Assembly: GCA_017509755.1 (NCBI GenBank)
Contig: JAFWOY010000027.1
Coordinates: 1,983-65,982, forward strand
Length of the DNA: 64,000 nt
From: Bacteroidales bacterium
GTDB lineage: Bacteria; Bacteroidota; Bacteroidia; Bacteroidales; UBA932
Direction of reading: 5' to 3'
Below are positions 1-64,000 of the stretch, piece after piece. Within the stretch, counting starts at the first letter, position 1. Every line of letters starts with the position of its first letter. The position numbers and the translations under genes are program-made. The notes under the pieces are model-generated. The model was not told where the DNA came from, did no database searches, and worked only from the letters and a program-made list of their open reading frames with translations.

Positions 1-2
1 TC

Positions 3-1238
3 GGGAAATGGCACCTGGTCAGTGAGCCGACCGGTTTCGACCATTGGGACATTCTTACCGGGCAGGGGGACTACTACAATCCGGTCTTCATTCGCAATGG
101 AGAGCGGATTGTCCGGGAAGGGTATGCGACCGACATAACGACGGACGTCGCGCTGGAATGGCTGGAGAACCGCGATCCGCAAAAACCATTCTGCCTGTTC
201 CTCCACCACAAGGCACCGCACAGGAGCTGGATGCCGGACCTGCAGGACCTGGGAATCTACGACGAGGTGATCTATCCGCTGCCCGACACTTTTTACGATG
301 ATTATGCCGGACGCGAAGCGGCAGGCAAGCAGGAGATGAGTATCCTGGCCGACATGAACATCATCTACGACTTGAAAATGGCTGACCGGGAAAACGAATT
401 CCATACACCCGACAATCCGTCCCTCGAGGCCTATGGCCGCGACTTGTACCGTCGCGATCTCGGCCCCGGCGAATTGGTGCCCGGCCGGATGAATGCTGCC
501 CAGCAGGCGGCCTGGGATGCGTATTACGACCCGATCATCCGCCAGTTCAAGGAGGATCTCGCTTCCGGCCGCCTGGCCGGGAACCGGCTGAATGAATGGA
601 AATACCAGCGTTACATGCACGACTACTGCAGTGTAATCCACAGCGTGGACCGGAACGTGGGCCGGATCTATGATTACCTGGAAGCGCACGGCCTTTTGGC
701 CAATACAATCCTGGTCTATACATCCGACCAGGGCTTCTTCATGGGAGAACACGGCTATTTTGACAAGCGTTTCATGTACGAAGAAAGCTTCCGGACGCCG
801 CTGCTCGTACGGATGCCGGACGGAAAGGGCCGCGGCGATATCGAGGCTTTCGTCCAGAATATCGATTATACGCCCACATTGCTGGAGGCAGCCGGCCTGC
901 CTGTCCCGGATGATATTCAGGGTGAGAGTTTTTTACCGCTGCTGCGCGGCCGCAAGCCTGCCCACTGGCGCAATTCGCTCTATTACCACTATTACGAATA
1001 TCCGGCCGAGCACGCTGTCCGGCGGCATTATGGTGTCAGGACGGCGCGTTACAGCCTGATGCATTTCTATCAGGATATCGACGAATGGGAGCTGTTCGAC
1101 CTGAAGAAGGATCCGCAGCAGCTGAACAACCTCTATGGGAAGCCGGGTATGGAGAAGGTCACGGCCAGACTCCGCAAGGAACTTGTCCGCCTCCAGATAC
1201 AGTATGACGATCCCATACGGGAACGAAACGGTTTCTGA
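3..1238 (+). CDS. Sulfatase (S1 family); N-terminus lies upstream of the window
   Basis: Frame 3 is open from nt 3 (GKWHLVSEPTGFDHWD...LFLHHKAPHRSW) and runs into listed ORF 231..1238. The core YTSDQGFFMGEHGYFDKRFMYEESFRTPLLVRMP is the conserved sulfatase C-terminal region. The next gene is a sulfatase maturase. Confidence 0.85.
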   Translation, partial: GKWHLVSEPTGFDHWDILTGQGDYYNPVFIRNGERIVREGYATDITTDVALEWLENRDPQKPFCLFLHHKAPHRSWMPDLQDLGIYDEVIYPLPDTFYDDYAGREAAGKQEMSILADMNIIYDLKMADRENEFHTPDNPSLEAYGRDLYRRDLGPGELVPGRMNAAQQAAWDAYYDPIIRQFKEDLASGRLAGNRLNEWKYQRYMHDYCSVIHSVDRNVGRIYDYLEAHGLLANTILVYTSDQGFFMGEHGYFDKRFMYEESFRTPLLVRMPDGKGRGDIEAFVQNIDYTPTLLEAAGLPVPDDIQGESFLPLLRGRKPAHWRNSLYYHYYEYPAEHAVRRHYGVRTARYSLMHFYQDIDEWELFDLKKDPQQLNNLYGKPGMEKVTARLRKELVRLQIQYDDPIRERNGF

Positions 1239-2401
1239 TGCCTGGCTCCGTCCGCACCATCGACTTGCGGGATGCCGCCCGGATGCAGGAGCCTGCATCC
1301 GTCCAGTTCATGGTCAAGCCTGAAGGCTCCCGCTGCAATCTGGACTGCAGATACTGCTACTACCTGTCACTGGCCGGTGCTGAACAGTCAGCGAGGATGT
1401 CTGAAGCCCTGCTCGAGAAAATAATCCGGGAAGTGGGACAGACGGATGAAATCGCTGAAATCACTTTCACCTGGCACGGCGGTGAGCCGTTGCTTGCCGG
1501 TCTTCCGTTCTACCGCCGCGCCGTCCGCCTGCAACGCCGGTATGCCTCTCGAAAGCGAATTTTCAACACGATCCAGACAAACGGGACGCTCCTCAATCCG
1601 GAATGGGCTTCCTTTTTTCGAGACAATGCTTTCCTGGTCGGCCTTTCGCTCGACGGGCCCGGGGATATCCACGATTCATTCCGGAAAGACAGAGGCGGTC
1701 ATGCCACCTTCAGCCGCGTGATGCGCGGGCTGGACTGTCTGCTGCAGGCCGGCACGCCTTTCAACACCCTTTCCGCAGTCAGCGCACGAAGTCAGGGCAG
1801 GGGACAGGAGACCTATCGTTTCCTGCGGGATGCCGGCAGCCGCTATTTGCAGTTCCTGCCCGTTTCGGAGCCGGGCAATGCGCCATGCAACATTACCGGC
1901 GAAGGGTTCGGCCGCTTCCTCTGCGATGTTTTCGACCAGTGGGTGAAACGGGATGTCGGGGAAATCTTCGTCAGCCAGTTTGACGCTGCACTCTGCTGCT
2001 GGTGCGGTCTCCCGCCCGGAACCTGCGTATTCGCACGGACCTGCGCGGATACCCTGACCATCGACTGGAATGGCGATGTATATGCTTGCGACCATTTCAA
2101 GGATGCGGCGCATCGCCTGGGCAACCTGGCCGAGCATTCGCTCTCTGGGATGCTGTCGGATCCGCGCCGGATACATTTTGTCACAGCGAAGTCCGACTTG
2201 CTGCCACCGGCCTGCCGCGCGTGTCCCTGGCTGCCTGCCTGCCAGGGAGAATGTCCGCAGCACCGGGACGGGAAGGGAAACCGCCTTTGCGAAGGATACA
2301 AGATCTTCTTCGCACATACCGCTCCGTATTTCGACCGGATGCGCGCACTGCTGGAAGCGGGGAAAGACGCAGCTGAAATAATGCGGGAAATTCGGAACTG
2401 A
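1238..2401 (+). CDS. Anaerobic sulfatase-maturating enzyme (radical SAM/SPASM)
   Basis: Radical-SAM motif CNLDCRYCYY (CxxxCxxC) near the N-terminus. Cys-rich SPASM-like C-terminal half (CVFARTC, CDHF, CRACPWLPACQGECPQH). The ATG overlaps the sulfatase stop (TGATG); ATG 1283 is an alternative start. Confidence 0.85.
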   Translation: MPGSVRTIDLRDAARMQEPASVQFMVKPEGSRCNLDCRYCYYLSLAGAEQSARMSEALLEKIIREVGQTDEIAEITFTWHGGEPLLAGLPFYRRAVRLQRRYASRKRIFNTIQTNGTLLNPEWASFFRDNAFLVGLSLDGPGDIHDSFRKDRGGHATFSRVMRGLDCLLQAGTPFNTLSAVSARSQGRGQETYRFLRDAGSRYLQFLPVSEPGNAPCNITGEGFGRFLCDVFDQWVKRDVGEIFVSQFDAALCCWCGLPPGTCVFARTCADTLTIDWNGDVYACDHFKDAAHRLGNLAEHSLSGMLSDPRRIHFVTAKSDLLPPACRACPWLPACQGECPQHRDGKGNRLCEGYKIFFAHTAPYFDRMRALLEAGKDAAEIMREIRN

Positions 2402-2416
2402 ACGCGGAAAATTCGT

Positions 2417-2424
2417 TACATTTG
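2417..2424 (+). promoter_or_regulatory. Candidate Bacteroidota -7 promoter element TAnnTTTG (TACATTTG) for cstA
   Basis: Exact match to the TAnnTTTG consensus described for Bacteroides primary-sigma promoters, 19 nt upstream of ATG 2444. Confidence 0.4.
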
Positions 2425-2443
2425 TTGTGCTAAACCTGCGAAT

Positions 2444-3913
2444 ATGATTTCTTTCATCCTGGCCCTGCTGGCCCTGGTAGCCGGCTATTTCTTCTACGGA
2501 CGTTTTGTGGAGCGGGTTTTCGGCCCGGACGACCGGCCGACACCGGCCGTTGCCAAGGCTGATGGCGTGGATTTCGCCGTCTTGCCGTCCTGGAAGATAT
2601 TCATGATCCAATTCCTCAACATTGCCGGCACGGGGCCGATTTTCGGCGCCATCATGGGCGCGAAGTTCGGTCCGGCAGCCTACCTCTGGATTGTTTTTGG
2701 CTGCATCTTCGCCGGAGCGGTGCATGACTACCTGTCCGGCATGCTGTCTGTCCGGCATGGCGGCGCCAATCTGCCGGAGATGATCGGCACCTATCTGGGC
2801 AAGACGACGAAGAATGTGATGCTCATTTTTTCAATCTTCCTGCTGATGATGGTGGGGGCCGTGTTTGTGTTCAGTCCGGCCAAAATCCTGGGCGGTATCT
2901 GGGAGCCGGCCTTCGCAGTCGAGCATTTCGGCCGATACAGTTTCTGGATCGCCATCGTCTTTATCTACTATATCATCGCCACCATGTTGCCGGTTGGCAA
3001 GATCATCGGGCGCATCTATCCGCTTTTCGCATTTGCTTTGATTTTCATGGCTGTAGCGCTGATGGTTGTTCTGTTTGTCAAATTCCCCGATATCCCGGAA
3101 GTGTGGGAGGGCCTGAAGAGCACGCCGAGCGGCGCACTGACCAGCAATCCGATTTTTCCCTGTCTGTTCATCTCCATAGCTTGCGGCGCTATCAGTGGAT
3201 TCCATGCCACCCAAAGCCCGCTGATGGCCCGTTGCATCAAGCATGAGAAGATGGGGCGCCCCATTTTCTATGGAGCCATGATTACGGAAGGCGCTGTGGC
3301 ATTGATTTGGGCCACAGTGGCCAGCTACTTTTTCTATGGGAAACCGGAGCCGGCGTTCCAGCTGCTTCCGGGTGGTGCAGAAGCCATCGGCGATGCACCT
3401 TCCATCGTCAATCTGGTGTGCCGGGAATGGCTGGGTGTGTTCGGCGGTATCCTGGCTCTGCTGGGAGTCGTGGCTGCCCCGATCACGAGCGGCGATACGG
3501 CTCTGCGCAGCGCACGCCTGATTATAGCGGACTTCCTGAAACTCGAGCAACGCACGGTCCGGAAACGTCTCTATATCTGCATCCCGTTGTTTGCGGCTGT
3601 CTTCGCGCTGCTGATGTGGCAGATGAACAATGCATCCGGTTTTGAAAAACTCTGGGGCTGGTTCGGCTGGTCCAATCAGGCGCTGTCCGTGTTTACCTTA
3701 TGGACTTTGACCGTGTATTTGTCGCTGGAGAAAAAGCCTTATTGGATCACATTGGTTCCAGCCCTTTTCATGACCTGGGTCTGTACGACCTTCTTCATGT
3801 TCTCGCCCAATTCTTTGGGCTTGAACCTCTATCTATCGTACGGTATCGGCTTTGCTGCCGTAATCATTGCAGTTGTCTGGTTTGCTTCCTGGCACCGGAA
3901 GCGTTGCCGCTGA
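2444..3913 (+). CDS. cstA: Carbon starvation protein CstA family transporter
   Basis: 489-aa polytopic membrane protein. The N-terminus MISFILALLALVAGYFFYGRFVERVFGPDD and FLNIAGTGPIFGAIMGAKFGP fit the CstA family pattern. Confidence 0.8.
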   Translation: MISFILALLALVAGYFFYGRFVERVFGPDDRPTPAVAKADGVDFAVLPSWKIFMIQFLNIAGTGPIFGAIMGAKFGPAAYLWIVFGCIFAGAVHDYLSGMLSVRHGGANLPEMIGTYLGKTTKNVMLIFSIFLLMMVGAVFVFSPAKILGGIWEPAFAVEHFGRYSFWIAIVFIYYIIATMLPVGKIIGRIYPLFAFALIFMAVALMVVLFVKFPDIPEVWEGLKSTPSGALTSNPIFPCLFISIACGAISGFHATQSPLMARCIKHEKMGRPIFYGAMITEGAVALIWATVASYFFYGKPEPAFQLLPGGAEAIGDAPSIVNLVCREWLGVFGGILALLGVVAAPITSGDTALRSARLIIADFLKLEQRTVRKRLYICIPLFAAVFALLMWQMNNASGFEKLWGWFGWSNQALSVFTLWTLTVYLSLEKKPYWITLVPALFMTWVCTTFFMFSPNSLGLNLYLSYGIGFAAVIIAVVWFASWHRKRCR

Positions 3914-4799
3914 CCTGGCTGTTGCGGTATTGCTGCGGCGAGAGGCCGGTCTTGCCGGTAAACAGCCGCGTGAAGTGGTTGGCGTAGGCGAAACCCAGTT
4001 CTTCCGCAATGGCACCGACTGGCATGGAGGTGCTGGACAGGAGTTTTTGAGCGGCCTGAATGATTTTGCCCTGAATGAATTCCTGTGCCGAGATGTGTAG
4101 TTCGCGTTTGACCAGGGAACTGAAGTAATTGGGTGACAGATTGAATTGCTCCGCGCACCAGCTGACGGTAGGCTGGCCCTGCTGCGCGGCGCTGCCGCTG
4201 GAAAGATAGTGGTCGATTATCGTGTCGAGCCGGCGACCCAGATTGCGTCCCGACGCGACCCGCTCAATATACTGACGCTCGAAGAAGCGCTTGCAGTAAC
4301 TCAACAACTGCCCGATGGAAAGGCGGATCATGTGATTGGTCAGGTAGTCCGGCTCCTGCAGCAACTCGGAAAAAGTGTTTTCAAAACAGTTCACCATGAT
4401 GCCGCGCTCCCGCTCTGTGAGTTCCAGGGCGGACGAGACTTCGTGATTGAAGAAATCGAACATGTAGAAGTCGCGCCCCAGTCCCGATTTGACCAGCAGC
4501 TCCGGACGGAAGGCCAGCATCCAGCCACGGGGTTTGACCGTATAATCCCGCCTGAGGGCGGCTCGCTGCCCGGGTTTCAGGGAAAAGATACTGCCGCTCT
4601 GATAGTGGATTTGCTGCCCGTTTTTGAACAAGTCCCCGAAGGACGCATCCATCAGGATCACACAGTACATGCCGAAATCCTGTTCTTCATAAAGCGCATC
4701 GTCAGCGCGGGACAAGTCGCCCACAGCGACCATCGGGTGCAAGGAGGGCTGGTGAAAATAGTGGTTGAACGTGTCGATGCTGGAAGTGGTTTGTGTCAT
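3864..4799 (-). CDS. AraC family transcriptional regulator
   Basis: C-terminal AraC/XylS double HTH (SWCAEQFNLSPNYFSSLVKRELHISAQEFIQGKII ... AEELGFAYANHFTRLFTGKTGLSPQQYR). Divergent from tnaA. Its last 50 nt overlap the cstA 3' end on the opposite strand. Confidence 0.85.
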   Translation of the reverse strand: MTQTTSSIDTFNHYFHQPSLHPMVAVGDLSRADDALYEEQDFGMYCVILMDASFGDLFKNGQQIHYQSGSIFSLKPGQRAALRRDYTVKPRGWMLAFRPELLVKSGLGRDFYMFDFFNHEVSSALELTERERGIMVNCFENTFSELLQEPDYLTNHMIRLSIGQLLSYCKRFFERQYIERVASGRNLGRRLDTIIDHYLSSGSAAQQGQPTVSWCAEQFNLSPNYFSSLVKRELHISAQEFIQGKIIQAAQKLLSSTSMPVGAIAEELGFAYANHFTRLFTGKTGLSPQQYRNSQVSGNASGARKQTRQLQ

Positions 4800-4819
4800 G
4801 GCCTTGGCAATTACTGGAG

Positions 4820-4827
4820 CAAATATA
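4820..4827 (-). promoter_or_regulatory. Candidate -7 element (TATATTTG on minus strand) for the AraC gene
   Basis: The plus strand reads CAAATATA, 20 nt upstream of ATG 4799. Confidence 0.35.
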
Positions 4828-4944
4828 GAGAAATCCTGTCAAATACTGTAATTTTGGTAGGGGATAAAGGTAAGAATTATAAAAATCGTTGAAAATGGTA
4901 GATATTAACTGAATTTGGTTAACGGCTGCTACTGGTTGGACACG

Positions 4945-4952
4945 TACTTTTG
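4945..4952 (+). promoter_or_regulatory. Candidate -7 element TACTTTTG for tnaA
   Basis: TAnnTTTG match 33 nt upstream of ATG 4986. Confidence 0.35.
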
Positions 4953-4985
4953 CTCCTGCAAACGAAACAAACAAAACCTACCGAT

Positions 4986-6434
4986 ATGTCAGTCAAATTC
5001 TACATCTCCGAGAACCAGGTCCCCCTGGAAATGCACAAGGTGCGTGTCGTTCAGAAACTCAATCTGCTTCCTGTCGAACAACGGCTGAAAGCCATCCAGG
5101 ATGCCGGCAACAATACATTCCTGCTCCAAAACCGGGATATTTATATGGACATGATCACCGATTCGGGCGTCAACGCGATGTCGGACAAACAGGTGGCAGC
5201 CATGCATATCGCAGATGATTCCTATGCTGGATCGGAGACTTTCAACCGGCTCAAAGAGGCCGTGAAGGAAGTATTCGGTGTCGATAATGTGTTGCCCGCG
5301 CACCAGGGGCGTGCCGCGGAAAACATCCTGGCCGAGTCGTTTGTCAAACCCGGTTCTTTCGCACTGATGAATTTCCATTTCACGACGACCAAGGCGCATA
5401 TCACGCGTCTGGGCGGGGAAGTGCTGGAACTCATTGACAAGAAAGGCCTGATTCCGCAGAGTGACGACCCGTTCAAGGGTAACTTCGACCTCAAGAAGCT
5501 GCGGGCCACCATCAAGGAAAAAACGCCCGAAAAAGTGGCGTTCGTGCGCGTAGAGGCCGGCACGAACCTCATCGGCGGCCAGCCCGTCAGTTTGGAAAAC
5601 ATGTTGGCTGTCTGCGATATCTGCCATGAGATGGGAGTAATCAGCGTACTGGACGCCTCGCTCCTGCAGGACAATGTCTATTTCATGAAGATTCGGGAGC
5701 CACGCTGCAAGTACATGGACGTCAAATCGATTTATCAGTTGCTGGCCAGCCGCTTCGACATCATCTATTTCTCGGCCCGCAAACTGGGCTTCAGCCGGGG
5801 TGGTTTCATCCTCTCGACCGACCGCAAGTGGACCGACCGGATGATGGAGTTCGTGCCGCTGTATGAAGGCTTCCTGACGTATGGTGGCATGGAGGTGCGC
5901 TCCATCGAAGCGGCTGCGCAAGGGTTGATCGAGTCGCTGGACATGGACTACATCAATCAGGGTCCTGAATTCATCGCCTATCTGGCTAAGGAGTTGGATG
6001 ATTATGGGGTGCCCGTCATCAAGCCTGCAGGCGGTCTGGGCTGCCACTTGAATTGCTCGGAATTTGTACCCGACCTGCCGCATGACCAATATCCAGCCGC
6101 GGCGGTAGGTGCAGCTGTTTTCATTGCGGGCGGTATCCGTGGCATGGAGCGGGGTACCGTGTCCGAGCAACGCAACCCCGACGGCTCTGAGCGCTTTGCC
6201 GAGCTGGAATTGCAGCGCCTGGCCGTTCCGCGCCGCGTCTTCACGCTCAGCCAGATCAAATACTGTGCGGACCGCGTGAAATGGGTATGGGACAACCGGC
6301 GCCTGATCGGCGGCCTCCGCTGGACGTATGAGCCCAATGTCCTGCGCTTCTTCTTCGGACGGATGAAAGAGATCGGCTATTGGCAGGAAGAGTTGACCGC
6401 CCAGTTCAAGGAAGATTTCGGCGACAGCCTCTAG
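4986..6434 (+). CDS. tnaA: Tryptophanase-type beta-eliminating lyase (PLP-dependent)
   Basis: 482 aa from ATG 4986 (the ORF-track start at 4950 is TTG). Motifs DSGVNAMSDKQVAAM and YFSARKLGFSRGG (PLP-lysine region equivalent to SAKKD of TnaA). I cannot separate tryptophanase from tyrosine phenol-lyase by eye. Confidence 0.75.
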   Translation: MSVKFYISENQVPLEMHKVRVVQKLNLLPVEQRLKAIQDAGNNTFLLQNRDIYMDMITDSGVNAMSDKQVAAMHIADDSYAGSETFNRLKEAVKEVFGVDNVLPAHQGRAAENILAESFVKPGSFALMNFHFTTTKAHITRLGGEVLELIDKKGLIPQSDDPFKGNFDLKKLRATIKEKTPEKVAFVRVEAGTNLIGGQPVSLENMLAVCDICHEMGVISVLDASLLQDNVYFMKIREPRCKYMDVKSIYQLLASRFDIIYFSARKLGFSRGGFILSTDRKWTDRMMEFVPLYEGFLTYGGMEVRSIEAAAQGLIESLDMDYINQGPEFIAYLAKELDDYGVPVIKPAGGLGCHLNCSEFVPDLPHDQYPAAAVGAAVFIAGGIRGMERGTVSEQRNPDGSERFAELELQRLAVPRRVFTLSQIKYCADRVKWVWDNRRLIGGLRWTYEPNVLRFFFGRMKEIGYWQEELTAQFKEDFGDSL

Positions 6435-7867
6435 TCTTTCCGGACCAGGGAAACCACATTCTCCACGTGCGTCGTGTGCGGGAACATATCCACCGGCTGC
6501 ACGTGGAGAATCGTATAATGGGGTGCAAAGATGGCCAGGTCGCGGGCCTGGGTGGCTGGATTGCAACTTACATAGACCATCCGCTTGGGCGCACAAGCCA
6601 GCAGAACTTGCGCCACAGAGGGGTGGATACCAGCCCGCGGCGGATCCAGCACGACGATGTCGGGCTGCCCGTGTCCAGCAATGAAGTCGGCATTTAGTAC
6701 ATCTTTCATGTCACCGGCAAAAAAAGCCGTGTTCGTAATGCCATTCTCACGGGCATTGACTTTCGCATCTTCAATGGCTTCCGGAACATATTCGATACCA
6801 ACAACCTGACGGGCCAGGGAGGCGAGGAAAAGGGCGATGGTGCCGGTGCCGGTATATAAGTCGTAAATGACCGGTGCCGGACTTTCCGTTTCAATGCCTT
6901 CCCGGACAAAATCGCGCACGACGCTGTAGAGCCGGTATGCCTGGGCTGAGTTGGTCTGGTAGAAAGATTTGGGACCGATTTTGAAATGCAGGTTCTCCAT
7001 CTTTTCATAGACGGCTTCCGCACCACTGTACAGGGTACAGGGCAAGTCGCTGAAGTTGTCATTTCCTTTCGGATTGATGACATAATAGAGCGAAGTAATC
7101 TCGGGGAAACGGGTTCTCACTGCATCCAGCAGGGCTTCACGGGCAGGACGGGCCTCTTCGCCCTGGGCTTCGCCGCCAAAGCAGATGACAAGCATATTTT
7201 CGCCTGTGGACGTTGTCCGGACGACCATCGTGCGCAGGAAACCCCGGTTTTCCCGCAGATCGTAGAAACTGAGCCCATGGCCGATGGCGTATTGGCGGAT
7301 GAACAAGCGGATGGCATTGGAAGGTTCGCGTTGCAAATGACATTCCCGGATGTCCAATACTTTGTCGAAGAAGCCACTTACGTGGAAGCCCAGTCCAAGC
7401 CGTTCCTCGTCATTGAGAACGCTCCAGTCTTCGCCCGGCAAGAGCCAGCGCCGGTTCGAGAAGGTATATTCCAACTTGTTGCGGTAATGGTCCGTTTTTG
7501 CAGAACCGAGAATCGGAGATACTTCGGGAATGTCCAGATGCCCGATGCGGGTGAGCTGGTCCACGACCTGCTGCTGCTTGAAAGCGGTCTGCATCGGATA
7601 GGGCAGGGTCTGCCAGGTGCAGCCTCCACATTCACCGAAGTGCTGGCAGAACGGAACCAGACGGTGCGGAGAAGGGGATACGAGGTGGACGATATACCCT
7701 TGCGAATAGCCGCTGCGCACTTTGTTGACCTGCACATCCACGATATCGCCGGGGATACCCCCTTTCACAAAAAGGACCTTGCCGTCCACATGTGCCAGGC
7801 CGTTGCCTTCCGCAGCGGTCGCTTCGATTGCAATCTGTTCCAAATACGGTTTTTTCTGTCTGCCCAT
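6431..7867 (-). CDS. rlmD: 23S rRNA (uracil-C5)-methyltransferase RlmD/RumA
   Basis: TRAM-like N-terminus, Fe-S cysteine cluster FCQHFGECGGCTWQ, SAM-MTase motifs DLYTGTGTIALFLA and VVLDPPRAG, catalytic-Cys region YVSCNPATQARD. Confidence 0.85.
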   Translation of the reverse strand: MGRQKKPYLEQIAIEATAAEGNGLAHVDGKVLFVKGGIPGDIVDVQVNKVRSGYSQGYIVHLVSPSPHRLVPFCQHFGECGGCTWQTLPYPMQTAFKQQQVVDQLTRIGHLDIPEVSPILGSAKTDHYRNKLEYTFSNRRWLLPGEDWSVLNDEERLGLGFHVSGFFDKVLDIRECHLQREPSNAIRLFIRQYAIGHGLSFYDLRENRGFLRTMVVRTTSTGENMLVICFGGEAQGEEARPAREALLDAVRTRFPEITSLYYVINPKGNDNFSDLPCTLYSGAEAVYEKMENLHFKIGPKSFYQTNSAQAYRLYSVVRDFVREGIETESPAPVIYDLYTGTGTIALFLASLARQVVGIEYVPEAIEDAKVNARENGITNTAFFAGDMKDVLNADFIAGHGQPDIVVLDPPRAGIHPSVAQVLLACAPKRMVYVSCNPATQARDLAIFAPHYTILHVQPVDMFPHTTHVENVVSLVRKD

Positions 7868-7950
7868 ACGCTTTGCTATGCTTTTTCAAGGAAGGAACGG
7901 TACTTTTCGTGCATCCCGAACTGAATCGCAAATATAAGCAAAGAATTTCG

Positions 7951-7958
7951 TATATTTG
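7951..7958 (+). promoter_or_regulatory. Candidate -7 element TATATTTG
   Basis: TAnnTTTG match 19 nt upstream of ATG 7978. Confidence 0.4.
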
Positions 7959-7977
7959 AAGGTATAAAACACGCATC

Positions 7978-9246
7978 ATGAAACGTACCTTAACCCTGCT
8001 GCTTGCCTTTCTTGTCGCGCTTCCCTCGATCTTCGCGCAAGAAACGCCGGATTATCTGCAAATCACCGGCAAGGTGGTTGATGGCTCTTCCGGGAAGCCG
8101 ATCCACTACGCTTCCGTCAATCTGGCCGGGACCAATATAGCCAATGTGACCAATGCTGAAGGCATCTTCAGCCTGAAAGTCGATCCGCGGACGGCCTCTT
8201 CGGCCCTCGTGACGGTCAGCCATCTCGGCTACGCAACGGTGACCCTCAAGTTGTCGGATTTTGAGTCTTTCACACCCGATAAGCCCCGCAAAATCTCGTT
8301 GACTCCGATTTCGATCACCCTTGACCCTGCCCTCATCCGGGCCCAGAATCCGGAGGAATTGGTCCTGGCCGCGCTTTACCGGATCAAACAGAACTATCCC
8401 ACCACGCACGTCGGCATGACGGCCTTTTACCGGGAACTCATCAAAAAAGGGAATACGAAGTACCTGACCATGAACGAGGCGATCCTCGATATCGACAAGG
8501 CGCCGTACGGCTCCTTCCAGATGGACCGGGTCGGTATCTACAAAGGCCGCGGGAGCCAGAATTATGATTCTTCGGATACACTGTTCATCCGATATCAGGG
8601 AGGCGTGGTCTCCATTCTGGAGATTGACCAGGCGAAGAACCCGTTTGCGCTGGTCGGTATCGGCGAGTTGGTGCGTTACTATGATTTCAAGTCCGAACCG
8701 GCTGAATTCCTGGGCGAACGGATGTATTATGTGGTTTCTTTCAACCAGAAGCCCATCATGGAAGAGATCTATATGCGCGGCAAGGTTTTCATCGACAGCG
8801 AAAGCCTGGCGATCGGCCGTGTCGAGATGTGGATGAATGTAGAGGGGCGGGAAGATGCCGCGGACATTTTCGTACTCAAGCGACCGCAGAACACGCGCTT
8901 TGAAGTCAAGAGCGCCGAATATGTCGTCAACTACAAGCTTTATGACGGCAAATGGTATTATGACTATGCCAAGATGGAACTGAAGTTCGAGACCCGCCGC
9001 AAGCGCGCCTTGTTCAAGAACAGCTATTCCGTCATGTCGGAGATTGCCATCACCGACCATAAACCTGCGCCTGTTCCGATTGAAAAAGATGCCCGCGTCA
9101 AGTTCCGGGACCAGATGACCGAGAAAGTGTCCGCATTCACCGACGACAATTTCTGGGAAAACTACAACGTGATCGAACCGGATGCCGACATTGAAGCTGT
9201 CATCCGCAAGATCGTCCGCCAACTGAAAAAACACAATCTAGAATAA
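7978..9246 (+). CDS. Carboxypeptidase-regulatory-like domain protein (secreted)
   Basis: Signal peptide. ITGKVVDGSSGKPIHYASVNLAGTNIANVTNAEGIFSLKV is the CarboxypepD_reg-type beta-sandwich pattern. Confidence 0.75.
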   Translation: MKRTLTLLLAFLVALPSIFAQETPDYLQITGKVVDGSSGKPIHYASVNLAGTNIANVTNAEGIFSLKVDPRTASSALVTVSHLGYATVTLKLSDFESFTPDKPRKISLTPISITLDPALIRAQNPEELVLAALYRIKQNYPTTHVGMTAFYRELIKKGNTKYLTMNEAILDIDKAPYGSFQMDRVGIYKGRGSQNYDSSDTLFIRYQGGVVSILEIDQAKNPFALVGIGELVRYYDFKSEPAEFLGERMYYVVSFNQKPIMEEIYMRGKVFIDSESLAIGRVEMWMNVEGREDAADIFVLKRPQNTRFEVKSAEYVVNYKLYDGKWYYDYAKMELKFETRRKRALFKNSYSVMSEIAITDHKPAPVPIEKDARVKFRDQMTEKVSAFTDDNFWENYNVIEPDADIEAVIRKIVRQLKKHNLE

Positions 9247-9251
9247 TTTGT

Positions 9252-12200
9252 ATGAAACGGATTTTGCTTCTGTTTGCCGCCGTGCTGGCTGTCACTGCCG
9301 TATCGGGGCAGAACCTTCGTTTTGCGAGTCGTCCCTCACTTTCGCCAGACGGTCAGACACTTTATTTCTCATACCTGGGTGATATCTATACGGTCCCTGC
9401 CACTGGCGGACAGGCCATGAGCCTTGTCGCCATGCAAGGGAAGAAGAATCATCCGCTCGTGTCTCCGGACGGAAAATGGCTTGCCTTTTCTTCTGATATC
9501 AATGGAAACCAGGATGTATTTGTCGTTCCCGTAGGGGGAGGACAGGCTGTCCAGCTGACATATCACGAGGCCAATGATTTCCCGGTCTCCTGGTCGCCCG
9601 ATGCGAAAACCCTCTATTTCGAGTCCCAGCGATCAGGTTCACGCCGGACGACCTATTGTGTATCCGTGACGGGCGGTACGCCGCAACTGCTGTTCGATGG
9701 TTATTTCACGACCGTGGTCAATCTGGTCGAGAATCCGAAAGACGGTACGTTCTATTTCAATGAGTCGGCCGAGAGCATCAATTTCCCGACGCGCAAACGC
9801 TATGTCGGCGACCATAACCCGAATATCCAGTCGTGGAATCCCAAGAAGAGACAATACGCCGCGCTGACGGACTATGAAGGCAAGGACACATGGCCGATGG
9901 TCGATTCCAAAGGTACGCTGTATTATGTAACCGATGAACTGAACAAGGAGTCGAACATCGTGAAATACGTTCCGGGGGAGAAACCCGCCTATCTGACACG
10001 TTTCAACAGTTCGGTCCAATATCCGCGCATCGCCTGGAACGGTTCGAAGATCACGTATCTGCTCGATTATGAGATTCACGTGCTGGATCCCGCCAGCGGG
10101 AAAGATGTGGTTCCCCACATTGTCGTGACCGCTCCGGATCCTTCGGTCCGCAGGTCGTTCGAGAAACAGAATCCTTCTGCCGGAGCGGTTTCGCCCGACG
10201 GCAAGAAACTTGCTTTCGTCGTCCGGGGTTTCCTGTATGTAACGGATACCAAGGGCAAATTCTTCCAGCGTATGGCAACGCCCGATGATGAACGCGTTCA
10301 CGAGGTCATCTGGGGCGCTGACAACAAAACCCTCTATTACACCCGGACCCAGCACGGCTGGGTGGATCTGTTCCGCATTTCAGCCGACAACAAGGGCACC
10401 GAAACGGTCGTCTATACTTCGCAGGCCAATGTCAAGAGTTTAACGGTGTCGCACAAGGGTGACAAGATCGCTTTCGTTGATGGAAGCGACCGCGTCATGC
10501 TGTACGATGTGAAAGCCGGAACGACCGAAAAGATCGCGGATGCCGAGTTCTGGTCCTTCCAGCAATACGACCTTTCGTTCTCGGGCGATGACAGTTGGCT
10601 GGCTTTCGAGGCCATGGACCGTTTCGAGCCCGACATCTTCCTGTATTCGTTCGCTGACAAGAAACTACTGAACCTGACGCACTCCGCTTCGACCGAGCGG
10701 GAGCCGGTATTCTCGCCCGACGGGAAATATCTGTATCTGATCGCGTCCCCGACAACCTCCTCATTCCCGCGTGGTTACAGCGGACAGCTCTACAAACTGG
10801 CCCTGCAGAAATACGACACGAAATTCAAATCCGATACGTATGACCAGTTGTTCGACGCCAAGAAACCATCCAAGGATTCAGTCGTACGCATCGACACGAA
10901 GGATATTTTCGAGCGAATGACCCCGGTTGAACGCAGCGGCCGCCAGATGGGCCTGCACCTGTATCAGGCCAAGGGAAAGACGCTGCTGCTCTACACGTCC
11001 TTCTCGGACGGAGTACGCGAGGTTCGCGCCCTGGACATTGATGACCCGGAAGCCAGGCCGAAGGCCATTAAAGGTCTTGCTCCCGGTGCTTTCTTCAGTT
11101 CGAAAGAAGGTCTCTATCACCTGACACGCGGCAAGGTCAACAAGATTGATCCGAATTCGTTGAATGCGACGGAGGTCCCGGTTACTGTCAATGTGGACAA
11201 GACGCTTTCCGACGAATTCTCCCAGATGTTCTATGAGACTTGGGCGACGTTGGCCCAGAATTTCTATGATGTCAACTACCACAGTGCTGATTGGACGGCA
11301 GTCCGCGACCGCTATGCGGCATTCCTGCCTGATATCAAGAGCCGGGACCAGCTCCGTACCCTGATGGCTGACCTGTTGGGCGAACTGAATTCCTCTCACC
11401 TGGGTTTCAATTCGATGGGGGCAGAAGAAAGGACCGAGACCCGGATGCATTCCATCGTAACGGGCATCCTGTTCGACAACAAGGATCCTTATGTCGTGGC
11501 TTCCATCCTGCCCGGATCGACCGCCGATAAAGTTGAAATCGACATTCGGAAAGGCGACCGCCTCGTGGCTGTCGATGGCGTACGTACCATGCCTTCAGTC
11601 AATCGCGAGAAATATCTCTCCACGCCCTTGCAGAAAGAGGAGGTGAAACTCACGTTCAATCGTTCCGGCAAAGAATTCGATGTCAAGGTCCACACCATGC
11701 CGCAGATGGCTTTCCGCAACCTGCAGTACAAACAGTGGGAAGACGCCTGCAAGGCTAAAGTGGAGAAGGATGGAGCAGGGAAGATCGCTTATATCCATAT
11801 GCGTGCGATGGGTGGGGAAGACCTGGATTCCTTCCTTACGCAGATGCACACCTATGCGGTTAACCGGGATGCCCTGATTCTCGACCTGCGTTACAATAAC
11901 GGCGGCAACGTGCATCAGGAGGTCATCGACTTCTTGCGACAGAAACAGCACTTCCAGTGGAGTTACCGCGGTTTTGCCAAAGTGTCGCACCCCAACGTAA
12001 CTCCTTCAGACAAGCCGATCGTCGTGCTTGTCAACGAACACAGCCTCAGTGACGCGGAAGTGACTTCCAATGGTATCCAGACGCTGGGCCTGGCCAAACT
12101 TGTCGGTACGGAGACCTATCGCTGGATCATCTTCACTTCGTCTGTCGGTTTGATTGACGGTTCGTCATCCCGCATGCCGGCTTGGGGCTGCTACAACAAC

Positions 12201-12341
12201 GCGGGGCAGGACCTCGAATTCCTGGGCGTCAAGCCGGATATTTATGTGAAGAATACCTTCAAGGACCGCATCACAGGTGCTGACCCGCAACTGGATGCCG
12301 CCATCAAAGAAGTTCTCAGGCAACTTAAGGAAAACAAATAA
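9252..12341 (+). CDS. Tricorn-protease-homologue type S41 peptidase (beta-propeller + PDZ + S41)
   Basis: Signal peptide. TolB-like propeller repeats (SPDGQTLYFSY, SPDGKWLAFSS, SPDAKTLYFES, SPDGKKLAFVV, SPDGKYLYLIA). S41 core LILDLRYNNGGNVHQ and VVLVNEHSLSDAEV. Confidence 0.8.
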   Translation: MKRILLLFAAVLAVTAVSGQNLRFASRPSLSPDGQTLYFSYLGDIYTVPATGGQAMSLVAMQGKKNHPLVSPDGKWLAFSSDINGNQDVFVVPVGGGQAVQLTYHEANDFPVSWSPDAKTLYFESQRSGSRRTTYCVSVTGGTPQLLFDGYFTTVVNLVENPKDGTFYFNESAESINFPTRKRYVGDHNPNIQSWNPKKRQYAALTDYEGKDTWPMVDSKGTLYYVTDELNKESNIVKYVPGEKPAYLTRFNSSVQYPRIAWNGSKITYLLDYEIHVLDPASGKDVVPHIVVTAPDPSVRRSFEKQNPSAGAVSPDGKKLAFVVRGFLYVTDTKGKFFQRMATPDDERVHEVIWGADNKTLYYTRTQHGWVDLFRISADNKGTETVVYTSQANVKSLTVSHKGDKIAFVDGSDRVMLYDVKAGTTEKIADAEFWSFQQYDLSFSGDDSWLAFEAMDRFEPDIFLYSFADKKLLNLTHSASTEREPVFSPDGKYLYLIASPTTSSFPRGYSGQLYKLALQKYDTKFKSDTYDQLFDAKKPSKDSVVRIDTKDIFERMTPVERSGRQMGLHLYQAKGKTLLLYTSFSDGVREVRALDIDDPEARPKAIKGLAPGAFFSSKEGLYHLTRGKVNKIDPNSLNATEVPVTVNVDKTLSDEFSQMFYETWATLAQNFYDVNYHSADWTAVRDRYAAFLPDIKSRDQLRTLMADLLGELNSSHLGFNSMGAEERTETRMHSIVTGILFDNKDPYVVASILPGSTADKVEIDIRKGDRLVAVDGVRTMPSVNREKYLSTPLQKEEVKLTFNRSGKEFDVKVHTMPQMAFRNLQYKQWEDACKAKVEKDGAGKIAYIHMRAMGGEDLDSFLTQMHTYAVNRDALILDLRYNNGGNVHQEVIDFLRQKQHFQWSYRGFAKVSHPNVTPSDKPIVVLVNEHSLSDAEVTSNGIQTLGLAKLVGTETYRWIIFTSSVGLIDGSSSRMPAWGCYNNAGQDLEFLGVKPDIYVKNTFKDRITGADPQLDAAIKEVLRQLKENK

Positions 12342-13814
12342 ATGAAATCATTGCGCTATACCCTGGCAGCAGCGGTTCTCCTGCTGGCCCTGCTGCCAGC
12401 CTTCGCCCAGCGAGGCAGTCAGCGTCCCCGGACCCCTGAACAGGACTTCCTGGACGCCATGTTTGACCATATCAAAGGCGTTGAAATATTCGATTGTGTC
12501 CGCATCCTCTCCGATTCCACACTGTTCCAGGGCCGCCTCAGCGGCTCTCGGGGCATGCGCCGGGCCGTGGACTGGGTCAGTTCCCGTTACGAGGAAATCG
12601 GCTTGGAAAAAGTTCCTGGCCTTTATGGCTATGACTATTCGTACCCGGTGGAGTGCACGGAGGTGACAGGACCGTGTGAAGTATCTGTTGACGGTCGTGT
12701 CTGCACTTGGGCCCTGGAATGGTACGCTGGAGGCACATCTGCCAACGGAGTAGCGGAAGCAGAGATCGTCTTTGCCGGTTTTGGCGTTTCAGCACCGGAA
12801 CTGGGTTATGACGACTATGCCGGCATCGATGTGCGGGGCAAGATCGTGTTGATAGAAGGGGAGACCCCCAACACCAGTCGCAACGACGATACGCTCCGCA
12901 TCTGGTATCCGTACACACTCCACCAGTATAAGGTGGCTAATGCGGTCGCCCACGGGGCCATCGGAATGCTCTATCGCTGGGTTCCCGGTCCGAACAACGG
13001 CTACGATCCTTCTTTCGTGTACGCCTATGTGACTGACGAACTGGCCGATGAGATTGTGGCCGGAAAGGCGGACCATTTCCAGTCGCTGATCCGGGAGCTC
13101 CGGAGCAAGAAAAAAACCGCCTCCTTCGCCACCGGCAAGAAAGCCCGGATCCAGATGACGATGACGCACCGGACCAATGCTTTGGGGCATAACCTGCTGG
13201 GTATGGTCAAAGGCAGCGATCCGGAACTATGCGATGAGTATGTGATCCTGTCGGCCCACTTGGACCATCTGGGCATGATTCCCTATCACATCGCCGGGGC
13301 CAATGACAACAATTCATCGACCGCCTGCTTGCTGGCTGTCGCTAAAGCGCTGCAGGCCAGCAAGGTCAAACCGAAGCGCAGTGTCATTTTCCTGTCGCTC
13401 GACGGCGAGGAAGCAGGCCTGACAGGCAGTTTGTATCTGACCGCCCATCCCGTAGTGCCGGCCGACAAAGTCAAGTTTATCCTGAATCTCGAACAGATCG
13501 GTATCGGCAGGGCTTTTTCCGTTGGATACAAATACGATGCTCCGGAAATCATCGACTATGTGAAAGAAGCCAACGAAAAATACATCCACAGACCCTTGTC
13601 GTTTTACCCCAACCGCTATGTGACGCGGCCGCGTACCGATGGCGCCGTGTTTATGAAAAACGGCTATCCAACCGTTGATTTCTATTCGGTCGGCGGGCGG
13701 TCTTATTATCATGAACCGCGTGACAGCTGGGAAATCCAGGATCCGTCTACGTTGCAGGATGCGGCTCGAGCGCTTTTCTGGAGTGTGATCAATGCCGCCA
13801 ATGCTGTTAACTGA
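12342..13814 (+). CDS. M28 family metallopeptidase (secreted)
   Basis: Signal peptide. M28 metal-ligand pattern SAHLDHLG, GANDNNSSTACLLAVAKAL, LSLDGEEAGLTGS. Confidence 0.8.
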   Translation: MKSLRYTLAAAVLLLALLPAFAQRGSQRPRTPEQDFLDAMFDHIKGVEIFDCVRILSDSTLFQGRLSGSRGMRRAVDWVSSRYEEIGLEKVPGLYGYDYSYPVECTEVTGPCEVSVDGRVCTWALEWYAGGTSANGVAEAEIVFAGFGVSAPELGYDDYAGIDVRGKIVLIEGETPNTSRNDDTLRIWYPYTLHQYKVANAVAHGAIGMLYRWVPGPNNGYDPSFVYAYVTDELADEIVAGKADHFQSLIRELRSKKKTASFATGKKARIQMTMTHRTNALGHNLLGMVKGSDPELCDEYVILSAHLDHLGMIPYHIAGANDNNSSTACLLAVAKALQASKVKPKRSVIFLSLDGEEAGLTGSLYLTAHPVVPADKVKFILNLEQIGIGRAFSVGYKYDAPEIIDYVKEANEKYIHRPLSFYPNRYVTRPRTDGAVFMKNGYPTVDFYSVGGRSYYHEPRDSWEIQDPSTLQDAARALFWSVINAANAVN

Positions 13815-13864
13815 TAGGCCATGACGCCCAGAAGGATCTCTTTTGACCGATGGCAGGTGGCTGC

Positions 13865-16840
13865 TTACTTGTATAGCACCGTCGACACTGTCGAGTCGTA
13901 TTGGAAATTCGCGATGGATTGGCCGTTTTTCAGCCAGATTACAGATAGGGTAGGATTGTTGGTGCAATTCAGATAAGACAACGAGGCATTATTGCTGACA
14001 TCGAGGATGGTCAAACGGTTGTTAGCGCAGTGGAAGTTTTTTAGGAAAGGGCTGCCGCTGACGTCTAAAACAGATAGCTGGTTTCCTCCGCAATAAAGAT
14101 TGACCAACGCACTTTTATTGCTGACATCTAATTCTTTGAGAAGATTGTCGTTACACTCGATATCATAGATTCCGGGATTCTGGCGTAAATCGATGGCAGA
14201 AATCTTGTTTTTGCTGAAGCGAAGGAATTCAAGCTTGGGATTATGACTGACATCCAGGGCGGTCAATTGGTTTTGATTACATTGGAGGCTTTGCAATTCT
14301 GGATTATGACTTAAGTCCAAACCTGTCAGGAGTCCGCGAGCCCGATTAGAAATACTCCTTTGAACAATAATCCTATCTTCTTCATTTTTGTAAATACGGC
14401 TTGCCTCAAAGATTTCACCGCGACATTGCAGATAGCACAGGTACGCATTGTGTGAAAGATCCAATTCTTTTAGGTAGTTAGCTCCGATATCAAGGGTCGA
14501 GAGAAGAGGGTTCTGGCTTAAATCCAGGGACACGAGGTCGTTGTAATAGAGATCTAGTAAAAGCAATTGAGACAGCGGCGTGACATCCAATTCGGTCAGA
14601 TGGCTATAGCTGAGTGTCAGGTATTTTAGTTGGGTGAGTGGCGTCAGGTCCAGAAGGGTCAGGTTCGTATGTGGCGCTTGCAGCCGTGTCAGCCGGGTTG
14701 CTTCACCAAAGAGAAGCTTTTTAATCGGGTTCGCACTACAAGAAAGAGTTTGCAGGTTGCTGTTCTCGGACACGTCCAATTCGACCAATTGATTGAAGTC
14801 ACATTCTAAAACAAGAAGATTGGGGTTATGGGATACATCCAGCGAGACCAACTTACCTGTACATCCACTTGCCTGGGTATACTCGGTCCCGCAACAAATG
14901 AGTTCGCGCAGATTCGGGAAAAACCGAATTTCGGAAATGGAAGTGATCTCGTCCGTACAAATGGATATCTTTGTGATGGCTTCACGCTCGCTTATGGACA
15001 GATGACCATCTTTGTCGGTATCGAAATAAGCAAATAAATAGGTCCTGAAGAATGGATCGGCAACAGGAAAATCCGGATCGTCATCAGGTATATTGCCCTC
15101 TTTAAATGCGATCTTCGAGACCTCTTCATCATACTGCAGGGATATCGACTGTACAGTAAAAAGCCATATTGTCTTCAAGTAAGGATTATTGAAGCACGTG
15201 AGAATACGAAGAGCCAGATTGCCCGATACATCCAGCTCAGTCAGTTGGTTGTCTTCGCAAAGGAGGGCTGTCAGATTAGGGTTTTGACTGACATCCAGCC
15301 TGCTAAGCTGGTTATTGTTGCAGGCCAGCGTCGTGAGGCCAGGGTTGTTCCGTACATCCAACGCGGACAACTGGTTACATTGGCAGGACAGAAATGCAAG
15401 TTTCGGGTTTTGCGAAACATCCACCGAAAGCAGTTGGTTATTATCGCAATTGAGATACGCGAGAGAAGGGTTTCCAGATAAATCCAACTCGGTAAGTTCT
15501 CCGCGACCGCCACCGTCAGGATCGGTTGTACCGGAGCAGATCAATTTCGTGAGTCGAGTGAAATGCTTGACCTCTGTGATCGATCGGATGTTGTCGGTAC
15601 AAATGTCAATGGTGTCAATGGCTTCTACCTCTTCTTTCGATAACCAGTCATTCTTATCTTTGTCGAAGGAAGACAACAAATACGACCTGAAATTCGGATC
15701 GTCAATAGTGATATTAAGATGTGGAATGTCCGTTCCGCGAAATAAAACCGTAGCGATATCGGTGTCATATTGGAGGGAAACCGGTTGCCCCTTGCATAGC
15801 CAAATCTGGGCCAGCAGCGGATTATCGGAACAATCCAGTTCAGCCAGTACCGGATTGTTCGAAGCATCCAGACTGGTCAGCCGGTTGTTCTGGCAATGTA
15901 ATGTTTCCAATAACGGATTGGCGCTGATGTCCAGCGTATCAAGCGAACCTTGACCGGGGGCGGAACCTTGGCAGAATAGCGATTTCAACAAAGGCATCTG
16001 TCGGATTTCAGCGACAGAAGAGATACTGTCCGTACAAACGCGAATTGAAGTAAGTTGACCGAGTTCCCGATAGGAGAACGCGCCATCCCCGTTCAAATCG
16101 TGTTTTTCTGTCAGGTACCGTTCAAAGACAGGATCGGCGATAGGGGCAGGGAAATCTTCCGTACACGTCAAGGACAACGCAGAGGGACTATAGGCATACA
16201 CTTCGTTAGCGGTCTTCTCAGCGTTCTCCGCATATGCTCTGAAATAGTAGGTTTCACCGAATTCCAGTCCGGGAATTCGGGCAGTGAGTATAGAATCCTC
16301 TTCCAACGCGCAGGGTATCCGGTTCTTTTTCATTTCTTTCAAGTCGGGGGTCTTTCCATAGCAAAACCCCGTTTCATTGACGGGCCGGCCCCCATCATCC
16401 AATAGCACAGCGGTCAGGCGACCTTTCTGAAACGAAACCTCGGAGAGTAGCGCTGCGGATGTGGTTGGCATCTGCCGGGTAATCTCTTGGGAATATTTCT
16501 TTCTCAGTGTACTGGCCAGATAAGAGCGGAATACATACTTCATACCCGGTTTCAATTGGAGCGTGCAAGAGAAAGATGTCTCACTGTCTTTGGGTGGGTT
16601 GATAATCAGGGTATCTGCTGTACCGGAGAAAGCGTTTTCGGCAATCTCGAATCCATATTCGACAATATCTGGACGGGGTGTATAGGATCCCGACAACTGG
16701 ATGAACAGACGAGAGGGCATTTCCGGACCAAAACTGATGGTTGGTGGATTCGGCTCATTAGAGGGTGCAACCGGATCGGGCAGGCAAGACTGCAGAACCA
16801 AACTGAGGAATAGAATCAGAAGTCGGGAAAGCGCTTTCAT
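13865..16840 (-). CDS. Leucine-rich-repeat surface lipoprotein with three tandem DxDxDG-loop + LRR modules
   Basis: Lipobox LVLQSC. ATG at 16840 (the ORF-track start 16846 is TTG). Many LDVSxNPxLxxLxCxxNxL repeats. Three modules each open with ADPxFRxYL...D.D.DG...E...I.ICTD and close with IWLxxGQ..SLQYD. Confidence 0.85.
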   Translation of the reverse strand: MKALSRLLILFLSLVLQSCLPDPVAPSNEPNPPTISFGPEMPSRLFIQLSGSYTPRPDIVEYGFEIAENAFSGTADTLIINPPKDSETSFSCTLQLKPGMKYVFRSYLASTLRKKYSQEITRQMPTTSAALLSEVSFQKGRLTAVLLDDGGRPVNETGFCYGKTPDLKEMKKNRIPCALEEDSILTARIPGLEFGETYYFRAYAENAEKTANEVYAYSPSALSLTCTEDFPAPIADPVFERYLTEKHDLNGDGAFSYRELGQLTSIRVCTDSISSVAEIRQMPLLKSLFCQGSAPGQGSLDTLDISANPLLETLHCQNNRLTSLDASNNPVLAELDCSDNPLLAQIWLCKGQPVSLQYDTDIATVLFRGTDIPHLNITIDDPNFRSYLLSSFDKDKNDWLSKEEVEAIDTIDICTDNIRSITEVKHFTRLTKLICSGTTDPDGGGRGELTELDLSGNPSLAYLNCDNNQLLSVDVSQNPKLAFLSCQCNQLSALDVRNNPGLTTLACNNNQLSRLDVSQNPNLTALLCEDNQLTELDVSGNLALRILTCFNNPYLKTIWLFTVQSISLQYDEEVSKIAFKEGNIPDDDPDFPVADPFFRTYLFAYFDTDKDGHLSISEREAITKISICTDEITSISEIRFFPNLRELICCGTEYTQASGCTGKLVSLDVSHNPNLLVLECDFNQLVELDVSENSNLQTLSCSANPIKKLLFGEATRLTRLQAPHTNLTLLDLTPLTQLKYLTLSYSHLTELDVTPLSQLLLLDLYYNDLVSLDLSQNPLLSTLDIGANYLKELDLSHNAYLCYLQCRGEIFEASRIYKNEEDRIIVQRSISNRARGLLTGLDLSHNPELQSLQCNQNQLTALDVSHNPKLEFLRFSKNKISAIDLRQNPGIYDIECNDNLLKELDVSNKSALVNLYCGGNQLSVLDVSGSPFLKNFHCANNRLTILDVSNNASLSYLNCTNNPTLSVIWLKNGQSIANFQYDSTVSTVLYK

Positions 16841-16842
16841 GG

Positions 16843-17700
16843 TCAAAACAATACGCCAACACCCGCGCTGGCTTCGAGATACTTGAACTGATTGGTCCGA
16901 ATACCGGCTGATACGGCAACCGCATTCAATCGAAGCAGAAGACCGAATTCCAACTCAATGCCGGAGAAAGAATGTGTGCTGACACGAGCATACTGGTATT
17001 CCCCAGGGGCCATATACATTTCCCAGGCAAGGACACGGCTGCCATAACCACCTCCAGCATAAAGATATAGGGGGACAGCTAATTGTCTCAGGTAGCCCCC
17101 GGTAATGGCAAAGCGGCTTTTTCGGGAAGCTCCCGTGAACCAGGCTGTTTCGCCATCGACAGTTCCATCTCCTGAACAGTTGGATGATGGTTTGAGCATA
17201 CGATGGAAATCGCTTACGATATGGACATATCCGCCGTTTATTGTGCAAAGACCCAACATCAGCCCATAGGAAGTATGGGGCAGATTATACTGCACGGTCG
17301 GCAAAATGAGGGTATGGATGGGATTTGCGATGTCCAGAGAGAGGGTATAACCATAAGCGGGCATCAGCGGCTTGTCAAGCGGGAAAACAAAGTGTAGAAC
17401 CGCATAGCCGTCTACGCTGATATCAATCCATTTAGAATTGGCCGGTATGAAAACGACCCATTCTCCCGGGTATTGCAAGGGCTCTCCAATGATATTGCCG
17501 GCAAAATGAACGGAATCTTCTGAGGAGAGATAGATACTGATCATAGCAGAGGGTTGGCCGTTCTGATCATAGACCGGGGATGTCTTTGCCCTCAGTTCAA
17601 AAGGATTTACTTCAAAACTTCGTACGAGAAGGCGCTTTTCCTGGGCATGCAGGAAAAAAGGCAGGAAAAGGAATGCCAGCAGGAAAACAGCCTGTCTCAT
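16843..17700 (-). CDS. Exported protein, N-terminal beta-sandwich-like domain + C-terminal OM beta-barrel-like domain
   Basis: Signal peptide MRQAVFLLAFLFLPFFLHAQ. The C-terminal half has alternating hydrophobic strands and Gly/Tyr-rich turns and ends in ...SAGVGVLF (terminal Phe, typical of OM beta-barrels). ATGA overlap with the upstream gene. Confidence 0.7.
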   Translation of the reverse strand: MRQAVFLLAFLFLPFFLHAQEKRLLVRSFEVNPFELRAKTSPVYDQNGQPSAMISIYLSSEDSVHFAGNIIGEPLQYPGEWVVFIPANSKWIDISVDGYAVLHFVFPLDKPLMPAYGYTLSLDIANPIHTLILPTVQYNLPHTSYGLMLGLCTINGGYVHIVSDFHRMLKPSSNCSGDGTVDGETAWFTGASRKSRFAITGGYLRQLAVPLYLYAGGGYGSRVLAWEMYMAPGEYQYARVSTHSFSGIELEFGLLLRLNAVAVSAGIRTNQFKYLEASAGVGVLF

Positions 17701-18695
17701 TTGCCGATTCTGAAACTGTTGATGTCAATAATCTGGTTTTCGTCAAGCGCGCGGGTCCGTTCTTCGTCCATCCAGTAGGGTTGCCAGGTCCTGACGTGGA
17801 TCTGCGGTCTGTCTTCGTCCCTAAAATCCCAGAGCATAAACAAATAGCCTTCATCGGAATAGGGGATACCTCCGTCATAGAGAGATTCATAGCCCTGTTT
17901 TAGAAGAACCCCATAATAACCTTCAATGGAAGGATGCTTTGTTACTCGTATGTCGCTGAAATCAACCCGGATATATTTCGTATGCGGAAAAATGTGCTGT
18001 TTCAGTCTGTCGAGATACGCTTTTTTGGAATGCTTTGTATAAGCGATTTCATCGTTTATAATCGCAGTCCTGTCGCCGCGTTTCCTTTGAATAACCTTCC
18101 CGGTAATGATCAAAGCATCGTCGCTGAACACCATGTCCAGAAAATGGATATCCTTCTTGCAGTATGCTGTACGGAATTGCTCGACATAATCGAGGATCAT
18201 CTGCCGATGCCGCAGGTCGCCCACTTTACTACCGTCCGTCATGATTCTCCTATACAAATGGGAACCGATGGCCATATTGATGCGGGTAATGCGGCCGGAA
18301 CCGTCCATTTCGATCACAAGTTCCTGATAGTCATCGTTTCCTTGAAGATCCCGCATTTGGATTGGTACGTTCCTGACCTGCCAGCCGCCATTGTAGGTCC
18401 CGATAATCCGTTCCACGACCTTCGCTTCGTCACAATGAAAAGGCATGTTATCCCATAACACGATCACAGAAGTTTCGGCGTCTTTCGTAATGGAGACCGC
18501 TGAAAAATCGGGTATGGCGCCTTTCATGTCATAAGCCCGGTTAAATTCTGTCAGCAGCAGGGAAAGGTTGGCGTTGATCTTGTCTTTCAGCGGGCCGTTT
18601 TCCAGGCCGTCATTAATCAGAAAGGTAACCGTCTGCGCAGATAGTGCGGTATGTATGATGAGAAGCGCGACAAGCAGAAAGAAAGATCGTTTCAT
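17697..18695 (-). CDS. Exported hypothetical protein (C-terminal NTF2/SnoaL-like fold suspected)
   Basis: Signal peptide MKRSFFLLVALLIIHTALSAQ. RHRQMILDYVEQFRTAYCKKDIHFLDMVFSDDALIITG resembles the start of NTF2-like (DUF4440-type) domains. ATGA overlaps at both ends. Confidence 0.7.
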   Translation of the reverse strand: MKRSFFLLVALLIIHTALSAQTVTFLINDGLENGPLKDKINANLSLLLTEFNRAYDMKGAIPDFSAVSITKDAETSVIVLWDNMPFHCDEAKVVERIIGTYNGGWQVRNVPIQMRDLQGNDDYQELVIEMDGSGRITRINMAIGSHLYRRIMTDGSKVGDLRHRQMILDYVEQFRTAYCKKDIHFLDMVFSDDALIITGKVIQRKRGDRTAIINDEIAYTKHSKKAYLDRLKQHIFPHTKYIRVDFSDIRVTKHPSIEGYYGVLLKQGYESLYDGGIPYSDEGYLFMLWDFRDEDRPQIHVRTWQPYWMDEERTRALDENQIIDINSFRIGK

Positions 18696-19396
18696 TGTAG
18701 CATTTGCATGATAGTTTTGTCAACAAAAATCCAATAAGCAGGAACCATCCTATATTTCATCGGGTCCGTCAACGATCCGGATCGTATATTTGTCCTTACC
18801 CCCATGGAATCTCTTGGTGACATGATCTCGATGATACGGTCTGAAGAGTGTTCGTAATAGACCAGAAATCCGCCATCCACATATTCCTGGGGTGTCTCGA
18901 TCGTAACCGGTCCCGACATGATATGAGCTTTTGTTCGGGATGTTGGGAGCAATTCCTGAATGTCTGACAGAGTCTCGATTTCGGGCAGCTGGCGGAAAAA
19001 CTCCAGAATGGCATTTCGACTAACATGATCGAATGCCGCCGCTTCAATCTGTTCCAACTCCCGGAGATGCGACTTGCTGATATAAGCAATTGTCCGGTAA
19101 TGATTAGGATCTTTTCTCATCGTGATAAGCTGGATCACCTCTGGCGGACAAGCACTGGCTCCACGAATATACACAAAGCCATTCTCTTTCAGATAATGAG
19201 CCAGACGGTCGTTCAAGTCAAGCGTGGCTTCGACAACGGATTCTTCAAGGTCGGGCATCGTGCAACTGCCATACAGGTAGTCCGGATCAAGCTTGATAGC
19301 AGCCATCCGCGCAAGAAGCGAGTCTTGCGACTGTCCGGCTGCATACTGGAAAAAGAACATTCCGGCAAGAATAAACAGGATTAGTACTTTACGCAT
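18692..19396 (-). CDS. Exported hypothetical protein (234 aa)
   Basis: ATG 19396 gives the signal peptide MRKVLILFILAGMFFFQYAAGQ. The longer ORF-track start at 19510 would overlap the TIR gene by 130 nt and lacks a signal peptide. Confidence 0.65.
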   Translation of the reverse strand: MRKVLILFILAGMFFFQYAAGQSQDSLLARMAAIKLDPDYLYGSCTMPDLEESVVEATLDLNDRLAHYLKENGFVYIRGASACPPEVIQLITMRKDPNHYRTIAYISKSHLRELEQIEAAAFDHVSRNAILEFFRQLPEIETLSDIQELLPTSRTKAHIMSGPVTIETPQEYVDGGFLVYYEHSSDRIIEIMSPRDSMGVRTNIRSGSLTDPMKYRMVPAYWIFVDKTIMQMLQ

Positions 19397-20301
19397 TTTC
19401 CCAGCTGTTTGTCCAACTCGATGTCGGGATAATCGCCCAACTTGATGAACGCTATTTTTTCTCCATCGGCATGGTGCCATTCGCCGTAATTCAGGTGACC
19501 GCGAGTCCAATTTCCAATAATATAATCCCCGACTTCCGCAGTTCGTGCCTGAGGATCGTGCATATCGATACGCCGACGGTGCATAAAGGTGTAAGTGCCA
19601 CTTCCATCGGGCAATCCGGATATGATTGTCCCGGTAAACGTATCGGTGTCAGGGCCCGTACGGGGCTGTTCCTTGACAATTACTATTTGTGGCGGCCTGT
19701 TTCGGATCACTACGGGTTTTTCCACCACGAAGGTATCGAAGGCAGGAGGTGATGAATTCACAGGCTCCGATGCAGGCCGGTTATTTTTGATCCAAGGGGG
19801 CAACAACAAGAAGGCTGCGAGTGCCAAGATACCCAACAAAGGGAGGATGAAAAGCCGTGCTTTATTGCCTTTAGCGGGCGATTCTGAAATGCTGACAGGT
19901 AAATTGCCATTCTGCTGCTTAAGAATGATCTTCTCAAGCACGGCAAAGTCTTTCTTGAAGTCCCCCGAATAGGGGATTCGCTGTTTATAAGAAAGGTAGT
20001 ATTCCAGATCATCGTCGAAGGGCGTATCATCCAGGCAATAGGGGAGAATGAATTTGGAACTGTTGAAGGCCAGGTTGATTTCTGTCTTTACATGCTCCGA
20101 TTGGCTCGCGTTCTTGGAACAGATGACGACAACGAGGAGGGCCGCACGGATTGCACGTGTGATTTCGCCCGCATAAGAGACGCCTGATTGAATGTCGCGA
20201 GGTGCAATCCAGCAGGAAACATCATGTGACTCTAGCCAGTTGCAAAGGGATTCGGCAATCTTCCGGTCCCGCCGTCCATAACTGATGAAGACTTTGGTCA
20301 T
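19381..20301 (-). CDS. TIR domain - single TM - MORN-repeat membrane protein
   Basis: ATG 20301 forms ATGA with the upstream stop. KVFISYGRRDRKIAESLCNWLESHDVSCWIAPRDIQSGVSYAGEITRAIRAALLVVVICSKNASQSEHVKTEINLA is a TIR_2-type pattern. TM helix LFILPLLGILALAAFLLLPPWI. MORN-like YIIGNWTRGHLNYGEWHHADGEKI. Confidence 0.8.
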   Translation of the reverse strand: MTKVFISYGRRDRKIAESLCNWLESHDVSCWIAPRDIQSGVSYAGEITRAIRAALLVVVICSKNASQSEHVKTEINLAFNSSKFILPYCLDDTPFDDDLEYYLSYKQRIPYSGDFKKDFAVLEKIILKQQNGNLPVSISESPAKGNKARLFILPLLGILALAAFLLLPPWIKNNRPASEPVNSSPPAFDTFVVEKPVVIRNRPPQIVIVKEQPRTGPDTDTFTGTIISGLPDGSGTYTFMHRRRIDMHDPQARTAEVGDYIIGNWTRGHLNYGEWHHADGEKIAFIKLGDYPDIELDKQLGKCVKY

Positions 20302-21290
20302 GCAAAATCTTTCCAGCTCAATTTCTTGCCGCAGGAAGGGCAGTATTTCATATTCGGCGCTACCGGCCCTGAACAATGGGGACATTTGTAGCTCTCTCCA
20401 CGTGAGAGGTTGAATCCCAGCTTCTTGACGAGTCTCAGCGCGTCGAAGGCGGTCCGTCTGTCATATTCTTTTTCTGATTCTGGCAAGTCGGAGTAGGGGA
20501 CCATGTCAGGATTCTGCTTCAGCCTGTCATCCCGGAGGGGGCCATAGCTCCAGCCTTCTTTCTTGCGTTCGGCAGCCCATACTTCATGGGTATTTTCCGC
20601 GATGGTTTCAGTCAGTTCAAGCAATTCATCATCGAGCAATACATCTGTCAAATCAATCGGATGTGGATCATAGGCCAAGGAATCGATATCCGAACTAACC
20701 AGATAACGCCGTGAGGCGCGCCATGCTTCCAGGAAATCTTCGATCAGCCAGTCCATGTCTTTTTCTTCAGCCGGATCGTAGATTTTTATCAATCCGCCGA
20801 CCAAAGAGAGCGGGACGACTGCATGAAAACGGTTATCCCGTGCGATGACCGCAATCATTTTCACCCGGCGGAGCATATTGATTCGAATGTCTTCAACCGT
20901 ACAATCATATTTGCGGCAAACTGACAGACCGTGTTGTTCCAGAAGACGGCCGATATTATACAAAGGCATGCCTTCCTTTCGTAGCCAGCGGTTCGTGCTG
21001 ATATCGATGGAAAGAGTATCATCATCTACCAGATAGTCACGCAAGATCCGTTGCTCGCATTGGATGTCGCACAAGTTGTCCTCTGAGGCGGCGGCTAATT
21101 TCGCCATCGGAATACCGGCGCCTTTCGATTCTTCATATCGGTCAATGCAATTGATGATGAACAAAGTCTCACGCAGCGATTCGTCATGTGCAAGTGCTTC
21201 AACCACTCGCATTGTCTCCTCCGGGGTTGTCGTTCCCTCCGTATAGGCCGCTAACAGCTCGTCGGATATTTCGTAGCGATTATTTTTCAT
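20298..21290 (-). CDS. Anti-sigma-like N-terminus + C39/papain-like segment + RyR domain + zinc ribbon (soluble)
   Basis: ATG 21290 overlaps the sigma gene stop by 11 nt. ISDELLAAYTEGTTTPEETMRVVEAL is anti-sigma-like. TETIAENTHEVWAAERKKEGWSYGPLRDDRLKQNPDMVPYSDLPESEKEYDRRTAFDALRLVKKLGF is a near-consensus RyR domain. CPHCSGPVAPNMKYCPSCG is a zinc ribbon. Confidence 0.8.
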   Translation of the reverse strand: MKNNRYEISDELLAAYTEGTTTPEETMRVVEALAHDESLRETLFIINCIDRYEESKGAGIPMAKLAAASEDNLCDIQCEQRILRDYLVDDDTLSIDISTNRWLRKEGMPLYNIGRLLEQHGLSVCRKYDCTVEDIRINMLRRVKMIAVIARDNRFHAVVPLSLVGGLIKIYDPAEEKDMDWLIEDFLEAWRASRRYLVSSDIDSLAYDPHPIDLTDVLLDDELLELTETIAENTHEVWAAERKKEGWSYGPLRDDRLKQNPDMVPYSDLPESEKEYDRRTAFDALRLVKKLGFNLSRGESYKCPHCSGPVAPNMKYCPSCGKKLSWKDFA

Positions 21291-21852
21291 AATACTTGAC
21301 ATCTTTTTGTGCAACTTGCGTGAATTCGGCGATAGCACGCCTTTTAATGTTGTAAAGTGTCGCAGCCGTGATCTTCATTTCATTGGCGAGCTTTTCCGGC
21401 TCCATGTCATTAAGGATCAATTGTTGAAGAACATAGGCGTACCTTTTGTTTTTCATCCGGTGCAAGATCCGGAGCATGTCTTTCCTCGCAGTATCGCGCG
21501 TAGGGCCATCGGCCAATTTTTCTTCTGCTACTTTGTCCAAAAGAGCATCCTGGCTACGTTTCTCTGCCAGATTGTCTCTTTTTTTGATAAAAAAACGAGT
21601 TGCACTGACTTTTATCCAGCCAAACAGCGAACTACGATCCCGAATTTGACGGAGTCTGTAGCCATCGTTCTCAAGCAGGTAGGCATAGAACTCACTGACA
21701 GCTTCTTCATACTCGACCGGGTAAGGGAAAACATAATTCAGAATGTTCATTAACAGGAGTTTGCAAGATTTTTCCTTATCGGAAAAAAAGAAATGCCGGG
21801 TAATCCGTTCATCCTTGGAAAGCAGTCCTTCGATGATTTCGGTTTCAGTCAT
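21280..21852 (-). CDS. RNA polymerase sigma-70 family (ECF-like) sigma factor
   Basis: 190 aa from ATG 21852 (ORF-track start 21903 is TTG). Region-2-like SSLFGWIKVSATRFFIKKR. Region-4 HTH-like RYAYVLQQLILNDMEPEKLANEMKITAATLYNIKRRAIAEF. Confidence 0.75.
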   Translation of the reverse strand: MTETEIIEGLLSKDERITRHFFFSDKEKSCKLLLMNILNYVFPYPVEYEEAVSEFYAYLLENDGYRLRQIRDRSSLFGWIKVSATRFFIKKRDNLAEKRSQDALLDKVAEEKLADGPTRDTARKDMLRILHRMKNKRYAYVLQQLILNDMEPEKLANEMKITAATLYNIKRRAIAEFTQVAQKDVKYYEK

Positions 21853-21990
21853 AGAGTCGTTTCTCAATTTTATGCAATTTACGACATATTTTGTGAAAAA
21901 CAAAATTTATACAATTTATATTATGTTAAATAGTATTTATCGCGTGCCCCTCCTGCGTTCGATTTGATTCGTGTGACGCAAATTTTTCGT

Positions 21991-21998
21991 TACCTTTG
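21991..21998 (+). promoter_or_regulatory. Candidate -7 element TACCTTTG immediately upstream of rarA
   Basis: TAnnTTTG match ending only 5 nt before GTG 22004. If used, it implies a leaderless or near-leaderless mRNA. Confidence 0.3.
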
Positions 21999-22003
21999 TC
22001 ACA

Positions 22004-23305
22004 GTGAAAAATCAAAACGATATTCCGTTGATTCCGTTGCCGGAAAGACTTCGGCCCCGGTCTCTTGACCAATATGTAGGTCAAGAGCATCTTGTCGGCC
22101 CTGGTGCAGTTCTCAGGAAGATGATTGAGTCTGGCAATGTTTCTTCATTCATTCTCTGGGGTCCTCCAGGTGTTGGAAAGACGACGTTGGCTCGGATTAT
22201 CGCCAACCAGTTGAAACGTGAATTCTTCACGCTCTCAGCCATCAGTTCCGGTGTAAAAGATGTGCGTGAGGTCATTGACAAAGCCAAGTCCGGCCGTATG
22301 TTCGCAACGGCGGGCGCACCTATTCTGTTTATTGATGAGATCCACCGCTTCAACAAGGCGCAGCAAGATGCTTTACTGGGTGCTGTGGAGAGTGGCTTGA
22401 TAGTCTTGATTGGCGCCACGACGGAGAATCCTTCGTTCGAAGTGATTTCCCCGTTGCTTTCCCGTTGCCAGGTATATGTCCTCAAGAGTCTTGATGTCAG
22501 CGACTTGGATATCCTTTTGCAACGGGCCCTGACGGAAGATGTTTATCTGAAAGAGCGCCAGATCCATGTGGTCGAAAAAGAAGCTTTGTTCAGATTCAGT
22601 GGCGGCGATGGTCGTAAATTACTGAATATCATTGAGATAATAGTTCAGTCTTTTCCGGAGGATGCGACAATTACCATTGATAATAAAGTCGTTACCAATC
22701 GTCTGCAAGAGAATATCGCACTTTATGACAAGAATGGCGAACAGCACTATGATATCATTTCGGCCTTCATCAAGAGCATGCGTGGCAGCGATCCCAACGG
22801 GGCCATCTATTGGATGGCGCGCATGCTGGCCGGCGGTGAGGATCCGTTGTTCATTGCCCGCCGTATGCTGATCCTGGCCTCCGAAGATGTGGGGCTGGCG
22901 AATCCAAACGCGGCCCTGCTGGCGGAAGCGTGTTTCAATGCCGTGCATCAGATCGGCATGCCCGAAGCGCGCATCATCCTGGCCGAAACCTGTATCTATC
23001 TGGCGACTTCTCCGAAGAGCAATGCGTCGTATCTTGCAATCGATGAGGCGCTCGCATTGGTCAACAGTACAAGCGACGCGCCGCCCGTCCCCCTGCATCT
23101 GCGCAACGCCCCTACCCAATTGATGAAAGACCTGGGCTACCACAAAAATTACAAATACGCGCACGATTTCGAAGGCAACTTCGTCGATCAGGAATTCCTC
23201 CCCGACATCCTCCACGGCCACAAATTCTACGATCCCGGCAACAACGCCCGCGAAGCCGACATCCGTCGCCGCCTCCAGTCCCTCTGGAAGAAATACAATT
23301 ACTAA
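22004..23305 (+). CDS. rarA: Replication-associated recombination protein A (AAA+ ATPase)
   Basis: RPRSLDQYVGQEHL, Walker A GPPGVGKTT, Walker B ILFIDEIHRFNK, and MgsA C-terminal domain HYDIISAFIKSMRGSDPNGAIYWMARML. GTG start. Confidence 0.9.
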   Translation: MKNQNDIPLIPLPERLRPRSLDQYVGQEHLVGPGAVLRKMIESGNVSSFILWGPPGVGKTTLARIIANQLKREFFTLSAISSGVKDVREVIDKAKSGRMFATAGAPILFIDEIHRFNKAQQDALLGAVESGLIVLIGATTENPSFEVISPLLSRCQVYVLKSLDVSDLDILLQRALTEDVYLKERQIHVVEKEALFRFSGGDGRKLLNIIEIIVQSFPEDATITIDNKVVTNRLQENIALYDKNGEQHYDIISAFIKSMRGSDPNGAIYWMARMLAGGEDPLFIARRMLILASEDVGLANPNAALLAEACFNAVHQIGMPEARIILAETCIYLATSPKSNASYLAIDEALALVNSTSDAPPVPLHLRNAPTQLMKDLGYHKNYKYAHDFEGNFVDQEFLPDILHGHKFYDPGNNAREADIRRRLQSLWKKYNY

Positions 23306-23334
23306 CACTATTTTCAAACATCGGATCGTTTTAC

Positions 23335-23464
23335 GGTTTGTGTGAGGGGAGTCTCTCGGGAACCCATGCCACCCTCGGCACTGTAAGAGGGAGGGGCCCA
23401 AGCGTAGCTTGGGAGGGGTCGCGCGGAGCGCGACGGTTCCCGAGAGACTCCCCTCACACAAACC
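23335..23464. repeat. 130-nt cloverleaf-like palindromic element (perfect 30-bp closing stem + three internal hairpins)
   Basis: The arms 23335-23364 (GGTTTGTGTGAGGGGAGTCTCTCGGGAACC) and 23435-23464 are perfect reverse complements. The 70-nt interior contains CCCTC/GAGGG (23372-76/23387-91), CCCAAGC-GTA-GCTTGGG (23397-23413) and GTCGCGC-GGA-GCGCGAC (23418-23434). It lies between convergent rarA and the MATE gene. Confidence 0.8.
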
Positions 23465-23485
23465 CAGAGCAGCGGAGCCCGTTAA

Positions 23486-24817
23486 CTAGTAACCATATCT
23501 TTTTCTATAGGACAGAATCAGCGTCGTGGCTAGAATGAGGCAGCAGAGGTCGGCGGCATCGACAGCCAACCAGATGCCGTCGCCGCCCATCAGGGCCGGC
23601 AGCAGGAAGACAAACCCAAGTTCGAAGACCAGATTGCGGATGAACGAAACGATGGCCGAAACCTTTCCATTGCCCAGACCGGTAAACCAAGCCGACGTGA
23701 AAAGATTGATACCGGCGATAAAAAAGCTGATCATGTAGAGCCGGATGGCATGTTTGGTCAGAACTGTCAAATCCGGATCATAACCCACAAACAGCCGGGC
23801 GGCCGGTCCGGCCGACAATTCAGAGACGGCAGTCATCAAAAAGCCCAAGGCAAGCAACAGCCCGACCGAATGGCGCAGCAGGCTTTTCAATTCCGCCTTG
23901 TCCCCTGCCCCATAATTATAACCGATTATCGGGGTCACAGTGATGTTGTAACCGAAGAAGACGGCTGCAAAGATATAGCCGTAGTAGAGGAGCACCGAGT
24001 AGGCCGCCACCCCATTCTCCCCCATCATCCGCAGCAGCTGCAAGTTATAGCAGATAGCCAGCACATTGAACGAGATATTGCCCACATACTCAGAAAGGCC
24101 GTTGCTGCAAGCCCGCAAGATCGGCCGTCGCTCGAAAAAAGCGGGAACGAGCCTGAGTGAGCTGCGGTTGTGGCTGCTCGAAAAATACCAGAACGGATAG
24201 AATCCGCCCACTAAACAGGCCAGCATCGAAGCGGCAGCCGCACCAGCCAGCCCCCAATCGAAAACAACGATAAACAACGCGTCCAGCGTCATGTTGGTCA
24301 CCGCACAGACAATCGACATGATGGTGCCCAGTTGCGGTTTCTCCGCCGTCATATAGAAAGACTGGAAACACATCTGCAGCATGAAGCCCGGCAACCCCAG
24401 CGCACAGATCCGGCCGTAAATCACACACTGATGCACCATCTCCCCTTCCGCGCCCAACAGCCGCGCCAGCGGCTCCATCAGCAAAAACAGCGGAATCATG
24501 AACAGGACAGCCAGATAGAGCGTAAAGCGGATCAGCATGCTGAAGATCTTGCTGGCCCGGAGGAGTTCCCCCTGCCCCATCGTCATCGACACCAAAGCGG
24601 AACCGCCAGTTCCGATCATCAACCCCAATGCGCCTATGATCATGACGGCCGGCCAAATGACGTTCAGCGCCGCAAAAGCCGTCGTCCCCACGAAATTAGA
24701 GACAAACAACCCGTCCACGACACTGTATATACTTCCCACGAGCATCATCAGGACGCTCGGAATCGAAGACCGGACCAGTCGCCGGTAGCCGTAATGACCG
24801 TTAAGCGCTATCTTCAT
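23486..24817 (-). CDS. MATE family efflux transporter
   Basis: 443-aa protein with 12 predicted TM helices and a two-fold MatE repeat architecture (…VVDGLFVSNFVGTTAFAALNVIWP…). Confidence 0.8.
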   Translation of the reverse strand: MKIALNGHYGYRRLVRSSIPSVLMMLVGSIYSVVDGLFVSNFVGTTAFAALNVIWPAVMIIGALGLMIGTGGSALVSMTMGQGELLRASKIFSMLIRFTLYLAVLFMIPLFLLMEPLARLLGAEGEMVHQCVIYGRICALGLPGFMLQMCFQSFYMTAEKPQLGTIMSIVCAVTNMTLDALFIVVFDWGLAGAAAASMLACLVGGFYPFWYFSSSHNRSSLRLVPAFFERRPILRACSNGLSEYVGNISFNVLAICYNLQLLRMMGENGVAAYSVLLYYGYIFAAVFFGYNITVTPIIGYNYGAGDKAELKSLLRHSVGLLLALGFLMTAVSELSAGPAARLFVGYDPDLTVLTKHAIRLYMISFFIAGINLFTSAWFTGLGNGKVSAIVSFIRNLVFELGFVFLLPALMGGDGIWLAVDAADLCCLILATTLILSYRKRYGY

Positions 24818-24840
24818 GGCCGTCGTGCAATGCGGGACCG

Positions 24841-24848
24841 CAAAGATA
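24841..24848 (-). promoter_or_regulatory. Candidate -7 element (TATCTTTG on minus strand) for the MATE gene
   Basis: The plus strand reads CAAAGATA, 23 nt upstream of ATG 24817, in the 39-nt gap after the zinc-ribbon gene. Confidence 0.4.
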
Positions 24849-24856
24849 GCGCTTTT

Positions 24857-25531
24857 CTATAAAACAGCCTTTCGGAAGGGAGCGCTCGCTACTTGCGCGC
24901 CCTTGTTGACATAGAGTGTGATCAGCGAGTCAGCAGCAGGGGCAGCCAGGAGAAACGTATGGGAAACGCTGTCATGCGCCGTATCGATCAGGCGCAGCTT
25001 CTCGGCCGCATCATATCGCCACTTGCCGTGCCCGAACAAGAAGACATACTCCCCTTTTCCCTTTGCCGCCAATTCAGGCAGCGGTTGCGCGAAATGCCAG
25101 GAGACGGTCTTGCCGTCGCCATTGAACCAGAGGGTATCTCGATCGCAGACAAAGGTACCGTTATGTGCGGCCGGAAAGGGCGTTCCCGGATCCGGCGGCG
25201 TATGGGTATAGGAGCAACTGGAAAAGAAACCGATCAGCAGGATGACCAACGGAATGACGATGAAAATCAGGACGAATATCCAGCATCCGATTTTCCGGCC
25301 TTCTTTTTTAGGCGCGGCCTTTCCTTCCGGGCGAGACGGCGCCTTTTTCGGCTTCGGTTCGGGTGTTACTTCCCAGGTGGAGAGCGTAACCACGCCGGGC
25401 GCATCGGAAGCGTGGACTACATCTTTATCACCGGACTGCGGGGTAACCGCGGCCGTCACGCGCGTGCCGCAATTCGCGCAGAATTTGGCGCCCGGTTCCA
25501 GTTTTGCGCCGCAGTTTGTACAGAATGCCAT
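24857..25531 (-). CDS. Zinc-ribbon - TM - extracytoplasmic domain protein
   Basis: ATG 25531 (ORF-track start 25546 is TTG). CTNCGAKLEPGAKFCANCG zinc ribbon, Lys/Pro-rich linker, TM helix IGCWIFVLIFIVIPLVILLIGFF, then a ~110-aa C-terminal domain. Confidence 0.7.
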   Translation of the reverse strand: MAFCTNCGAKLEPGAKFCANCGTRVTAAVTPQSGDKDVVHASDAPGVVTLSTWEVTPEPKPKKAPSRPEGKAAPKKEGRKIGCWIFVLIFIVIPLVILLIGFFSSCSYTHTPPDPGTPFPAAHNGTFVCDRDTLWFNGDGKTVSWHFAQPLPELAAKGKGEYVFLFGHGKWRYDAAEKLRLIDTAHDSVSHTFLLAAPAADSLITLYVNKGAQVASAPFRKAVL

Positions 25532-25538
25532 AATCTGA

Positions 25539-28500
25539 TTAACCAATATTAAACAATGTATCCCCCAACTCTTCCAGCAGTGAATCGCGCGTATAGCCCA
25601 TTCTAGTCAGCATCGCATCCAGTTCCGAAAGTGTACATCCCTTGCTGCCGGGATCGAAGAGTTTCTCACATTCGCTGATAGCCGTACGAAGACGCATCGA
25701 AATCTTACTGCCGCCATTTTCCCCGGCACGGGCGATATCGCGCGGGTTGATGTAATTCTTGAATTGCTTCATGCCCTGCCGGAGTCCTTCCATATATTTG
25801 TTGACGGCTTCCGAACGGAGCGTCAGACGTTCGGTCTCATCCAGGACATTCTCGGCCTGCTTCAGAAGGGAATCTCCCTCCCTGAACCACTCTTTTCCCT
25901 TGTAGGTAACGGCATCCGCCACCTTTTTCGGATCGGACAGTTGCATATGCACCTTCTGGGGATCCATCAGGATGTCGATATCCTTTCCGTAGCTTTCAGG
26001 ATGGTTCAGCACATCTTCGATGTTGGTCTGGTCGATGGATTTGGCAAACTTGTTGGACAGTTCTGCACTCTTGCTCCGGAAGCCCAAGCCCGCATCCGCA
26101 ATCTGATGGTTGTAGATCTGGGTGGTCATATTCTGGTCGAAATACACCTTTTCTCCCTTCGCATTGCGGTAGAAATAGGTGACGTCCCGGTCGATGGTGA
26201 CCTTCTTGCCTTTCCGCATCAGGTCCAGGTCGGCATTCTTGCTCGCATTGAATACCTCAATCCGATCGGCAGGGATTCCGTAGATCTGGCTCAGTGTCTT
26301 CTTGGCATTGAGGTCCGCTTTCGCGTACATTTCCCCCAGCGTCTCATTCAATTCTTTGCGGGTAAGGTCCAAGGAATCGTCCGCATAGTTCTGGAGCAGA
26401 TACATCGCCTGCTTGTTTTTCTGGCATTTGATGACCAGCTGGTTCTTCAGCTTCAGGTTCTCGGGACTCATCGGATTCATGTGGTACAGTTCCACAGCCG
26501 CCTGTAAGTCCTTGACATCCTGCAGCGCACGCTTCCGGCCGTAATCCACCGCATCGTCCAGCGGATTCGGCGTTTTCTGGGACTTGACCAGGTCCATGAA
26601 CTGGTCTGCATTCCGGCTGGCGGCATCCATGGCATTCTTCGAATTCTGGATGGCGTTCTTGGTGACCTTTCCTTTGATGGAACTGAAGAACTCACCGGCC
26701 TCCGCCTTCATCTCCTGGAAGGCGTCTTTCAGGCTATCCTTAGTAATACCGGCCTTGGCGGCCATCTCCCCCACCTTCTTCATTCCGAAGGCCATTCCCT
26801 TCTCCATCAGATACTCCCGGCCAACAATCTTGGCGCCGACGCAGAAACCGCCCCAAACGCTGTCACCGCCCTTGTCCACATATTCCTTCATGCTCCGCGC
26901 TACCTCCAGGGTCGTGAAGACGACATCCGCACAACCCAAAGTAGCCACACCCAAGGCGAGACGGCTGAAGAAGCCCATGGAATCTTCGACCTCTTTCGCT
27001 TTGTCGAAGAAACAGGAGACAAACAGGAGCACCTCATCCGCAATCGTCAGCGGCTTGACGTCTCCGTTGGCCCCGAAACTCTCTCCGGAAACGACACCGT
27101 TGAAGATCCGCTTCACGGTCTCGACCTGCTGGGGATCGTAACCATAGTCGGCACTGTAGCCGTCCACGATCGTATCGATGAACTTGTCGAGCGAGAAGAG
27201 CTGCCGGTACATGTTCAGATAATGGATCTGGCTCTGGATATGAACCAACTGCTCGGAAATGTGCTGATCCCGTTTGAGGGCCTCCATATATTCCGATGTC
27301 GGCAGGTCACGCCGGGGCTGGGAACACAACAGGACGTCCGCATACCCATAATAATCACGCCCGTTGAAGGAAGTCTTCAACATGATCTGGGCCTTGATGC
27401 GGGAAGGAGCGTCAAGCGTGGCCTGGCAGCAGCGGAAGAAACAGAGCCGGGCCCGGTCTTCGATTGTTCCACTGCTTACGTCACACTGGATGGCAAGTTT
27501 GTCCACCATATCCTGCTTGGTGTCATCCAAGGCCACAATCTTGTAGTCAGTCGGGACTGGCGCAATCTCAAGTACCTTGTGCTCATTCTCGTCATAATCA
27601 AAGAGCGTAATCCGGGCCTTGGTCTCGGCGGGCACATAGGTTTTCCCGTCCATGCCTTTCGCGGCAAAACGCCGGGTCTGGTGCCGCGAGGGGTCATATT
27701 CCTCTATAAAACACTTGACCTCATAAATGCCAGCCAGTGCAAGACCCATCTGGAAGCGCAATACTTCCAGCTCGTTCTCGATGGCGCTCCCCTTGCCGCT
27801 CCGGGCCGTCACTTTCAGGGAGTAGCGCTCGAATTCACCAGGCATCAGGGTCGGAACTTTCTCTCCCGGCTTTGGAGGAATAAATTTCTCTGTTATGATA
27901 GCCTCGTGCAGTCGTGTCTCCTTGTTCCACGTCGTTTTCACTTCATAGCGCCCACCCGGAATTACTGCTTTGACCTGGGCTTCCTCATCCATGCCGACAA
28001 CCAGGAACGGCAAATGGATGGGTTTGTCGTACCCCACGGGAATTGTCAGGTTATCCTGGCCGAAGACAATCGCCCCGGCCCTGATTTTGAAATGCACGTG
28101 GTTCGTATAGGATCCTTTCCCACCGGCCAGCCGGAAGGTTACGACACCTTCTTCCGGTGCTTTGTCCGTCTCCGGGGCAACGACATCTGCGGCTTTCCAT
28201 CCTTCATGAAGTGCCGCGTGGGGAGAGACTTGCAGATAATTGTCGCCCGTGACGGTCAACATGGAAGTCAGCTGAAGGTCGGGCGTCTCTTCGCCCTGTG
28301 ACGGAATCTTCACGATCTGGGCATAGACCTGACGAGGCCCGTTGCCGGGAATGAGCGTATCGCCAAACTCCTTGTACATCCGCATCGCATAACGGACAGC
28401 CGGCTGATTGTCTTCTTCCTCTTCTTCTTCCGGTTCTTGATTGCCGGCATCTCCGTCGTCCGATGGCGCGGCCCGGCGTTTTCTCCGTCTGCGGATTGCA

Positions 28501-29186
28501 ATGCCTGTTATACCGGCGATGACAGCAGCCGGGATGACGTAATCCATCCATCCTTCCCATTCGAAAGCTTTGTTGTCTTCCTCGAATTGGCTGTTCCCCT
28601 CGTCCTCGCCAACACCATGTTTCTTCTTTCCAAAGCCCAAGGGCGACTTGGTTTCTTTTTGGGGTTTCGAATCCGCATTCTGATCGACCTTGTAATCGAT
28701 CATGACAGCCACACCGCCACCCATGGGAGCCCAGTCGATACCGCCTGTACTGGAAAAGCCGAGTTGGACGCTCACCGCTTCCGCCCCATCAGGCACCGTA
28801 TAACTGGTCGACAACGACGGAAGTGTTCCATGGGGGCCGTCTTCGCTCCTGCTGGCAGGCGTTTCTTCCCAGTAATGACTTCCTTTCATTACCACCGAGA
28901 CCGTGATATGTGCCTCGTTGGCGCCTATCCCGTCTTCATCGGAGTAGCCTCCCAAAGCTTTCATACTTAGGGTGATGGTTTCCCCCGGCTTGATGGTTCC
29001 TTCATATTTCTTGAAGTTGGATTCGTGGTCCAGGAAATCATTCACAAACTCGAACTTGCCGCCCTTGAAAGAAAAGGAGGCTTTGGCTTTGTTGGATTCC
29101 AACGTCACGCTGTCAGCCTTCGCGGCAGGAGCACAGCATAGCCAGGCGGCAAGGCAAAGGACGGTGATGAGAACCTTATTTCGCAT
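25539..29186 (-). CDS. Giant type-I membrane protein (1215 aa), function unknown
   Basis: Signal peptide MRNKVLITVLCLAAWLCCAPAAKA and a ~190-aa external domain. TM helix YVIPAAVIAGITGIAI followed by RRRRKRR and EPEEEEEED. Beta-rich middle region. The C-terminal ~510 aa are paralogous to the C-terminus of the 1155-aa protein. Confidence 0.75.
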   Translation of the reverse strand: MRNKVLITVLCLAAWLCCAPAAKADSVTLESNKAKASFSFKGGKFEFVNDFLDHESNFKKYEGTIKPGETITLSMKALGGYSDEDGIGANEAHITVSVVMKGSHYWEETPASRSEDGPHGTLPSLSTSYTVPDGAEAVSVQLGFSSTGGIDWAPMGGGVAVMIDYKVDQNADSKPQKETKSPLGFGKKKHGVGEDEGNSQFEEDNKAFEWEGWMDYVIPAAVIAGITGIAIRRRRKRRAAPSDDGDAGNQEPEEEEEEDNQPAVRYAMRMYKEFGDTLIPGNGPRQVYAQIVKIPSQGEETPDLQLTSMLTVTGDNYLQVSPHAALHEGWKAADVVAPETDKAPEEGVVTFRLAGGKGSYTNHVHFKIRAGAIVFGQDNLTIPVGYDKPIHLPFLVVGMDEEAQVKAVIPGGRYEVKTTWNKETRLHEAIITEKFIPPKPGEKVPTLMPGEFERYSLKVTARSGKGSAIENELEVLRFQMGLALAGIYEVKCFIEEYDPSRHQTRRFAAKGMDGKTYVPAETKARITLFDYDENEHKVLEIAPVPTDYKIVALDDTKQDMVDKLAIQCDVSSGTIEDRARLCFFRCCQATLDAPSRIKAQIMLKTSFNGRDYYGYADVLLCSQPRRDLPTSEYMEALKRDQHISEQLVHIQSQIHYLNMYRQLFSLDKFIDTIVDGYSADYGYDPQQVETVKRIFNGVVSGESFGANGDVKPLTIADEVLLFVSCFFDKAKEVEDSMGFFSRLALGVATLGCADVVFTTLEVARSMKEYVDKGGDSVWGGFCVGAKIVGREYLMEKGMAFGMKKVGEMAAKAGITKDSLKDAFQEMKAEAGEFFSSIKGKVTKNAIQNSKNAMDAASRNADQFMDLVKSQKTPNPLDDAVDYGRKRALQDVKDLQAAVELYHMNPMSPENLKLKNQLVIKCQKNKQAMYLLQNYADDSLDLTRKELNETLGEMYAKADLNAKKTLSQIYGIPADRIEVFNASKNADLDLMRKGKKVTIDRDVTYFYRNAKGEKVYFDQNMTTQIYNHQIADAGLGFRSKSAELSNKFAKSIDQTNIEDVLNHPESYGKDIDILMDPQKVHMQLSDPKKVADAVTYKGKEWFREGDSLLKQAENVLDETERLTLRSEAVNKYMEGLRQGMKQFKNYINPRDIARAGENGGSKISMRLRTAISECEKLFDPGSKGCTLSELDAMLTRMGYTRDSLLEELGDTLFNIG

Positions 29187-29790
29187 TTTTGCAGCGGGAT
29201 TTAATGAAATCGTACACGAAGTCGAAATCTTCTTCCGGTACGTAGATCTGGTTTTTGTTCAGCAATTGGTTGACCTTGATCAGATGGAGTGAACGACGGG
29301 GTATAACGCGGCGGACATGGGCATACTCGGACGTGCTGGAGGTCTTGCCGGAGGCCAGAAGACCCGCGCCTGCTGCCGTCGGTTTCTTTGCAGCGAGACC
29401 TACCAGCGTGGTAATCAGACTGATTGCCTGTGCCTTCTTGACTTGACGCGGCAACTGGATGTGTTTGATCTCCTGCTCGTCCATCTCAAACAGGACGACA
29501 TACTTTCCTCCATAGAGGAGCGCCAGGAACAGGACTCCCAGCAACGTCAGTCCCGCCATGATCGCGAGCGCGACCAGCATGCCTTTGCTCATATCGAGAA
29601 AGCCTTCGAAATCGCCGTGGATGAGATACAGGAATGTACCGAAAATCAGCCATCCCGCAAGGATGATGTATAAGAAAATCTTGAATACGGTCAGGAAGAT
29701 AGTGGGATTCGTGAGCATGTTCATCTCGTAGACCCAGCGGTATTTGCCGTCATCGCAAAGACGGACGCGGGCATCATCGTTTTGCTTCAT
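29176..29790 (-). CDS. Small membrane protein with two TM helices (204 aa), function unknown
   Basis: TM1 NPTIFLTVFKIFLYIILAGWLIFGTFLYLI and TM2 MLVALAIMAGLTLLGVLFLALLY. The soluble C-terminal ~90 aa may be bacterial-PH/YcxB-like (low confidence). The start shares 1 nt with the upstream stop (TAATG), and the stop overlaps the next start by 11 nt. Confidence 0.65.
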   Translation of the reverse strand: MKQNDDARVRLCDDGKYRWVYEMNMLTNPTIFLTVFKIFLYIILAGWLIFGTFLYLIHGDFEGFLDMSKGMLVALAIMAGLTLLGVLFLALLYGGKYVVLFEMDEQEIKHIQLPRQVKKAQAISLITTLVGLAAKKPTAAGAGLLASGKTSSTSEYAHVRRVIPRRSLHLIKVNQLLNKNQIYVPEEDFDFVYDFIKSRCKNAK

Positions 29791-32700
29791 TACTTGCCGG
29801 AAGGATTAAAATTAGGATTGAATTCTCGGATCAGGTCGTTCACGACCTGCATGGCGTCTTTGCCGCCCGTATCCCGCTGGATTTCGCGGTTCAGGCGATG
29901 GATTTCCGTCGGATTGCTGGTCTCTTTACCGATTCTGCCCAGTTTCTTGCTCATGTCCTGCCAGTATTCGATATCACCGGCAATCCTTTCAGCTTCCTTT
30001 GCATTGGAGGCGTTCTTGAGTTCCTGTTTCAGTTTCGGAACGAGCATGTTGTCGATTTCCTTGGTAGATTCGCGGCATTTGGCCTGCATCTTCGTCGTCT
30101 CGGTCATCCGGATATTACCCTCGATGGTATTGACCTTTGATTCAAGCACCTTGCCGATGCTGGCGATGTCCTCCGCCTTCAGTTTCGAGTAATCCACATC
30201 TTTCTTCAGCAGTTCCGGCGTACTGTACGCCTCGGGATGGGCGGACGTAGTCAGGTTCATTTCGGAAGCCTTGGCGCTGAGGCCCTCATGCTGCTGCTTA
30301 TAAACCGTATTCATTGTCTTCTGGGCGTCATTCATGAATTCCCGGGCAGTCACCTGTTCGCCGTTCTTGTAGAACACGGGCTCCTTGCCGGTGCTTTTGG
30401 AAACAGGAGCCAGGTCGAGATCCATACTGGAAGAACCGGAACTCGACGAGTTGCGGAACTGTTTGAACTCGATGTCGCTCATATCATATCCCTGTTTGGC
30501 AAGCGATTCGGACATCTTCGGCGTCATTTCCCGGTAATTCGACTGGACGGCCTGGTCGAAATGCGCCCGCTGCATGGGCGTGGCCTTGTATTTCATATAC
30601 CACTTGGCGTGATAGTCTGAATTCATCGAAGCCGCCAGTTGGTTGATCTGCTTCCGGGTAGCGTCCAGGGTAGCCTGCGGTGTCTTCTTGTCCGCCAGCA
30701 TCGTAATATATTCGTCGTTCAGTTTCGAGAAAGATTTGACGGCATCTTCCGCCTCCAACCGTTCGCGCTGGGTGCGCAGCACATCGAGTTTCTGCCTGCC
30801 CGTGCTGGACATGCCTTTGGTCAGATTGAAATTCACGATACCGTCGGGCAGGAAAGCGGAGGCCGTCTTCGCAACACCTGTTGCAGCGATTTCCATCCCC
30901 TTCCCGATCAGGTAATCCATACCGGCTTTCTTGGTCCCTTCCCAGATCTTTTCATAGGTTGACATCCCTTCGGTCCCTTCAGCGGTATAGCCTTCAATGA
31001 AAGAGGCGATGCCGCCTGTGACCGGATGGAAATAGCCCGCCGCCGAAGATGCTGCCTTGCCGGGGCCGCCGGCGATGTAGCCGGTCACACCGCCATAGAC
31101 GGCACCGACGGCGCGGGAACCCCAGATGGTAGCCGCGGTACCGGCACCGTAAGCGCCGGCCAGCGCTTCGCCGGCCAGACCGACGGTGATGGAACCGCAT
31201 GCCATGATCACAGCGTTGGCGCCCGCCTCTTTCAGGTCAGCCCATGCGACTTCGTCCTGGGCTTCAGCCTGAACCTTCAATTCGTGGCCCAGAATCTGGT
31301 TGTTGAAGGCATTAGCCAGTTTGCGCGCTTTCTCGATATCACCCGAGGCCAACGCACCGTCTTCATAGAACATCTTTTCAGCCCGATCGCGGGCAGCATC
31401 CCGGTCTTCTTCCGGCAGTAAGTTGATCTGCCGGTCGATAATGGCCGCCGCCTTCTTGGTCTGGATGTAGCGTTCGGCTTCCACCTTTGAATCGTGGATC
31501 ATTTTGGCGTTGGCATACTGTTCGAATTCCGTACGCGTGTGGACGAACTGCCCTGTCTGCAGCTGACGGATGTTGTCGCGTTCACTCTGAATATCGGAAC
31601 GCTGATACATGATGCGCCGGTTGTAGTCGTCGATCTCCTGCTGGATCCATTGGCGCTCCTGTGCAGTCTTGGCGGATGACAAGCGCCGCATCGCGTTGCT
31701 CCTTCCCTCTTCATCGCGCCGGATATTGTTCTCGATGAGCTTGATGTTCTCTTCGCGCCAGGCAATGGATTCCTGTTTAGATTTCTCTTCGAAAGCCAGC
31801 GAGTCCTGCACCTGCTGCTTGCGGGCTGACGCCTGGTCGAAAGCTGCCTGCGCGGCCTGGGTATCGGCGCCGGAATCATCTGCTTCATCGTTTTTCTTCT
31901 TCCGGTTGCCACCCAGCCGGAGTTTCGGCAGATTCTTGGCATTGGCAGCTTCAATGACTGCCTGTTTCTTGAAGGCTTCCTCCAGATCGTCGATCAGCTT
32001 GTGCGGGACGACACCGTCGTCTTTCCAATCATAGCTGTTGAACTTGTCCTCCATAGCCCAAAGGAGCGCGGTCTTGAAAAAGACACCGGCACGCAGGACA
32101 CGATTCCCGTAATGCGCGGCCATCTCATGGTATTTCTCTTTGCGCGCCGCATAATTCGGATTCTCTTTCCGTTCCTCGTCCGAGACATACGAGGTCTCGT
32201 ACTGCCGCATCAGGTTCATCGTCATCATCGTGAGGGCCATGGCCGGCGGTCTCGGATAATAGGTCTGGAAAGTGCCGTCCGACTTGAAATCCGGCATCAG
32301 ATTGCCCTTGTCGCTGAAATACATCTGCTCGATCTTGACATTGCCCACGCCTTGCGGGTCGTTTTCCTTGTCCTCGACCGGGATCCCGTCTTCCTTCAGT
32401 TCCAGTACGAAATAGCGGTCCTCCCCTTTCACCTTCACCTTCATCAGGTAGCGCATCATCGGCTCGGTGAGCGCATCCAGGCCTTCCACCTGATGCTCCT
32501 TGTCGATGCGCGTACCCATCCAGGTTTCGCCCAGATAGATTTCCTTGGGCTTGAAGGCCCGGCGGTAGCGGTCACGGGCTGCCTGACGTGCCTCGAACGG
32601 ATTGGGCGGATTGCCCAGCGCCAGGATGCGGTTGGCCAACTCGTCCATCGCCGCCTCCAGTTGCTTGAGCGTACCCGTATAAAGTTTGGCCTGGAACATC

Positions 32701-33257
32701 GCGGAACTGAAAGCTTCCTTGTCCTCCCATCCCATCGCCTCGGCCGCATCAAAAGAGAGGAGTTCCACGTTCGACACACTGTTCAGGTAGCTCTCGCGGG
32801 CCACGATGAACTGGCTCAGGAGTGGTGTCAGTTTGTTCATGTAGTCGATGATCTCCTGGGTCGGATTGTCAAAGAGCGGCGCCCACATCTTCATGAACTG
32901 CTCCGCATCCTTTTCGCTCATCTCGCCGTAGATGATGCGCAGGCATTCGAATGCCACGGACACGGCCATATTGTATTCGATCGTCGAGATCTTGGACACG
33001 TCCGGCAGCGGGGCCGGAATAACGGCCTTGACGCCTTCCGGCAGTTTGACCGGTTCGGTAGAGACAGTTTCCCAAGGCGTGCCGTCGGTCTTCTGGTTTT
33101 CCTTGGCATAAGGGTCGTCGGCATTGAACTTGACCGTTGCCGTCTTGAGGGAAGGCATCTTCAGGTTCAGTTTCTTTTTGCTCTGCGCCAAGGACGGATT
33201 CACGGAAATCACAAAAAGCGCCAGCAGCACAGAAAGTACGGAGAAGAGTCGTTTCAT
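29790..33257 (-). CDS. Giant secreted/membrane protein (1155 aa) with coiled-coil region and glycine-zipper segment, function unknown
   Basis: Signal peptide MKRLFSVLSVLLALFVISVNPSLAQ. Long Glu/Arg/Gln-rich helical stretch (res ~470-670). Gly-zipper GAYGAGTAATIWGSRAVGAVYGGVTGYIAGGPG. The C-terminal module is paralogous to the 1215-aa protein. Confidence 0.75.
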   Translation of the reverse strand: MKRLFSVLSVLLALFVISVNPSLAQSKKKLNLKMPSLKTATVKFNADDPYAKENQKTDGTPWETVSTEPVKLPEGVKAVIPAPLPDVSKISTIEYNMAVSVAFECLRIIYGEMSEKDAEQFMKMWAPLFDNPTQEIIDYMNKLTPLLSQFIVARESYLNSVSNVELLSFDAAEAMGWEDKEAFSSAMFQAKLYTGTLKQLEAAMDELANRILALGNPPNPFEARQAARDRYRRAFKPKEIYLGETWMGTRIDKEHQVEGLDALTEPMMRYLMKVKVKGEDRYFVLELKEDGIPVEDKENDPQGVGNVKIEQMYFSDKGNLMPDFKSDGTFQTYYPRPPAMALTMMTMNLMRQYETSYVSDEERKENPNYAARKEKYHEMAAHYGNRVLRAGVFFKTALLWAMEDKFNSYDWKDDGVVPHKLIDDLEEAFKKQAVIEAANAKNLPKLRLGGNRKKKNDEADDSGADTQAAQAAFDQASARKQQVQDSLAFEEKSKQESIAWREENIKLIENNIRRDEEGRSNAMRRLSSAKTAQERQWIQQEIDDYNRRIMYQRSDIQSERDNIRQLQTGQFVHTRTEFEQYANAKMIHDSKVEAERYIQTKKAAAIIDRQINLLPEEDRDAARDRAEKMFYEDGALASGDIEKARKLANAFNNQILGHELKVQAEAQDEVAWADLKEAGANAVIMACGSITVGLAGEALAGAYGAGTAATIWGSRAVGAVYGGVTGYIAGGPGKAASSAAGYFHPVTGGIASFIEGYTAEGTEGMSTYEKIWEGTKKAGMDYLIGKGMEIAATGVAKTASAFLPDGIVNFNLTKGMSSTGRQKLDVLRTQRERLEAEDAVKSFSKLNDEYITMLADKKTPQATLDATRKQINQLAASMNSDYHAKWYMKYKATPMQRAHFDQAVQSNYREMTPKMSESLAKQGYDMSDIEFKQFRNSSSSGSSSMDLDLAPVSKSTGKEPVFYKNGEQVTAREFMNDAQKTMNTVYKQQHEGLSAKASEMNLTTSAHPEAYSTPELLKKDVDYSKLKAEDIASIGKVLESKVNTIEGNIRMTETTKMQAKCRESTKEIDNMLVPKLKQELKNASNAKEAERIAGDIEYWQDMSKKLGRIGKETSNPTEIHRLNREIQRDTGGKDAMQVVNDLIREFNPNFNPSGK

Positions 33258-33282
33258 GGGTGAGGATGAAGGAATGGTTTCT

Positions 33283-33290
33283 CAAAGTTA
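33283..33290 (-). promoter_or_regulatory. Candidate -7 element (TAACTTTG on minus strand) for the 1155-aa gene
   Basis: The plus strand reads CAAAGTTA, 25 nt upstream of ATG 33257 and directly after the potD terminator T-run. Confidence 0.4.
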
Positions 33291-33291
33291 C

Positions 33292-33324
33292 AAAAAAAAG
33301 ATATTCAACGGGATTGAATATCTT
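33292..33324 (-). terminator. Rho-independent-type terminator after potD
   Basis: The minus strand reads AAGATATTCAA-tcccg-TTGAATATCTT followed by a T run (plus-strand A8 at 33292-33299), 23 nt after the potD stop. The stem is AT-rich (2 GC pairs), so its strength is uncertain. Confidence 0.45.
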
Positions 33325-33346
33325 TCTTTCTACAGAAGATGTCCGG

Positions 33347-34642
33347 CTACCGGTGCGACGTTTTCTTGCGGCGGCGTTTACGGCTCTTGTTGCTGAAGAC
33401 GATGGCAGCGATGATGGCCAGCAGCGCCAGGACGATGATGACGTAGGTCATGCCGCTGGCATTGTCGCCTTTCACGCGCGACCACATGGCTAAAAGCTTG
33501 TCGGTATCCTTGCCCCAATCGTGCTCCAAGGCGCAGCGGTCAATGACGGCTTTATCCGGATAGAGCACCGGATTGACGCAGACGCTGGCGGCCTGTTCCC
33601 CGAAGAAATAACTCAAGTCGATCGGATCGTATTGTTCGTCAATCTGTGATTCAAGCACCTCGTAAGCACCGTTGGCAGAAACATACCCGGTACCGTCCAT
33701 GTTGCGGATGGCAATGTCGGGGCGGCACATGAAACTGATGAAATACGTAGCGGCCTTGACATTCTTGGCATATTTGGGAATCACCCAGCCATCGAACCAC
33801 ACATTGCTGCCTTCGTCCGGCACAATGTAGTCAAGCGATACGCCAACCTCGGCAGCTTCCTCGATAGCCCAGACGGCATCGCCGCTCCAGTTGAGCGAGA
33901 CAACGCCGCGGCCTTTCGTCATCTGGTCTTTGCCGAAATCAGCTTCCCAGCCCAAAACGCCCGGTTTGACTTCTTTCAAGAAGGACTCGACGGCGGCGAT
34001 GGACGCGTCCGACGAATCATGCATGAGTTCCTGCAAGGTAACCTTTCCTTCTTTGAGCTCCTGTTGTTTCAGGTAGATCAACACAGGGCCATAGACATCG
34101 CGCGGCGCATCCTTGATGAGGATCTGACCGGCGAATTTCGGGTTGCGGATTACATTCCAAGTGCCGGCTTCTTCCGCCGTAACTTTCTCGGTGTTGTAGA
34201 TGATGCCGGATGTGCCCCACATGTACGCGACAGAGTAGTCATTCGCGTTGATTGTTGGATTGATCTCGTCAAAGACGCCTTTGATGTACGGCGACTTGTT
34301 CAACTCGATATAATTGATCTCGTCGGGAAGCGACGCGAAATCCAGCGGAAGCAGCAGCCCTTCATTGAGCATACGTTCGATGATATAATCGGACGGGCAG
34401 ACCACATCATAGTCTTCATGCCCCTTCTCGATCTTCGAGAGCATCGTCTCGTTGACATCAAAGGTCTGATAGACGATCTTGATATCCTCGCCCGTCTGGG
34501 CCTTGTACCAGGCTTCAAACTCGGGGAGGACCGACTCGTCGATGTAGTCCGACCAGTTGTAAACTTTCAGGACCTGGTCGCGGTTTGCGCTGCACGACAG
34601 CAGGACGGTCGAAAGTGCCGCCAGAATCAGGAATTTCTTCAT
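33347..34642 (-). CDS. potD: Spermidine/putrescine ABC transporter substrate-binding lipoprotein with extra C-terminal TM anchor
   Basis: Lipobox LLSC. PotD/PotF-like pattern (VYNWSDYIDESVLPEFE..., WGTSGIIYN, WSGDAVWAI). Last in the potABCD order. The C-terminal tail is MTYVIIVLALLAIIAAIVFSNKSRKRRRKK. Confidence 0.8.
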   Translation of the reverse strand: MKKFLILAALSTVLLSCSANRDQVLKVYNWSDYIDESVLPEFEAWYKAQTGEDIKIVYQTFDVNETMLSKIEKGHEDYDVVCPSDYIIERMLNEGLLLPLDFASLPDEINYIELNKSPYIKGVFDEINPTINANDYSVAYMWGTSGIIYNTEKVTAEEAGTWNVIRNPKFAGQILIKDAPRDVYGPVLIYLKQQELKEGKVTLQELMHDSSDASIAAVESFLKEVKPGVLGWEADFGKDQMTKGRGVVSLNWSGDAVWAIEEAAEVGVSLDYIVPDEGSNVWFDGWVIPKYAKNVKAATYFISFMCRPDIAIRNMDGTGYVSANGAYEVLESQIDEQYDPIDLSYFFGEQAASVCVNPVLYPDKAVIDRCALEHDWGKDTDKLLAMWSRVKGDNASGMTYVIIVLALLAIIAAIVFSNKSRKRRRKKTSHR

Positions 34643-35451
34643 TTCTTGTCTATTAATGCTTGTTGTTTGGATTGACGGATGTTGATGACCAGCAATACGA
34701 TGAGGATAATCAGGAAGATGATGCTCATCAACGGCTTGAGTTCGGGCGTCAGGCCTCCCTTGCGGGCGTCTGCATAGATATAAGTCGAGAGGGTATCCAG
34801 ACCGATGGTGCCGCGGGTAAAGAACGTGACGGCGAAATCGTCGAGGCTCATGGTGAACGAAAGGATGAAACCGGAAATCATGCCAGGACGGAGTGCGGGC
34901 ACGAGCACCTTGCGCAGCGCCTGCGCCGGTGTAGCGCCCAGGTCAAGCGCCGCCTCATAGATATTGGGGTTCATCTGGCGTAGTTTCGGCATCACGTTGA
35001 GCACCACATACGGGGTGCAGAACGTGATATGGGCCAGGATTACGGTCAGATAACCTTGCGATATGCCCAGGAAAACGAAAAGCAGGAACAACGACACACC
35101 GGTAATGATGTCGGGGTTGATCATCGGGATGTTGTTCAGGAATGTCATTGTCTGCTTCTTGCGGCCGTGCAGATGATAGATGCCGATGGCCGCAATCGTG
35201 CCCAGGATTGTCGCCACGATGGACGCGGCCAGGGCGATCAGAAGGGTATTCTTGACGGCAGCAAGCAGTCCCGAAGAATTCTGCATACTTCCGTTGAACA
35301 GGTTTTCATAGAGCTGTGTGGAGAATCCGGTCCAGTTGCCGAGACTCTTGGCTTCGGTGAACGAGAAAACCACGATGAACGCGATAGGCGCGTACAGAAT
35401 GAGCAGTACGAGCCACAGATACGACTTGGCTAAGACTTTCTTCGCATTCAT
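34639..35451 (-). CDS. potC: Spermidine/putrescine ABC transporter permease
   Basis: 6-TM permease with the EAA-type loop YEAALDLGATPAQALRKVLVPALRPG. ATGA overlap with potD. Confidence 0.8.
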   Translation of the reverse strand: MNAKKVLAKSYLWLVLLILYAPIAFIVVFSFTEAKSLGNWTGFSTQLYENLFNGSMQNSSGLLAAVKNTLLIALAASIVATILGTIAAIGIYHLHGRKKQTMTFLNNIPMINPDIITGVSLFLLFVFLGISQGYLTVILAHITFCTPYVVLNVMPKLRQMNPNIYEAALDLGATPAQALRKVLVPALRPGMISGFILSFTMSLDDFAVTFFTRGTIGLDTLSTYIYADARKGGLTPELKPLMSIIFLIILIVLLVINIRQSKQQALIDKK

Positions 35452-36224
35452 CAGATGAGTCCTCCACTGGTTTCTTCAGCCTGTTCCCCGCCCTGCAGGA
35501 ACGTAGTCAGGCCGATGATGAGCAGCATTATGAGCGACAGCGCGGCGCCATAATTCCACATCGAATTATTGATATTCTCCTGGATGATCGTACCGAAGAG
35601 CTTGATCTTGTTGTTGGTCAGGAATTCGGAGATGGCGAAGGTCGAGACGGTCGGCATGAACACCATCATGACCCCGCTCATCACACCCGGCATCGACAGT
35701 GGCAGGGTCACTTTCCGGAATACCTGCCCGGGCGTTGCACCAAGGTCCTCGGCAGCTTCGGCCAGGGAATTGTCCATCTTCTTGAGCTGGTTGTAGATCG
35801 GGTAGATCATGAACGGCAGGTAATCGTAGCACATACCGAAAAGCAGCGTGCCCTTCCCTAGCGGAACGCCCGCCATCGTAAACAACTCAGCGGTCGCCAA
35901 CGTCCTCATGAGGGCGTTGATCCACATGGGAAGGATGAACAGGACCACCGTGACAGCACTGCGGTTGAGTTTGTTGTCAGCCAGTATATAGGCGGCCGGA
36001 TAGCCGATCAGGATGCAGAGCAGGGTATTCTCGATCGCCACCTCGATGGAGAGGGCGAAGGTGCTCAGCGCATCCTTGTCGGTGAAGAACTTGGTGATGT
36101 TGCTCAAGGTGAAATGGCCCGTGCCGTCCTGCAGCGAATACAGGACGATCATCACCAGCGGCAACACCACGAAGAGCACCAGGAAGATGAAATAGGGCAA
36201 AGCCCAGCTCGACCTCTTATTCAT
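35451..36224 (-). CDS. potB: Spermidine/putrescine ABC transporter permease
   Basis: 6-TM permease with the EAA-type loop [26 protein letters not shown]. 1-nt stop/start overlap with potC. Confidence 0.8.
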
Positions 36225-37614
36225 TTCCTGCGGTTCGTTTGGAAAGTTTGATGTCTTCGGGAAGGATCTTGATGCCTACGAAATCGCCCTTGTCCCAGAT
36301 GTCGTTGGTGTCAACCCAAATGTTCTCGCCGCACTCGGTCTTGACGGTAAGGTGGTAGTGGTTGCCCATGTAGAGGATGAATACCACGTTGCCGGTGGTG
36401 TCGGCTTCGTCCTCATGGTCGAGCAGGTCCACCTTCTCAAAGCGGATGGTTGCGGTGACTTCGTCGCCGGACTCGAAACCGGTGGTATCGCACGCGAACG
36501 TCGTTCCGAGGAATTCGACCTTCCCCTCTCCCGTCACTTTGCCTTCATAGACGTTGGCCTCGCGTTCCTTCTTCATGACCTGGATATCATCGGGATCGAT
36601 GTAGAGCATGACCTCGCTTCCGACTGGATATGGGTCGTAATCCTGGATCATCAACTCATAACCCGTATCCGTATCGACCCACATCTCATAGTGGACGCCC
36701 TTGAAGGTGCATGAATTGACCTTGGCCTTGAACTGGCATTTGGCCGGATCGTTGGTGAAATAGATATCTTCGGGCCTGACCACCACGTCCACCTTGACAT
36801 CCTCGCCGAAACCTTCGTCGACGCAGTCAAACTCATGCTTGATGAAGGCTACGCGGCGGTCGCGGAGCATCCTGCCTTTGAGGATGTTGCTCTCACCGAT
36901 AAAGTCTGCCACAAAGGGGTTCACAGGCTCATTGTAGATGTCTGTGGGTGTGCCTATCTGCTGGATCTTGCCTTCGTTCATGACCACGATGGTGTCGGAG
37001 AGTGTCAGGGCTTCCTCCTGGTCGTGGGTCACGTAGATGAAGGTGATGCCCAATTTCTTATGCATCTCTTTAAGCTCGATCTGCATGTCCTTGCGCATCT
37101 TGAGGTCGAGCGCCGCAAGCGGTTCGTCGAGCAGGAGCACGCGCGGCTGGTTGATGAGTGCGCGGGCGATGGCTACGCGCTGCTGCTGTCCGCCGGAGAG
37201 CGACTCGACATCGCGGTCCTCATAGTCCGACATGCTCACGAGTTTCAGCACCTTCTTGACGCGCTTCTCGATCTCGTCTTCGGGAACTTTCTGAAGCTTG
37301 AGCCCGAAAGCCACGTTGTCATACACGTCGAGGTGCGGGAACAACGCATAGCGCTGGAAAACTGTGTTGAGTTTGCGCTGGTACGGCGGCACGTCGTTGA
37401 TTACCTTGCCCTCCATGGTCACGGTTCCTTCGTCAGGTTTGCCGAAACCGGCGATCAGGCGCAGCGTCGTGGTCTTGCCGCAGCCCGAAGGACCGAGGAA
37501 AGTCACAAACTCACCGCGCTTGACATAGAGGGATATGTCGTCGAGCACTTTCTTGTCGCCGAAAGACTTGGAAATGTGGTCCAGCCGGATGATGATATCC
37601 TTTTCTTCTGCCAT
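36217..37614 (-). CDS. potA: Spermidine/putrescine ABC transporter ATP-binding protein (with extended C-terminal domain)
   Basis: Walker [10 protein letters not shown], signature [15 protein letters not shown], Walker [12 protein letters not shown]. 465 aa, about 90 aa longer than the classical PotA. Confidence 0.85.
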
Positions 37615-37629
37615 GTCGGATGCGGGAAG

Positions 37630-38643
37630 TTAGAAGAGATTGAATTCGAAGAAATAGGTGGCACCGGCAGACAGGTATAGATCGGTATCAGAACCTAAAG
37701 GACCCCTGGTCACAGACGGGGCGGCCATGAAATGGACGCGGAGATCCTCGCTGTCGCGAAGCGGATACCAGTTGCAGAGTACTCCGCTGAAGAAACGGCC
37801 CGCAAATTCATATTCGTCCCAGTTGCTGCTGAACGAGTCGTAGCCCAACTTTCCAACCAGACCGAGTTTGTCAGATACCTTTGCCTCCAGGGACAGGGAT
37901 CCGGACTTGAGGAAATTGGTGACATTGAGGTCCGTGCCGATCGTCAGCACGTCGGTGAGGCCGATCTTGGCGCCGAGTGCGCCGATCCAGCCCCAGGAGC
38001 CGGAATGAGTCACGGAGCCCATCACGGAGACCGTTTCGCCTTCATAGAAGGTGTTGAAGGTATATGCGTAATTAGCCAAGTCGGAGGTTTCGAAGAAACG
38101 ATACATTCCCGGATCGGTGGTCATCTGCAGCGAAACCGTCAAGGTCTCGTCGACATTCTGCCAGCCGAAGCGGCCGCCCCACTGGTAGACCTGGAAGTTG
38201 TCCCAGAGGAAAGAATTCATCTGCCAGTGCGAGTTGTAGTCATATTCCTCGATTTCGAAATTGGCGATGCGCATATAGTCCTTGCCGGCGGAAATGAAGA
38301 AATTGCCCAGTTTCAGCGTCAGGTTGGCCCAGTCCACCCAGTTGCATTCGGAAGCCTTTCCGGTCATGCGATAAAGCGCAGCCGCGTCTTCAATGTCTGA
38401 AGTGAAAGCGAACCAGTGGTTGCACACGGAAAACGACAGATTCTTCGAAAGATTGCCTTCGAAGAGTGTGTACAACGAGGTGCTTCCCAAGTCGAAACTC
38501 CAGCTTTCTCCACCGTAATAGGATGGTTCCAGATCGAGACGGGGTACAATAAGCAACGTGCCCTCCGACTGCGCTTTTACATCTTGTGCGAAATAGGCAC
38601 ACGAAAGCAGGAGGAAGGCAAACAAGACAAACATTCTTTTCAT
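37630..38643 (-). CDS. Putative outer-membrane porin, first gene of the pot operon
   Basis: Signal peptide, alternating beta-strand pattern throughout, C-terminal ...ATYFFEFNLF. Confidence 0.6.
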   Translation of the reverse strand: MKRMFVLFAFLLLSCAYFAQDVKAQSEGTLLIVPRLDLEPSYYGGESWSFDLGSTSLYTLFEGNLSKNLSFSVCNHWFAFTSDIEDAAALYRMTGKASECNWVDWANLTLKLGNFFISAGKDYMRIANFEIEEYDYNSHWQMNSFLWDNFQVYQWGGRFGWQNVDETLTVSLQMTTDPGMYRFFETSDLANYAYTFNTFYEGETVSVMGSVTHSGSWGWIGALGAKIGLTDVLTIGTDLNVTNFLKSGSLSLEAKVSDKLGLVGKLGYDSFSSNWDEYEFAGRFFSGVLCNWYPLRDSEDLRVHFMAAPSVTRGPLGSDTDLYLSAGATYFFEFNLF

Positions 38644-38786
38644 TCGAGTATTTGTTTTATTTGGGGGTTAGACGGTTCCGGTTCCCAACGGCACGAGACC
38701 GAGCCCCGACACGCAGGAGAGCGGGTCGAACGCGCTGGCATAACCGTTGGAGAAAAGAAAGTTTTTCATAAGCCGGGATAACGGCG

Positions 38787-38794
38787 CAAAGATA
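38787..38794 (-). promoter_or_regulatory. Candidate -7 element (TATCTTTG on minus strand) for porin-potABCD
   Basis: The plus strand reads CAAAGATA, 143 nt upstream of ATG 38643. This would give a long leader. Confidence 0.3.
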
Positions 38795-38805
38795 GAAAAA
38801 AGATG

Positions 38806-38813
38806 TAAATTTG
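38806..38813 (+). promoter_or_regulatory. Candidate -7 element TAAATTTG for atoE
   Basis: TAnnTTTG match 18 nt upstream of ATG 38832. Confidence 0.4.
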
Positions 38814-38831
38814 CATATCAATTTTTGCGCA

Positions 38832-40181
38832 ATGTTCCAGAAAATCATCCGCGGTTGTGTCAAGCTTGTCCAACGTTTTCTTCCTGAACCATTTATCTTC
38901 GCTGTAATCCTGACGATCGTCGCTTTTTTGGTCGCGATGCCAGTGTGTCGGCAGACACCGCTGGAAGTCGTCGAGCATTGGGGCAACGGCGTGTGGTCTC
39001 TTTTGGCCTTTGCCATGCAGATGGCCCTTGTGCTCGTGTGCGGTTCCACCCTGGCGGCGGCCCCGGCTATCAAAAAGGGTATCAGCGCCCTGGCTTCCCT
39101 GCCCAAGACGCCGGCCGGAGCCATCGCGATCGTTACCGGCGTATCCGCCGTGGCCTGCTGGCTCAACTGGGGTTTCGGCTTGATCGTAGGTGTCATTTTC
39201 GCCAAGGAAATTGCCCGCAAACTCCGCGGTGTGGACTACCGGCTGCTGATCGCTTCTGCCTATAGCGGTTTCGTGGTCTGGCACGCGGGCATCTCCGGGT
39301 CCATCCCGCTGACGATGGCTACGCCGGGCAATGGCTTGAAAGAAATCACCCGCGGGGCCCTGGTCAATCCTGTCCCCATCTCCCAGACCGTGTTGGATCC
39401 GCACAACCTAATCATGGTCGCGCTGGTCATCGCTACGCTGGTGCTTGTCAATTCGCTGATGCATCCCAAAGGAAACCAAGTCATCACGGTTGATCCGGCC
39501 CTTTTGGTGGAAGAAGAGCCCAAGCCGGTCGCCAAACCCGATACGCCCGCCGAAAAGATGGAAAACAGCCGTTTGCTGAGCTGGATCATTGCGCTGCTCG
39601 GTCTTTCCTACGTCGTCATCAAATTGTTCTTCCGCGGCGGATCGCTCGACTTGAACACGGTCATCATGATCTTCCTGTTCACGGGTCTTATCCTGCACAA
39701 GACGCCGCTTTCCTATGTCGGCGCATTCACCAAAGCCGCCACCGGCGCGGCCGGTATCCTGCTGCAGTTCCCATTCTATGCCGGCATCATGGGTATCATC
39801 ATGGGCGTCGGCAAATCGGGCATTTGCCTGGGTACCGTCATCAGTGACGCTTGCATCAACATCTCGACGCCGACATCCTATCCCCTGTTCACCTTCCTCT
39901 GCGCTGCGATTCTGAATATGTTCGTCCCATCGGGCGGCGGACACTGGGCCATTCAGGCACCAATCATGTTCACGGCAGGGGCTGATCTTGGGGTGGATCC
40001 CGGCCTGACCGGCATGGCCATCGCCTGGGGTGATGCATGGACCAATCTCATCCAGCCTTTCTGGGCCATCCCCGCCCTGGCTATCGCCAAACTCAATGCG
40101 AAGGATATCATGGGCTTCTGCTTGATCGACCTCTTTGTCTCCGGCGCCATCATATGCACAGGATTGCTTATCTGGGCCTGA
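38832..40181 (+). CDS. atoE: Short-chain fatty acid transporter (AtoE family)
   Basis: Collinear with my recollection of E. coli AtoE: RFLPEPFIFAVILT, WGNGVWSLLAFAMQMALVLVCG, NWGFGLIVGVIFAKEIARKLRGVDYRLLIASAY, LHKTPLSYV, LLQFPFYAGI, VPSGGGHWAIQAP, QPFWAIPALAIA. Confidence 0.85.
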   Translation: MFQKIIRGCVKLVQRFLPEPFIFAVILTIVAFLVAMPVCRQTPLEVVEHWGNGVWSLLAFAMQMALVLVCGSTLAAAPAIKKGISALASLPKTPAGAIAIVTGVSAVACWLNWGFGLIVGVIFAKEIARKLRGVDYRLLIASAYSGFVVWHAGISGSIPLTMATPGNGLKEITRGALVNPVPISQTVLDPHNLIMVALVIATLVLVNSLMHPKGNQVITVDPALLVEEEPKPVAKPDTPAEKMENSRLLSWIIALLGLSYVVIKLFFRGGSLDLNTVIMIFLFTGLILHKTPLSYVGAFTKAATGAAGILLQFPFYAGIMGIIMGVGKSGICLGTVISDACINISTPTSYPLFTFLCAAILNMFVPSGGGHWAIQAPIMFTAGADLGVDPGLTGMAIAWGDAWTNLIQPFWAIPALAIAKLNAKDIMGFCLIDLFVSGAIICTGLLIWA

Positions 40182-42478
40182 TTGCAGCCCTTCTACTTGG
40201 CGCAGCCTGCGCCAAAGCCCCCGAGAGCGGTGTTTCGTACGAGTTGGCCGTCCAGCGACGCGCCCAGATTGACTCGCTGCGCTACCAACTTCATTTTGAT
40301 CTGCCTGCCAACCGGGAAGCCCCGGTCGAAGCCTCGGAAACCATCACACTGCAGCTATCGGAAAAAGGCACCCTGGTGCTTGATTTCCGGGAAGACCCTT
40401 CGCTTCTCAAATCTCTCAGTATAAATGGAGATAGCATTACGCTATCCTTTGTAAACGAGCATATTGTAATTCCTAAAAAGCATACTGTAGCGGGCGAGAA
40501 CCACATCGAAATCGTCTTCACGGCCGGCGACCAGTCGCTCAACCGGCGTGACGAGTTCCTCTATACGCTGTTGGTTCCCGACCGGGCCCGCACACTCTTC
40601 CCTTGTTTCGACCAACCGGACCTGAAAGCCAACTATACACTTTCGCTTACGGTCCCTGGGGACTGGACAGCCGTTTCCAACACTTCTATTGTAGAAGAAT
40701 GGGAAGCCGGTGCGGGGCGCAAATCCATCCGTTTTTCCGAGACCGAGCCCCTCAGCACCTATCTTTTCTCTTTTGTGGCCGGCAAGTTTGAAAGGGCTTT
40801 TTCCCAACGCGGCGACCGGACCATCTCGATGTATTACCGTGAGACAGATCCTGCGAAACTGACCCAGCAAGATGTGGTTTTCAGCCTGGTCTTCAACGCG
40901 CTTGACTACATGGAAGCCTATACGGGTATCCCCTATCCTTTCGCAAAATACGACTTTGTCGTCCTGCCCGATTTCCAGTATGGCGGCATGGAACATACCG
41001 GTGCCACGCTATACAATGACCGCCGCATCTTCCTGAACGCGAAGCCCACGGCCGATGAATTGCTCGACCGGGCCCAGCTGATCGCCCACGAGACGGCCCA
41101 CATGTGGTTCGGAGACTTTGTTACGATGCGATGGTTCGACGATGTCTGGACCAAGGAAGTCTTTGCCAACTGGTTCGCGGCCCAGATCGTCCGGCCGGCC
41201 TTTCCGGAAATCAACCATCAGCTGAATGACCTGAAAAGCTATTATGCCCCCGCCTATGCCGAAGACAGGACGGTCGGTGCCAACCCGATCTGGCGTCCGC
41301 TGGACAACTTGCGCAACGCGGGCCTGATCTATGGGAACATCATTTACGACAAGGCTCCCGTCGTGATGGATTTTCTGGCGCGGAAAATGGGTGCAGAGGC
41401 TTTCCGCCACGGTTTGCAGGCATATCTGCGCACCTATGCTTACAGCAATGCCACGTGGGATGACCTGATTGCCATTCTGGACAAGGAAGCGGACTTCGAT
41501 GTGGCAGACTGGAGCCGGGTCTGGGTCAAGGAAAGCGGGATGCCCTGCCTGACACCGGAAGCCTTTGCCGCGGATCAGATGGCTTATGGCTGGCTCCCCC
41601 TGGATGATGAGCAAGCGGAACGGGCGTACAAACAATACCCGGAACGCGACGAAACAGCCCGGTTGCGTTCTTTGATGAATTTGTATGAGAATGTGTGGCG
41701 GAAAAAGATTGATGCGGCCCGCTTCGTCACTTGGGCTGCCGAGGCCCTTTATGCAGAAACCAATCCCCTGATCTTCAGTTCACTGCTCGGCTATGCCAGC
41801 GACGCGCTCCGCTTCTCGGGCGAAACCATCCCGATTCTGGAACAAACGCTCCATGCCATCGCTTCGGAGCGCGTCCGCCCGCATGATATCCGTCTGCAGG
41901 CTTTCCGCACCCTGTCTCGAATTGTAACCAAACCAGCCGTGTGTGATCAATTGTTCACAATCTGGGAAAGCCAGTCACCGCTCCCGGGTCTGACGCTGGG
42001 TGAAAGCGATTATACAAATCTGGCTTATCAGCTGATGGTCCGTTTCCCGGACAAAGCCGAGGCAATCCGCGCGGAACAGCGCCAGCGCATCAGCAACCCG
42101 GATCGCGTGGCGACCTTCGATTTCGTAGCGCAAGCCGCCGCACCGCAACGGAAGGACCGGGAGGTTTTCTTCCGCTCCCTGCTGCAGGTTGAAAACCGTC
42201 GCCCCGAATCGCGAGTCCTCAGCTCGCTGGACCTGCTCTGCCATCCGCTTCACGCAGGCGAAGCGGTTTTCTATATCCGTCCCGCCTTGGAAATCCTGCC
42301 GGAGATCCAGCGGACTGGCGACATTTTCTTCCCGGCTTCCTGGTGCAAGCGGATTCTGGGTCCGCAGACCTCCCAAGACGCAAAAGAAGAAGTGGAAGCA
42401 TTCCTTGCATCGCATGAGGATATGCATCCACTTCTCCAGACCAAGATCCGGCAGAGCGCCGGCTATCTATTGCAGTAA
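40154..42478 (+). CDS. M1 family aminopeptidase (lipoprotein)
   Basis: ATG 40154 gives the lipoprotein signal MHRIAYLGLIAALLLGAAC. GGMEH (a GxMEN variant), the HETAHMWFGD zinc motif, and a downstream Glu in WTKEVFANW. Overlaps the atoE 3' end by 28 nt. Confidence 0.85.
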   Translation: MHRIAYLGLIAALLLGAACAKAPESGVSYELAVQRRAQIDSLRYQLHFDLPANREAPVEASETITLQLSEKGTLVLDFREDPSLLKSLSINGDSITLSFVNEHIVIPKKHTVAGENHIEIVFTAGDQSLNRRDEFLYTLLVPDRARTLFPCFDQPDLKANYTLSLTVPGDWTAVSNTSIVEEWEAGAGRKSIRFSETEPLSTYLFSFVAGKFERAFSQRGDRTISMYYRETDPAKLTQQDVVFSLVFNALDYMEAYTGIPYPFAKYDFVVLPDFQYGGMEHTGATLYNDRRIFLNAKPTADELLDRAQLIAHETAHMWFGDFVTMRWFDDVWTKEVFANWFAAQIVRPAFPEINHQLNDLKSYYAPAYAEDRTVGANPIWRPLDNLRNAGLIYGNIIYDKAPVVMDFLARKMGAEAFRHGLQAYLRTYAYSNATWDDLIAILDKEADFDVADWSRVWVKESGMPCLTPEAFAADQMAYGWLPLDDEQAERAYKQYPERDETARLRSLMNLYENVWRKKIDAARFVTWAAEALYAETNPLIFSSLLGYASDALRFSGETIPILEQTLHAIASERVRPHDIRLQAFRTLSRIVTKPAVCDQLFTIWESQSPLPGLTLGESDYTNLAYQLMVRFPDKAEAIRAEQRQRISNPDRVATFDFVAQAAAPQRKDREVFFRSLLQVENRRPESRVLSSLDLLCHPLHAGEAVFYIRPALEILPEIQRTGDIFFPASWCKRILGPQTSQDAKEEVEAFLASHEDMHPLLQTKIRQSAGYLLQ

Positions 42479-42480
42479 TC

Positions 42481-42729
42481 CTATTTCGTTGCTGCGACGA
42501 TATAGTCGCAGACCTGGCCGACCGTCTCAAAAGGAGCGGCCGCATTGTCGAATTGCATGTTGAATTTGTGCTCAGCCGCCAGGGAGAGCAGCAGCATCGA
42601 CAGCGAATCAATGCCAAGGTCACTGACCAATTTGCTGTCGAAGCCCACATTCGTCAAATCGGTCCGGGGCTTGACACCGGAGATAATCTCTTTCAGGCCT
42701 TCAAAAACATCTTCTCTTGTCATGGACAT
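42481..42729 (-). CDS. Acyl carrier protein
   Basis: 82 aa with the phosphopantetheine attachment motif DLGIDSLSML. Lies 5 nt downstream of the AMP-ligase gene. Confidence 0.8.
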   Translation of the reverse strand: MSMTREDVFEGLKEIISGVKPRTDLTNVGFDSKLVSDLGIDSLSMLLLSLAAEHKFNMQFDNAAAPFETVGQVCDYIVAATK

Positions 42730-42734
42730 CTCTC

Positions 42735-44228
42735 CTACTGGTTACGGGCGACTTTCAAGCTTCCGGTCCGTTTGAAATCCTCCTTGCGGACGGTCACTTT
42801 GGCGATACGGTGCGTGGACGGCAGACCTGCGTTGATCTTGGCGACCAATGCGTTCATGTACGCTTCGACCTCTTCCCACGGTTTGCCTTCAAAAGCCGGC
42901 ATCTGCGGGAGGATCTCGACAGCAATGACCTGGGTTCCGTTCAGGGTATCTTCTTTGACCATCGCATCGCGGACACAAGGATCGGCATAGAAGGGTTCTT
43001 CCAGGCTTTCAGGGCTGACATTCTCACCGTTCGGCAGGATAATCAAGTTCTTGATGCGGCCCGTGATATAAAGGAATCCTTCTTCGTCGAAACGAACCAG
43101 GTCCCCCGTCTTGAACCAGCCGTCTTCCGAAAAGGCCTCGGCAGTCTTCACTGGATCCTTATAGTAGCCGGAGAAGACATTGTCCCCTTTGATCCAGAGT
43201 TCGCCATCTACTACGCGGGCTTCCTGGCCTGGATAGATTTTGCCGATCGAAGTCGGTTTCTCAAGTGCATTCGCATTGGCGGAAGTCAGGTTGGCAGTCT
43301 CCGTCAGACCATAACCGAAGCAGAATTCCACGCCCAGTTTGGTAAAGATATCCACCAGCCGCGGCGGCACGTTGGCGGCGCCGGAAATAATCATCCGGAG
43401 CTGGCCGCCCAGGAATTGAGGGCCGTAAAGCTTGCAAAGACCGGCCAGGATGTCGCAAATGCCCGGGACAATGATCAGGATGGTCGGTTTGATGACAGGA
43501 AGCTGGCCGATAGTGGCCTTCATGTCTTCGCAGGTATGGATCAGGTTGCCGGTATAGAAGCAGCCCATCGTTCCGGCAATCAGGCCGAACACGTGGCTGA
43601 GCGGAAGCAATGCAATGTAGCGGTGCACACCGATGACCTTGCCCGGTTTGAAGATCGCGTTGTAAGCTCCCCGCATCAAGGCGCGATGGCTCAGGATAGC
43701 CCCCTTCGGCGCGCCCGTGGTTCCACCGGTGAAGAAGATGGCAGCAGGTGCATCCGGATCGACCGTGGCGACCGGAGTCTCTACCTCAGCGATACTGGAG
43801 GCAGGCAGGACTTTTACACCCTGCAGGTTGGCGCAAAGCGGAGCGAATTCATCCCGGACGAAAACAGCAGCGATGTCAAACTTCTTGCAGGAGCCGATGA
43901 CGGCTGGTTCCGGCAACGATGCCGGGAAATTCATTGCCACATAGCCCGCACTGGTGACAGCAAAGAACAACTCGATGGCATCCTGGCTGTTACGGTCAAA
44001 GATGGCGATATTCGCACCTTTAGGAAGACCGAGGCCGTCGATAAAGGTACGGCGCCGCGCGATGCGGCTGCACATTTCACGATATGTGAAGGTCTGCTTC
44101 AGATCGGACAGCGCTGGATTATCCGCATACTTTTCCCCAATCCAGTCGACGAAAGCCGGTACGGTGGGATAATAGGACAGCTGCTGCAGCTCTTCAGCAG
44201 GAATCATGTCATAGAAATATTGGCTCAT
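42735..44228 (-). CDS. AMP-dependent synthetase/ligase (long-chain fatty acid-CoA/ACP ligase type)
   Basis: Adenylate-forming motifs FFTGGTTGAPKGAILSH, GYGLTE, GWFKTGDLVRFDEEGFLYITGRIK. Confidence 0.85.
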   Translation of the reverse strand: MSQYFYDMIPAEELQQLSYYPTVPAFVDWIGEKYADNPALSDLKQTFTYREMCSRIARRRTFIDGLGLPKGANIAIFDRNSQDAIELFFAVTSAGYVAMNFPASLPEPAVIGSCKKFDIAAVFVRDEFAPLCANLQGVKVLPASSIAEVETPVATVDPDAPAAIFFTGGTTGAPKGAILSHRALMRGAYNAIFKPGKVIGVHRYIALLPLSHVFGLIAGTMGCFYTGNLIHTCEDMKATIGQLPVIKPTILIIVPGICDILAGLCKLYGPQFLGGQLRMIISGAANVPPRLVDIFTKLGVEFCFGYGLTETANLTSANANALEKPTSIGKIYPGQEARVVDGELWIKGDNVFSGYYKDPVKTAEAFSEDGWFKTGDLVRFDEEGFLYITGRIKNLIILPNGENVSPESLEEPFYADPCVRDAMVKEDTLNGTQVIAVEILPQMPAFEGKPWEEVEAYMNALVAKINAGLPSTHRIAKVTVRKEDFKRTGSLKVARNQ

Positions 44229-44258
44229 TCGGTTTCAGTATTTTTAGTAAAAAACCTT

Positions 44259-44266
44259 CAAATTTA
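44259..44266 (-). promoter_or_regulatory. Candidate -7 element (TAAATTTG on minus strand) for the ligase-ACP pair
   Basis: The plus strand reads CAAATTTA, 30 nt upstream of ATG 44228. Confidence 0.35.
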
Positions 44267-44277
44267 GCAAAAATACT

Positions 44278-44285
44278 TAAATTTG
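44278..44285 (+). promoter_or_regulatory. Candidate -7 element TAAATTTG for the GNAT-like gene
   Basis: TAnnTTTG match 25 nt upstream of ATG 44311. Confidence 0.4.
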
Positions 44286-44310
44286 TAGCGATAAGACCTA
44301 AAACCTGATC

Positions 44311-45435
44311 ATGAGAACTATCATACGGAAAGTTTGTAACCGCAAGGATTTGCGTACATTTATCACTTTTCCGGAAAAGCTTTATCAGAACTGTGCAAAT
44401 TGGGTCCCTTCCCTGATCGGAGACGAATTCGATACACTCGGCGACAAGAATCCTGCGCTTGAGTTCTGCGAACGCTCCTATTTCCTGGCCGAACGGGATG
44501 GCGAGACCGTCGGACGCATAGCTGCCATCATCAACCACAACGCCAACCGGGACTGGAAAGAAAACGTCGTCCGTTTCGGGTGGATTGATTTCATCGAAGA
44601 CCTGGAAGTTGTCCAGGCCCTGACCGATAAAGTCGCCGAATGGGGCCGGGCCCGTGGCTGTGTCAAGATCAAAGGCCCGCTTGGATTCAGTGATTTTGAC
44701 AAGGAAGGCCTGCTGGTGGAAGGATTCGAGCACCTCTCCCCTTTTACGGTCATTTACAATTATCCGTACTATGGTGGATTATTGGAAGCGGCGGGCTTCC
44801 GGAAAGATGTGGACTGGACCCAGAAACTGGTGGAAGTTCCCGATACGATTCCGCCGCAATTCCAATATACCGACCTCATCGAAAAGCGCTTCGGCCTCCA
44901 TCAGGTGACAGGCCGGTCCATGAAGGAACTCGGCAAGCGCTACGGGATGGAAATCTTCCATCTGGTCAACAAGGCATTTGCGGAGCTGTATGAATTCACG
45001 CCTTTCTCCGACAAGCAGATCGAAGGCTATGTGAAAGCCTATCTGCCCATTCTGAACAAAGATTTCATTTCAATTGTCGTGGATGCCGACGACAATGTCG
45101 CCGGCTTTGCCTTCTGCGTTCCTTCGCTCTCCAAAGCGATCCGGAAAGCGCATGGCCGCCTTTTCCCTTTCGGATTCATCCATCTCCTGAAAGCGCTCAA
45201 GAAAAACGATTCACTGGACGCCCTGATGATCGGTGTTCTGCCGGAATACCAAGGGAAAGGCGCCAGCCTATTGATTTTTAAGCAGATTCACGAGAGTTGC
45301 CTGAAATACGGCATCAAGCAGATGCTGGCCAATCCCCAATTGGAGACCAACTACAAAGTACAGTCGGTCTTCGACGACATCTACGTGACCCATGAATTCC
45401 AGCGTCGTCGCAGTTATGTGAAGAACCTGGTTTAA
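44311..45435 (+). CDS. GNAT-superfamily acyltransferase-like protein (374 aa)
   Basis: VLPEYQGKGASLLIF matches the GNAT acyl-CoA-binding motif Q/RxxGxG/A. The two-lobed length suggests a tandem GNAT-like fold. The substrate is unknown. Confidence 0.6.
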   Translation: MRTIIRKVCNRKDLRTFITFPEKLYQNCANWVPSLIGDEFDTLGDKNPALEFCERSYFLAERDGETVGRIAAIINHNANRDWKENVVRFGWIDFIEDLEVVQALTDKVAEWGRARGCVKIKGPLGFSDFDKEGLLVEGFEHLSPFTVIYNYPYYGGLLEAAGFRKDVDWTQKLVEVPDTIPPQFQYTDLIEKRFGLHQVTGRSMKELGKRYGMEIFHLVNKAFAELYEFTPFSDKQIEGYVKAYLPILNKDFISIVVDADDNVAGFAFCVPSLSKAIRKAHGRLFPFGFIHLLKALKKNDSLDALMIGVLPEYQGKGASLLIFKQIHESCLKYGIKQMLANPQLETNYKVQSVFDDIYVTHEFQRRRSYVKNLV

Positions 45436-45441
45436 GTGCTT

Positions 45442-46377
45442 ATGACACAGTTCAACCGGAAAATGAAAATGGCCGATCTCGTGGAACGCGATTTCCACCT
45501 GCTCGGCTTGCTGGCGCGTTTCGGCATCGAACAGCGCTTCGGTGACAGCAGTGTCGAGACCATCTGCCTGGAAGCTGACGTTGATGCGGACACCTTCCTG
45601 CTCTTGTGTGAGATCTATGCATCCGCCGATTTCCGTCCTACGATGGAAATGTTGCGCGCTTGCCGGATCCAGGACATCCTGCACTATCTGAATCAGTCGC
45701 ACGACTACTATGTCAACCGTTCGCTGGTCGATCTGGCCAACGCGCTGGAAGACTTGGTCGAGCCCTGCACGCCCACCCAGAAACAAGTCATCCACCGCTT
45801 TTTCGCCGATTACCGGACCGAACTGCAGCGTCATTTCGATTACGAGGAGCGAGCAGTCATCCCCTATGTGCGCAACTTGCTGGTAGGCAACCGCAACACC
45901 AGTTTTACCATCGACCGCTTTGAGGAGAATCACACACAGATCCACGAGACTCTCTCCGACCTGAAAAACCTGATCATGAAATCGCTGCCGGACGCCTGCA
46001 GCAATGAAAAACGCATCAGCGTCCTGCTTTCGATCTACAATCTGCAGCAGGATCTGGATCACCATACATGCATTGAAGACGATGTATTGGTCCCCATGGT
46101 CCGGATGCTGGAATCGCCGGGGCGTTTCACAGCGCCGTATGACAACGCCCAGCAAGATGCCCAGCGGGAAGAACTCTCCGCACGGGAGAAAGAAATCCTG
46201 GTCAGCGTGGCGCAGGGCCTGCTCAACAAAGAAATCGCAGACCGCCACAACATCTCCATCAACACGGTCATCACGCATCGCAAGAACATCACCCGCAAAA
46301 TCGGCATCAAAACGGTGGCAGGCCTGACCGCCTATGCCATCCTGAACAATCTCATCGACATCAATTCCATAGAATAA
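45442..46377 (+). CDS. LuxR-type HTH regulator with N-terminal ScdA/RIC-like di-iron (hemerythrin-like) sensor domain
   Basis: C-terminus LSAREKEILVSVAQGLLNKEIADRHNISINTVITHRKNITRKIGIK (LuxR/GerE HTH). The N-terminal part has His/Glu pairs spaced as in hemerythrin/RIC proteins (LHYLNQSH, RHFDYEERAVIPYV, NHTQIHE, DHHTCIEDDVLVPMV). Confidence 0.7.
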   Translation: MTQFNRKMKMADLVERDFHLLGLLARFGIEQRFGDSSVETICLEADVDADTFLLLCEIYASADFRPTMEMLRACRIQDILHYLNQSHDYYVNRSLVDLANALEDLVEPCTPTQKQVIHRFFADYRTELQRHFDYEERAVIPYVRNLLVGNRNTSFTIDRFEENHTQIHETLSDLKNLIMKSLPDACSNEKRISVLLSIYNLQQDLDHHTCIEDDVLVPMVRMLESPGRFTAPYDNAQQDAQREELSAREKEILVSVAQGLLNKEIADRHNISINTVITHRKNITRKIGIKTVAGLTAYAILNNLIDINSIE

Positions 46378-46383
46378 CCCGCC

Positions 46384-46935
46384 ATGAAAAAAACAACCCT
46401 CCTGCTGATGATGGTCCTCGTCATCGCATCCTGCGGCAAGAAACAGAAAGCCGCAGAACCGGCTCCGGCCCCTGAAACAGCCATTGACATGAGTCAGTAT
46501 ATTCCCTCCGTCGAGATCGGTACCCAAGCGCCCGATTTCGAAGCCCCCGACGTGCTGGGAGCTCCTGTCAAGTTGAGTGACTACCGCGGCAAGTATCTCG
46601 TGCTGGATTTCTGGGCTTCCTGGTGCAAGGATTGCCGGGCCGAAATGCCTGCCGTCAAGGAACTCTATGAAAGATTCCATCCGGAGGGCGTTGAATTCCT
46701 GGGCGTATCGTTCGATACCGACTTGCAGGCCATGATTGATTACGGCATCGAAGCCGATATCCCCTGGATGGTGGTCTGCAACCAGATTAAAATGAAAGAG
46801 AATCCAATTTCGGCCGCGTACGGCCTCCATTGGATTCCCACGATGTTTCTCATCTGCCCGGAGGGCAACTTGCTCGGCTACGCCTTCACGGCGGAAGAAA
46901 TGGAGAAGCTGCTCGTCGAGAAGATCAAACGCTAG
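46384..46935 (+). CDS. TlpA/ResA-like thiol-disulfide oxidoreductase (lipoprotein)
   Basis: Lipobox VIASC. Thioredoxin fold with active site WASWCKDC. Confidence 0.8.
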   Translation: MKKTTLLLMMVLVIASCGKKQKAAEPAPAPETAIDMSQYIPSVEIGTQAPDFEAPDVLGAPVKLSDYRGKYLVLDFWASWCKDCRAEMPAVKELYERFHPEGVEFLGVSFDTDLQAMIDYGIEADIPWMVVCNQIKMKENPISAAYGLHWIPTMFLICPEGNLLGYAFTAEEMEKLLVEKIKR

Positions 46936-47921
46936 ACCATATTTTCCATCGCCCAGGCATTGACCTGGTTCCTGTCCACAATAGGTCTGAGTGCCAGTTC
47001 GGCAGTCGGACCTATTCTTTTGCGAAGTACTTCCATCTCACGCAAACGGTCTGAATTAACCCTGTCGCGGATGGGATCCATCCCGGCCTCTTTCAGGATG
47101 AGATTGCTGCGGGCCGCGATGGAGAGTTCCAGGTAATTCTGGATGTAGCAATACATGTCAAAGAAGGTTTCAGGCTCGAAACGTTCCTTGAGGGTAAGCA
47201 GGTACTCCCCCGCGCGGGTCGTAGTGAATTCTCCCCGGTTCAATGCACCCAGCAGACCGATCTCGTTGTTGATGCCGGCATCCAGCCAGTCATGGACGAA
47301 CTTGCTGTTCTTCTTGAAGAGCGAGCGCTTGCTCAGCACGAAATAGATGATCAGCAAGAGGGTCAGCAGGAGCGGGTTGATCGGTTCCAGGGCATGGATG
47401 TAATGGATCAGGTATGCCGCCAGGAAGGCCGCCACGCTGCCAATGGTTTTGGCGCGCATCGAAGCGCCGAATTTGCCTTGATGAACCATGATCAAAGCCA
47501 TAGCGAGCGTCGAGGTACAGCCGATATGCATCACGGCCGCCTCGAAACCCAGAAAGATGGTATGCAGTACATTCGCTCCGCCGTGGGCCGCCAGTTCCAC
47601 GATATTCGAGACCATTCCGAAACCGGCGCCGATCGCGGAACCGTAAATGGTTGCATCCCCGAGAAGGCCCACCTTCCGCCGGGCAATCAGGAGATAGACA
47701 ATGGCGCCCTTGCAGCTCTCTTCGATAATCGAAACAAGCAAGCGGTTGGACCCGATGGCCGGAATCCGGCAAATCAGCCAGGAAACGCCGAACATCACCA
47801 TACCCGCAATGACAGAGGTCAACAGCAGGGACCACTTCGTCAATGAGAAGGAATCCATCACCAACAGGAAGATGATGAACAGGGCCAGCGGAACGGCGGA
47901 GAGAATATAGAGCCAGATCAT
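46932..47921 (-). CDS. PrsW-family intramembrane protease-like protein
   Basis: Polytopic membrane protein with IIEESCKG (ExxK-type motif, EExxK) and conserved His residues in later TM helices. The C-terminal cytoplasmic extension is about 110 aa. Confidence 0.5.
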   Translation of the reverse strand: MIWLYILSAVPLALFIIFLLVMDSFSLTKWSLLLTSVIAGMVMFGVSWLICRIPAIGSNRLLVSIIEESCKGAIVYLLIARRKVGLLGDATIYGSAIGAGFGMVSNIVELAAHGGANVLHTIFLGFEAAVMHIGCTSTLAMALIMVHQGKFGASMRAKTIGSVAAFLAAYLIHYIHALEPINPLLLTLLLIIYFVLSKRSLFKKNSKFVHDWLDAGINNEIGLLGALNRGEFTTTRAGEYLLTLKERFEPETFFDMYCYIQNYLELSIAARSNLILKEAGMDPIRDRVNSDRLREMEVLRKRIGPTAELALRPIVDRNQVNAWAMENMV

Positions 47922-47923
47922 AG

Positions 47924-48553
47924 TTACTTGGTACCGAAAATCCGGTCGCCGGCATCACCGAGACCCGGAAGGATGTATGCATCGCTGTTGAGTTCTTCGT
48001 CGAGGGCAGCGACGTAGATATCCACGTCCGGATGCTCTTTCTGAAGTTTCTTGACACCCTCGGGCGCAGCCACCAGGCACATCAGCCGGATGTGGGTGCA
48101 GCCCAGGTTCTTCAGCATCGTGATGGCATCGGAGGCGCTGCCGCCGGTAGCCAGCATCGGATCGGTCACGATCACCAGGCGCTGGTCGATGTCAAACGGC
48201 ATCTTGCAATAGTACGACACCGGTTCATGCGTTGTCTCGTCGCGATAGAGGCCGATATGGCCGACTTTCGCGACAGGCAGCAACGTCAACAGGCCGTCCA
48301 CCATGCCGAGACCGGCCCGGAGAATCGGAACGATGGCCAGTTTCTTGCCCGAAATGGTACGGGCGGTCATCTTCTTCATCGGGGTTTCAATCTCGATATT
48401 TTCCAACGGGAGGTCCCGGGTAATCTCGTAACCCATCAGGAGGGAAATCTCCTTCAGCAATTCGCGGAAATCCTTGGAACCGGTGTGGACGTCGCGCATG
48501 ATGCTCAGCTTGTGCTGCACCATCGGGTGGTCAATGATATGAAGTCTACTCAT
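47924..48553 (-). CDS. upp: Uracil phosphoribosyltransferase
   Basis: 209 aa. PRPP-binding loop [14 protein letters not shown], and the typical Upp ending [17 protein letters not shown]. Confidence 0.9.
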
Positions 48554-48570
48554 AATAATATAGCGGTTGG

Positions 48571-51390
48571 TTACTTGGTTTCTCCGTACATGATCACGCG
48601 GGTCTGGTTCCGCTGCTTCAGGATATTGTCGATGGCTTTGCGCACATCCTCAGTCGTGATGGAATCCAGGACCTTCTCGTAGTCAGTCACTTCATCGATG
48701 CCGTACTTCTTCCAGAAGTACATCTCACCCGACCAGTAACCATTCTGGCGAAGGTTTTCCTGATAGGTCTTGTGCATGTAATCCTTCACTTTCTTCATAT
48801 TGGCCTCCGAAGGACCGTTCTGGACAAATTCGCCGAGCAGTTCCTCGATGCGGGCGTTCAGGCGCTCGTAGGCTTCGGGGCTGGTCTGATAGATGATCTG
48901 CAGGTAGGCGTCGGTTTCCTTGGGACGCTGGTTCAGGCCGCCGGCCGTGCTCACGCCGTACGTACCGCCTTCCTTCTCGCGAATTTCCTCGGTGTAAATG
49001 ATATCGAGGACCTGGTGTGCGATATCGAGGGCCAAGTCGTTCTTCAGGTCATTCTTGCCCTTCCCGGTTTCCATATAGACCACGACGGCCATCGGAACTT
49101 CCATATCCTTGGCGAATACCTTGTCCTGCATACCCTTGGTGAAGTTCATGCCCACCTCGCGGGCTTTTTCCTTCTTGCCCTGGGCAGGCAGTGAACCGAT
49201 ATACTGGGCGATCAGCGGCAGCATTGTCTCCTCATCGACGGCACCGGTGAAAAGGAAGGTGAAGTCGGCAGCATTGGCGAAACGCTCTTTCGCGATCTGC
49301 ATGATACGGGCGTAGTCCACTTTGTCAACATCAGCAGCCTTCATCACCATCGCGCGCGGATTGTTGTTGTAGAGCGCACGGCTCAAGGTATCCTGCAGGG
49401 CGGTCATCGGCTGTTTCTCGGCGTTGAGCAACTGGGCGCGCGTCTTGTTCTGCCAAGACTTGAAAGCGTCCTCATCTGTGCGATGGGCCGTGAAGTACAG
49501 GTAAACCAGCTGAAGCATCGTCTCGAAGTCCTTCGGAGTAGAATTGCCTCTCATGCCTTCCTCGTACAGGTTGATGTAAGGGTTGACACCCACCTGTTTG
49601 CCGGCGAGAGCCTTGGTCAGGGCCGTGGAGCTGAAGTTGCCCACGCCGCCTTCTTTGAACAAACTGACGTTATTGAGGCTGAGGGCTTCACTTTCCGGAT
49701 AGAGCGACATGCCGCCTTCGCTGAAGGCGCGCAGGACGATCTGGTCCTTATTGAAATCGGTGGGCTTCACATAGACGGTAGCACCGTTGGAGAGCTTGTA
49801 CATCGTATAACCGAACTTGTCAGCCTTGGTCTTGACAATCTTGCCCCCGGTCGGAATCTGGGCCAGCAACGGTTCATTGGAGACTTCTTCCTGATAGGGT
49901 TCGATATTCTCCGCAGCCACGTCAGCGAGCATTTTCTTCATTTCGTCCACAGTGGGATAGGACACGCCTTCCTTCTCAGGAAGCATGCAGGCCACCACGA
50001 GGTTCTTGCCTTCTTCCACGAGCTGGCCGAACAACTGGTTGATCACTTCGACCGGAATGTTCGGGCAAAGCTGCTGGGAGAGCGCGTATTCATTTTCGAT
50101 GCCCATGATGGGTTCGGCATCGATGAAGTGGCGAACATATTCCGAGCAATAGCTGGCACTGTTCTTCTTCTCGCGGGCATTGTATTGCGATTCGACCTGG
50201 CTCATGTATTCGGAACGGGCACGCTCATATTCGCTGGCCGTGAACCCGCCGCGCTTGGCACGCAGGATCTCGCGCCAGACCGTGGCGACGGCGTTCTTCA
50301 ACTGGTCTTCGCCGCTGACAATGATACCCATATAGGATTTCTTGGTCTTCGCCAGGAAGAAATTCTCATCCGAGCCGAACTGGGCCATCATGAACGGCGG
50401 TTCAGGAAGCTGCGTAAACTCTTTCAGGCGCTCGTTCAGCATCATCGAGGTCATGCCCATCGCGTACTGGTACACCAGGTAGTTCATGTCGCCCTTCATC
50501 TCCATGGGATAAGCGTCATGTTTCCAGAAGAGGAAGGTCTGGGCATACGGGAACTCCTTGTCGGCCGCCATGCTCACGATGGTCTCATCGTTGTCTTCGA
50601 CCTGCACATAGTAGCGCTCGGCCGGATTGACGGGCGTGGCGATCGTGCCGAAAATGTCCTTGATCTTGGCTTCCACTTCGTTCACGTCGATGTCACCGAC
50701 CACTACGATACCCTGGTTGTCCGGACGATACCATTTTTCATAGTAGTCGCGAAGCACTTGATAGGGGAAGTTGTCCACAACCTCCATCAGGCCGATCGGC
50801 AGGCGCTCGCCGTACTTATTGTGATTCGGATAGATCTCAGGCAGGATCTTCTCATAGATACGCATCTGGGCGTTCTGGCGGCTGCGCCATTCCTCATGGA
50901 TCACGCCGCGCTCCCCGTCTATGTCTGCCGGATTGAGCAGCAGGCCGTCAGCCCAGTCGTGCAGGATCCAGAGGCAGGAATCAATCGCACTCGGGACCTT
51001 GCCCACAGGTACGTTGTCGATGTTATAGACCGTTTCGTCGATGCTGGTATAAGCGTTCAGGTCGGCACCGAATTTCACGCCGATCGACTCGCAGTATTTC
51101 ACCACGCCATTGCCCGGGAAGTGTTCCGTACCATTGAAGCACATGTGTTCCAGGAAGTGCGCCAGGCCGCGCTGGGACTCATCCTCCAGGATGGAACCCA
51201 CCTTCTGGGCGATATAGAAATTTGCCTGTCCTTTCGGCTCTTCGTTGTGCCGGATGTAATAGGTCAGGCCATTGTCGAGTTTGCCGATTTTCACGTTGGG
51301 ATCCACGGGAATCGGCGGCATCTGCTGGGCAGAGGCCACGACGCCCAGGCCAAAGCCCAGTGCGACGATGAAAGAAAAGATTCGTTTCAT
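48571..51390 (-). CDS. M16 family (pitrilysin/insulinase-like) zinc peptidase, fused two-unit form
   Basis: Signal peptide. Inverted zinc motif [11 protein letters not shown] (HxxEH). 939 aa, consistent with active + inactive M16 halves in one chain. Confidence 0.85.
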
Positions 51391-51473
51391 ACGATGAATG
51401 TTGATTTATAATAATACACGTTTTCTATTCTTGCTTCGGTTTATCCATCCTGCAAATGTAATCAAATAAACGT

Positions 51474-51481
51474 TATCTTTG
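51474..51481 (+). promoter_or_regulatory. Candidate -7 element TATCTTTG for the ThrE-family gene
   Basis: TAnnTTTG match 36 nt upstream of ATG 51518. The divergent M16 gene has CAAATGTA (51453-51460) on the other strand. Confidence 0.35.
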
Positions 51482-51517
51482 CAGTTCGAAGCCTGAATTT
51501 ACTGATTAGACGCATCC

Positions 51518-52789
51518 ATGTCCGAAATACTACAGAGTCCGGAAGAATTGTTGGAGGAACGCCACGCCGAAGCACTCGCCATAGCCTCGGAAGCGGGACA
51601 TATCCTGCTGGAAAACGGTGCGGAAATTTCCCGCGTCGAGGAGACGATGGAGCGCATCGCCTCTCACTACGGGGTGGATAAGAAAAGTTTTTTCGTACTG
51701 AGCAACGGTATTTTCACCACCAGCAGCTTCAACAAATATGCGAACGTGGAGTTCATCCCCTTCAAAGGCACGCAACTCGACAAAGTCGTGGCCGTCAACC
51801 AGCTTTCCCGAGACATCGTCTCCGGGAAATACACCCTGGAGGAAGCCCGTGCCAAATTGAAGGAAATCCGCACGATGCGTCCCCACCCCTACTGGGAGCA
51901 GATCCTGGCTTCCGCGCTGGGAAGTGCCGGATTCTGCATCGTCTTCGGAGGCGGGTTGCTCGATTGCGCCGCATCTTTCGTCTGCGGCATCCTGCTCTGG
52001 CTCTTCGTACTCTATGTCACTGCACCGCACATGTCCAAGATCGTGGGCAATATCGTCGGCGGCTTCTTCGTCACGGCCCTGTGCATCATATTCCATCGCA
52101 TCGGCTTCGGCCATAGCCTGCCCAACATGATTATCGGTGCGATCATCCCCCTGATTCCGGGAGTTCCGTTTGTCAATGGTGTCCGAGACGTCGCCAATGA
52201 AGATTATATTGCCGGCGCCACGCGTCTTCTCGACGCGCTCCTGGTCTTTTTCTGCATCGCAGCCGGCGTCGCGCTGGCTTTCGTCTGCGACGGATTGATT
52301 TTCGGCAAATTGATTGTACTCAAAGGGATGACTGTCGATCCGGTCACTTTTGCGATGCCTATCCAGATCGTGGCCTCTTTCATCGGAACGGCCGCCTTTG
52401 CCGTCCTGTTCGGCGTCCCGCGCAAGTACTATTTCCTGTGCGGTGTCTGCGGCGTCCTGGGCTGGATTCTCTATATGATCCTGGCGCGCTATGCCGGCTT
52501 CACGCCTCCGGCCGCCACGGTCTTCGCTACGATGCTCGTAGTCTTGTCAGCCCGCTACTTCTCGGTCCTGGACCGCTGTCCCGCCATCGTATTCCTCCTC
52601 TGCGGCATCTTCCCGCTGGTCCCCGGTGCCGGCGTCTTCTGGACATCCTACTATGTGGTTTCCGACCAACTCAGGCTGGCGCTCAGCAGCGGCTTCATGG
52701 CCGTCAAAGTCACCATCGCCATCGTCCTGGGCATCATCCTGATCAGCGAACTCCCCAACCGGATGTTCTCCTGCAGACGTCATGCCTGA
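51518..52789 (+). CDS. Threonine/serine exporter (ThrE) family membrane protein
   Basis: The N-terminal soluble + TM half (HILLENGAEISRVEETMERIA) is typical of ThrE/DUF1212, followed by a second 5-TM half (ThrE_2-like). Confidence 0.7.
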   Translation: MSEILQSPEELLEERHAEALAIASEAGHILLENGAEISRVEETMERIASHYGVDKKSFFVLSNGIFTTSSFNKYANVEFIPFKGTQLDKVVAVNQLSRDIVSGKYTLEEARAKLKEIRTMRPHPYWEQILASALGSAGFCIVFGGGLLDCAASFVCGILLWLFVLYVTAPHMSKIVGNIVGGFFVTALCIIFHRIGFGHSLPNMIIGAIIPLIPGVPFVNGVRDVANEDYIAGATRLLDALLVFFCIAAGVALAFVCDGLIFGKLIVLKGMTVDPVTFAMPIQIVASFIGTAAFAVLFGVPRKYYFLCGVCGVLGWILYMILARYAGFTPPAATVFATMLVVLSARYFSVLDRCPAIVFLLCGIFPLVPGAGVFWTSYYVVSDQLRLALSSGFMAVKVTIAIVLGIILISELPNRMFSCRRHA

Positions 52790-53219
52790 CCTCGGAGCCT
52801 GGGGCCTGTGGGGCCTCTTCCTCGGCACCTTCCTGGCCGCGACCGTCGTGCCCTTCAGCTCCGACGTCCTTTACGTGGCTATGCTTCAAATGACCTCCTC
52901 CCCCTGGGCATGCCTCGCTGTCGCCACAGCCGGCAACTGGCTCGGTTCCCTCTCTTCCTTCGGCCTGGGCTGGCTCGGCAAATGGGAATGGCTCGAAAAA
53001 TGGTTCAAAGTTGACCGCGCCAAACTCGAGAAGCAAAAGGGTTACGTGGACCGCTACGGTGTCTGGCTTGCCCTCGTCAGCTGGCTTCCCTTCGTCGGCG
53101 ACCTCTTCTCTATCGCCCTCGGCTTCTACCGCACCAATCCCTGGCTCACCGCCCTGCTCATGCTGGCCGGCAAGTTCCTCCGGTTCCTGTTCTGGAACCT
53201 CCTGCTGGGGGCGTTTTGA
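52782..53219 (+). CDS. YqaA/DedA-related small membrane protein
   Basis: 145 aa with 4 TM helices. FLAATVVPFSSDVLYVAML and VDRYGVWLALVSWLPFVGDLFSIALG fit the YqaA (SNARE-associated-like) pattern. 8-nt overlap with the upstream gene. Confidence 0.6.
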   Translation: MPDLGAWGLWGLFLGTFLAATVVPFSSDVLYVAMLQMTSSPWACLAVATAGNWLGSLSSFGLGWLGKWEWLEKWFKVDRAKLEKQKGYVDRYGVWLALVSWLPFVGDLFSIALGFYRTNPWLTALLMLAGKFLRFLFWNLLLGAF

Positions 53220-53328
53220 TAATTCGTCTATCGACATGTTGCCTTGAATCGGAATTTATTGCAAATTACCAGTAAATTCCGACAAGTTCAGATACAGACC
53301 GGACGGGCGAAGGACGATGTTATTTTAC

Positions 53329-53449
53329 ACAATGGACACAGAATGCGTCTCCCCCACCAAATTCGCATTCTGTGTCCGCAAAACTTCGAAAACCGCCCCA
53401 TTCCCGGCCACAGAATGAACATTCCTGCCCAAAAACGCATTCTGTGGCC
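53329..53449. repeat. Repeat R1, copy A: two consecutive hairpins built on GGACACAGAATG
   Basis: Hairpin 1 is 53334-53347/53364-53377 (14 bp, perfect). Hairpin 2 is 53406-53417/53438-53449 (12 bp, perfect). About 85% identical by eye to copy B at 58952-59072. Confidence 0.85.
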
Positions 53450-53593
53450 ATTCTTCTTCTGGCTTAGCTAGATTTCGCCACCTTCATTCATTTCATCATT
53501 CGGATCGGAAACGGTGAGGAGAGAAGTCATTGACCTAAGTTCTATTGATTCGGTTTGAGGAGTTGTGTATTGATTTTTCATTTTCTTACGTAG

Positions 53594-54970
53594 TTAATAT
53601 TGAACATTTACATTGACATTTTCTGAACCCATTGCCCCGCCCTCGGTATTGATTCTGATGCCGGAGCCGCTGACGGTCTTCGAGGAGCGTATATGGTCGG
53701 CATATGCACTCCAACCATTGGCGGATTGATAATCATCGACGGACTCTTCCGGCACGATGATCATCATATTCTCCGGTGTACCGGCAAAAGCGTTGGCACC
53801 AAGCGCCGGTGGAGTGCTCGGATTCACATAGACTTCGACCAGTGAACTGCATCCTGAAAACATATTGTCAGGTATCACCGAAATCTGTCTGGGAATGACA
53901 ACACTGGTCAAATCTGACTGGTTCGTGAAAAGCGGCAGTGTGGTCAGGCCATAAAAGAATTCCAGTTCCTCGAAAGCAAGAATGCCTGCCGGAAGTGCTG
54001 AAGGAAAAGTGGTAACGCCGGCAATCTCTACCATTGAGAGTTTTCCATCCCCGTTCTTGTCGAAATTCGACAGACAGTAGGCCCGGACACGCGAATCCTC
54101 AAACGAGAGGTCGTCGTCCAGAAAACCGGACACATTCGTGTTGTAGGCGTATCCGTTCTGCAATCGCGCCGACGTGAAGGTTGTCTCAAACGAATTCGTA
54201 GTAGTTTCCAATTTGATTGACCTCGTTGCGGACGCGGAAGCCGGAACAGCCACATACAGTGTTTTCACGCCTGCATCTGAAACAGATTGCGAATCAGGTG
54301 AAAGCACGATATTCCCGGTTGTCGGTGTGATATCGAATCCGGTCTTTCCGGCATTGATTTTCAAGTCAAAGCAATTGGTCACATTCGTCAGAGTGACGTG
54401 TTCGATCTTGGCGGAAGCCGGCATATCAGACATTCCCATCATAATGTAACTCATCAAGAAACTGAAAGATATCGTCGCATTCTGGAAAGAACCGCTACCA
54501 GCCTTTGCAACAGAATAAACGCAAAGCGGAACAGCCCCGGTCGTGCCCTTCTGGGCTGACATATCCACGTGAATCCCAGAAAAAGTTATCTCGGATGTAT
54601 TCTCCTGTGCCGGATAGAAATAGGCAATCTGATCGCCCTCATTCACCGTCCCCTGCAGCGACCCAGAGAATGTCGTAGATGTCCCGCTGGAGTTGGCTGT
54701 CAGCCATCCGCCCAGCAGTTTTCCCGATGTCAGGTTGACCACAGAAAGTTTATCTCCAGCGGACCAGTTGATACGGACTGTATACTGCGTAGAGGCCTTC
54801 GTGCCCACGTCTTCTTCAGCATTTGTCAACACGGGAAGTTCAGGCAGATTCGCCGTCAAAGACAAACTGAAGGTGCCTTCTCCCAAAGGAATCGACTCTG
54901 CCTCAAAGACGTTGTCACTACAGGATCCTAATACAAACAGTAACGCAAAAATGATGTAATACCGTCTCAT
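53594..54970 (-). CDS. Lipoprotein: pilin-like N-terminal part + DxDxDG loop + BspA-type LRR C-terminus
   Basis: ATG 54970 gives MRRYYIIFALLFVLGSC. GTKAS motif ~45 aa after the lipobox. FDKNGDGKLSMVE. C-terminal VVIPRQISVIPDNMFSGCSSLVEVYVNPSTPPALGANAFAG (BspA-like LRR). Confidence 0.75.
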   Translation of the reverse strand: MRRYYIIFALLFVLGSCSDNVFEAESIPLGEGTFSLSLTANLPELPVLTNAEEDVGTKASTQYTVRINWSAGDKLSVVNLTSGKLLGGWLTANSSGTSTTFSGSLQGTVNEGDQIAYFYPAQENTSEITFSGIHVDMSAQKGTTGAVPLCVYSVAKAGSGSFQNATISFSFLMSYIMMGMSDMPASAKIEHVTLTNVTNCFDLKINAGKTGFDITPTTGNIVLSPDSQSVSDAGVKTLYVAVPASASATRSIKLETTTNSFETTFTSARLQNGYAYNTNVSGFLDDDLSFEDSRVRAYCLSNFDKNGDGKLSMVEIAGVTTFPSALPAGILAFEELEFFYGLTTLPLFTNQSDLTSVVIPRQISVIPDNMFSGCSSLVEVYVNPSTPPALGANAFAGTPENMMIIVPEESVDDYQSANGWSAYADHIRSSKTVSGSGIRINTEGGAMGSENVNVNVQY

Positions 54971-54977
54971 TATTCTC

Positions 54978-55994
54978 TTATTGAACCGGGATAATGACAC
55001 CATCGGATCCGATGGTATTCTCTGATTCTACTGTCAAGTTCATTCCAGCAGACTGGTCGGAGCTGCCCAGACTGATCTTAATATTGTTCAAGCAGTTGCG
55101 TTTAATCTGGATGGTTTTCGTTCCATAGTCTTCCGTCACGCCGATGCCGCGCTTCCAGGAAACCGCCAGCGTCATATTCTCCATATAGTCATCCGCATAG
55201 AGCCAGGCATTCCTTGCCTGATAGAAGGCATAGAACTGCGGTTCACTGGAATAGGTTGCAGTACTGGTCGTGTTGTCAATGAAAGTCTTGTTGTCGTTAT
55301 AAACCTTCACAGTCACTTCACCATCCGTCACGCCCGAGAGTTCATATTTGAGTTTGAAACCGACCCGTTTGAGGTCCATATTCAGCGTTTCGTACTCACC
55401 GGTCGGGGAATAATCATTGATTTCGCCATAAAACCAATCGTCGCATTGGGGATATTTAGTTCCACACGCGACAGCTTTCTCAATTTCACTTAACTTATAA
55501 GCTGAAGAACCTCTGACTTTTAGTACTGTGGTATTATTTGTTTCGTAATAATAATAACTACCTACGGAATTATAATACCACATATTAATAGCCTGATACC
55601 ACGCATCACTATGATAGTACGTATCGTTGCCGTATTGGTCAGAATGCAAACCATTATTTACCGAACTGTACGCCGAACTTAGAAGAATCTTACCATTTCT
55701 TATACAACTGATGATAATTCTATAATTGTCAGTTCCATTCTTTAGATTAACAGCCATTTTCGCTATGTCATCAAAATACCCCATAGCAAAATGATTACTC
55801 CCTCTATATACTTGTACAAAAAAAAGATCATCCGTAGAAGCTTTCGTCATGGGCGTATCCGTTGTTTTGATTTCACCGTCCAAATTGAAAGATACCAGAC
55901 AATCACTCTCTTCTTGTGCATCCGCATTACCCAATTGACTGCATGCCGATAATAGGGTAATGAAGACAAACATCAATACATAATACTTTTTCAT
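54978..55994 (-). CDS. Lipoprotein, type-V-pilin (fimbrillin)-like; paralogue of 56002..57030
   Basis: Lipobox LLSAC. VSFNLDGEIKTTDTPMTKAS aligns with VSLNLKGDFDVEVTQDPLTKAAS of the neighbouring gene, and FYGEINDY...LKRVGFKLKYELSGVTDGEVTVK aligns with FYGETDQY...LKRVVFGAKFVVTGVQEGSVLVK. Confidence 0.7.
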   Translation of the reverse strand: MKKYYVLMFVFITLLSACSQLGNADAQEESDCLVSFNLDGEIKTTDTPMTKASTDDLFFVQVYRGSNHFAMGYFDDIAKMAVNLKNGTDNYRIIISCIRNGKILLSSAYSSVNNGLHSDQYGNDTYYHSDAWYQAINMWYYNSVGSYYYYETNNTTVLKVRGSSAYKLSEIEKAVACGTKYPQCDDWFYGEINDYSPTGEYETLNMDLKRVGFKLKYELSGVTDGEVTVKVYNDNKTFIDNTTSTATYSSEPQFYAFYQARNAWLYADDYMENMTLAVSWKRGIGVTEDYGTKTIQIKRNCLNNIKISLGSSDQSAGMNLTVESENTIGSDGVIIPVQ

Positions 55995-56001
55995 AAGGCA
56001 C

Positions 56002-57030
56002 TCAGTTGTTAGGGTTTACATTGATGTCAATCAAACTGTTTCCATCGATGCCGATGTTGATGTCGTTATCATCTCCCATCGGTTCTTCCGTGAGGGTGAA
56101 CTGGGCACCAGACAAATCAGGAGAAAGGTTGATGGTAATGGTCGTCATCACATTCCGTTTAAATGTCACACTCTGGCTATTGCTGAGATTCCACAGTGTT
56201 CCACCGCGGTCGCTTGTATAATTGATGGACACATTGGCAGCGGAAGAATAGGTTTCACCCGGATGATCCTCCTCGTATTTCCAGCAAGTATAAGGGCCTG
56301 CGAAAGTGTAAAGCGTTTCGGTTCCAGAATCATCGGCCGTATAGGTCTGATTGAAAAAGTCTCCACACTTGACAAGGACACTCCCCTCTTGTACGCCAGT
56401 TACGACGAATTTGGCTCCAAAAACCACGCGTTTCAAATAGATATCGACAGTCCCGTTCGCAACAGGAACATATTGATCAGTCTCCCCATAGAAACGATTC
56501 ACGTGAGCATAATTCGTGGCATTGCTGGTCGAAGGAGAAGAAGTGGATTTCAGGTGAGCCGGTCCATTGCCGATACCAGACAAATAGATATTACTTTCAT
56601 TGATGATAAACCGGTTGCCGACCTGCGTCGATCCGGATGATGAAGTCTGGAACGGATAAGCATACCCCGAAAAACTATTGTTGAACGCCTGCCCATAATA
56701 CAATTGGTTCTTGGCATCTTTAATTAGGGCGCAGGTGAATTTGTACTTGTGCCCCGATAACAATGTGATAGACATTGCCGGAATGTTGTCGAAAAGCCCA
56801 TAGGCGTACACATCATTCGTGACACCATCGCTCTCTTTGTCATAATAGACATTGATACCATATGCATCGTTCGATGCCGCCTTCGTCAGCGGATCCTGAG
56901 TTACTTCCACATCAAAGTCGCCTTTGAGGTTTAGGGAGACTGTCACTGGCTCTGAAATACCATTCTCATTAATGAGACTAGTGCAGCCTAAAGTAATGAC
57001 GCCAGCTAATAAAACGATAAATCGTCTCAT
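56002..57030 (-). CDS. Lipoprotein, type-V-pilin (fimbrillin)-like; paralogue of 54978..55994
   Basis: Lipobox ITLGC. PLTKA motif after the first beta-strand. ATGA overlap with the upstream small ORF. Confidence 0.7.
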   Translation of the reverse strand: MRRFIVLLAGVITLGCTSLINENGISEPVTVSLNLKGDFDVEVTQDPLTKAASNDAYGINVYYDKESDGVTNDVYAYGLFDNIPAMSITLLSGHKYKFTCALIKDAKNQLYYGQAFNNSFSGYAYPFQTSSSGSTQVGNRFIINESNIYLSGIGNGPAHLKSTSSPSTSNATNYAHVNRFYGETDQYVPVANGTVDIYLKRVVFGAKFVVTGVQEGSVLVKCGDFFNQTYTADDSGTETLYTFAGPYTCWKYEEDHPGETYSSAANVSINYTSDRGGTLWNLSNSQSVTFKRNVMTTITINLSPDLSGAQFTLTEEPMGDDNDINIGIDGNSLIDINVNPNN

Positions 57031-57302
57031 AATTGGATATGCATTTTTTTAATAAAGTCGATAATAACCATCATTTTATCATAGTACTTTTGACAGATAC
57101 CTCGCTTATATGACCGCGAAGTGTACGTATAACGTTTTGCCTCTTTGCTGAAGACTTCACGTGTCACGTTCTCGCCTTGAAGGTAAAACTGCTTGACGAA
57201 TTGATAGAATCGTTCATCATCCAGGGGATGGATTTGAATTCCATCAAATGTTTTGATCCAAGCATCAAAAGCTTCCCTTGTTTTTTCTGACTTCAGTTCC
57301 AT
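57027..57302 (-). CDS. Small hypothetical protein (91 aa)
   Basis: ATG start, 2-nt gap from the upstream ORF and ATGA overlap with the downstream lipoprotein gene. Basic and helical in composition. No motif recognised. Confidence 0.5.
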   Translation of the reverse strand: MELKSEKTREAFDAWIKTFDGIQIHPLDDERFYQFVKQFYLQGENVTREVFSKEAKRYTYTSRSYKRGICQKYYDKMMVIIDFIKKMHIQL

Positions 57303-57304
57303 CT

Positions 57305-57565
57305 CTATAGCAGATCTAATAACTCTTCATTCAGGGCTAAGACGGCCTTACAAATCGCTTCTTCAGAATCTTCTGTGTGCGAAGTTCCTTTAATATCTCT
57401 AGTAAGGACTCTCGTTGCGTTTTTTTGAAATGTTTCACGGATGCTAACCGTAATAACAACTGATTTCGGTTCATTTGATTCCGAAATAGTCCAAACAGCA
57501 TTCTGAACAGCATCTGTTCCTTCTAACCACTCCCCTACTTTTTTCTCAAAGTTACTTTGATCCAT
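57305..57565 (-). CDS. Small hypothetical protein (86 aa from ATG 57565; 102 aa if TTG 57613)
   Basis: First ORF of the minus-strand operon. Acidic. No motif recognised. The start codon is uncertain. Confidence 0.45.
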   Translation of the reverse strand: MDQSNFEKKVGEWLEGTDAVQNAVWTISESNEPKSVVITVSIRETFQKNATRVLTRDIKGTSHTEDSEEAICKAVLALNEELLDLL

Positions 57566-57846
57566 CTCCCAGTTAATCTGACTATGGCCCCAGTAGTCGA
57601 ATAAAGTACACAAAAAGAAAGTGTGGAGCCCTGCTTATTTGACTGGAGGCTCTGGTAAGACCTTGAAACGAATAAGCAATACCCCACACCCGTATGGTGA
57701 GCGGCGCAGAGTACGCCGTAGGATTCCCATACAAGGGTGATGAGTGATGTGCTGTCCTCGTTTCGTGAAAATTTACCAGATTTCCAGTCAAGGATGAAGC
57801 ATACACTTTCATCTATATGTCAATCGATTCCGGGGAATCGACCTTA

Positions 57847-57854
57847 CAAATATA
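57847..57854 (-). promoter_or_regulatory. Candidate -7 element (TATATTTG on minus strand) for the small-ORF/pilin-like operon
   Basis: The plus strand reads CAAATATA. It is followed 6 nt downstream (minus sense) by the 16-nt palindrome CGATTCCGGGGAATCG (57825-57840). This would give a 230-280-nt leader. Confidence 0.3.
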
Positions 57855-57970
57855 GACAATTCTTTTCCGAAATCAAAAAGAATCTTCGTCACGCGTGCGG
57901 GGTATTGCCGCGATTGTCATTATTCGCAGTGCGAATATATATAAACACAGGGCTCTTCAATCATCCATTT

Positions 57971-58046
57971 CGTCCATTTCAAAAAACTTTCGCCCTGAAG
58001 TGATAAATTGTTTTTTTGTCAAAGGTGTCCGGATGATTGTGTTTAC
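57971..58046. repeat. Repeat R2, copy C (upstream region of the KilA-N gene)
   Basis: A 76-nt block CGTCCATTTCAAAAAAC...GGATGATTGTGTTTAC differs at 6 positions from copy D at 59103-59178 (hand alignment). Confidence 0.85.
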
Positions 58047-58074
58047 CTTTATGCTGACAGTTGGATTATACGTT

Positions 58075-58893
58075 ATGGCAAAGCAAAACACAATGACGGT
58101 CAAAGACCTGAGCGTGAGGACGCTGAACAAAAATGGCATCGACTATATCTGCATCACGGACATTGCCCGGCAGAAGAATGCCGTTGAGCCCAAGGATGTT
58201 GTTAAAAACTGGATGCGCCAAAAGAATACGCTTGAATACCTTGGATTATGGGAACGATTGAACAATCCTTCATTTAAAGGGGTCGAATTCGACCCCCTTT
58301 TGAATGAAGCTGGTAGTAATTCCTTTACGATGAGTCCTACCAGATGGATAGAGTTGACATCCGCCGTAGGGATTCTTGCAAAGAATGGCGCTGGTGGTGG
58401 TACATTTGCCCAACGTGACATTGCCTTCAAGTTCGCCAACTGGGTTTCAGTTGAATTCGAACTATATCTGATCAAAGAATTCCAGCGGCTCAAATCCGAG
58501 GAACAGAAGCAGTTGGGCTGGTCGGCGAAACGCGAACTCTCGAAGATCAACTACCGCATTCATACCGATGCCATCCGGCGTCATTTGATTCCGGAGGAGA
58601 TAACTGCGGCGCAATCGATCATTATCTATGCCGAAGAAGCCGATGTGCTAAATGTCGCAATGTTCGGTATGACGGCAAAAGAGTGGCGCGAAGCCAATCC
58701 CGACCTGGACGGCAACATCCGGGACTATGCAACCATCAACGAACTGATCTGCCTTTCGAATATGGAGAATATCAACGCGGTGTTGATCGGGGATGGCATC
58801 CCGCAAAGCGACCGCTTGATCAAGTTGAATCGGATCGCAATCCAGCAAATGACTATCCTCACGGGAGACAATAACCGTCATCTCCTGAAATAA
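58075..58893 (+). CDS. KilA-N domain-containing protein
   Basis: ATG 58075 (MAKQNTMTVKDLSVRTLNKNGIDYICITDIARQKN). GGGTFAQRDIAFKFANWVSVEFELYLIKEFQRLK is the KilA-N core pattern. The ORF-track extension to 57895 runs through repeat R2 and is rejected. Confidence 0.8.
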   Translation: MAKQNTMTVKDLSVRTLNKNGIDYICITDIARQKNAVEPKDVVKNWMRQKNTLEYLGLWERLNNPSFKGVEFDPLLNEAGSNSFTMSPTRWIELTSAVGILAKNGAGGGTFAQRDIAFKFANWVSVEFELYLIKEFQRLKSEEQKQLGWSAKRELSKINYRIHTDAIRRHLIPEEITAAQSIIIYAEEADVLNVAMFGMTAKEWREANPDLDGNIRDYATINELICLSNMENINAVLIGDGIPQSDRLIKLNRIAIQQMTILTGDNNRHLLK

Positions 58894-58951
58894 AGTCCTC
58901 GCGGACAGGAAACGGACTCTGATAGACACAAGACAGCCCGTCCTATTAACA

Positions 58952-59072
58952 ACAGTGGACACAGAATGCGTCCCAACCCGGATTCGCGTATTCTGCGTCC
59001 ACAAAAACCTTGAAACAGCCCCATTCCCGGACACAGAATGAACATACCTACCCGAAAATGCATTCTGTGTCC
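58952..59072. repeat. Repeat R1, copy B
   Basis: Hairpin 1 is 58957-58970/58987-59000 (one mismatch, one G-T wobble). Hairpin 2 is 59029-59040/59061-59072 (12 bp, perfect). Confidence 0.85.
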
Positions 59073-59102
59073 ACCCATAGTCCTCACTCCATTCCTCAAT
59101 TA

Positions 59103-59178
59103 CGTCCATTTCAAAAAACATTCGCCATCAAGCGATAAATTGCTTTTTTGTCAAAGGTGCCCGGATGATTGTGTTTAC
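59103..59178. repeat. Repeat R2, copy D (orphan; no downstream plus-strand gene)
   Basis: See copy C. It is followed directly by the 3' end of the minus-strand kinase gene. Confidence 0.85.
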
Positions 59179-59222
59179 ACTGACCCGTGGGTCGCGTTGA
59201 CATCTACCAACCCCGGCCGCGG

Positions 59223-60890
59223 CTACATCGTGCCCCCGCCGATGAAGGCGCGGAGCAGCGAGGTGGCCGGAATATCCTTGTCGGAGACAGGAATAAAGTA
59301 GTGGAGGAATTTCAGGAGACGGTGGGCTTCACTGTATTCCGGGCAGTTCTTCGGGACGGTGCGGAGGATCAGTTCTGCGTGGGTGTGGAGCACGGCAAAT
59401 TCCACCAGATAGGCGGAGTTGAACATCACATCGGCATTTTCCTGATAGGGATAGATCCACTGCTCTTCCGAGCGGCGCACGTTGGGCCACTGGTTGATGG
59501 TCTCACGGGCGGAGAAAGCGCCTTTGTTGTAGTCGCGGATGATACGGCGCAGCAGACGGTTGTCGCTGGTCGGCACCCAGTTGTGATCGTCAAGTGCGAT
59601 GCTGGTGAGCGTGGAGATGAAAATCTTGAACGTGCTTTCAGTCGGGACTTGCGGAATCAGCTGCGGGTTGAGCGCGTGGATACCCTCGATAAGCAGCACG
59701 CGTCCCGGCTTCATCTGCAGGTGCTTGCCGTTATACTCGCGGCGGCCTGTCACAAAATTGAATTCGGGCATATCCACCACTTCTCCCTGCAGGAGTTTCA
59801 ATACATCCTGCTCCAAGGCTCGATGGTCCACCGTTTCGAAATTGTCGAAGTCGTAGCTGCCGTCCGGAAGTTTCGGCGTCTCGATACGGTTGACGAAATA
59901 GTCGTCGGTCGAGAATGAAATGGGCCGGAGGCCACAGGCTTTTAACTGCACGCTCAGGCGCCGCGTGACCGTAGTTTTGCCACTGCTGGAAGGCCCGGTA
60001 ATCAGGACAATGCGCACCGGATTCACGGGATCGTTGTAACGCCGCTCAATCTCCTCGGCAATCTGCACCAGCTTCTTCTCCTGCAGCGCTTCTGAAATCT
60101 GGATCAGGTCGGACGCGCCGCCTTCCAGGCAGACGTGGTTCACGTCGCCGGCGTTGCGTAAGTTCATGATCTTGTTCCAGCGGAAATTCTCGGAAAAGAC
60201 CTCGAACGTCTTGGGCTGGTCCACATAAGGCGCCAATTCGTCCGGATTGTAGCGGTCCGGGACTCGCAGCAGAAGGCCACCGTGGTAAAGCACGATGTCC
60301 CACACCTTGATATAGCCGGCAGACGGGAGCAGACGGCCATAGTAATAATCCACCGTGTCCCCCAACTTATAATAATCCACATAAGGTTGTCCGCTTGTTT
60401 CCAGCAAGCGGACTTTGTCTTCGTATCCCTGCTCCCGGAAGATCTGGATCGCTTCCTCGAGCCGCACTTCCCGGCGGTGGAACGGAAGGTTCTCGTTGAT
60501 GATCTCCTGCATCCGGGCCTTGATCATCTGCACGTCCGCTTCCGTGGGTTCTGTGCCGTCCGGCTTGGTGAGCTCGCAGAAATAGCCGTTCGAAATCGGG
60601 TGTTTGATCTCGATCTTGGCCTGCGGGCAGATGTCCATGGTGGCCTTGCAAAGCAGGAAACAAAGCGAACGGCAATAGACGCGGCGGGCACTGGCATCCC
60701 GCAAGTCGAGGAATTCGATGTCGCGGTTGTTATAGACGCGGAACCGGAGCCCTTGCGACACATTGTTCACTTTGGCAGAAACGATGGGATACGGACGGTC
60801 GAACTCAAATTCCGGAAGCATCTCTTCCAGTGTGGTTCCTTCGTTGAACTGTTTGTACGTCCGGTTGTTCTTGCAGTAGATCCTGAGCAT
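59223..60890 (-). CDS. Nucleoside (uridine-type) kinase with N-terminal TGS/ThrRS-like domains
   Basis: P-loop LITGPSSSGKTT in a uridine-kinase/PRK-like C-terminal half. The N-terminal ~250 aa resemble the TGS + second additional domain of ThrRS. Confidence 0.75.
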   Translation of the reverse strand: MLRIYCKNNRTYKQFNEGTTLEEMLPEFEFDRPYPIVSAKVNNVSQGLRFRVYNNRDIEFLDLRDASARRVYCRSLCFLLCKATMDICPQAKIEIKHPISNGYFCELTKPDGTEPTEADVQMIKARMQEIINENLPFHRREVRLEEAIQIFREQGYEDKVRLLETSGQPYVDYYKLGDTVDYYYGRLLPSAGYIKVWDIVLYHGGLLLRVPDRYNPDELAPYVDQPKTFEVFSENFRWNKIMNLRNAGDVNHVCLEGGASDLIQISEALQEKKLVQIAEEIERRYNDPVNPVRIVLITGPSSSGKTTVTRRLSVQLKACGLRPISFSTDDYFVNRIETPKLPDGSYDFDNFETVDHRALEQDVLKLLQGEVVDMPEFNFVTGRREYNGKHLQMKPGRVLLIEGIHALNPQLIPQVPTESTFKIFISTLTSIALDDHNWVPTSDNRLLRRIIRDYNKGAFSARETINQWPNVRRSEEQWIYPYQENADVMFNSAYLVEFAVLHTHAELILRTVPKNCPEYSEAHRLLKFLHYFIPVSDKDIPATSLLRAFIGGGTM

Positions 60891-60909
60891 GGGATAAGTG
60901 AATTAACAG

Positions 60910-61842
60910 TTAGGCCAAAACGTTGTCGATAAAAGTGAGCAGGTCGTTCCAGACCCGTTGGCGGCCGGTCTCGTTGTGGATCTCGTGCCGCATCTGTGGA
61001 TAGACCTGTGCCGTCACATTGTGATAACCCACTTCGGGGAGCAGGCGCACCGCTTTGCGGAAACGGGAGTCCGAGCCGCGGCAAGGGTCCTGCTCGCCGG
61101 ACATGAAATGGATATGCATCGAGGGATTGCGCACAGCCCATCCTTTCGTACTGTAGCAATCCTGCATCAGGCCCATCAGGTTGTAGAAGCCATTGGCCGT
61201 AAAGACATACTGGCAGAGCGGATCCGCATGGTAGTCCTTGAGCGTTTCCGGGTCGGAGCATACCCAAGCCGCCGCCCAGCCTTCATCAGCAAAAGGCTTG
61301 TTATAAGCGCCAAAGGACATTTTTTGCAACAGGGCCGGGCGGAAGTGCCATCCTTTTTGCCGTCCAAACAACCAGGCCAGGGCCTTCCCCGCCCCTTTTG
61401 CGGGATTATCCACGGGGCAACCACTTACCAGCAGGGCGGAGATCCGGTCGTCATATTGCTTGGCAAAAGAACGGACGACCATCGAGCCCATGCTATGGCC
61501 ATACAGAATCACCTTGAGATCAGGATATTGGCCGTGGATCCAATCGTTTACGACGCGGACATCTTCCACCATCGCCTTCCAACCACCCTCATACATATAG
61601 CCAAGGTCTTCCGGGCTCTTGACCGAAGCGCCATGGCCGCGATGGTCGTGGATCACGCAGATGAGCCCATGACCGCTGAAGAACTGCATCAGCGGGATAT
61701 ATCGCTCTTTGTGTTCGCACATGCCGTGGACAAGCTGGACAATGCCCCGCGGGGTCTCATCTTTCACATCCGGAACGGATACAAGCCCGGCTAGTTTAAG
61801 TCCGTCTGCGGATGCATCCAGCGAAAAGGGAGTGATTGCCAT
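60910..61842 (-). CDS. Alpha/beta hydrolase (lysophospholipase/monoacylglycerol-lipase-like)
   Basis: ATG 61842 (MAITPFSL...). Oxyanion region LVHGMCEH and nucleophile elbow GHSMGS. The ORF-track start at 61968 would overlap the lacZ 3' end. Confidence 0.75.
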   Translation of the reverse strand: MAITPFSLDASADGLKLAGLVSVPDVKDETPRGIVQLVHGMCEHKERYIPLMQFFSGHGLICVIHDHRGHGASVKSPEDLGYMYEGGWKAMVEDVRVVNDWIHGQYPDLKVILYGHSMGSMVVRSFAKQYDDRISALLVSGCPVDNPAKGAGKALAWLFGRQKGWHFRPALLQKMSFGAYNKPFADEGWAAAWVCSDPETLKDYHADPLCQYVFTANGFYNLMGLMQDCYSTKGWAVRNPSMHIHFMSGEQDPCRGSDSRFRKAVRLLPEVGYHNVTAQVYPQMRHEIHNETGRQRVWNDLLTFIDNVLA

Positions 61843-61877
61843 GGTGGTAGTCGGGATTAGATTGCGAATGTACAAAA

Positions 61878-64000
<2,123 letters not shown>

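Follow-up and report, generated by a model that had tools for sequence, protein, structure and literature searches.

Profile comparison identifies two giant proteins encoded within one gene cluster of a rumen Bacteroidales genome as distant paralogues over their last ~540 residues, a relationship that emerges at the profile level only. Both end in a previously undescribed C-terminal domain (CTD) without known relatives, and the best explanation is that they belong to a large superfamily, so far undescribed, of giant, predicted Sec-exported envelope proteins. Our preferred reading, tentative at a probability of about 0.35, is that they are single-pass receptor-like membrane proteins with a cytoplasmic enzymatic output.

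Organization of the locus

The window, the whole stretch of 64,000 nucleotides that was analyzed, contains four co-oriented minus-strand open reading frames that we call A to D (Table 1). A preliminary description had presented them as tightly linked, and the following elements of it are reproduced: the ORF positions, the TAATG junction at which A and B have one nucleotide in common, the 11 nt overlap of B with C, and the 7 nt between the TAA of C and the ATG of D. The length of D, given there as 225 residues, is corrected to 224. B is coupled in translation with both of its neighbours, A on the upstream and C on the downstream side. Conserved homologues exist for each of the four, which are therefore real genes.

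Table 1. Features of the A-B-C-D locus, with positions in the window and residue numbers in the proteins
Feature	Position	Strand	Basis or remark
Gene A	29790..33257	(-)	1155 aa, ORF call
Gene B	29176..29790	(-)	204 aa, ORF call
Gene C	25539..29186	(-)	1215 aa, ORF call
Gene D	24857..25531	(-)	224 aa, ATG at 25531
potD-A spacer	33283..33324	(-)	AT-rich hairpin, T-run, then TAACTTTG; read directly
C+D segment	24858..29176	(-)	4,319 bp; comparison with closest A-B relatives
Hypervariable/recombined tract	28500..29400	(-)	DNA identity with strain L097
A signal peptide	residues 1-24	(-)	hydropathy
A conserved N-domain	residues 40-240	(-)	conserved among relatives
A variable beta-rich middle	residues 244-332	(-)	layout
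A long helices	residues 470-675	(-)	layout; AF2 475-674
A Gly-rich hydrophobic region	30978..31232, residues 676-760	(-)	hydropathy, composition
A CTD	29793..30791, residues 823-1155	(-)	AF2 model, conservation over 141 representatives
C signal peptide and ectodomain	residues 1-212	(-)	hydropathy
C TM	residues 213-231	(-)	hydropathy; followed by RRRRKRR and poly-Glu linker
C beta-rich middle	residues 266-650	(-)	layout
C A-homologous module	residues 650-1211	(-)	hhalign to A 607-1146

The spacer between potD and A carries the terminator-like hairpin and the TAACTTTG element that had been noted there. The hairpin (AAGATATTCAA-tcccg-TTGAATATCTT) and T-run lie at 33324-33292, and were missed by a generic terminator scan because there are too few G-C pairs. 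TAACTTTG follows at 33290-33283, 25 nt before the ATG of A. The Bacteroides -7 box has the consensus TAnnTTTG, and the element fits as a candidate -7 box. The GC content of the four-gene segment is like that of its flanks, in keeping with the core-genome-like composition previously reported. Hydropathy agrees that every product has a signal peptide or transmembrane (TM) segment, with signal-peptide-like N-termini in A and C, two TM segments in B and one in D. In profile searches A, B and C matched no known family, and D matched only a zinc ribbon; apart from that ribbon, the earlier statement that these membrane or exported products have no recognizable family holds.

The suggestion of a conserved four-gene operon does not survive comparison with relatives, which split the genes. 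The preliminary description counted a failure of the four to co-occur elsewhere as refuting it, and by that standard this part fails: all four are together only in L097, a ~99% identical strain. At the potD-MATE locus other relatives have B only (L020-23), A-B (L008-10) or B'-A (L024), and B-C-D' without A is found at another site in L019/L098. In the B-only genomes B follows potD at a distance of 5 nt, much as any gene of an operon would. C and D are an indel relative to the closest A-B relatives, which have 31 bp in place of the 4,319 bp present here, with the left junction exactly after the stop codon of B.

A and C share a conserved C-terminal domain

A BLASTP comparison of A with C gives E = 0.02, at which the relationship is invisible. 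With hhalign, A 607-1146 is collinear with C 650-1211 (probability 94%, E = 1.3e-7). The earlier proposal that the two are paralogues thus stands for profiles and not for BLASTP.

The final ~330 residues of A, the CTD, form an alpha/beta domain predicted with high scores by AF2 (pLDDT 92.2, pTM 0.86). Searches of PDB and BFVD by fold, and of Pfam, NCBIfam and PADLOC, gave nothing significant. Conservation was measured over 141 cluster representatives, the clusters lying below 50% identity. D946, D948, K1041 and K1066 never vary; conservation is 99% at N936, E1009 and R1062 and ~95% at K885, K889, R935 and S939. Charged positions fixed to this degree are typical of sites for catalysis or cofactor binding. 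This polar set suggests a catalytic or metal/phosphate-binding site, and it contradicts the earlier view that the proteins have no enzymatic motifs. We infer that the CTD is an enzyme; no fold or profile match backs any specific class. Because a catalytic-type residue constellation is so strongly conserved, a purely structural complex seems unlikely. The earlier reading had also named membrane remodelling or sensing, and a sensing or envelope role, not a metabolic one, stays the best reading.

The CTD resembles the Pol-beta-like nucleotidyltransferases in having a helix, beta1, a Ser-rich R-N-x-x-S turn, a beta2 that starts with D-x-D, and a later Glu (E1009). The defining motif of that fold is hG[GS] x9-13 [DE]h[DE]h with a third carboxylate on a neighbouring strand. 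D946-x-D948 and E1009 are conserved, but R-N-x-x-S stands in place of G[GS], and the distance to D-x-D differs between subfamilies, from ~4 to 16 residues. Twenty-five CTD sequences had no match to Pfam NTase families at E ≤ 10, and the best Foldseek NTase match was mtPAP (E 1.8, TM 0.19), so neither fold nor profile supports this assignment.

A widespread family of giant exported proteins

The CTD defines at least 684 clusters of proteins of 1,000-2,500 residues, always at the extreme C-terminus. Among the 150 best matches, 92 of the 110 full-length proteins have signal-peptide-like N-termini. The A-type family is found in Bacteroidota, Acidobacteriota, Desulfobacterota, Armatimonadota and other phyla, and the suggestion that the system is lineage-specific is wrong for A. 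Carriers belong mostly to diderm phyla, with a few matches from Bacillota-labelled MAGs. The N-terminal additions vary among relatives, and include TPR, HEAT, PKD, PPC, MIT and galactose-binding-like domains. The genes are chromosomal; tblastn against plasmids and phages and a scan of IMG/VR found no homologue, and phage or plasmid cargo was rejected on these grounds. Most loci are surrounded by ordinary metabolic genes, and tandem giant paralogues occur.

The N-domain of A is kept in 108 of 111 relatives and its conservation extends across phyla. DNA identity to the orthologue is 83% for A, against 75-81% for the flanking genes. Where the preliminary description saw coiled coils, AF2 shows only long helices, at A 475-674. 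In the Gly-rich region Gly makes up 22% of residues, [GAS]xxx[GAS]xxx[GAS] occurs as 13 overlapping motifs, and there is a single uncharged TM-like window at 678-700 (KD 1.69). AF2 gives pLDDT 25-31 in this region and no confidence across A 669-726. In relatives the KD of the Gly-rich segment ranges from 0.56 to 2.07, and about one third of those with a signal peptide lack any internal segment with a hydropathy of KD ≥ 1.3. Reading the signal peptides of A and C revealed no lipobox Cys in the right context, and neither Por_Secre_tail nor any Gly-zipper family of Pfam matched at E ≤ 1; a T9SS cargo or Gly-zipper outer-membrane lipoprotein was accordingly rejected.

Predicted topology and a swapped ectodomain

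The TM segment of C is preceded by 8 acidic and followed by 6 basic residues. This is a clear stop-transfer signal, by which everything downstream, including the CTD, is predicted to lie in the cytoplasm. The f18 family, related to C, also has an internal stop-transfer TM. In the hhalign alignment the TM-like helix of A (MACGSITVGLA) lies opposite a charged stretch of C (DKAKEVEDSMG), so the anchor of C would be shifted upstream and both CTDs would be cytoplasmic. The flanks of the Gly-rich region of A are acidic before and mildly basic after, the same polarity as the flanks of the C TM.

The hypervariable tract takes in B at its 3' end and, in C, the codons for the signal peptide, ectodomain and TM. 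Within it the DNA is 61-75% identical to that of L097, against ~99-100% elsewhere, and the ectodomain is 58% identical between strains that are otherwise ~99% identical. It is 68% identical to that of another homologue (P0091), the rest of which is only 22-39% identical to C. The ectodomain is therefore a cassette swapped between strains, a pattern such as would be expected of a recognition module under exchange.

Small membrane-protein partners

B is a partner of both giant-protein families, and pairs with A and with C, which have only the C-terminal module in common. Its soluble N- and C-terminal parts are probably cytoplasmic. D consists of an N-terminal zinc ribbon, a Lys/Pro-rich linker, one TM and a C-terminal domain of ~120 residues. 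With 6 K/R before the TM and none after, the ribbon is predicted to be cytoplasmic and the C-terminal domain periplasmic. The ribbon, which the preliminary description had recognized, has the pattern CxxC...CxxC and matches Zn_Ribbon_1 (PF13240; 37.4 bits, above the Pfam gathering threshold of 25; E 2e-9) at positions 4-25 of the translation from 25534, that is, D residues 3-24 from the ATG. In the L005 cluster a separate protein of 148 residues shares 36% identity with the C-terminal domain of D.

In L019 and P0139 the N-terminus of B carries a fused zinc ribbon, and in P0242 a zinc ribbon with a TM is fused to a giant protein; from these fusions the soluble parts of the partners are predicted to be cytoplasmic. 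Of 24 C-family loci, 15 have B-like genes nearby and 14 have zinc-ribbon genes; of 52 A-type loci, 11 have B-like genes nearby. Recurrent partners of the giant proteins are B-like 2-TM proteins and zinc-ribbon membrane proteins. The ribbon is the only part common to the partner families f1, f2, f30, D and B. BLAST-level clustering at 69 A-type loci found no partner family in more than 12. A same-strand gene lies within 150 nt downstream at only 27 of the 69, and there is no evident downstream effector or regulator gene.

A proposed receptor-like model

The gene structure, the paralogy of A and C, the conserved CTD without known relatives, the breadth of the family, the recurrent partners and the exchanged cassette are observed; we infer the topology, the enzymatic nature of the CTD, the direction of signalling and any link to the sensing of phages or competitors. 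In the receptor-like reading the periplasmic part would be the conserved N-domain and helical stalk in A, the ~190-residue swapped ectodomain in C, and in relatives would include TPR, HEAT, PKD or PPC modules. The chain would cross the membrane once, through the Gly-zipper helix 678-700 of A or the TM 213-231 of C ahead of RRRRKRR. The conserved C-terminal module would lie in the cytoplasm, ending in the ~330-residue alpha/beta domain with its active-site-like set (K885, K889, R935-N936, S939, D946-x-D948, H1007-x-E1009, K1041, R1062 and K1066), which is most like a site for Mg2+ plus phosphate or nucleotide. The small inner-membrane proteins B, D and their analogues, which have cytoplasmic zinc ribbons or a cytoplasmic soluble domain, would serve as co-receptors or regulators by docking on the membrane/cytoplasmic module.

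The proposed layout is that of the PknB-type Ser/Thr kinases, with their PASTA ectodomains, and the receptor-type nucleotide cyclases: a signal or anchor, then a binding domain that varies and lies outside the cytoplasm, a single TM and, inside the cell, a catalytic domain that is conserved. As in those enzymes, the Asp, Lys and Asn residues of the CTD could bind Mg2+ and phosphate. In sequence and fold, however, the CTD resembles neither kinase nor cyclase nor GGDEF domains; A and C are 3-5 times larger, their topology is predicted, and no downstream signalling partner was identified for them. The weak or absent internal hydrophobic segment of many relatives also stands against the receptor-like reading. 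Many members may lie entirely in the periplasm, and NTP chemistry would then be ruled out. Also against it are the low AF2 confidence over A 669-726, the searches that matched no enzymatic class by fold or profile, and, at A-type loci, the low recurrence of partner families and of close downstream genes. C and the N-terminal extensions follow a pattern of variable outside and conserved inside; the core of A does not, since its N-domain is conserved.

We think it decidedly unlikely that the superfamily is a new class of transmembrane sensor for envelope attack by phages or competitors. If it were, swappable periplasmic cassettes would be coupled through the Gly-zipper segment and zinc-ribbon co-receptors to a cytoplasmic enzyme of a previously unknown nucleotide-processing fold, making a signal or executing the response.

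Alternative explanations

A and C might instead be secreted bacteriocin-like or AB-type toxins, with B, D and the other small membrane proteins conferring immunity. The variable N-terminus would bind a receptor, the helical and Gly-zipper region would insert into or cross the target membrane, and the CTD would kill. This accounts for the near-universal signal peptides, the catalytic-looking domain at the extreme C-terminus, the Gly-zipper region, the tight coupling to small membrane-protein genes, the tandem paralogues and the exchange of the C cassette. Presence also varies from one close relative to another, and some loci have B only; orphan immunity genes would be what such B-only genomes carry. 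In the same kind of search the B family gave 1266 matches and the A family 84. One locus (L005) lies next to RloB/AAA_21, a transposase and restriction-endonuclease-like genes. Pore-forming colicins and Gly-zipper T6SS effectors likewise have a long helical region followed by a hydrophobic Gly-rich segment, and an adjacent small inner-membrane protein gene with overlapping start and stop; here a conserved polar domain of 330 residues lies beyond the hydrophobic region. We nevertheless consider toxins unlikely. A conserved C-terminus with a variable N-terminus is the reverse of polymorphic toxins, and partner families change, none exceeding 12 of 69 A-type loci, while the CTD stays constant; only 27 of these loci have a close same-strand downstream gene. 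The internal stop-transfer TM of C and f18 would hold them in the producer's inner membrane. The N-domain of A, conserved across phyla, is unlike receptor-binding domains, A diverges no faster than its flanks, B sits after potD as in an ordinary operon, and Pfam revealed no trafficking, T9SS or toxin domain. Both polymorphic toxin organization and bacteriocin-immunity pairing were rejected on these points, as were a ClyA/NheA alpha-pore-forming fold (Foldseek NheA E 1.5, ClyA E 3.7) and an SctB T3SS translocator (Pfam SctB2 E 0.14, with 13 bits, short of the 26.5 cutoff).

It is also doubtful that the giant protein is a wholly periplasmic envelope enzyme or scaffold, held at the membrane by a Gly-zipper hairpin as in SlyB-type lipoproteins. 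The CTD would then act on an anionic substrate such as a lipid, LPS or a peptidoglycan precursor, positioned by TPR, HEAT, PKD or PG-binding modules. Many members do have a signal peptide without a strong TM, and the TPR, PKD, PPC and galactose-binding-like additions are of kinds usually seen in the periplasm or outside the cell. A partial homologue with 89% identity has PG_binding_1 at its end. The mainly diderm carriers and the chromosomal location, absent from the phages and plasmids searched, are also consistent with such a role. But the polybasic stop-transfer of C implies a cytoplasmic CTD, barring a second membrane crossing by a weak, charged segment, the conserved parts of the partners are cytoplasmic zinc ribbons, no Gly-zipper or envelope-enzyme family of Pfam matched, and variable presence in close relatives speaks against a housekeeping role.

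An anti-phage or abortive-infection module, whose periplasmic part detects phage entry and whose Gly-zipper/CTD depolarizes the membrane or depletes a metabolite, would fit the accessory modules and strain-level variation, the hypervariable C ectodomain, the defence-island-like setting of some loci and an 8-kb TIR/RyR/LRR island 3 kb away in this window, but is very improbable given that PADLOC-DB 2.0 had no match for the four proteins (best E 0.69) and no recurring family for 25 CTD sequences, that most loci lie amid metabolic genes, and that A is as conserved as its housekeeping neighbours. It is a special case of the receptor explanation, not a clearly separate mechanism.

Zinc-ribbon proteins of similar layout

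YdjG of the B. subtilis pspA-ydjGHI system combines a cytoplasmic zinc ribbon at its N-terminus with a TM and a part outside the cytoplasm (PMC9239133), and the same is described for GltJ of Myxococcus (PMC11135422). In contrast to those systems, no PspA, band-7 or gliding genes are nearby here. The layout matches that of D and of the f1 and f30 partners; with only the 25-residue zinc ribbon in common, the relationship is architectural.

Organization of the locus

The four minus-strand genes that we call A, B, C and D lie where the preliminary description had placed them, with potABCD upstream and genes for a MATE transporter and RarA downstream. They are tightly linked, as it had stated: A and B meet in a TAATG junction, B and C overlap by 11 nt, and 7 nt separate the TAA of C from the ATG of D, although the position of that ATG makes D 224 aa long and not 225. 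5' of A, after the potD stop codon, there is an AT-rich hairpin with a run of T, and then TAACTTTG 25 nt from the ATG. The GC content of the region is that of its flanks, in agreement with the core-like base composition described earlier. The signal peptides and transmembrane (TM) segments are supported by hydropathy; A and C have signal-peptide-like N-termini, a TM segment lies inside C, A contains a hydrophobic stretch rich in Gly, and there are two TM segments in B and one in D. The genomes closest to the source are uncultured rumen Bacteroidales MAGs.

Coordinates of the four genes and of two further islands in the window
Feature	Position	Strand	Description
gene A	33257-29790	minus	1155 aa, ORF
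gene B	29790-29176	minus	204 aa, ORF
gene C	29186-25539	minus	1215 aa, ORF
gene D	ATG at 25531	minus	224 aa, ORF
8-kb island	13865-21903	minus	GC 0.46-0.49 vs ~0.55
TIR_2 protein	19381-20385		in 8-kb island
RyR-domain protein	20298-21338		in 8-kb island
second low-GC patch	53594-57030	minus	GC 0.43-0.45

The idea of a fixed four-gene operon does not survive comparison with relatives. In the closest at species level (A 90% identical) the locus is syntenic, potABCD-A-B-MATE-RarA, and lacks C and D. On DNA alignment 4,319 bp of the window (29176-24858) stand in place of 31 bp in these genomes, with the left junction exactly after the stop codon of B. A more distant relative, whose B is 71% identical, has potABCD-B-MATE at this locus, with neither giant gene and with B 5 nt after potD. 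The order is B'-A at locus L024, and B also precedes A in L029 and L051. Two loci in unrelated contexts, L019 and L098, carry a fusion of a zinc ribbon to B, followed by a homologue of C with 69% identity and by a D-like gene that is truncated; A is missing there, and the B/C overlap sequence ATGCGAAATAA is identical in this type of context and in the window. Apart from the window, A-B-C-D is complete only in the strain L097, which is ~99% identical over this region. In these varied arrangements A-B and B-C-D behave as separable units with B in common. The rumen locus, found in the three forms B only, A-B and A-B-C-D, is a natural experiment. We considered that B might be a recombinant of the two units, but it is uniformly closer to the B of L008, a close A-B relative, and has no internal breakpoint; the tract that varies with respect to L097 does begin in the 3' end of B.

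A shared C-terminal domain with invariant residues

The two giants had been described as containing paralogous sequence. This is near-invisible to BLASTP, which gives almost no signal between A and C (E 0.02), but it is supported by profile-profile comparison of the two families, in which A 607-1146 aligns with C 650-1211 (probability 94%, E 1.3e-7). A and C are thus distant paralogues. When the last ~330 residues of both are aligned together, four positions do not vary: D946, D948, K1041 and K1066, numbered as in A. We examined conservation in this C-terminal domain (CTD, A residues 823-1155) using 141 domain sequences from clusters <50% identical to each other. The same four residues are 100% conserved, N936, E1009 and R1062 are 99% conserved, K885, K889, R935 and S939 94-96%, and H1007 89%. 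A set of this kind typifies a catalytic or cofactor site, and it contradicts the earlier statement that the proteins have no recognizable enzymatic motifs.

The AF2 model of the CTD has a pLDDT of 92.2 and a pTM of 0.86. Four long helices are followed by a small five-stranded sheet bearing R-N-x-x-S and D-x-D, then an H-P-E loop and six helices. Against the PDB and BFVD Foldseek found no match at E <= 0.001 (the best in the PDB has E 0.045 and TM 0.18), scans of 25 CTD sequences with Pfam, NCBIfam and PADLOC gave no recurring family, and phmmer, sequence and profile searches against PDB sequences returned nothing real. Given the high-confidence model, the enzyme-grade invariant residues and the lack of a relative in these databases, the CTD is an annotation blind spot and probably a new enzyme fold. 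The succession of a helix, beta1, a Ser-rich turn, beta2 carrying DxD and a later Glu recalls the Pol-beta NTase core at the level of motifs only, and the resemblance failed the fold and profile tests. Matches to DUF7623 in some relatives were rejected as spurious: they cover a short helical stretch of 37 residues, and the family matched is a protozoan repeat family.

Full-length A was modeled by AF2 with a pLDDT of 71.7 and no confidence at 669-726 and 779-825, and Foldseek against the PDB gave insignificant long-helix matches and no significant whole-chain match. When A, B, C and D were compared with Pfam, NCBIfam, PADLOC and PHROGs the zinc ribbon of D was the one clear match to a known family. 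A literature search (LemA with DUF3137, Gly-zipper giant proteins, bPH with zinc ribbon) gave no description of the A/C family. The A/C system is best viewed as a superfamily that, like its domain, has not been described before.

Breadth and architecture of the family

Searching with a CTD profile gave 684 representative clusters with E <= 1e-3, of which 534 reach E <= 1e-10. Among the best 150 of the 684, every full-length protein ends with the CTD, most being 1,000-2,500 aa, signal-peptide-like N-termini occur in 92 of 110 full-length representatives, and the N-domain, helical region and Gly-rich region of A are also present in 108 of 111 full-length proteins. The N-terminal extensions are variable, including TPR, HEAT, PKD, PPC, MIT, DUF5648 and PG_binding_1. 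Genome matches lie in Bacteroidales, Proteiniphilum, Parabacteroides, Prolixibacteraceae, Draconibacterium and Prevotellaceae and, at 25-37% identity, in Acidobacteriota, Syntrophaceae/Smithella, Armatimonadota, Desulfobacterota and Methylomirabilales; no member was found among the plasmids, phages and viral contigs searched. Carriers in culture include Draconibacterium orientale, Bacteroidales bacterium 6E, Proteiniphilum and a Parabacteroides that has the L005-type cluster. Every named member is called hypothetical or is named for its repeats alone. As giant proteins of many phyla end in the CTD, in at least 684 clusters at 50% identity, the blind spot is sizeable. By number of matches the B family has 1,266, against 84 for A and 10 for C.

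One apparent exception, P0226, was considered as a cytoplasmic form lacking a signal peptide, and was rejected because its signal peptide and N-terminal domain sit in an overlapping upstream ORF. At L140 (Candidatus Oleimicrobiaceae) a separate ORF (7495-8013), which codes for the signal peptide plus a small N-terminal domain with the motif 'GxFxFxxPxxW', overlaps the giant gene (8001-11591) by 13 nt, which may reflect either a frameshift or a gene that is truly split; this short motif also opens several other members. P0048 (749 aa, partial; 'peptidoglycan-binding protein' at NCBI) is 89% identical to the first ~690 residues of A, and at its C-terminal end a PG_binding_1 domain replaces the Gly-rich region and CTD, either as a real domain swap or as an assembly chimera.

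Partner genes

Clustering at BLAST level puts no partner family in more than 12 of 69 A-type loci. The recurrent partners are B-like proteins, LemA plus DUF3137, and three families: f2, with two TM segments and a C-terminal zinc ribbon, and f1 and f30, with an N-terminal zinc ribbon and about four TM segments, the ribbon of f30 being nearly identical to that of D. Uniting B, f2, f1, f30 and the other small partners in one family was rejected, since the zinc ribbon is their sole common part. C-type loci are richer in partners. In the 24 whose flanks both reach at least 2 kb, a B-like gene occurs at 15 and a D-type zinc-ribbon gene at 14, compared with 11 and 8 of 52 A-type loci. A third giant family, f18, has the layout of C and has f2 and f30 after it, and the giant protein P0242 has a zinc ribbon and TM segment fused at its own N-terminus.

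At many rumen loci one or two C-like genes are accompanied by seven small genes that form a conserved set. In the rumen metagenomes L015, L099, L102, L105, L124 and L131 the seven encode 217 (B-like), 222 (Zn), 85 (Zn), 161, 253, 237 and 163 aa, adjoin one or two tandem giant genes, and differ in order among contigs. An extended cluster lies 5' of the A-like gene in L005, L006 and L035 (Parabacteroides-like MAG; L005 about 6300-13650), comprising a 252-aa B-like protein, a protein of 292 aa with a zinc ribbon, a homologue (148 aa) of the C-terminal domain of D, LemA and a DUF3137-like protein. Downstream of the A-like gene there is a zinc-ribbon fragment of 43 aa, and AAA_21+RloB, PDDEXK/REase and GIY-YIG genes flank the cluster.

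Topology and possible function

D has six K/R before its TM segment and none after, which would place the zinc ribbon in the cytoplasm and the C-terminal domain in the periplasm. In C, eight D/E precede the TM segment and RRRRKRR follows it; everything downstream would then be cytoplasmic, unless the membrane is crossed again by a weak and charged segment around 739-757. The TM-like helix of A pairs in hhalign with a charged stretch of C, and the flanks of A 678-700 match C in charge polarity. If A 678-700 is a single pass, the two topologies would converge on a cytoplasmic shared module. The soluble parts of B are also probably cytoplasmic, judged by the zinc ribbons fused to it, and B pairs with both giants, whose sole common part is the C-terminal module. 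It could conceivably be that the whole giant protein is periplasmic, as favored by the Gly-rich segment being only weakly hydrophobic in many relatives.

The DNA of the window is ~99-100% identical to that of L097 except at 29400-28500, where identity falls to 61-75%, and from 28500 to about 27150, where it is 90-95%. The divergent tract covers the last ~70 codons of B and C residues 1 to ~230. The C ectodomain (1-212) is 58% identical between the strains and the remainder 96-100%, while with P0091 the ectodomain is 68% identical and the remainder 22-39%. These identities show that the ectodomain moves independently of the rest of the protein, and its strain-level swap points to a recognition function under exchange. 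Two dips to 87-95% DNA identity with L097 occur within A (elsewhere 99-100%), at 33151-33300 and 31201-31500, corresponding to the signal-peptide region and about residues 586-690.

Our tentative reading, to which we give a probability of about 0.35, is that A and C are receptor-like single-pass proteins. A periplasmic recognition and stalk region would be followed by a Gly-zipper segment crossing the membrane and a cytoplasmic output domain of new fold and enzymatic function, with zinc-ribbon membrane partners assisting. This would be a new output domain for bacterial transmembrane signaling or immunity.

Signal peptides, a catalytic-looking C-terminal domain, coupled small genes and B-only 'orphans' would also fit a secreted toxin with membrane immunity proteins, in which case gut Bacteroidales would have large proteins of a new antibacterial or anti-eukaryotic class. 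We consider this unlikely, as the C-terminus is conserved and the N-terminus variable, there is no consistent immunity family, C has an internal anchor and the N-domain of A is conserved. Equally doubtful is a periplasmic envelope enzyme or scaffold, with which the stop-transfer signal of C and the cytoplasmic zinc ribbons are hard to reconcile, although some members lack a clear TM segment and some have periplasm-type modules. A dedicated anti-phage role is compatible with the strain-level variability but is the least probable, PADLOC having given no match for A-D and the 25 CTD sequences no recurring family.

Other islands in the window

The 8-kb low-GC island separates Peptidase_M28 from RarA, two genes that adjoin each other in L008. 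Besides the TIR_2 and RyR-domain proteins, its products are an LRR plus EF-hand protein of 993 aa and three proteins of no assigned family, and it looks like a conflict or defense island. The second low-GC patch encodes a BspA-type LRR protein (469 aa) together with two proteins lacking a Pfam match.
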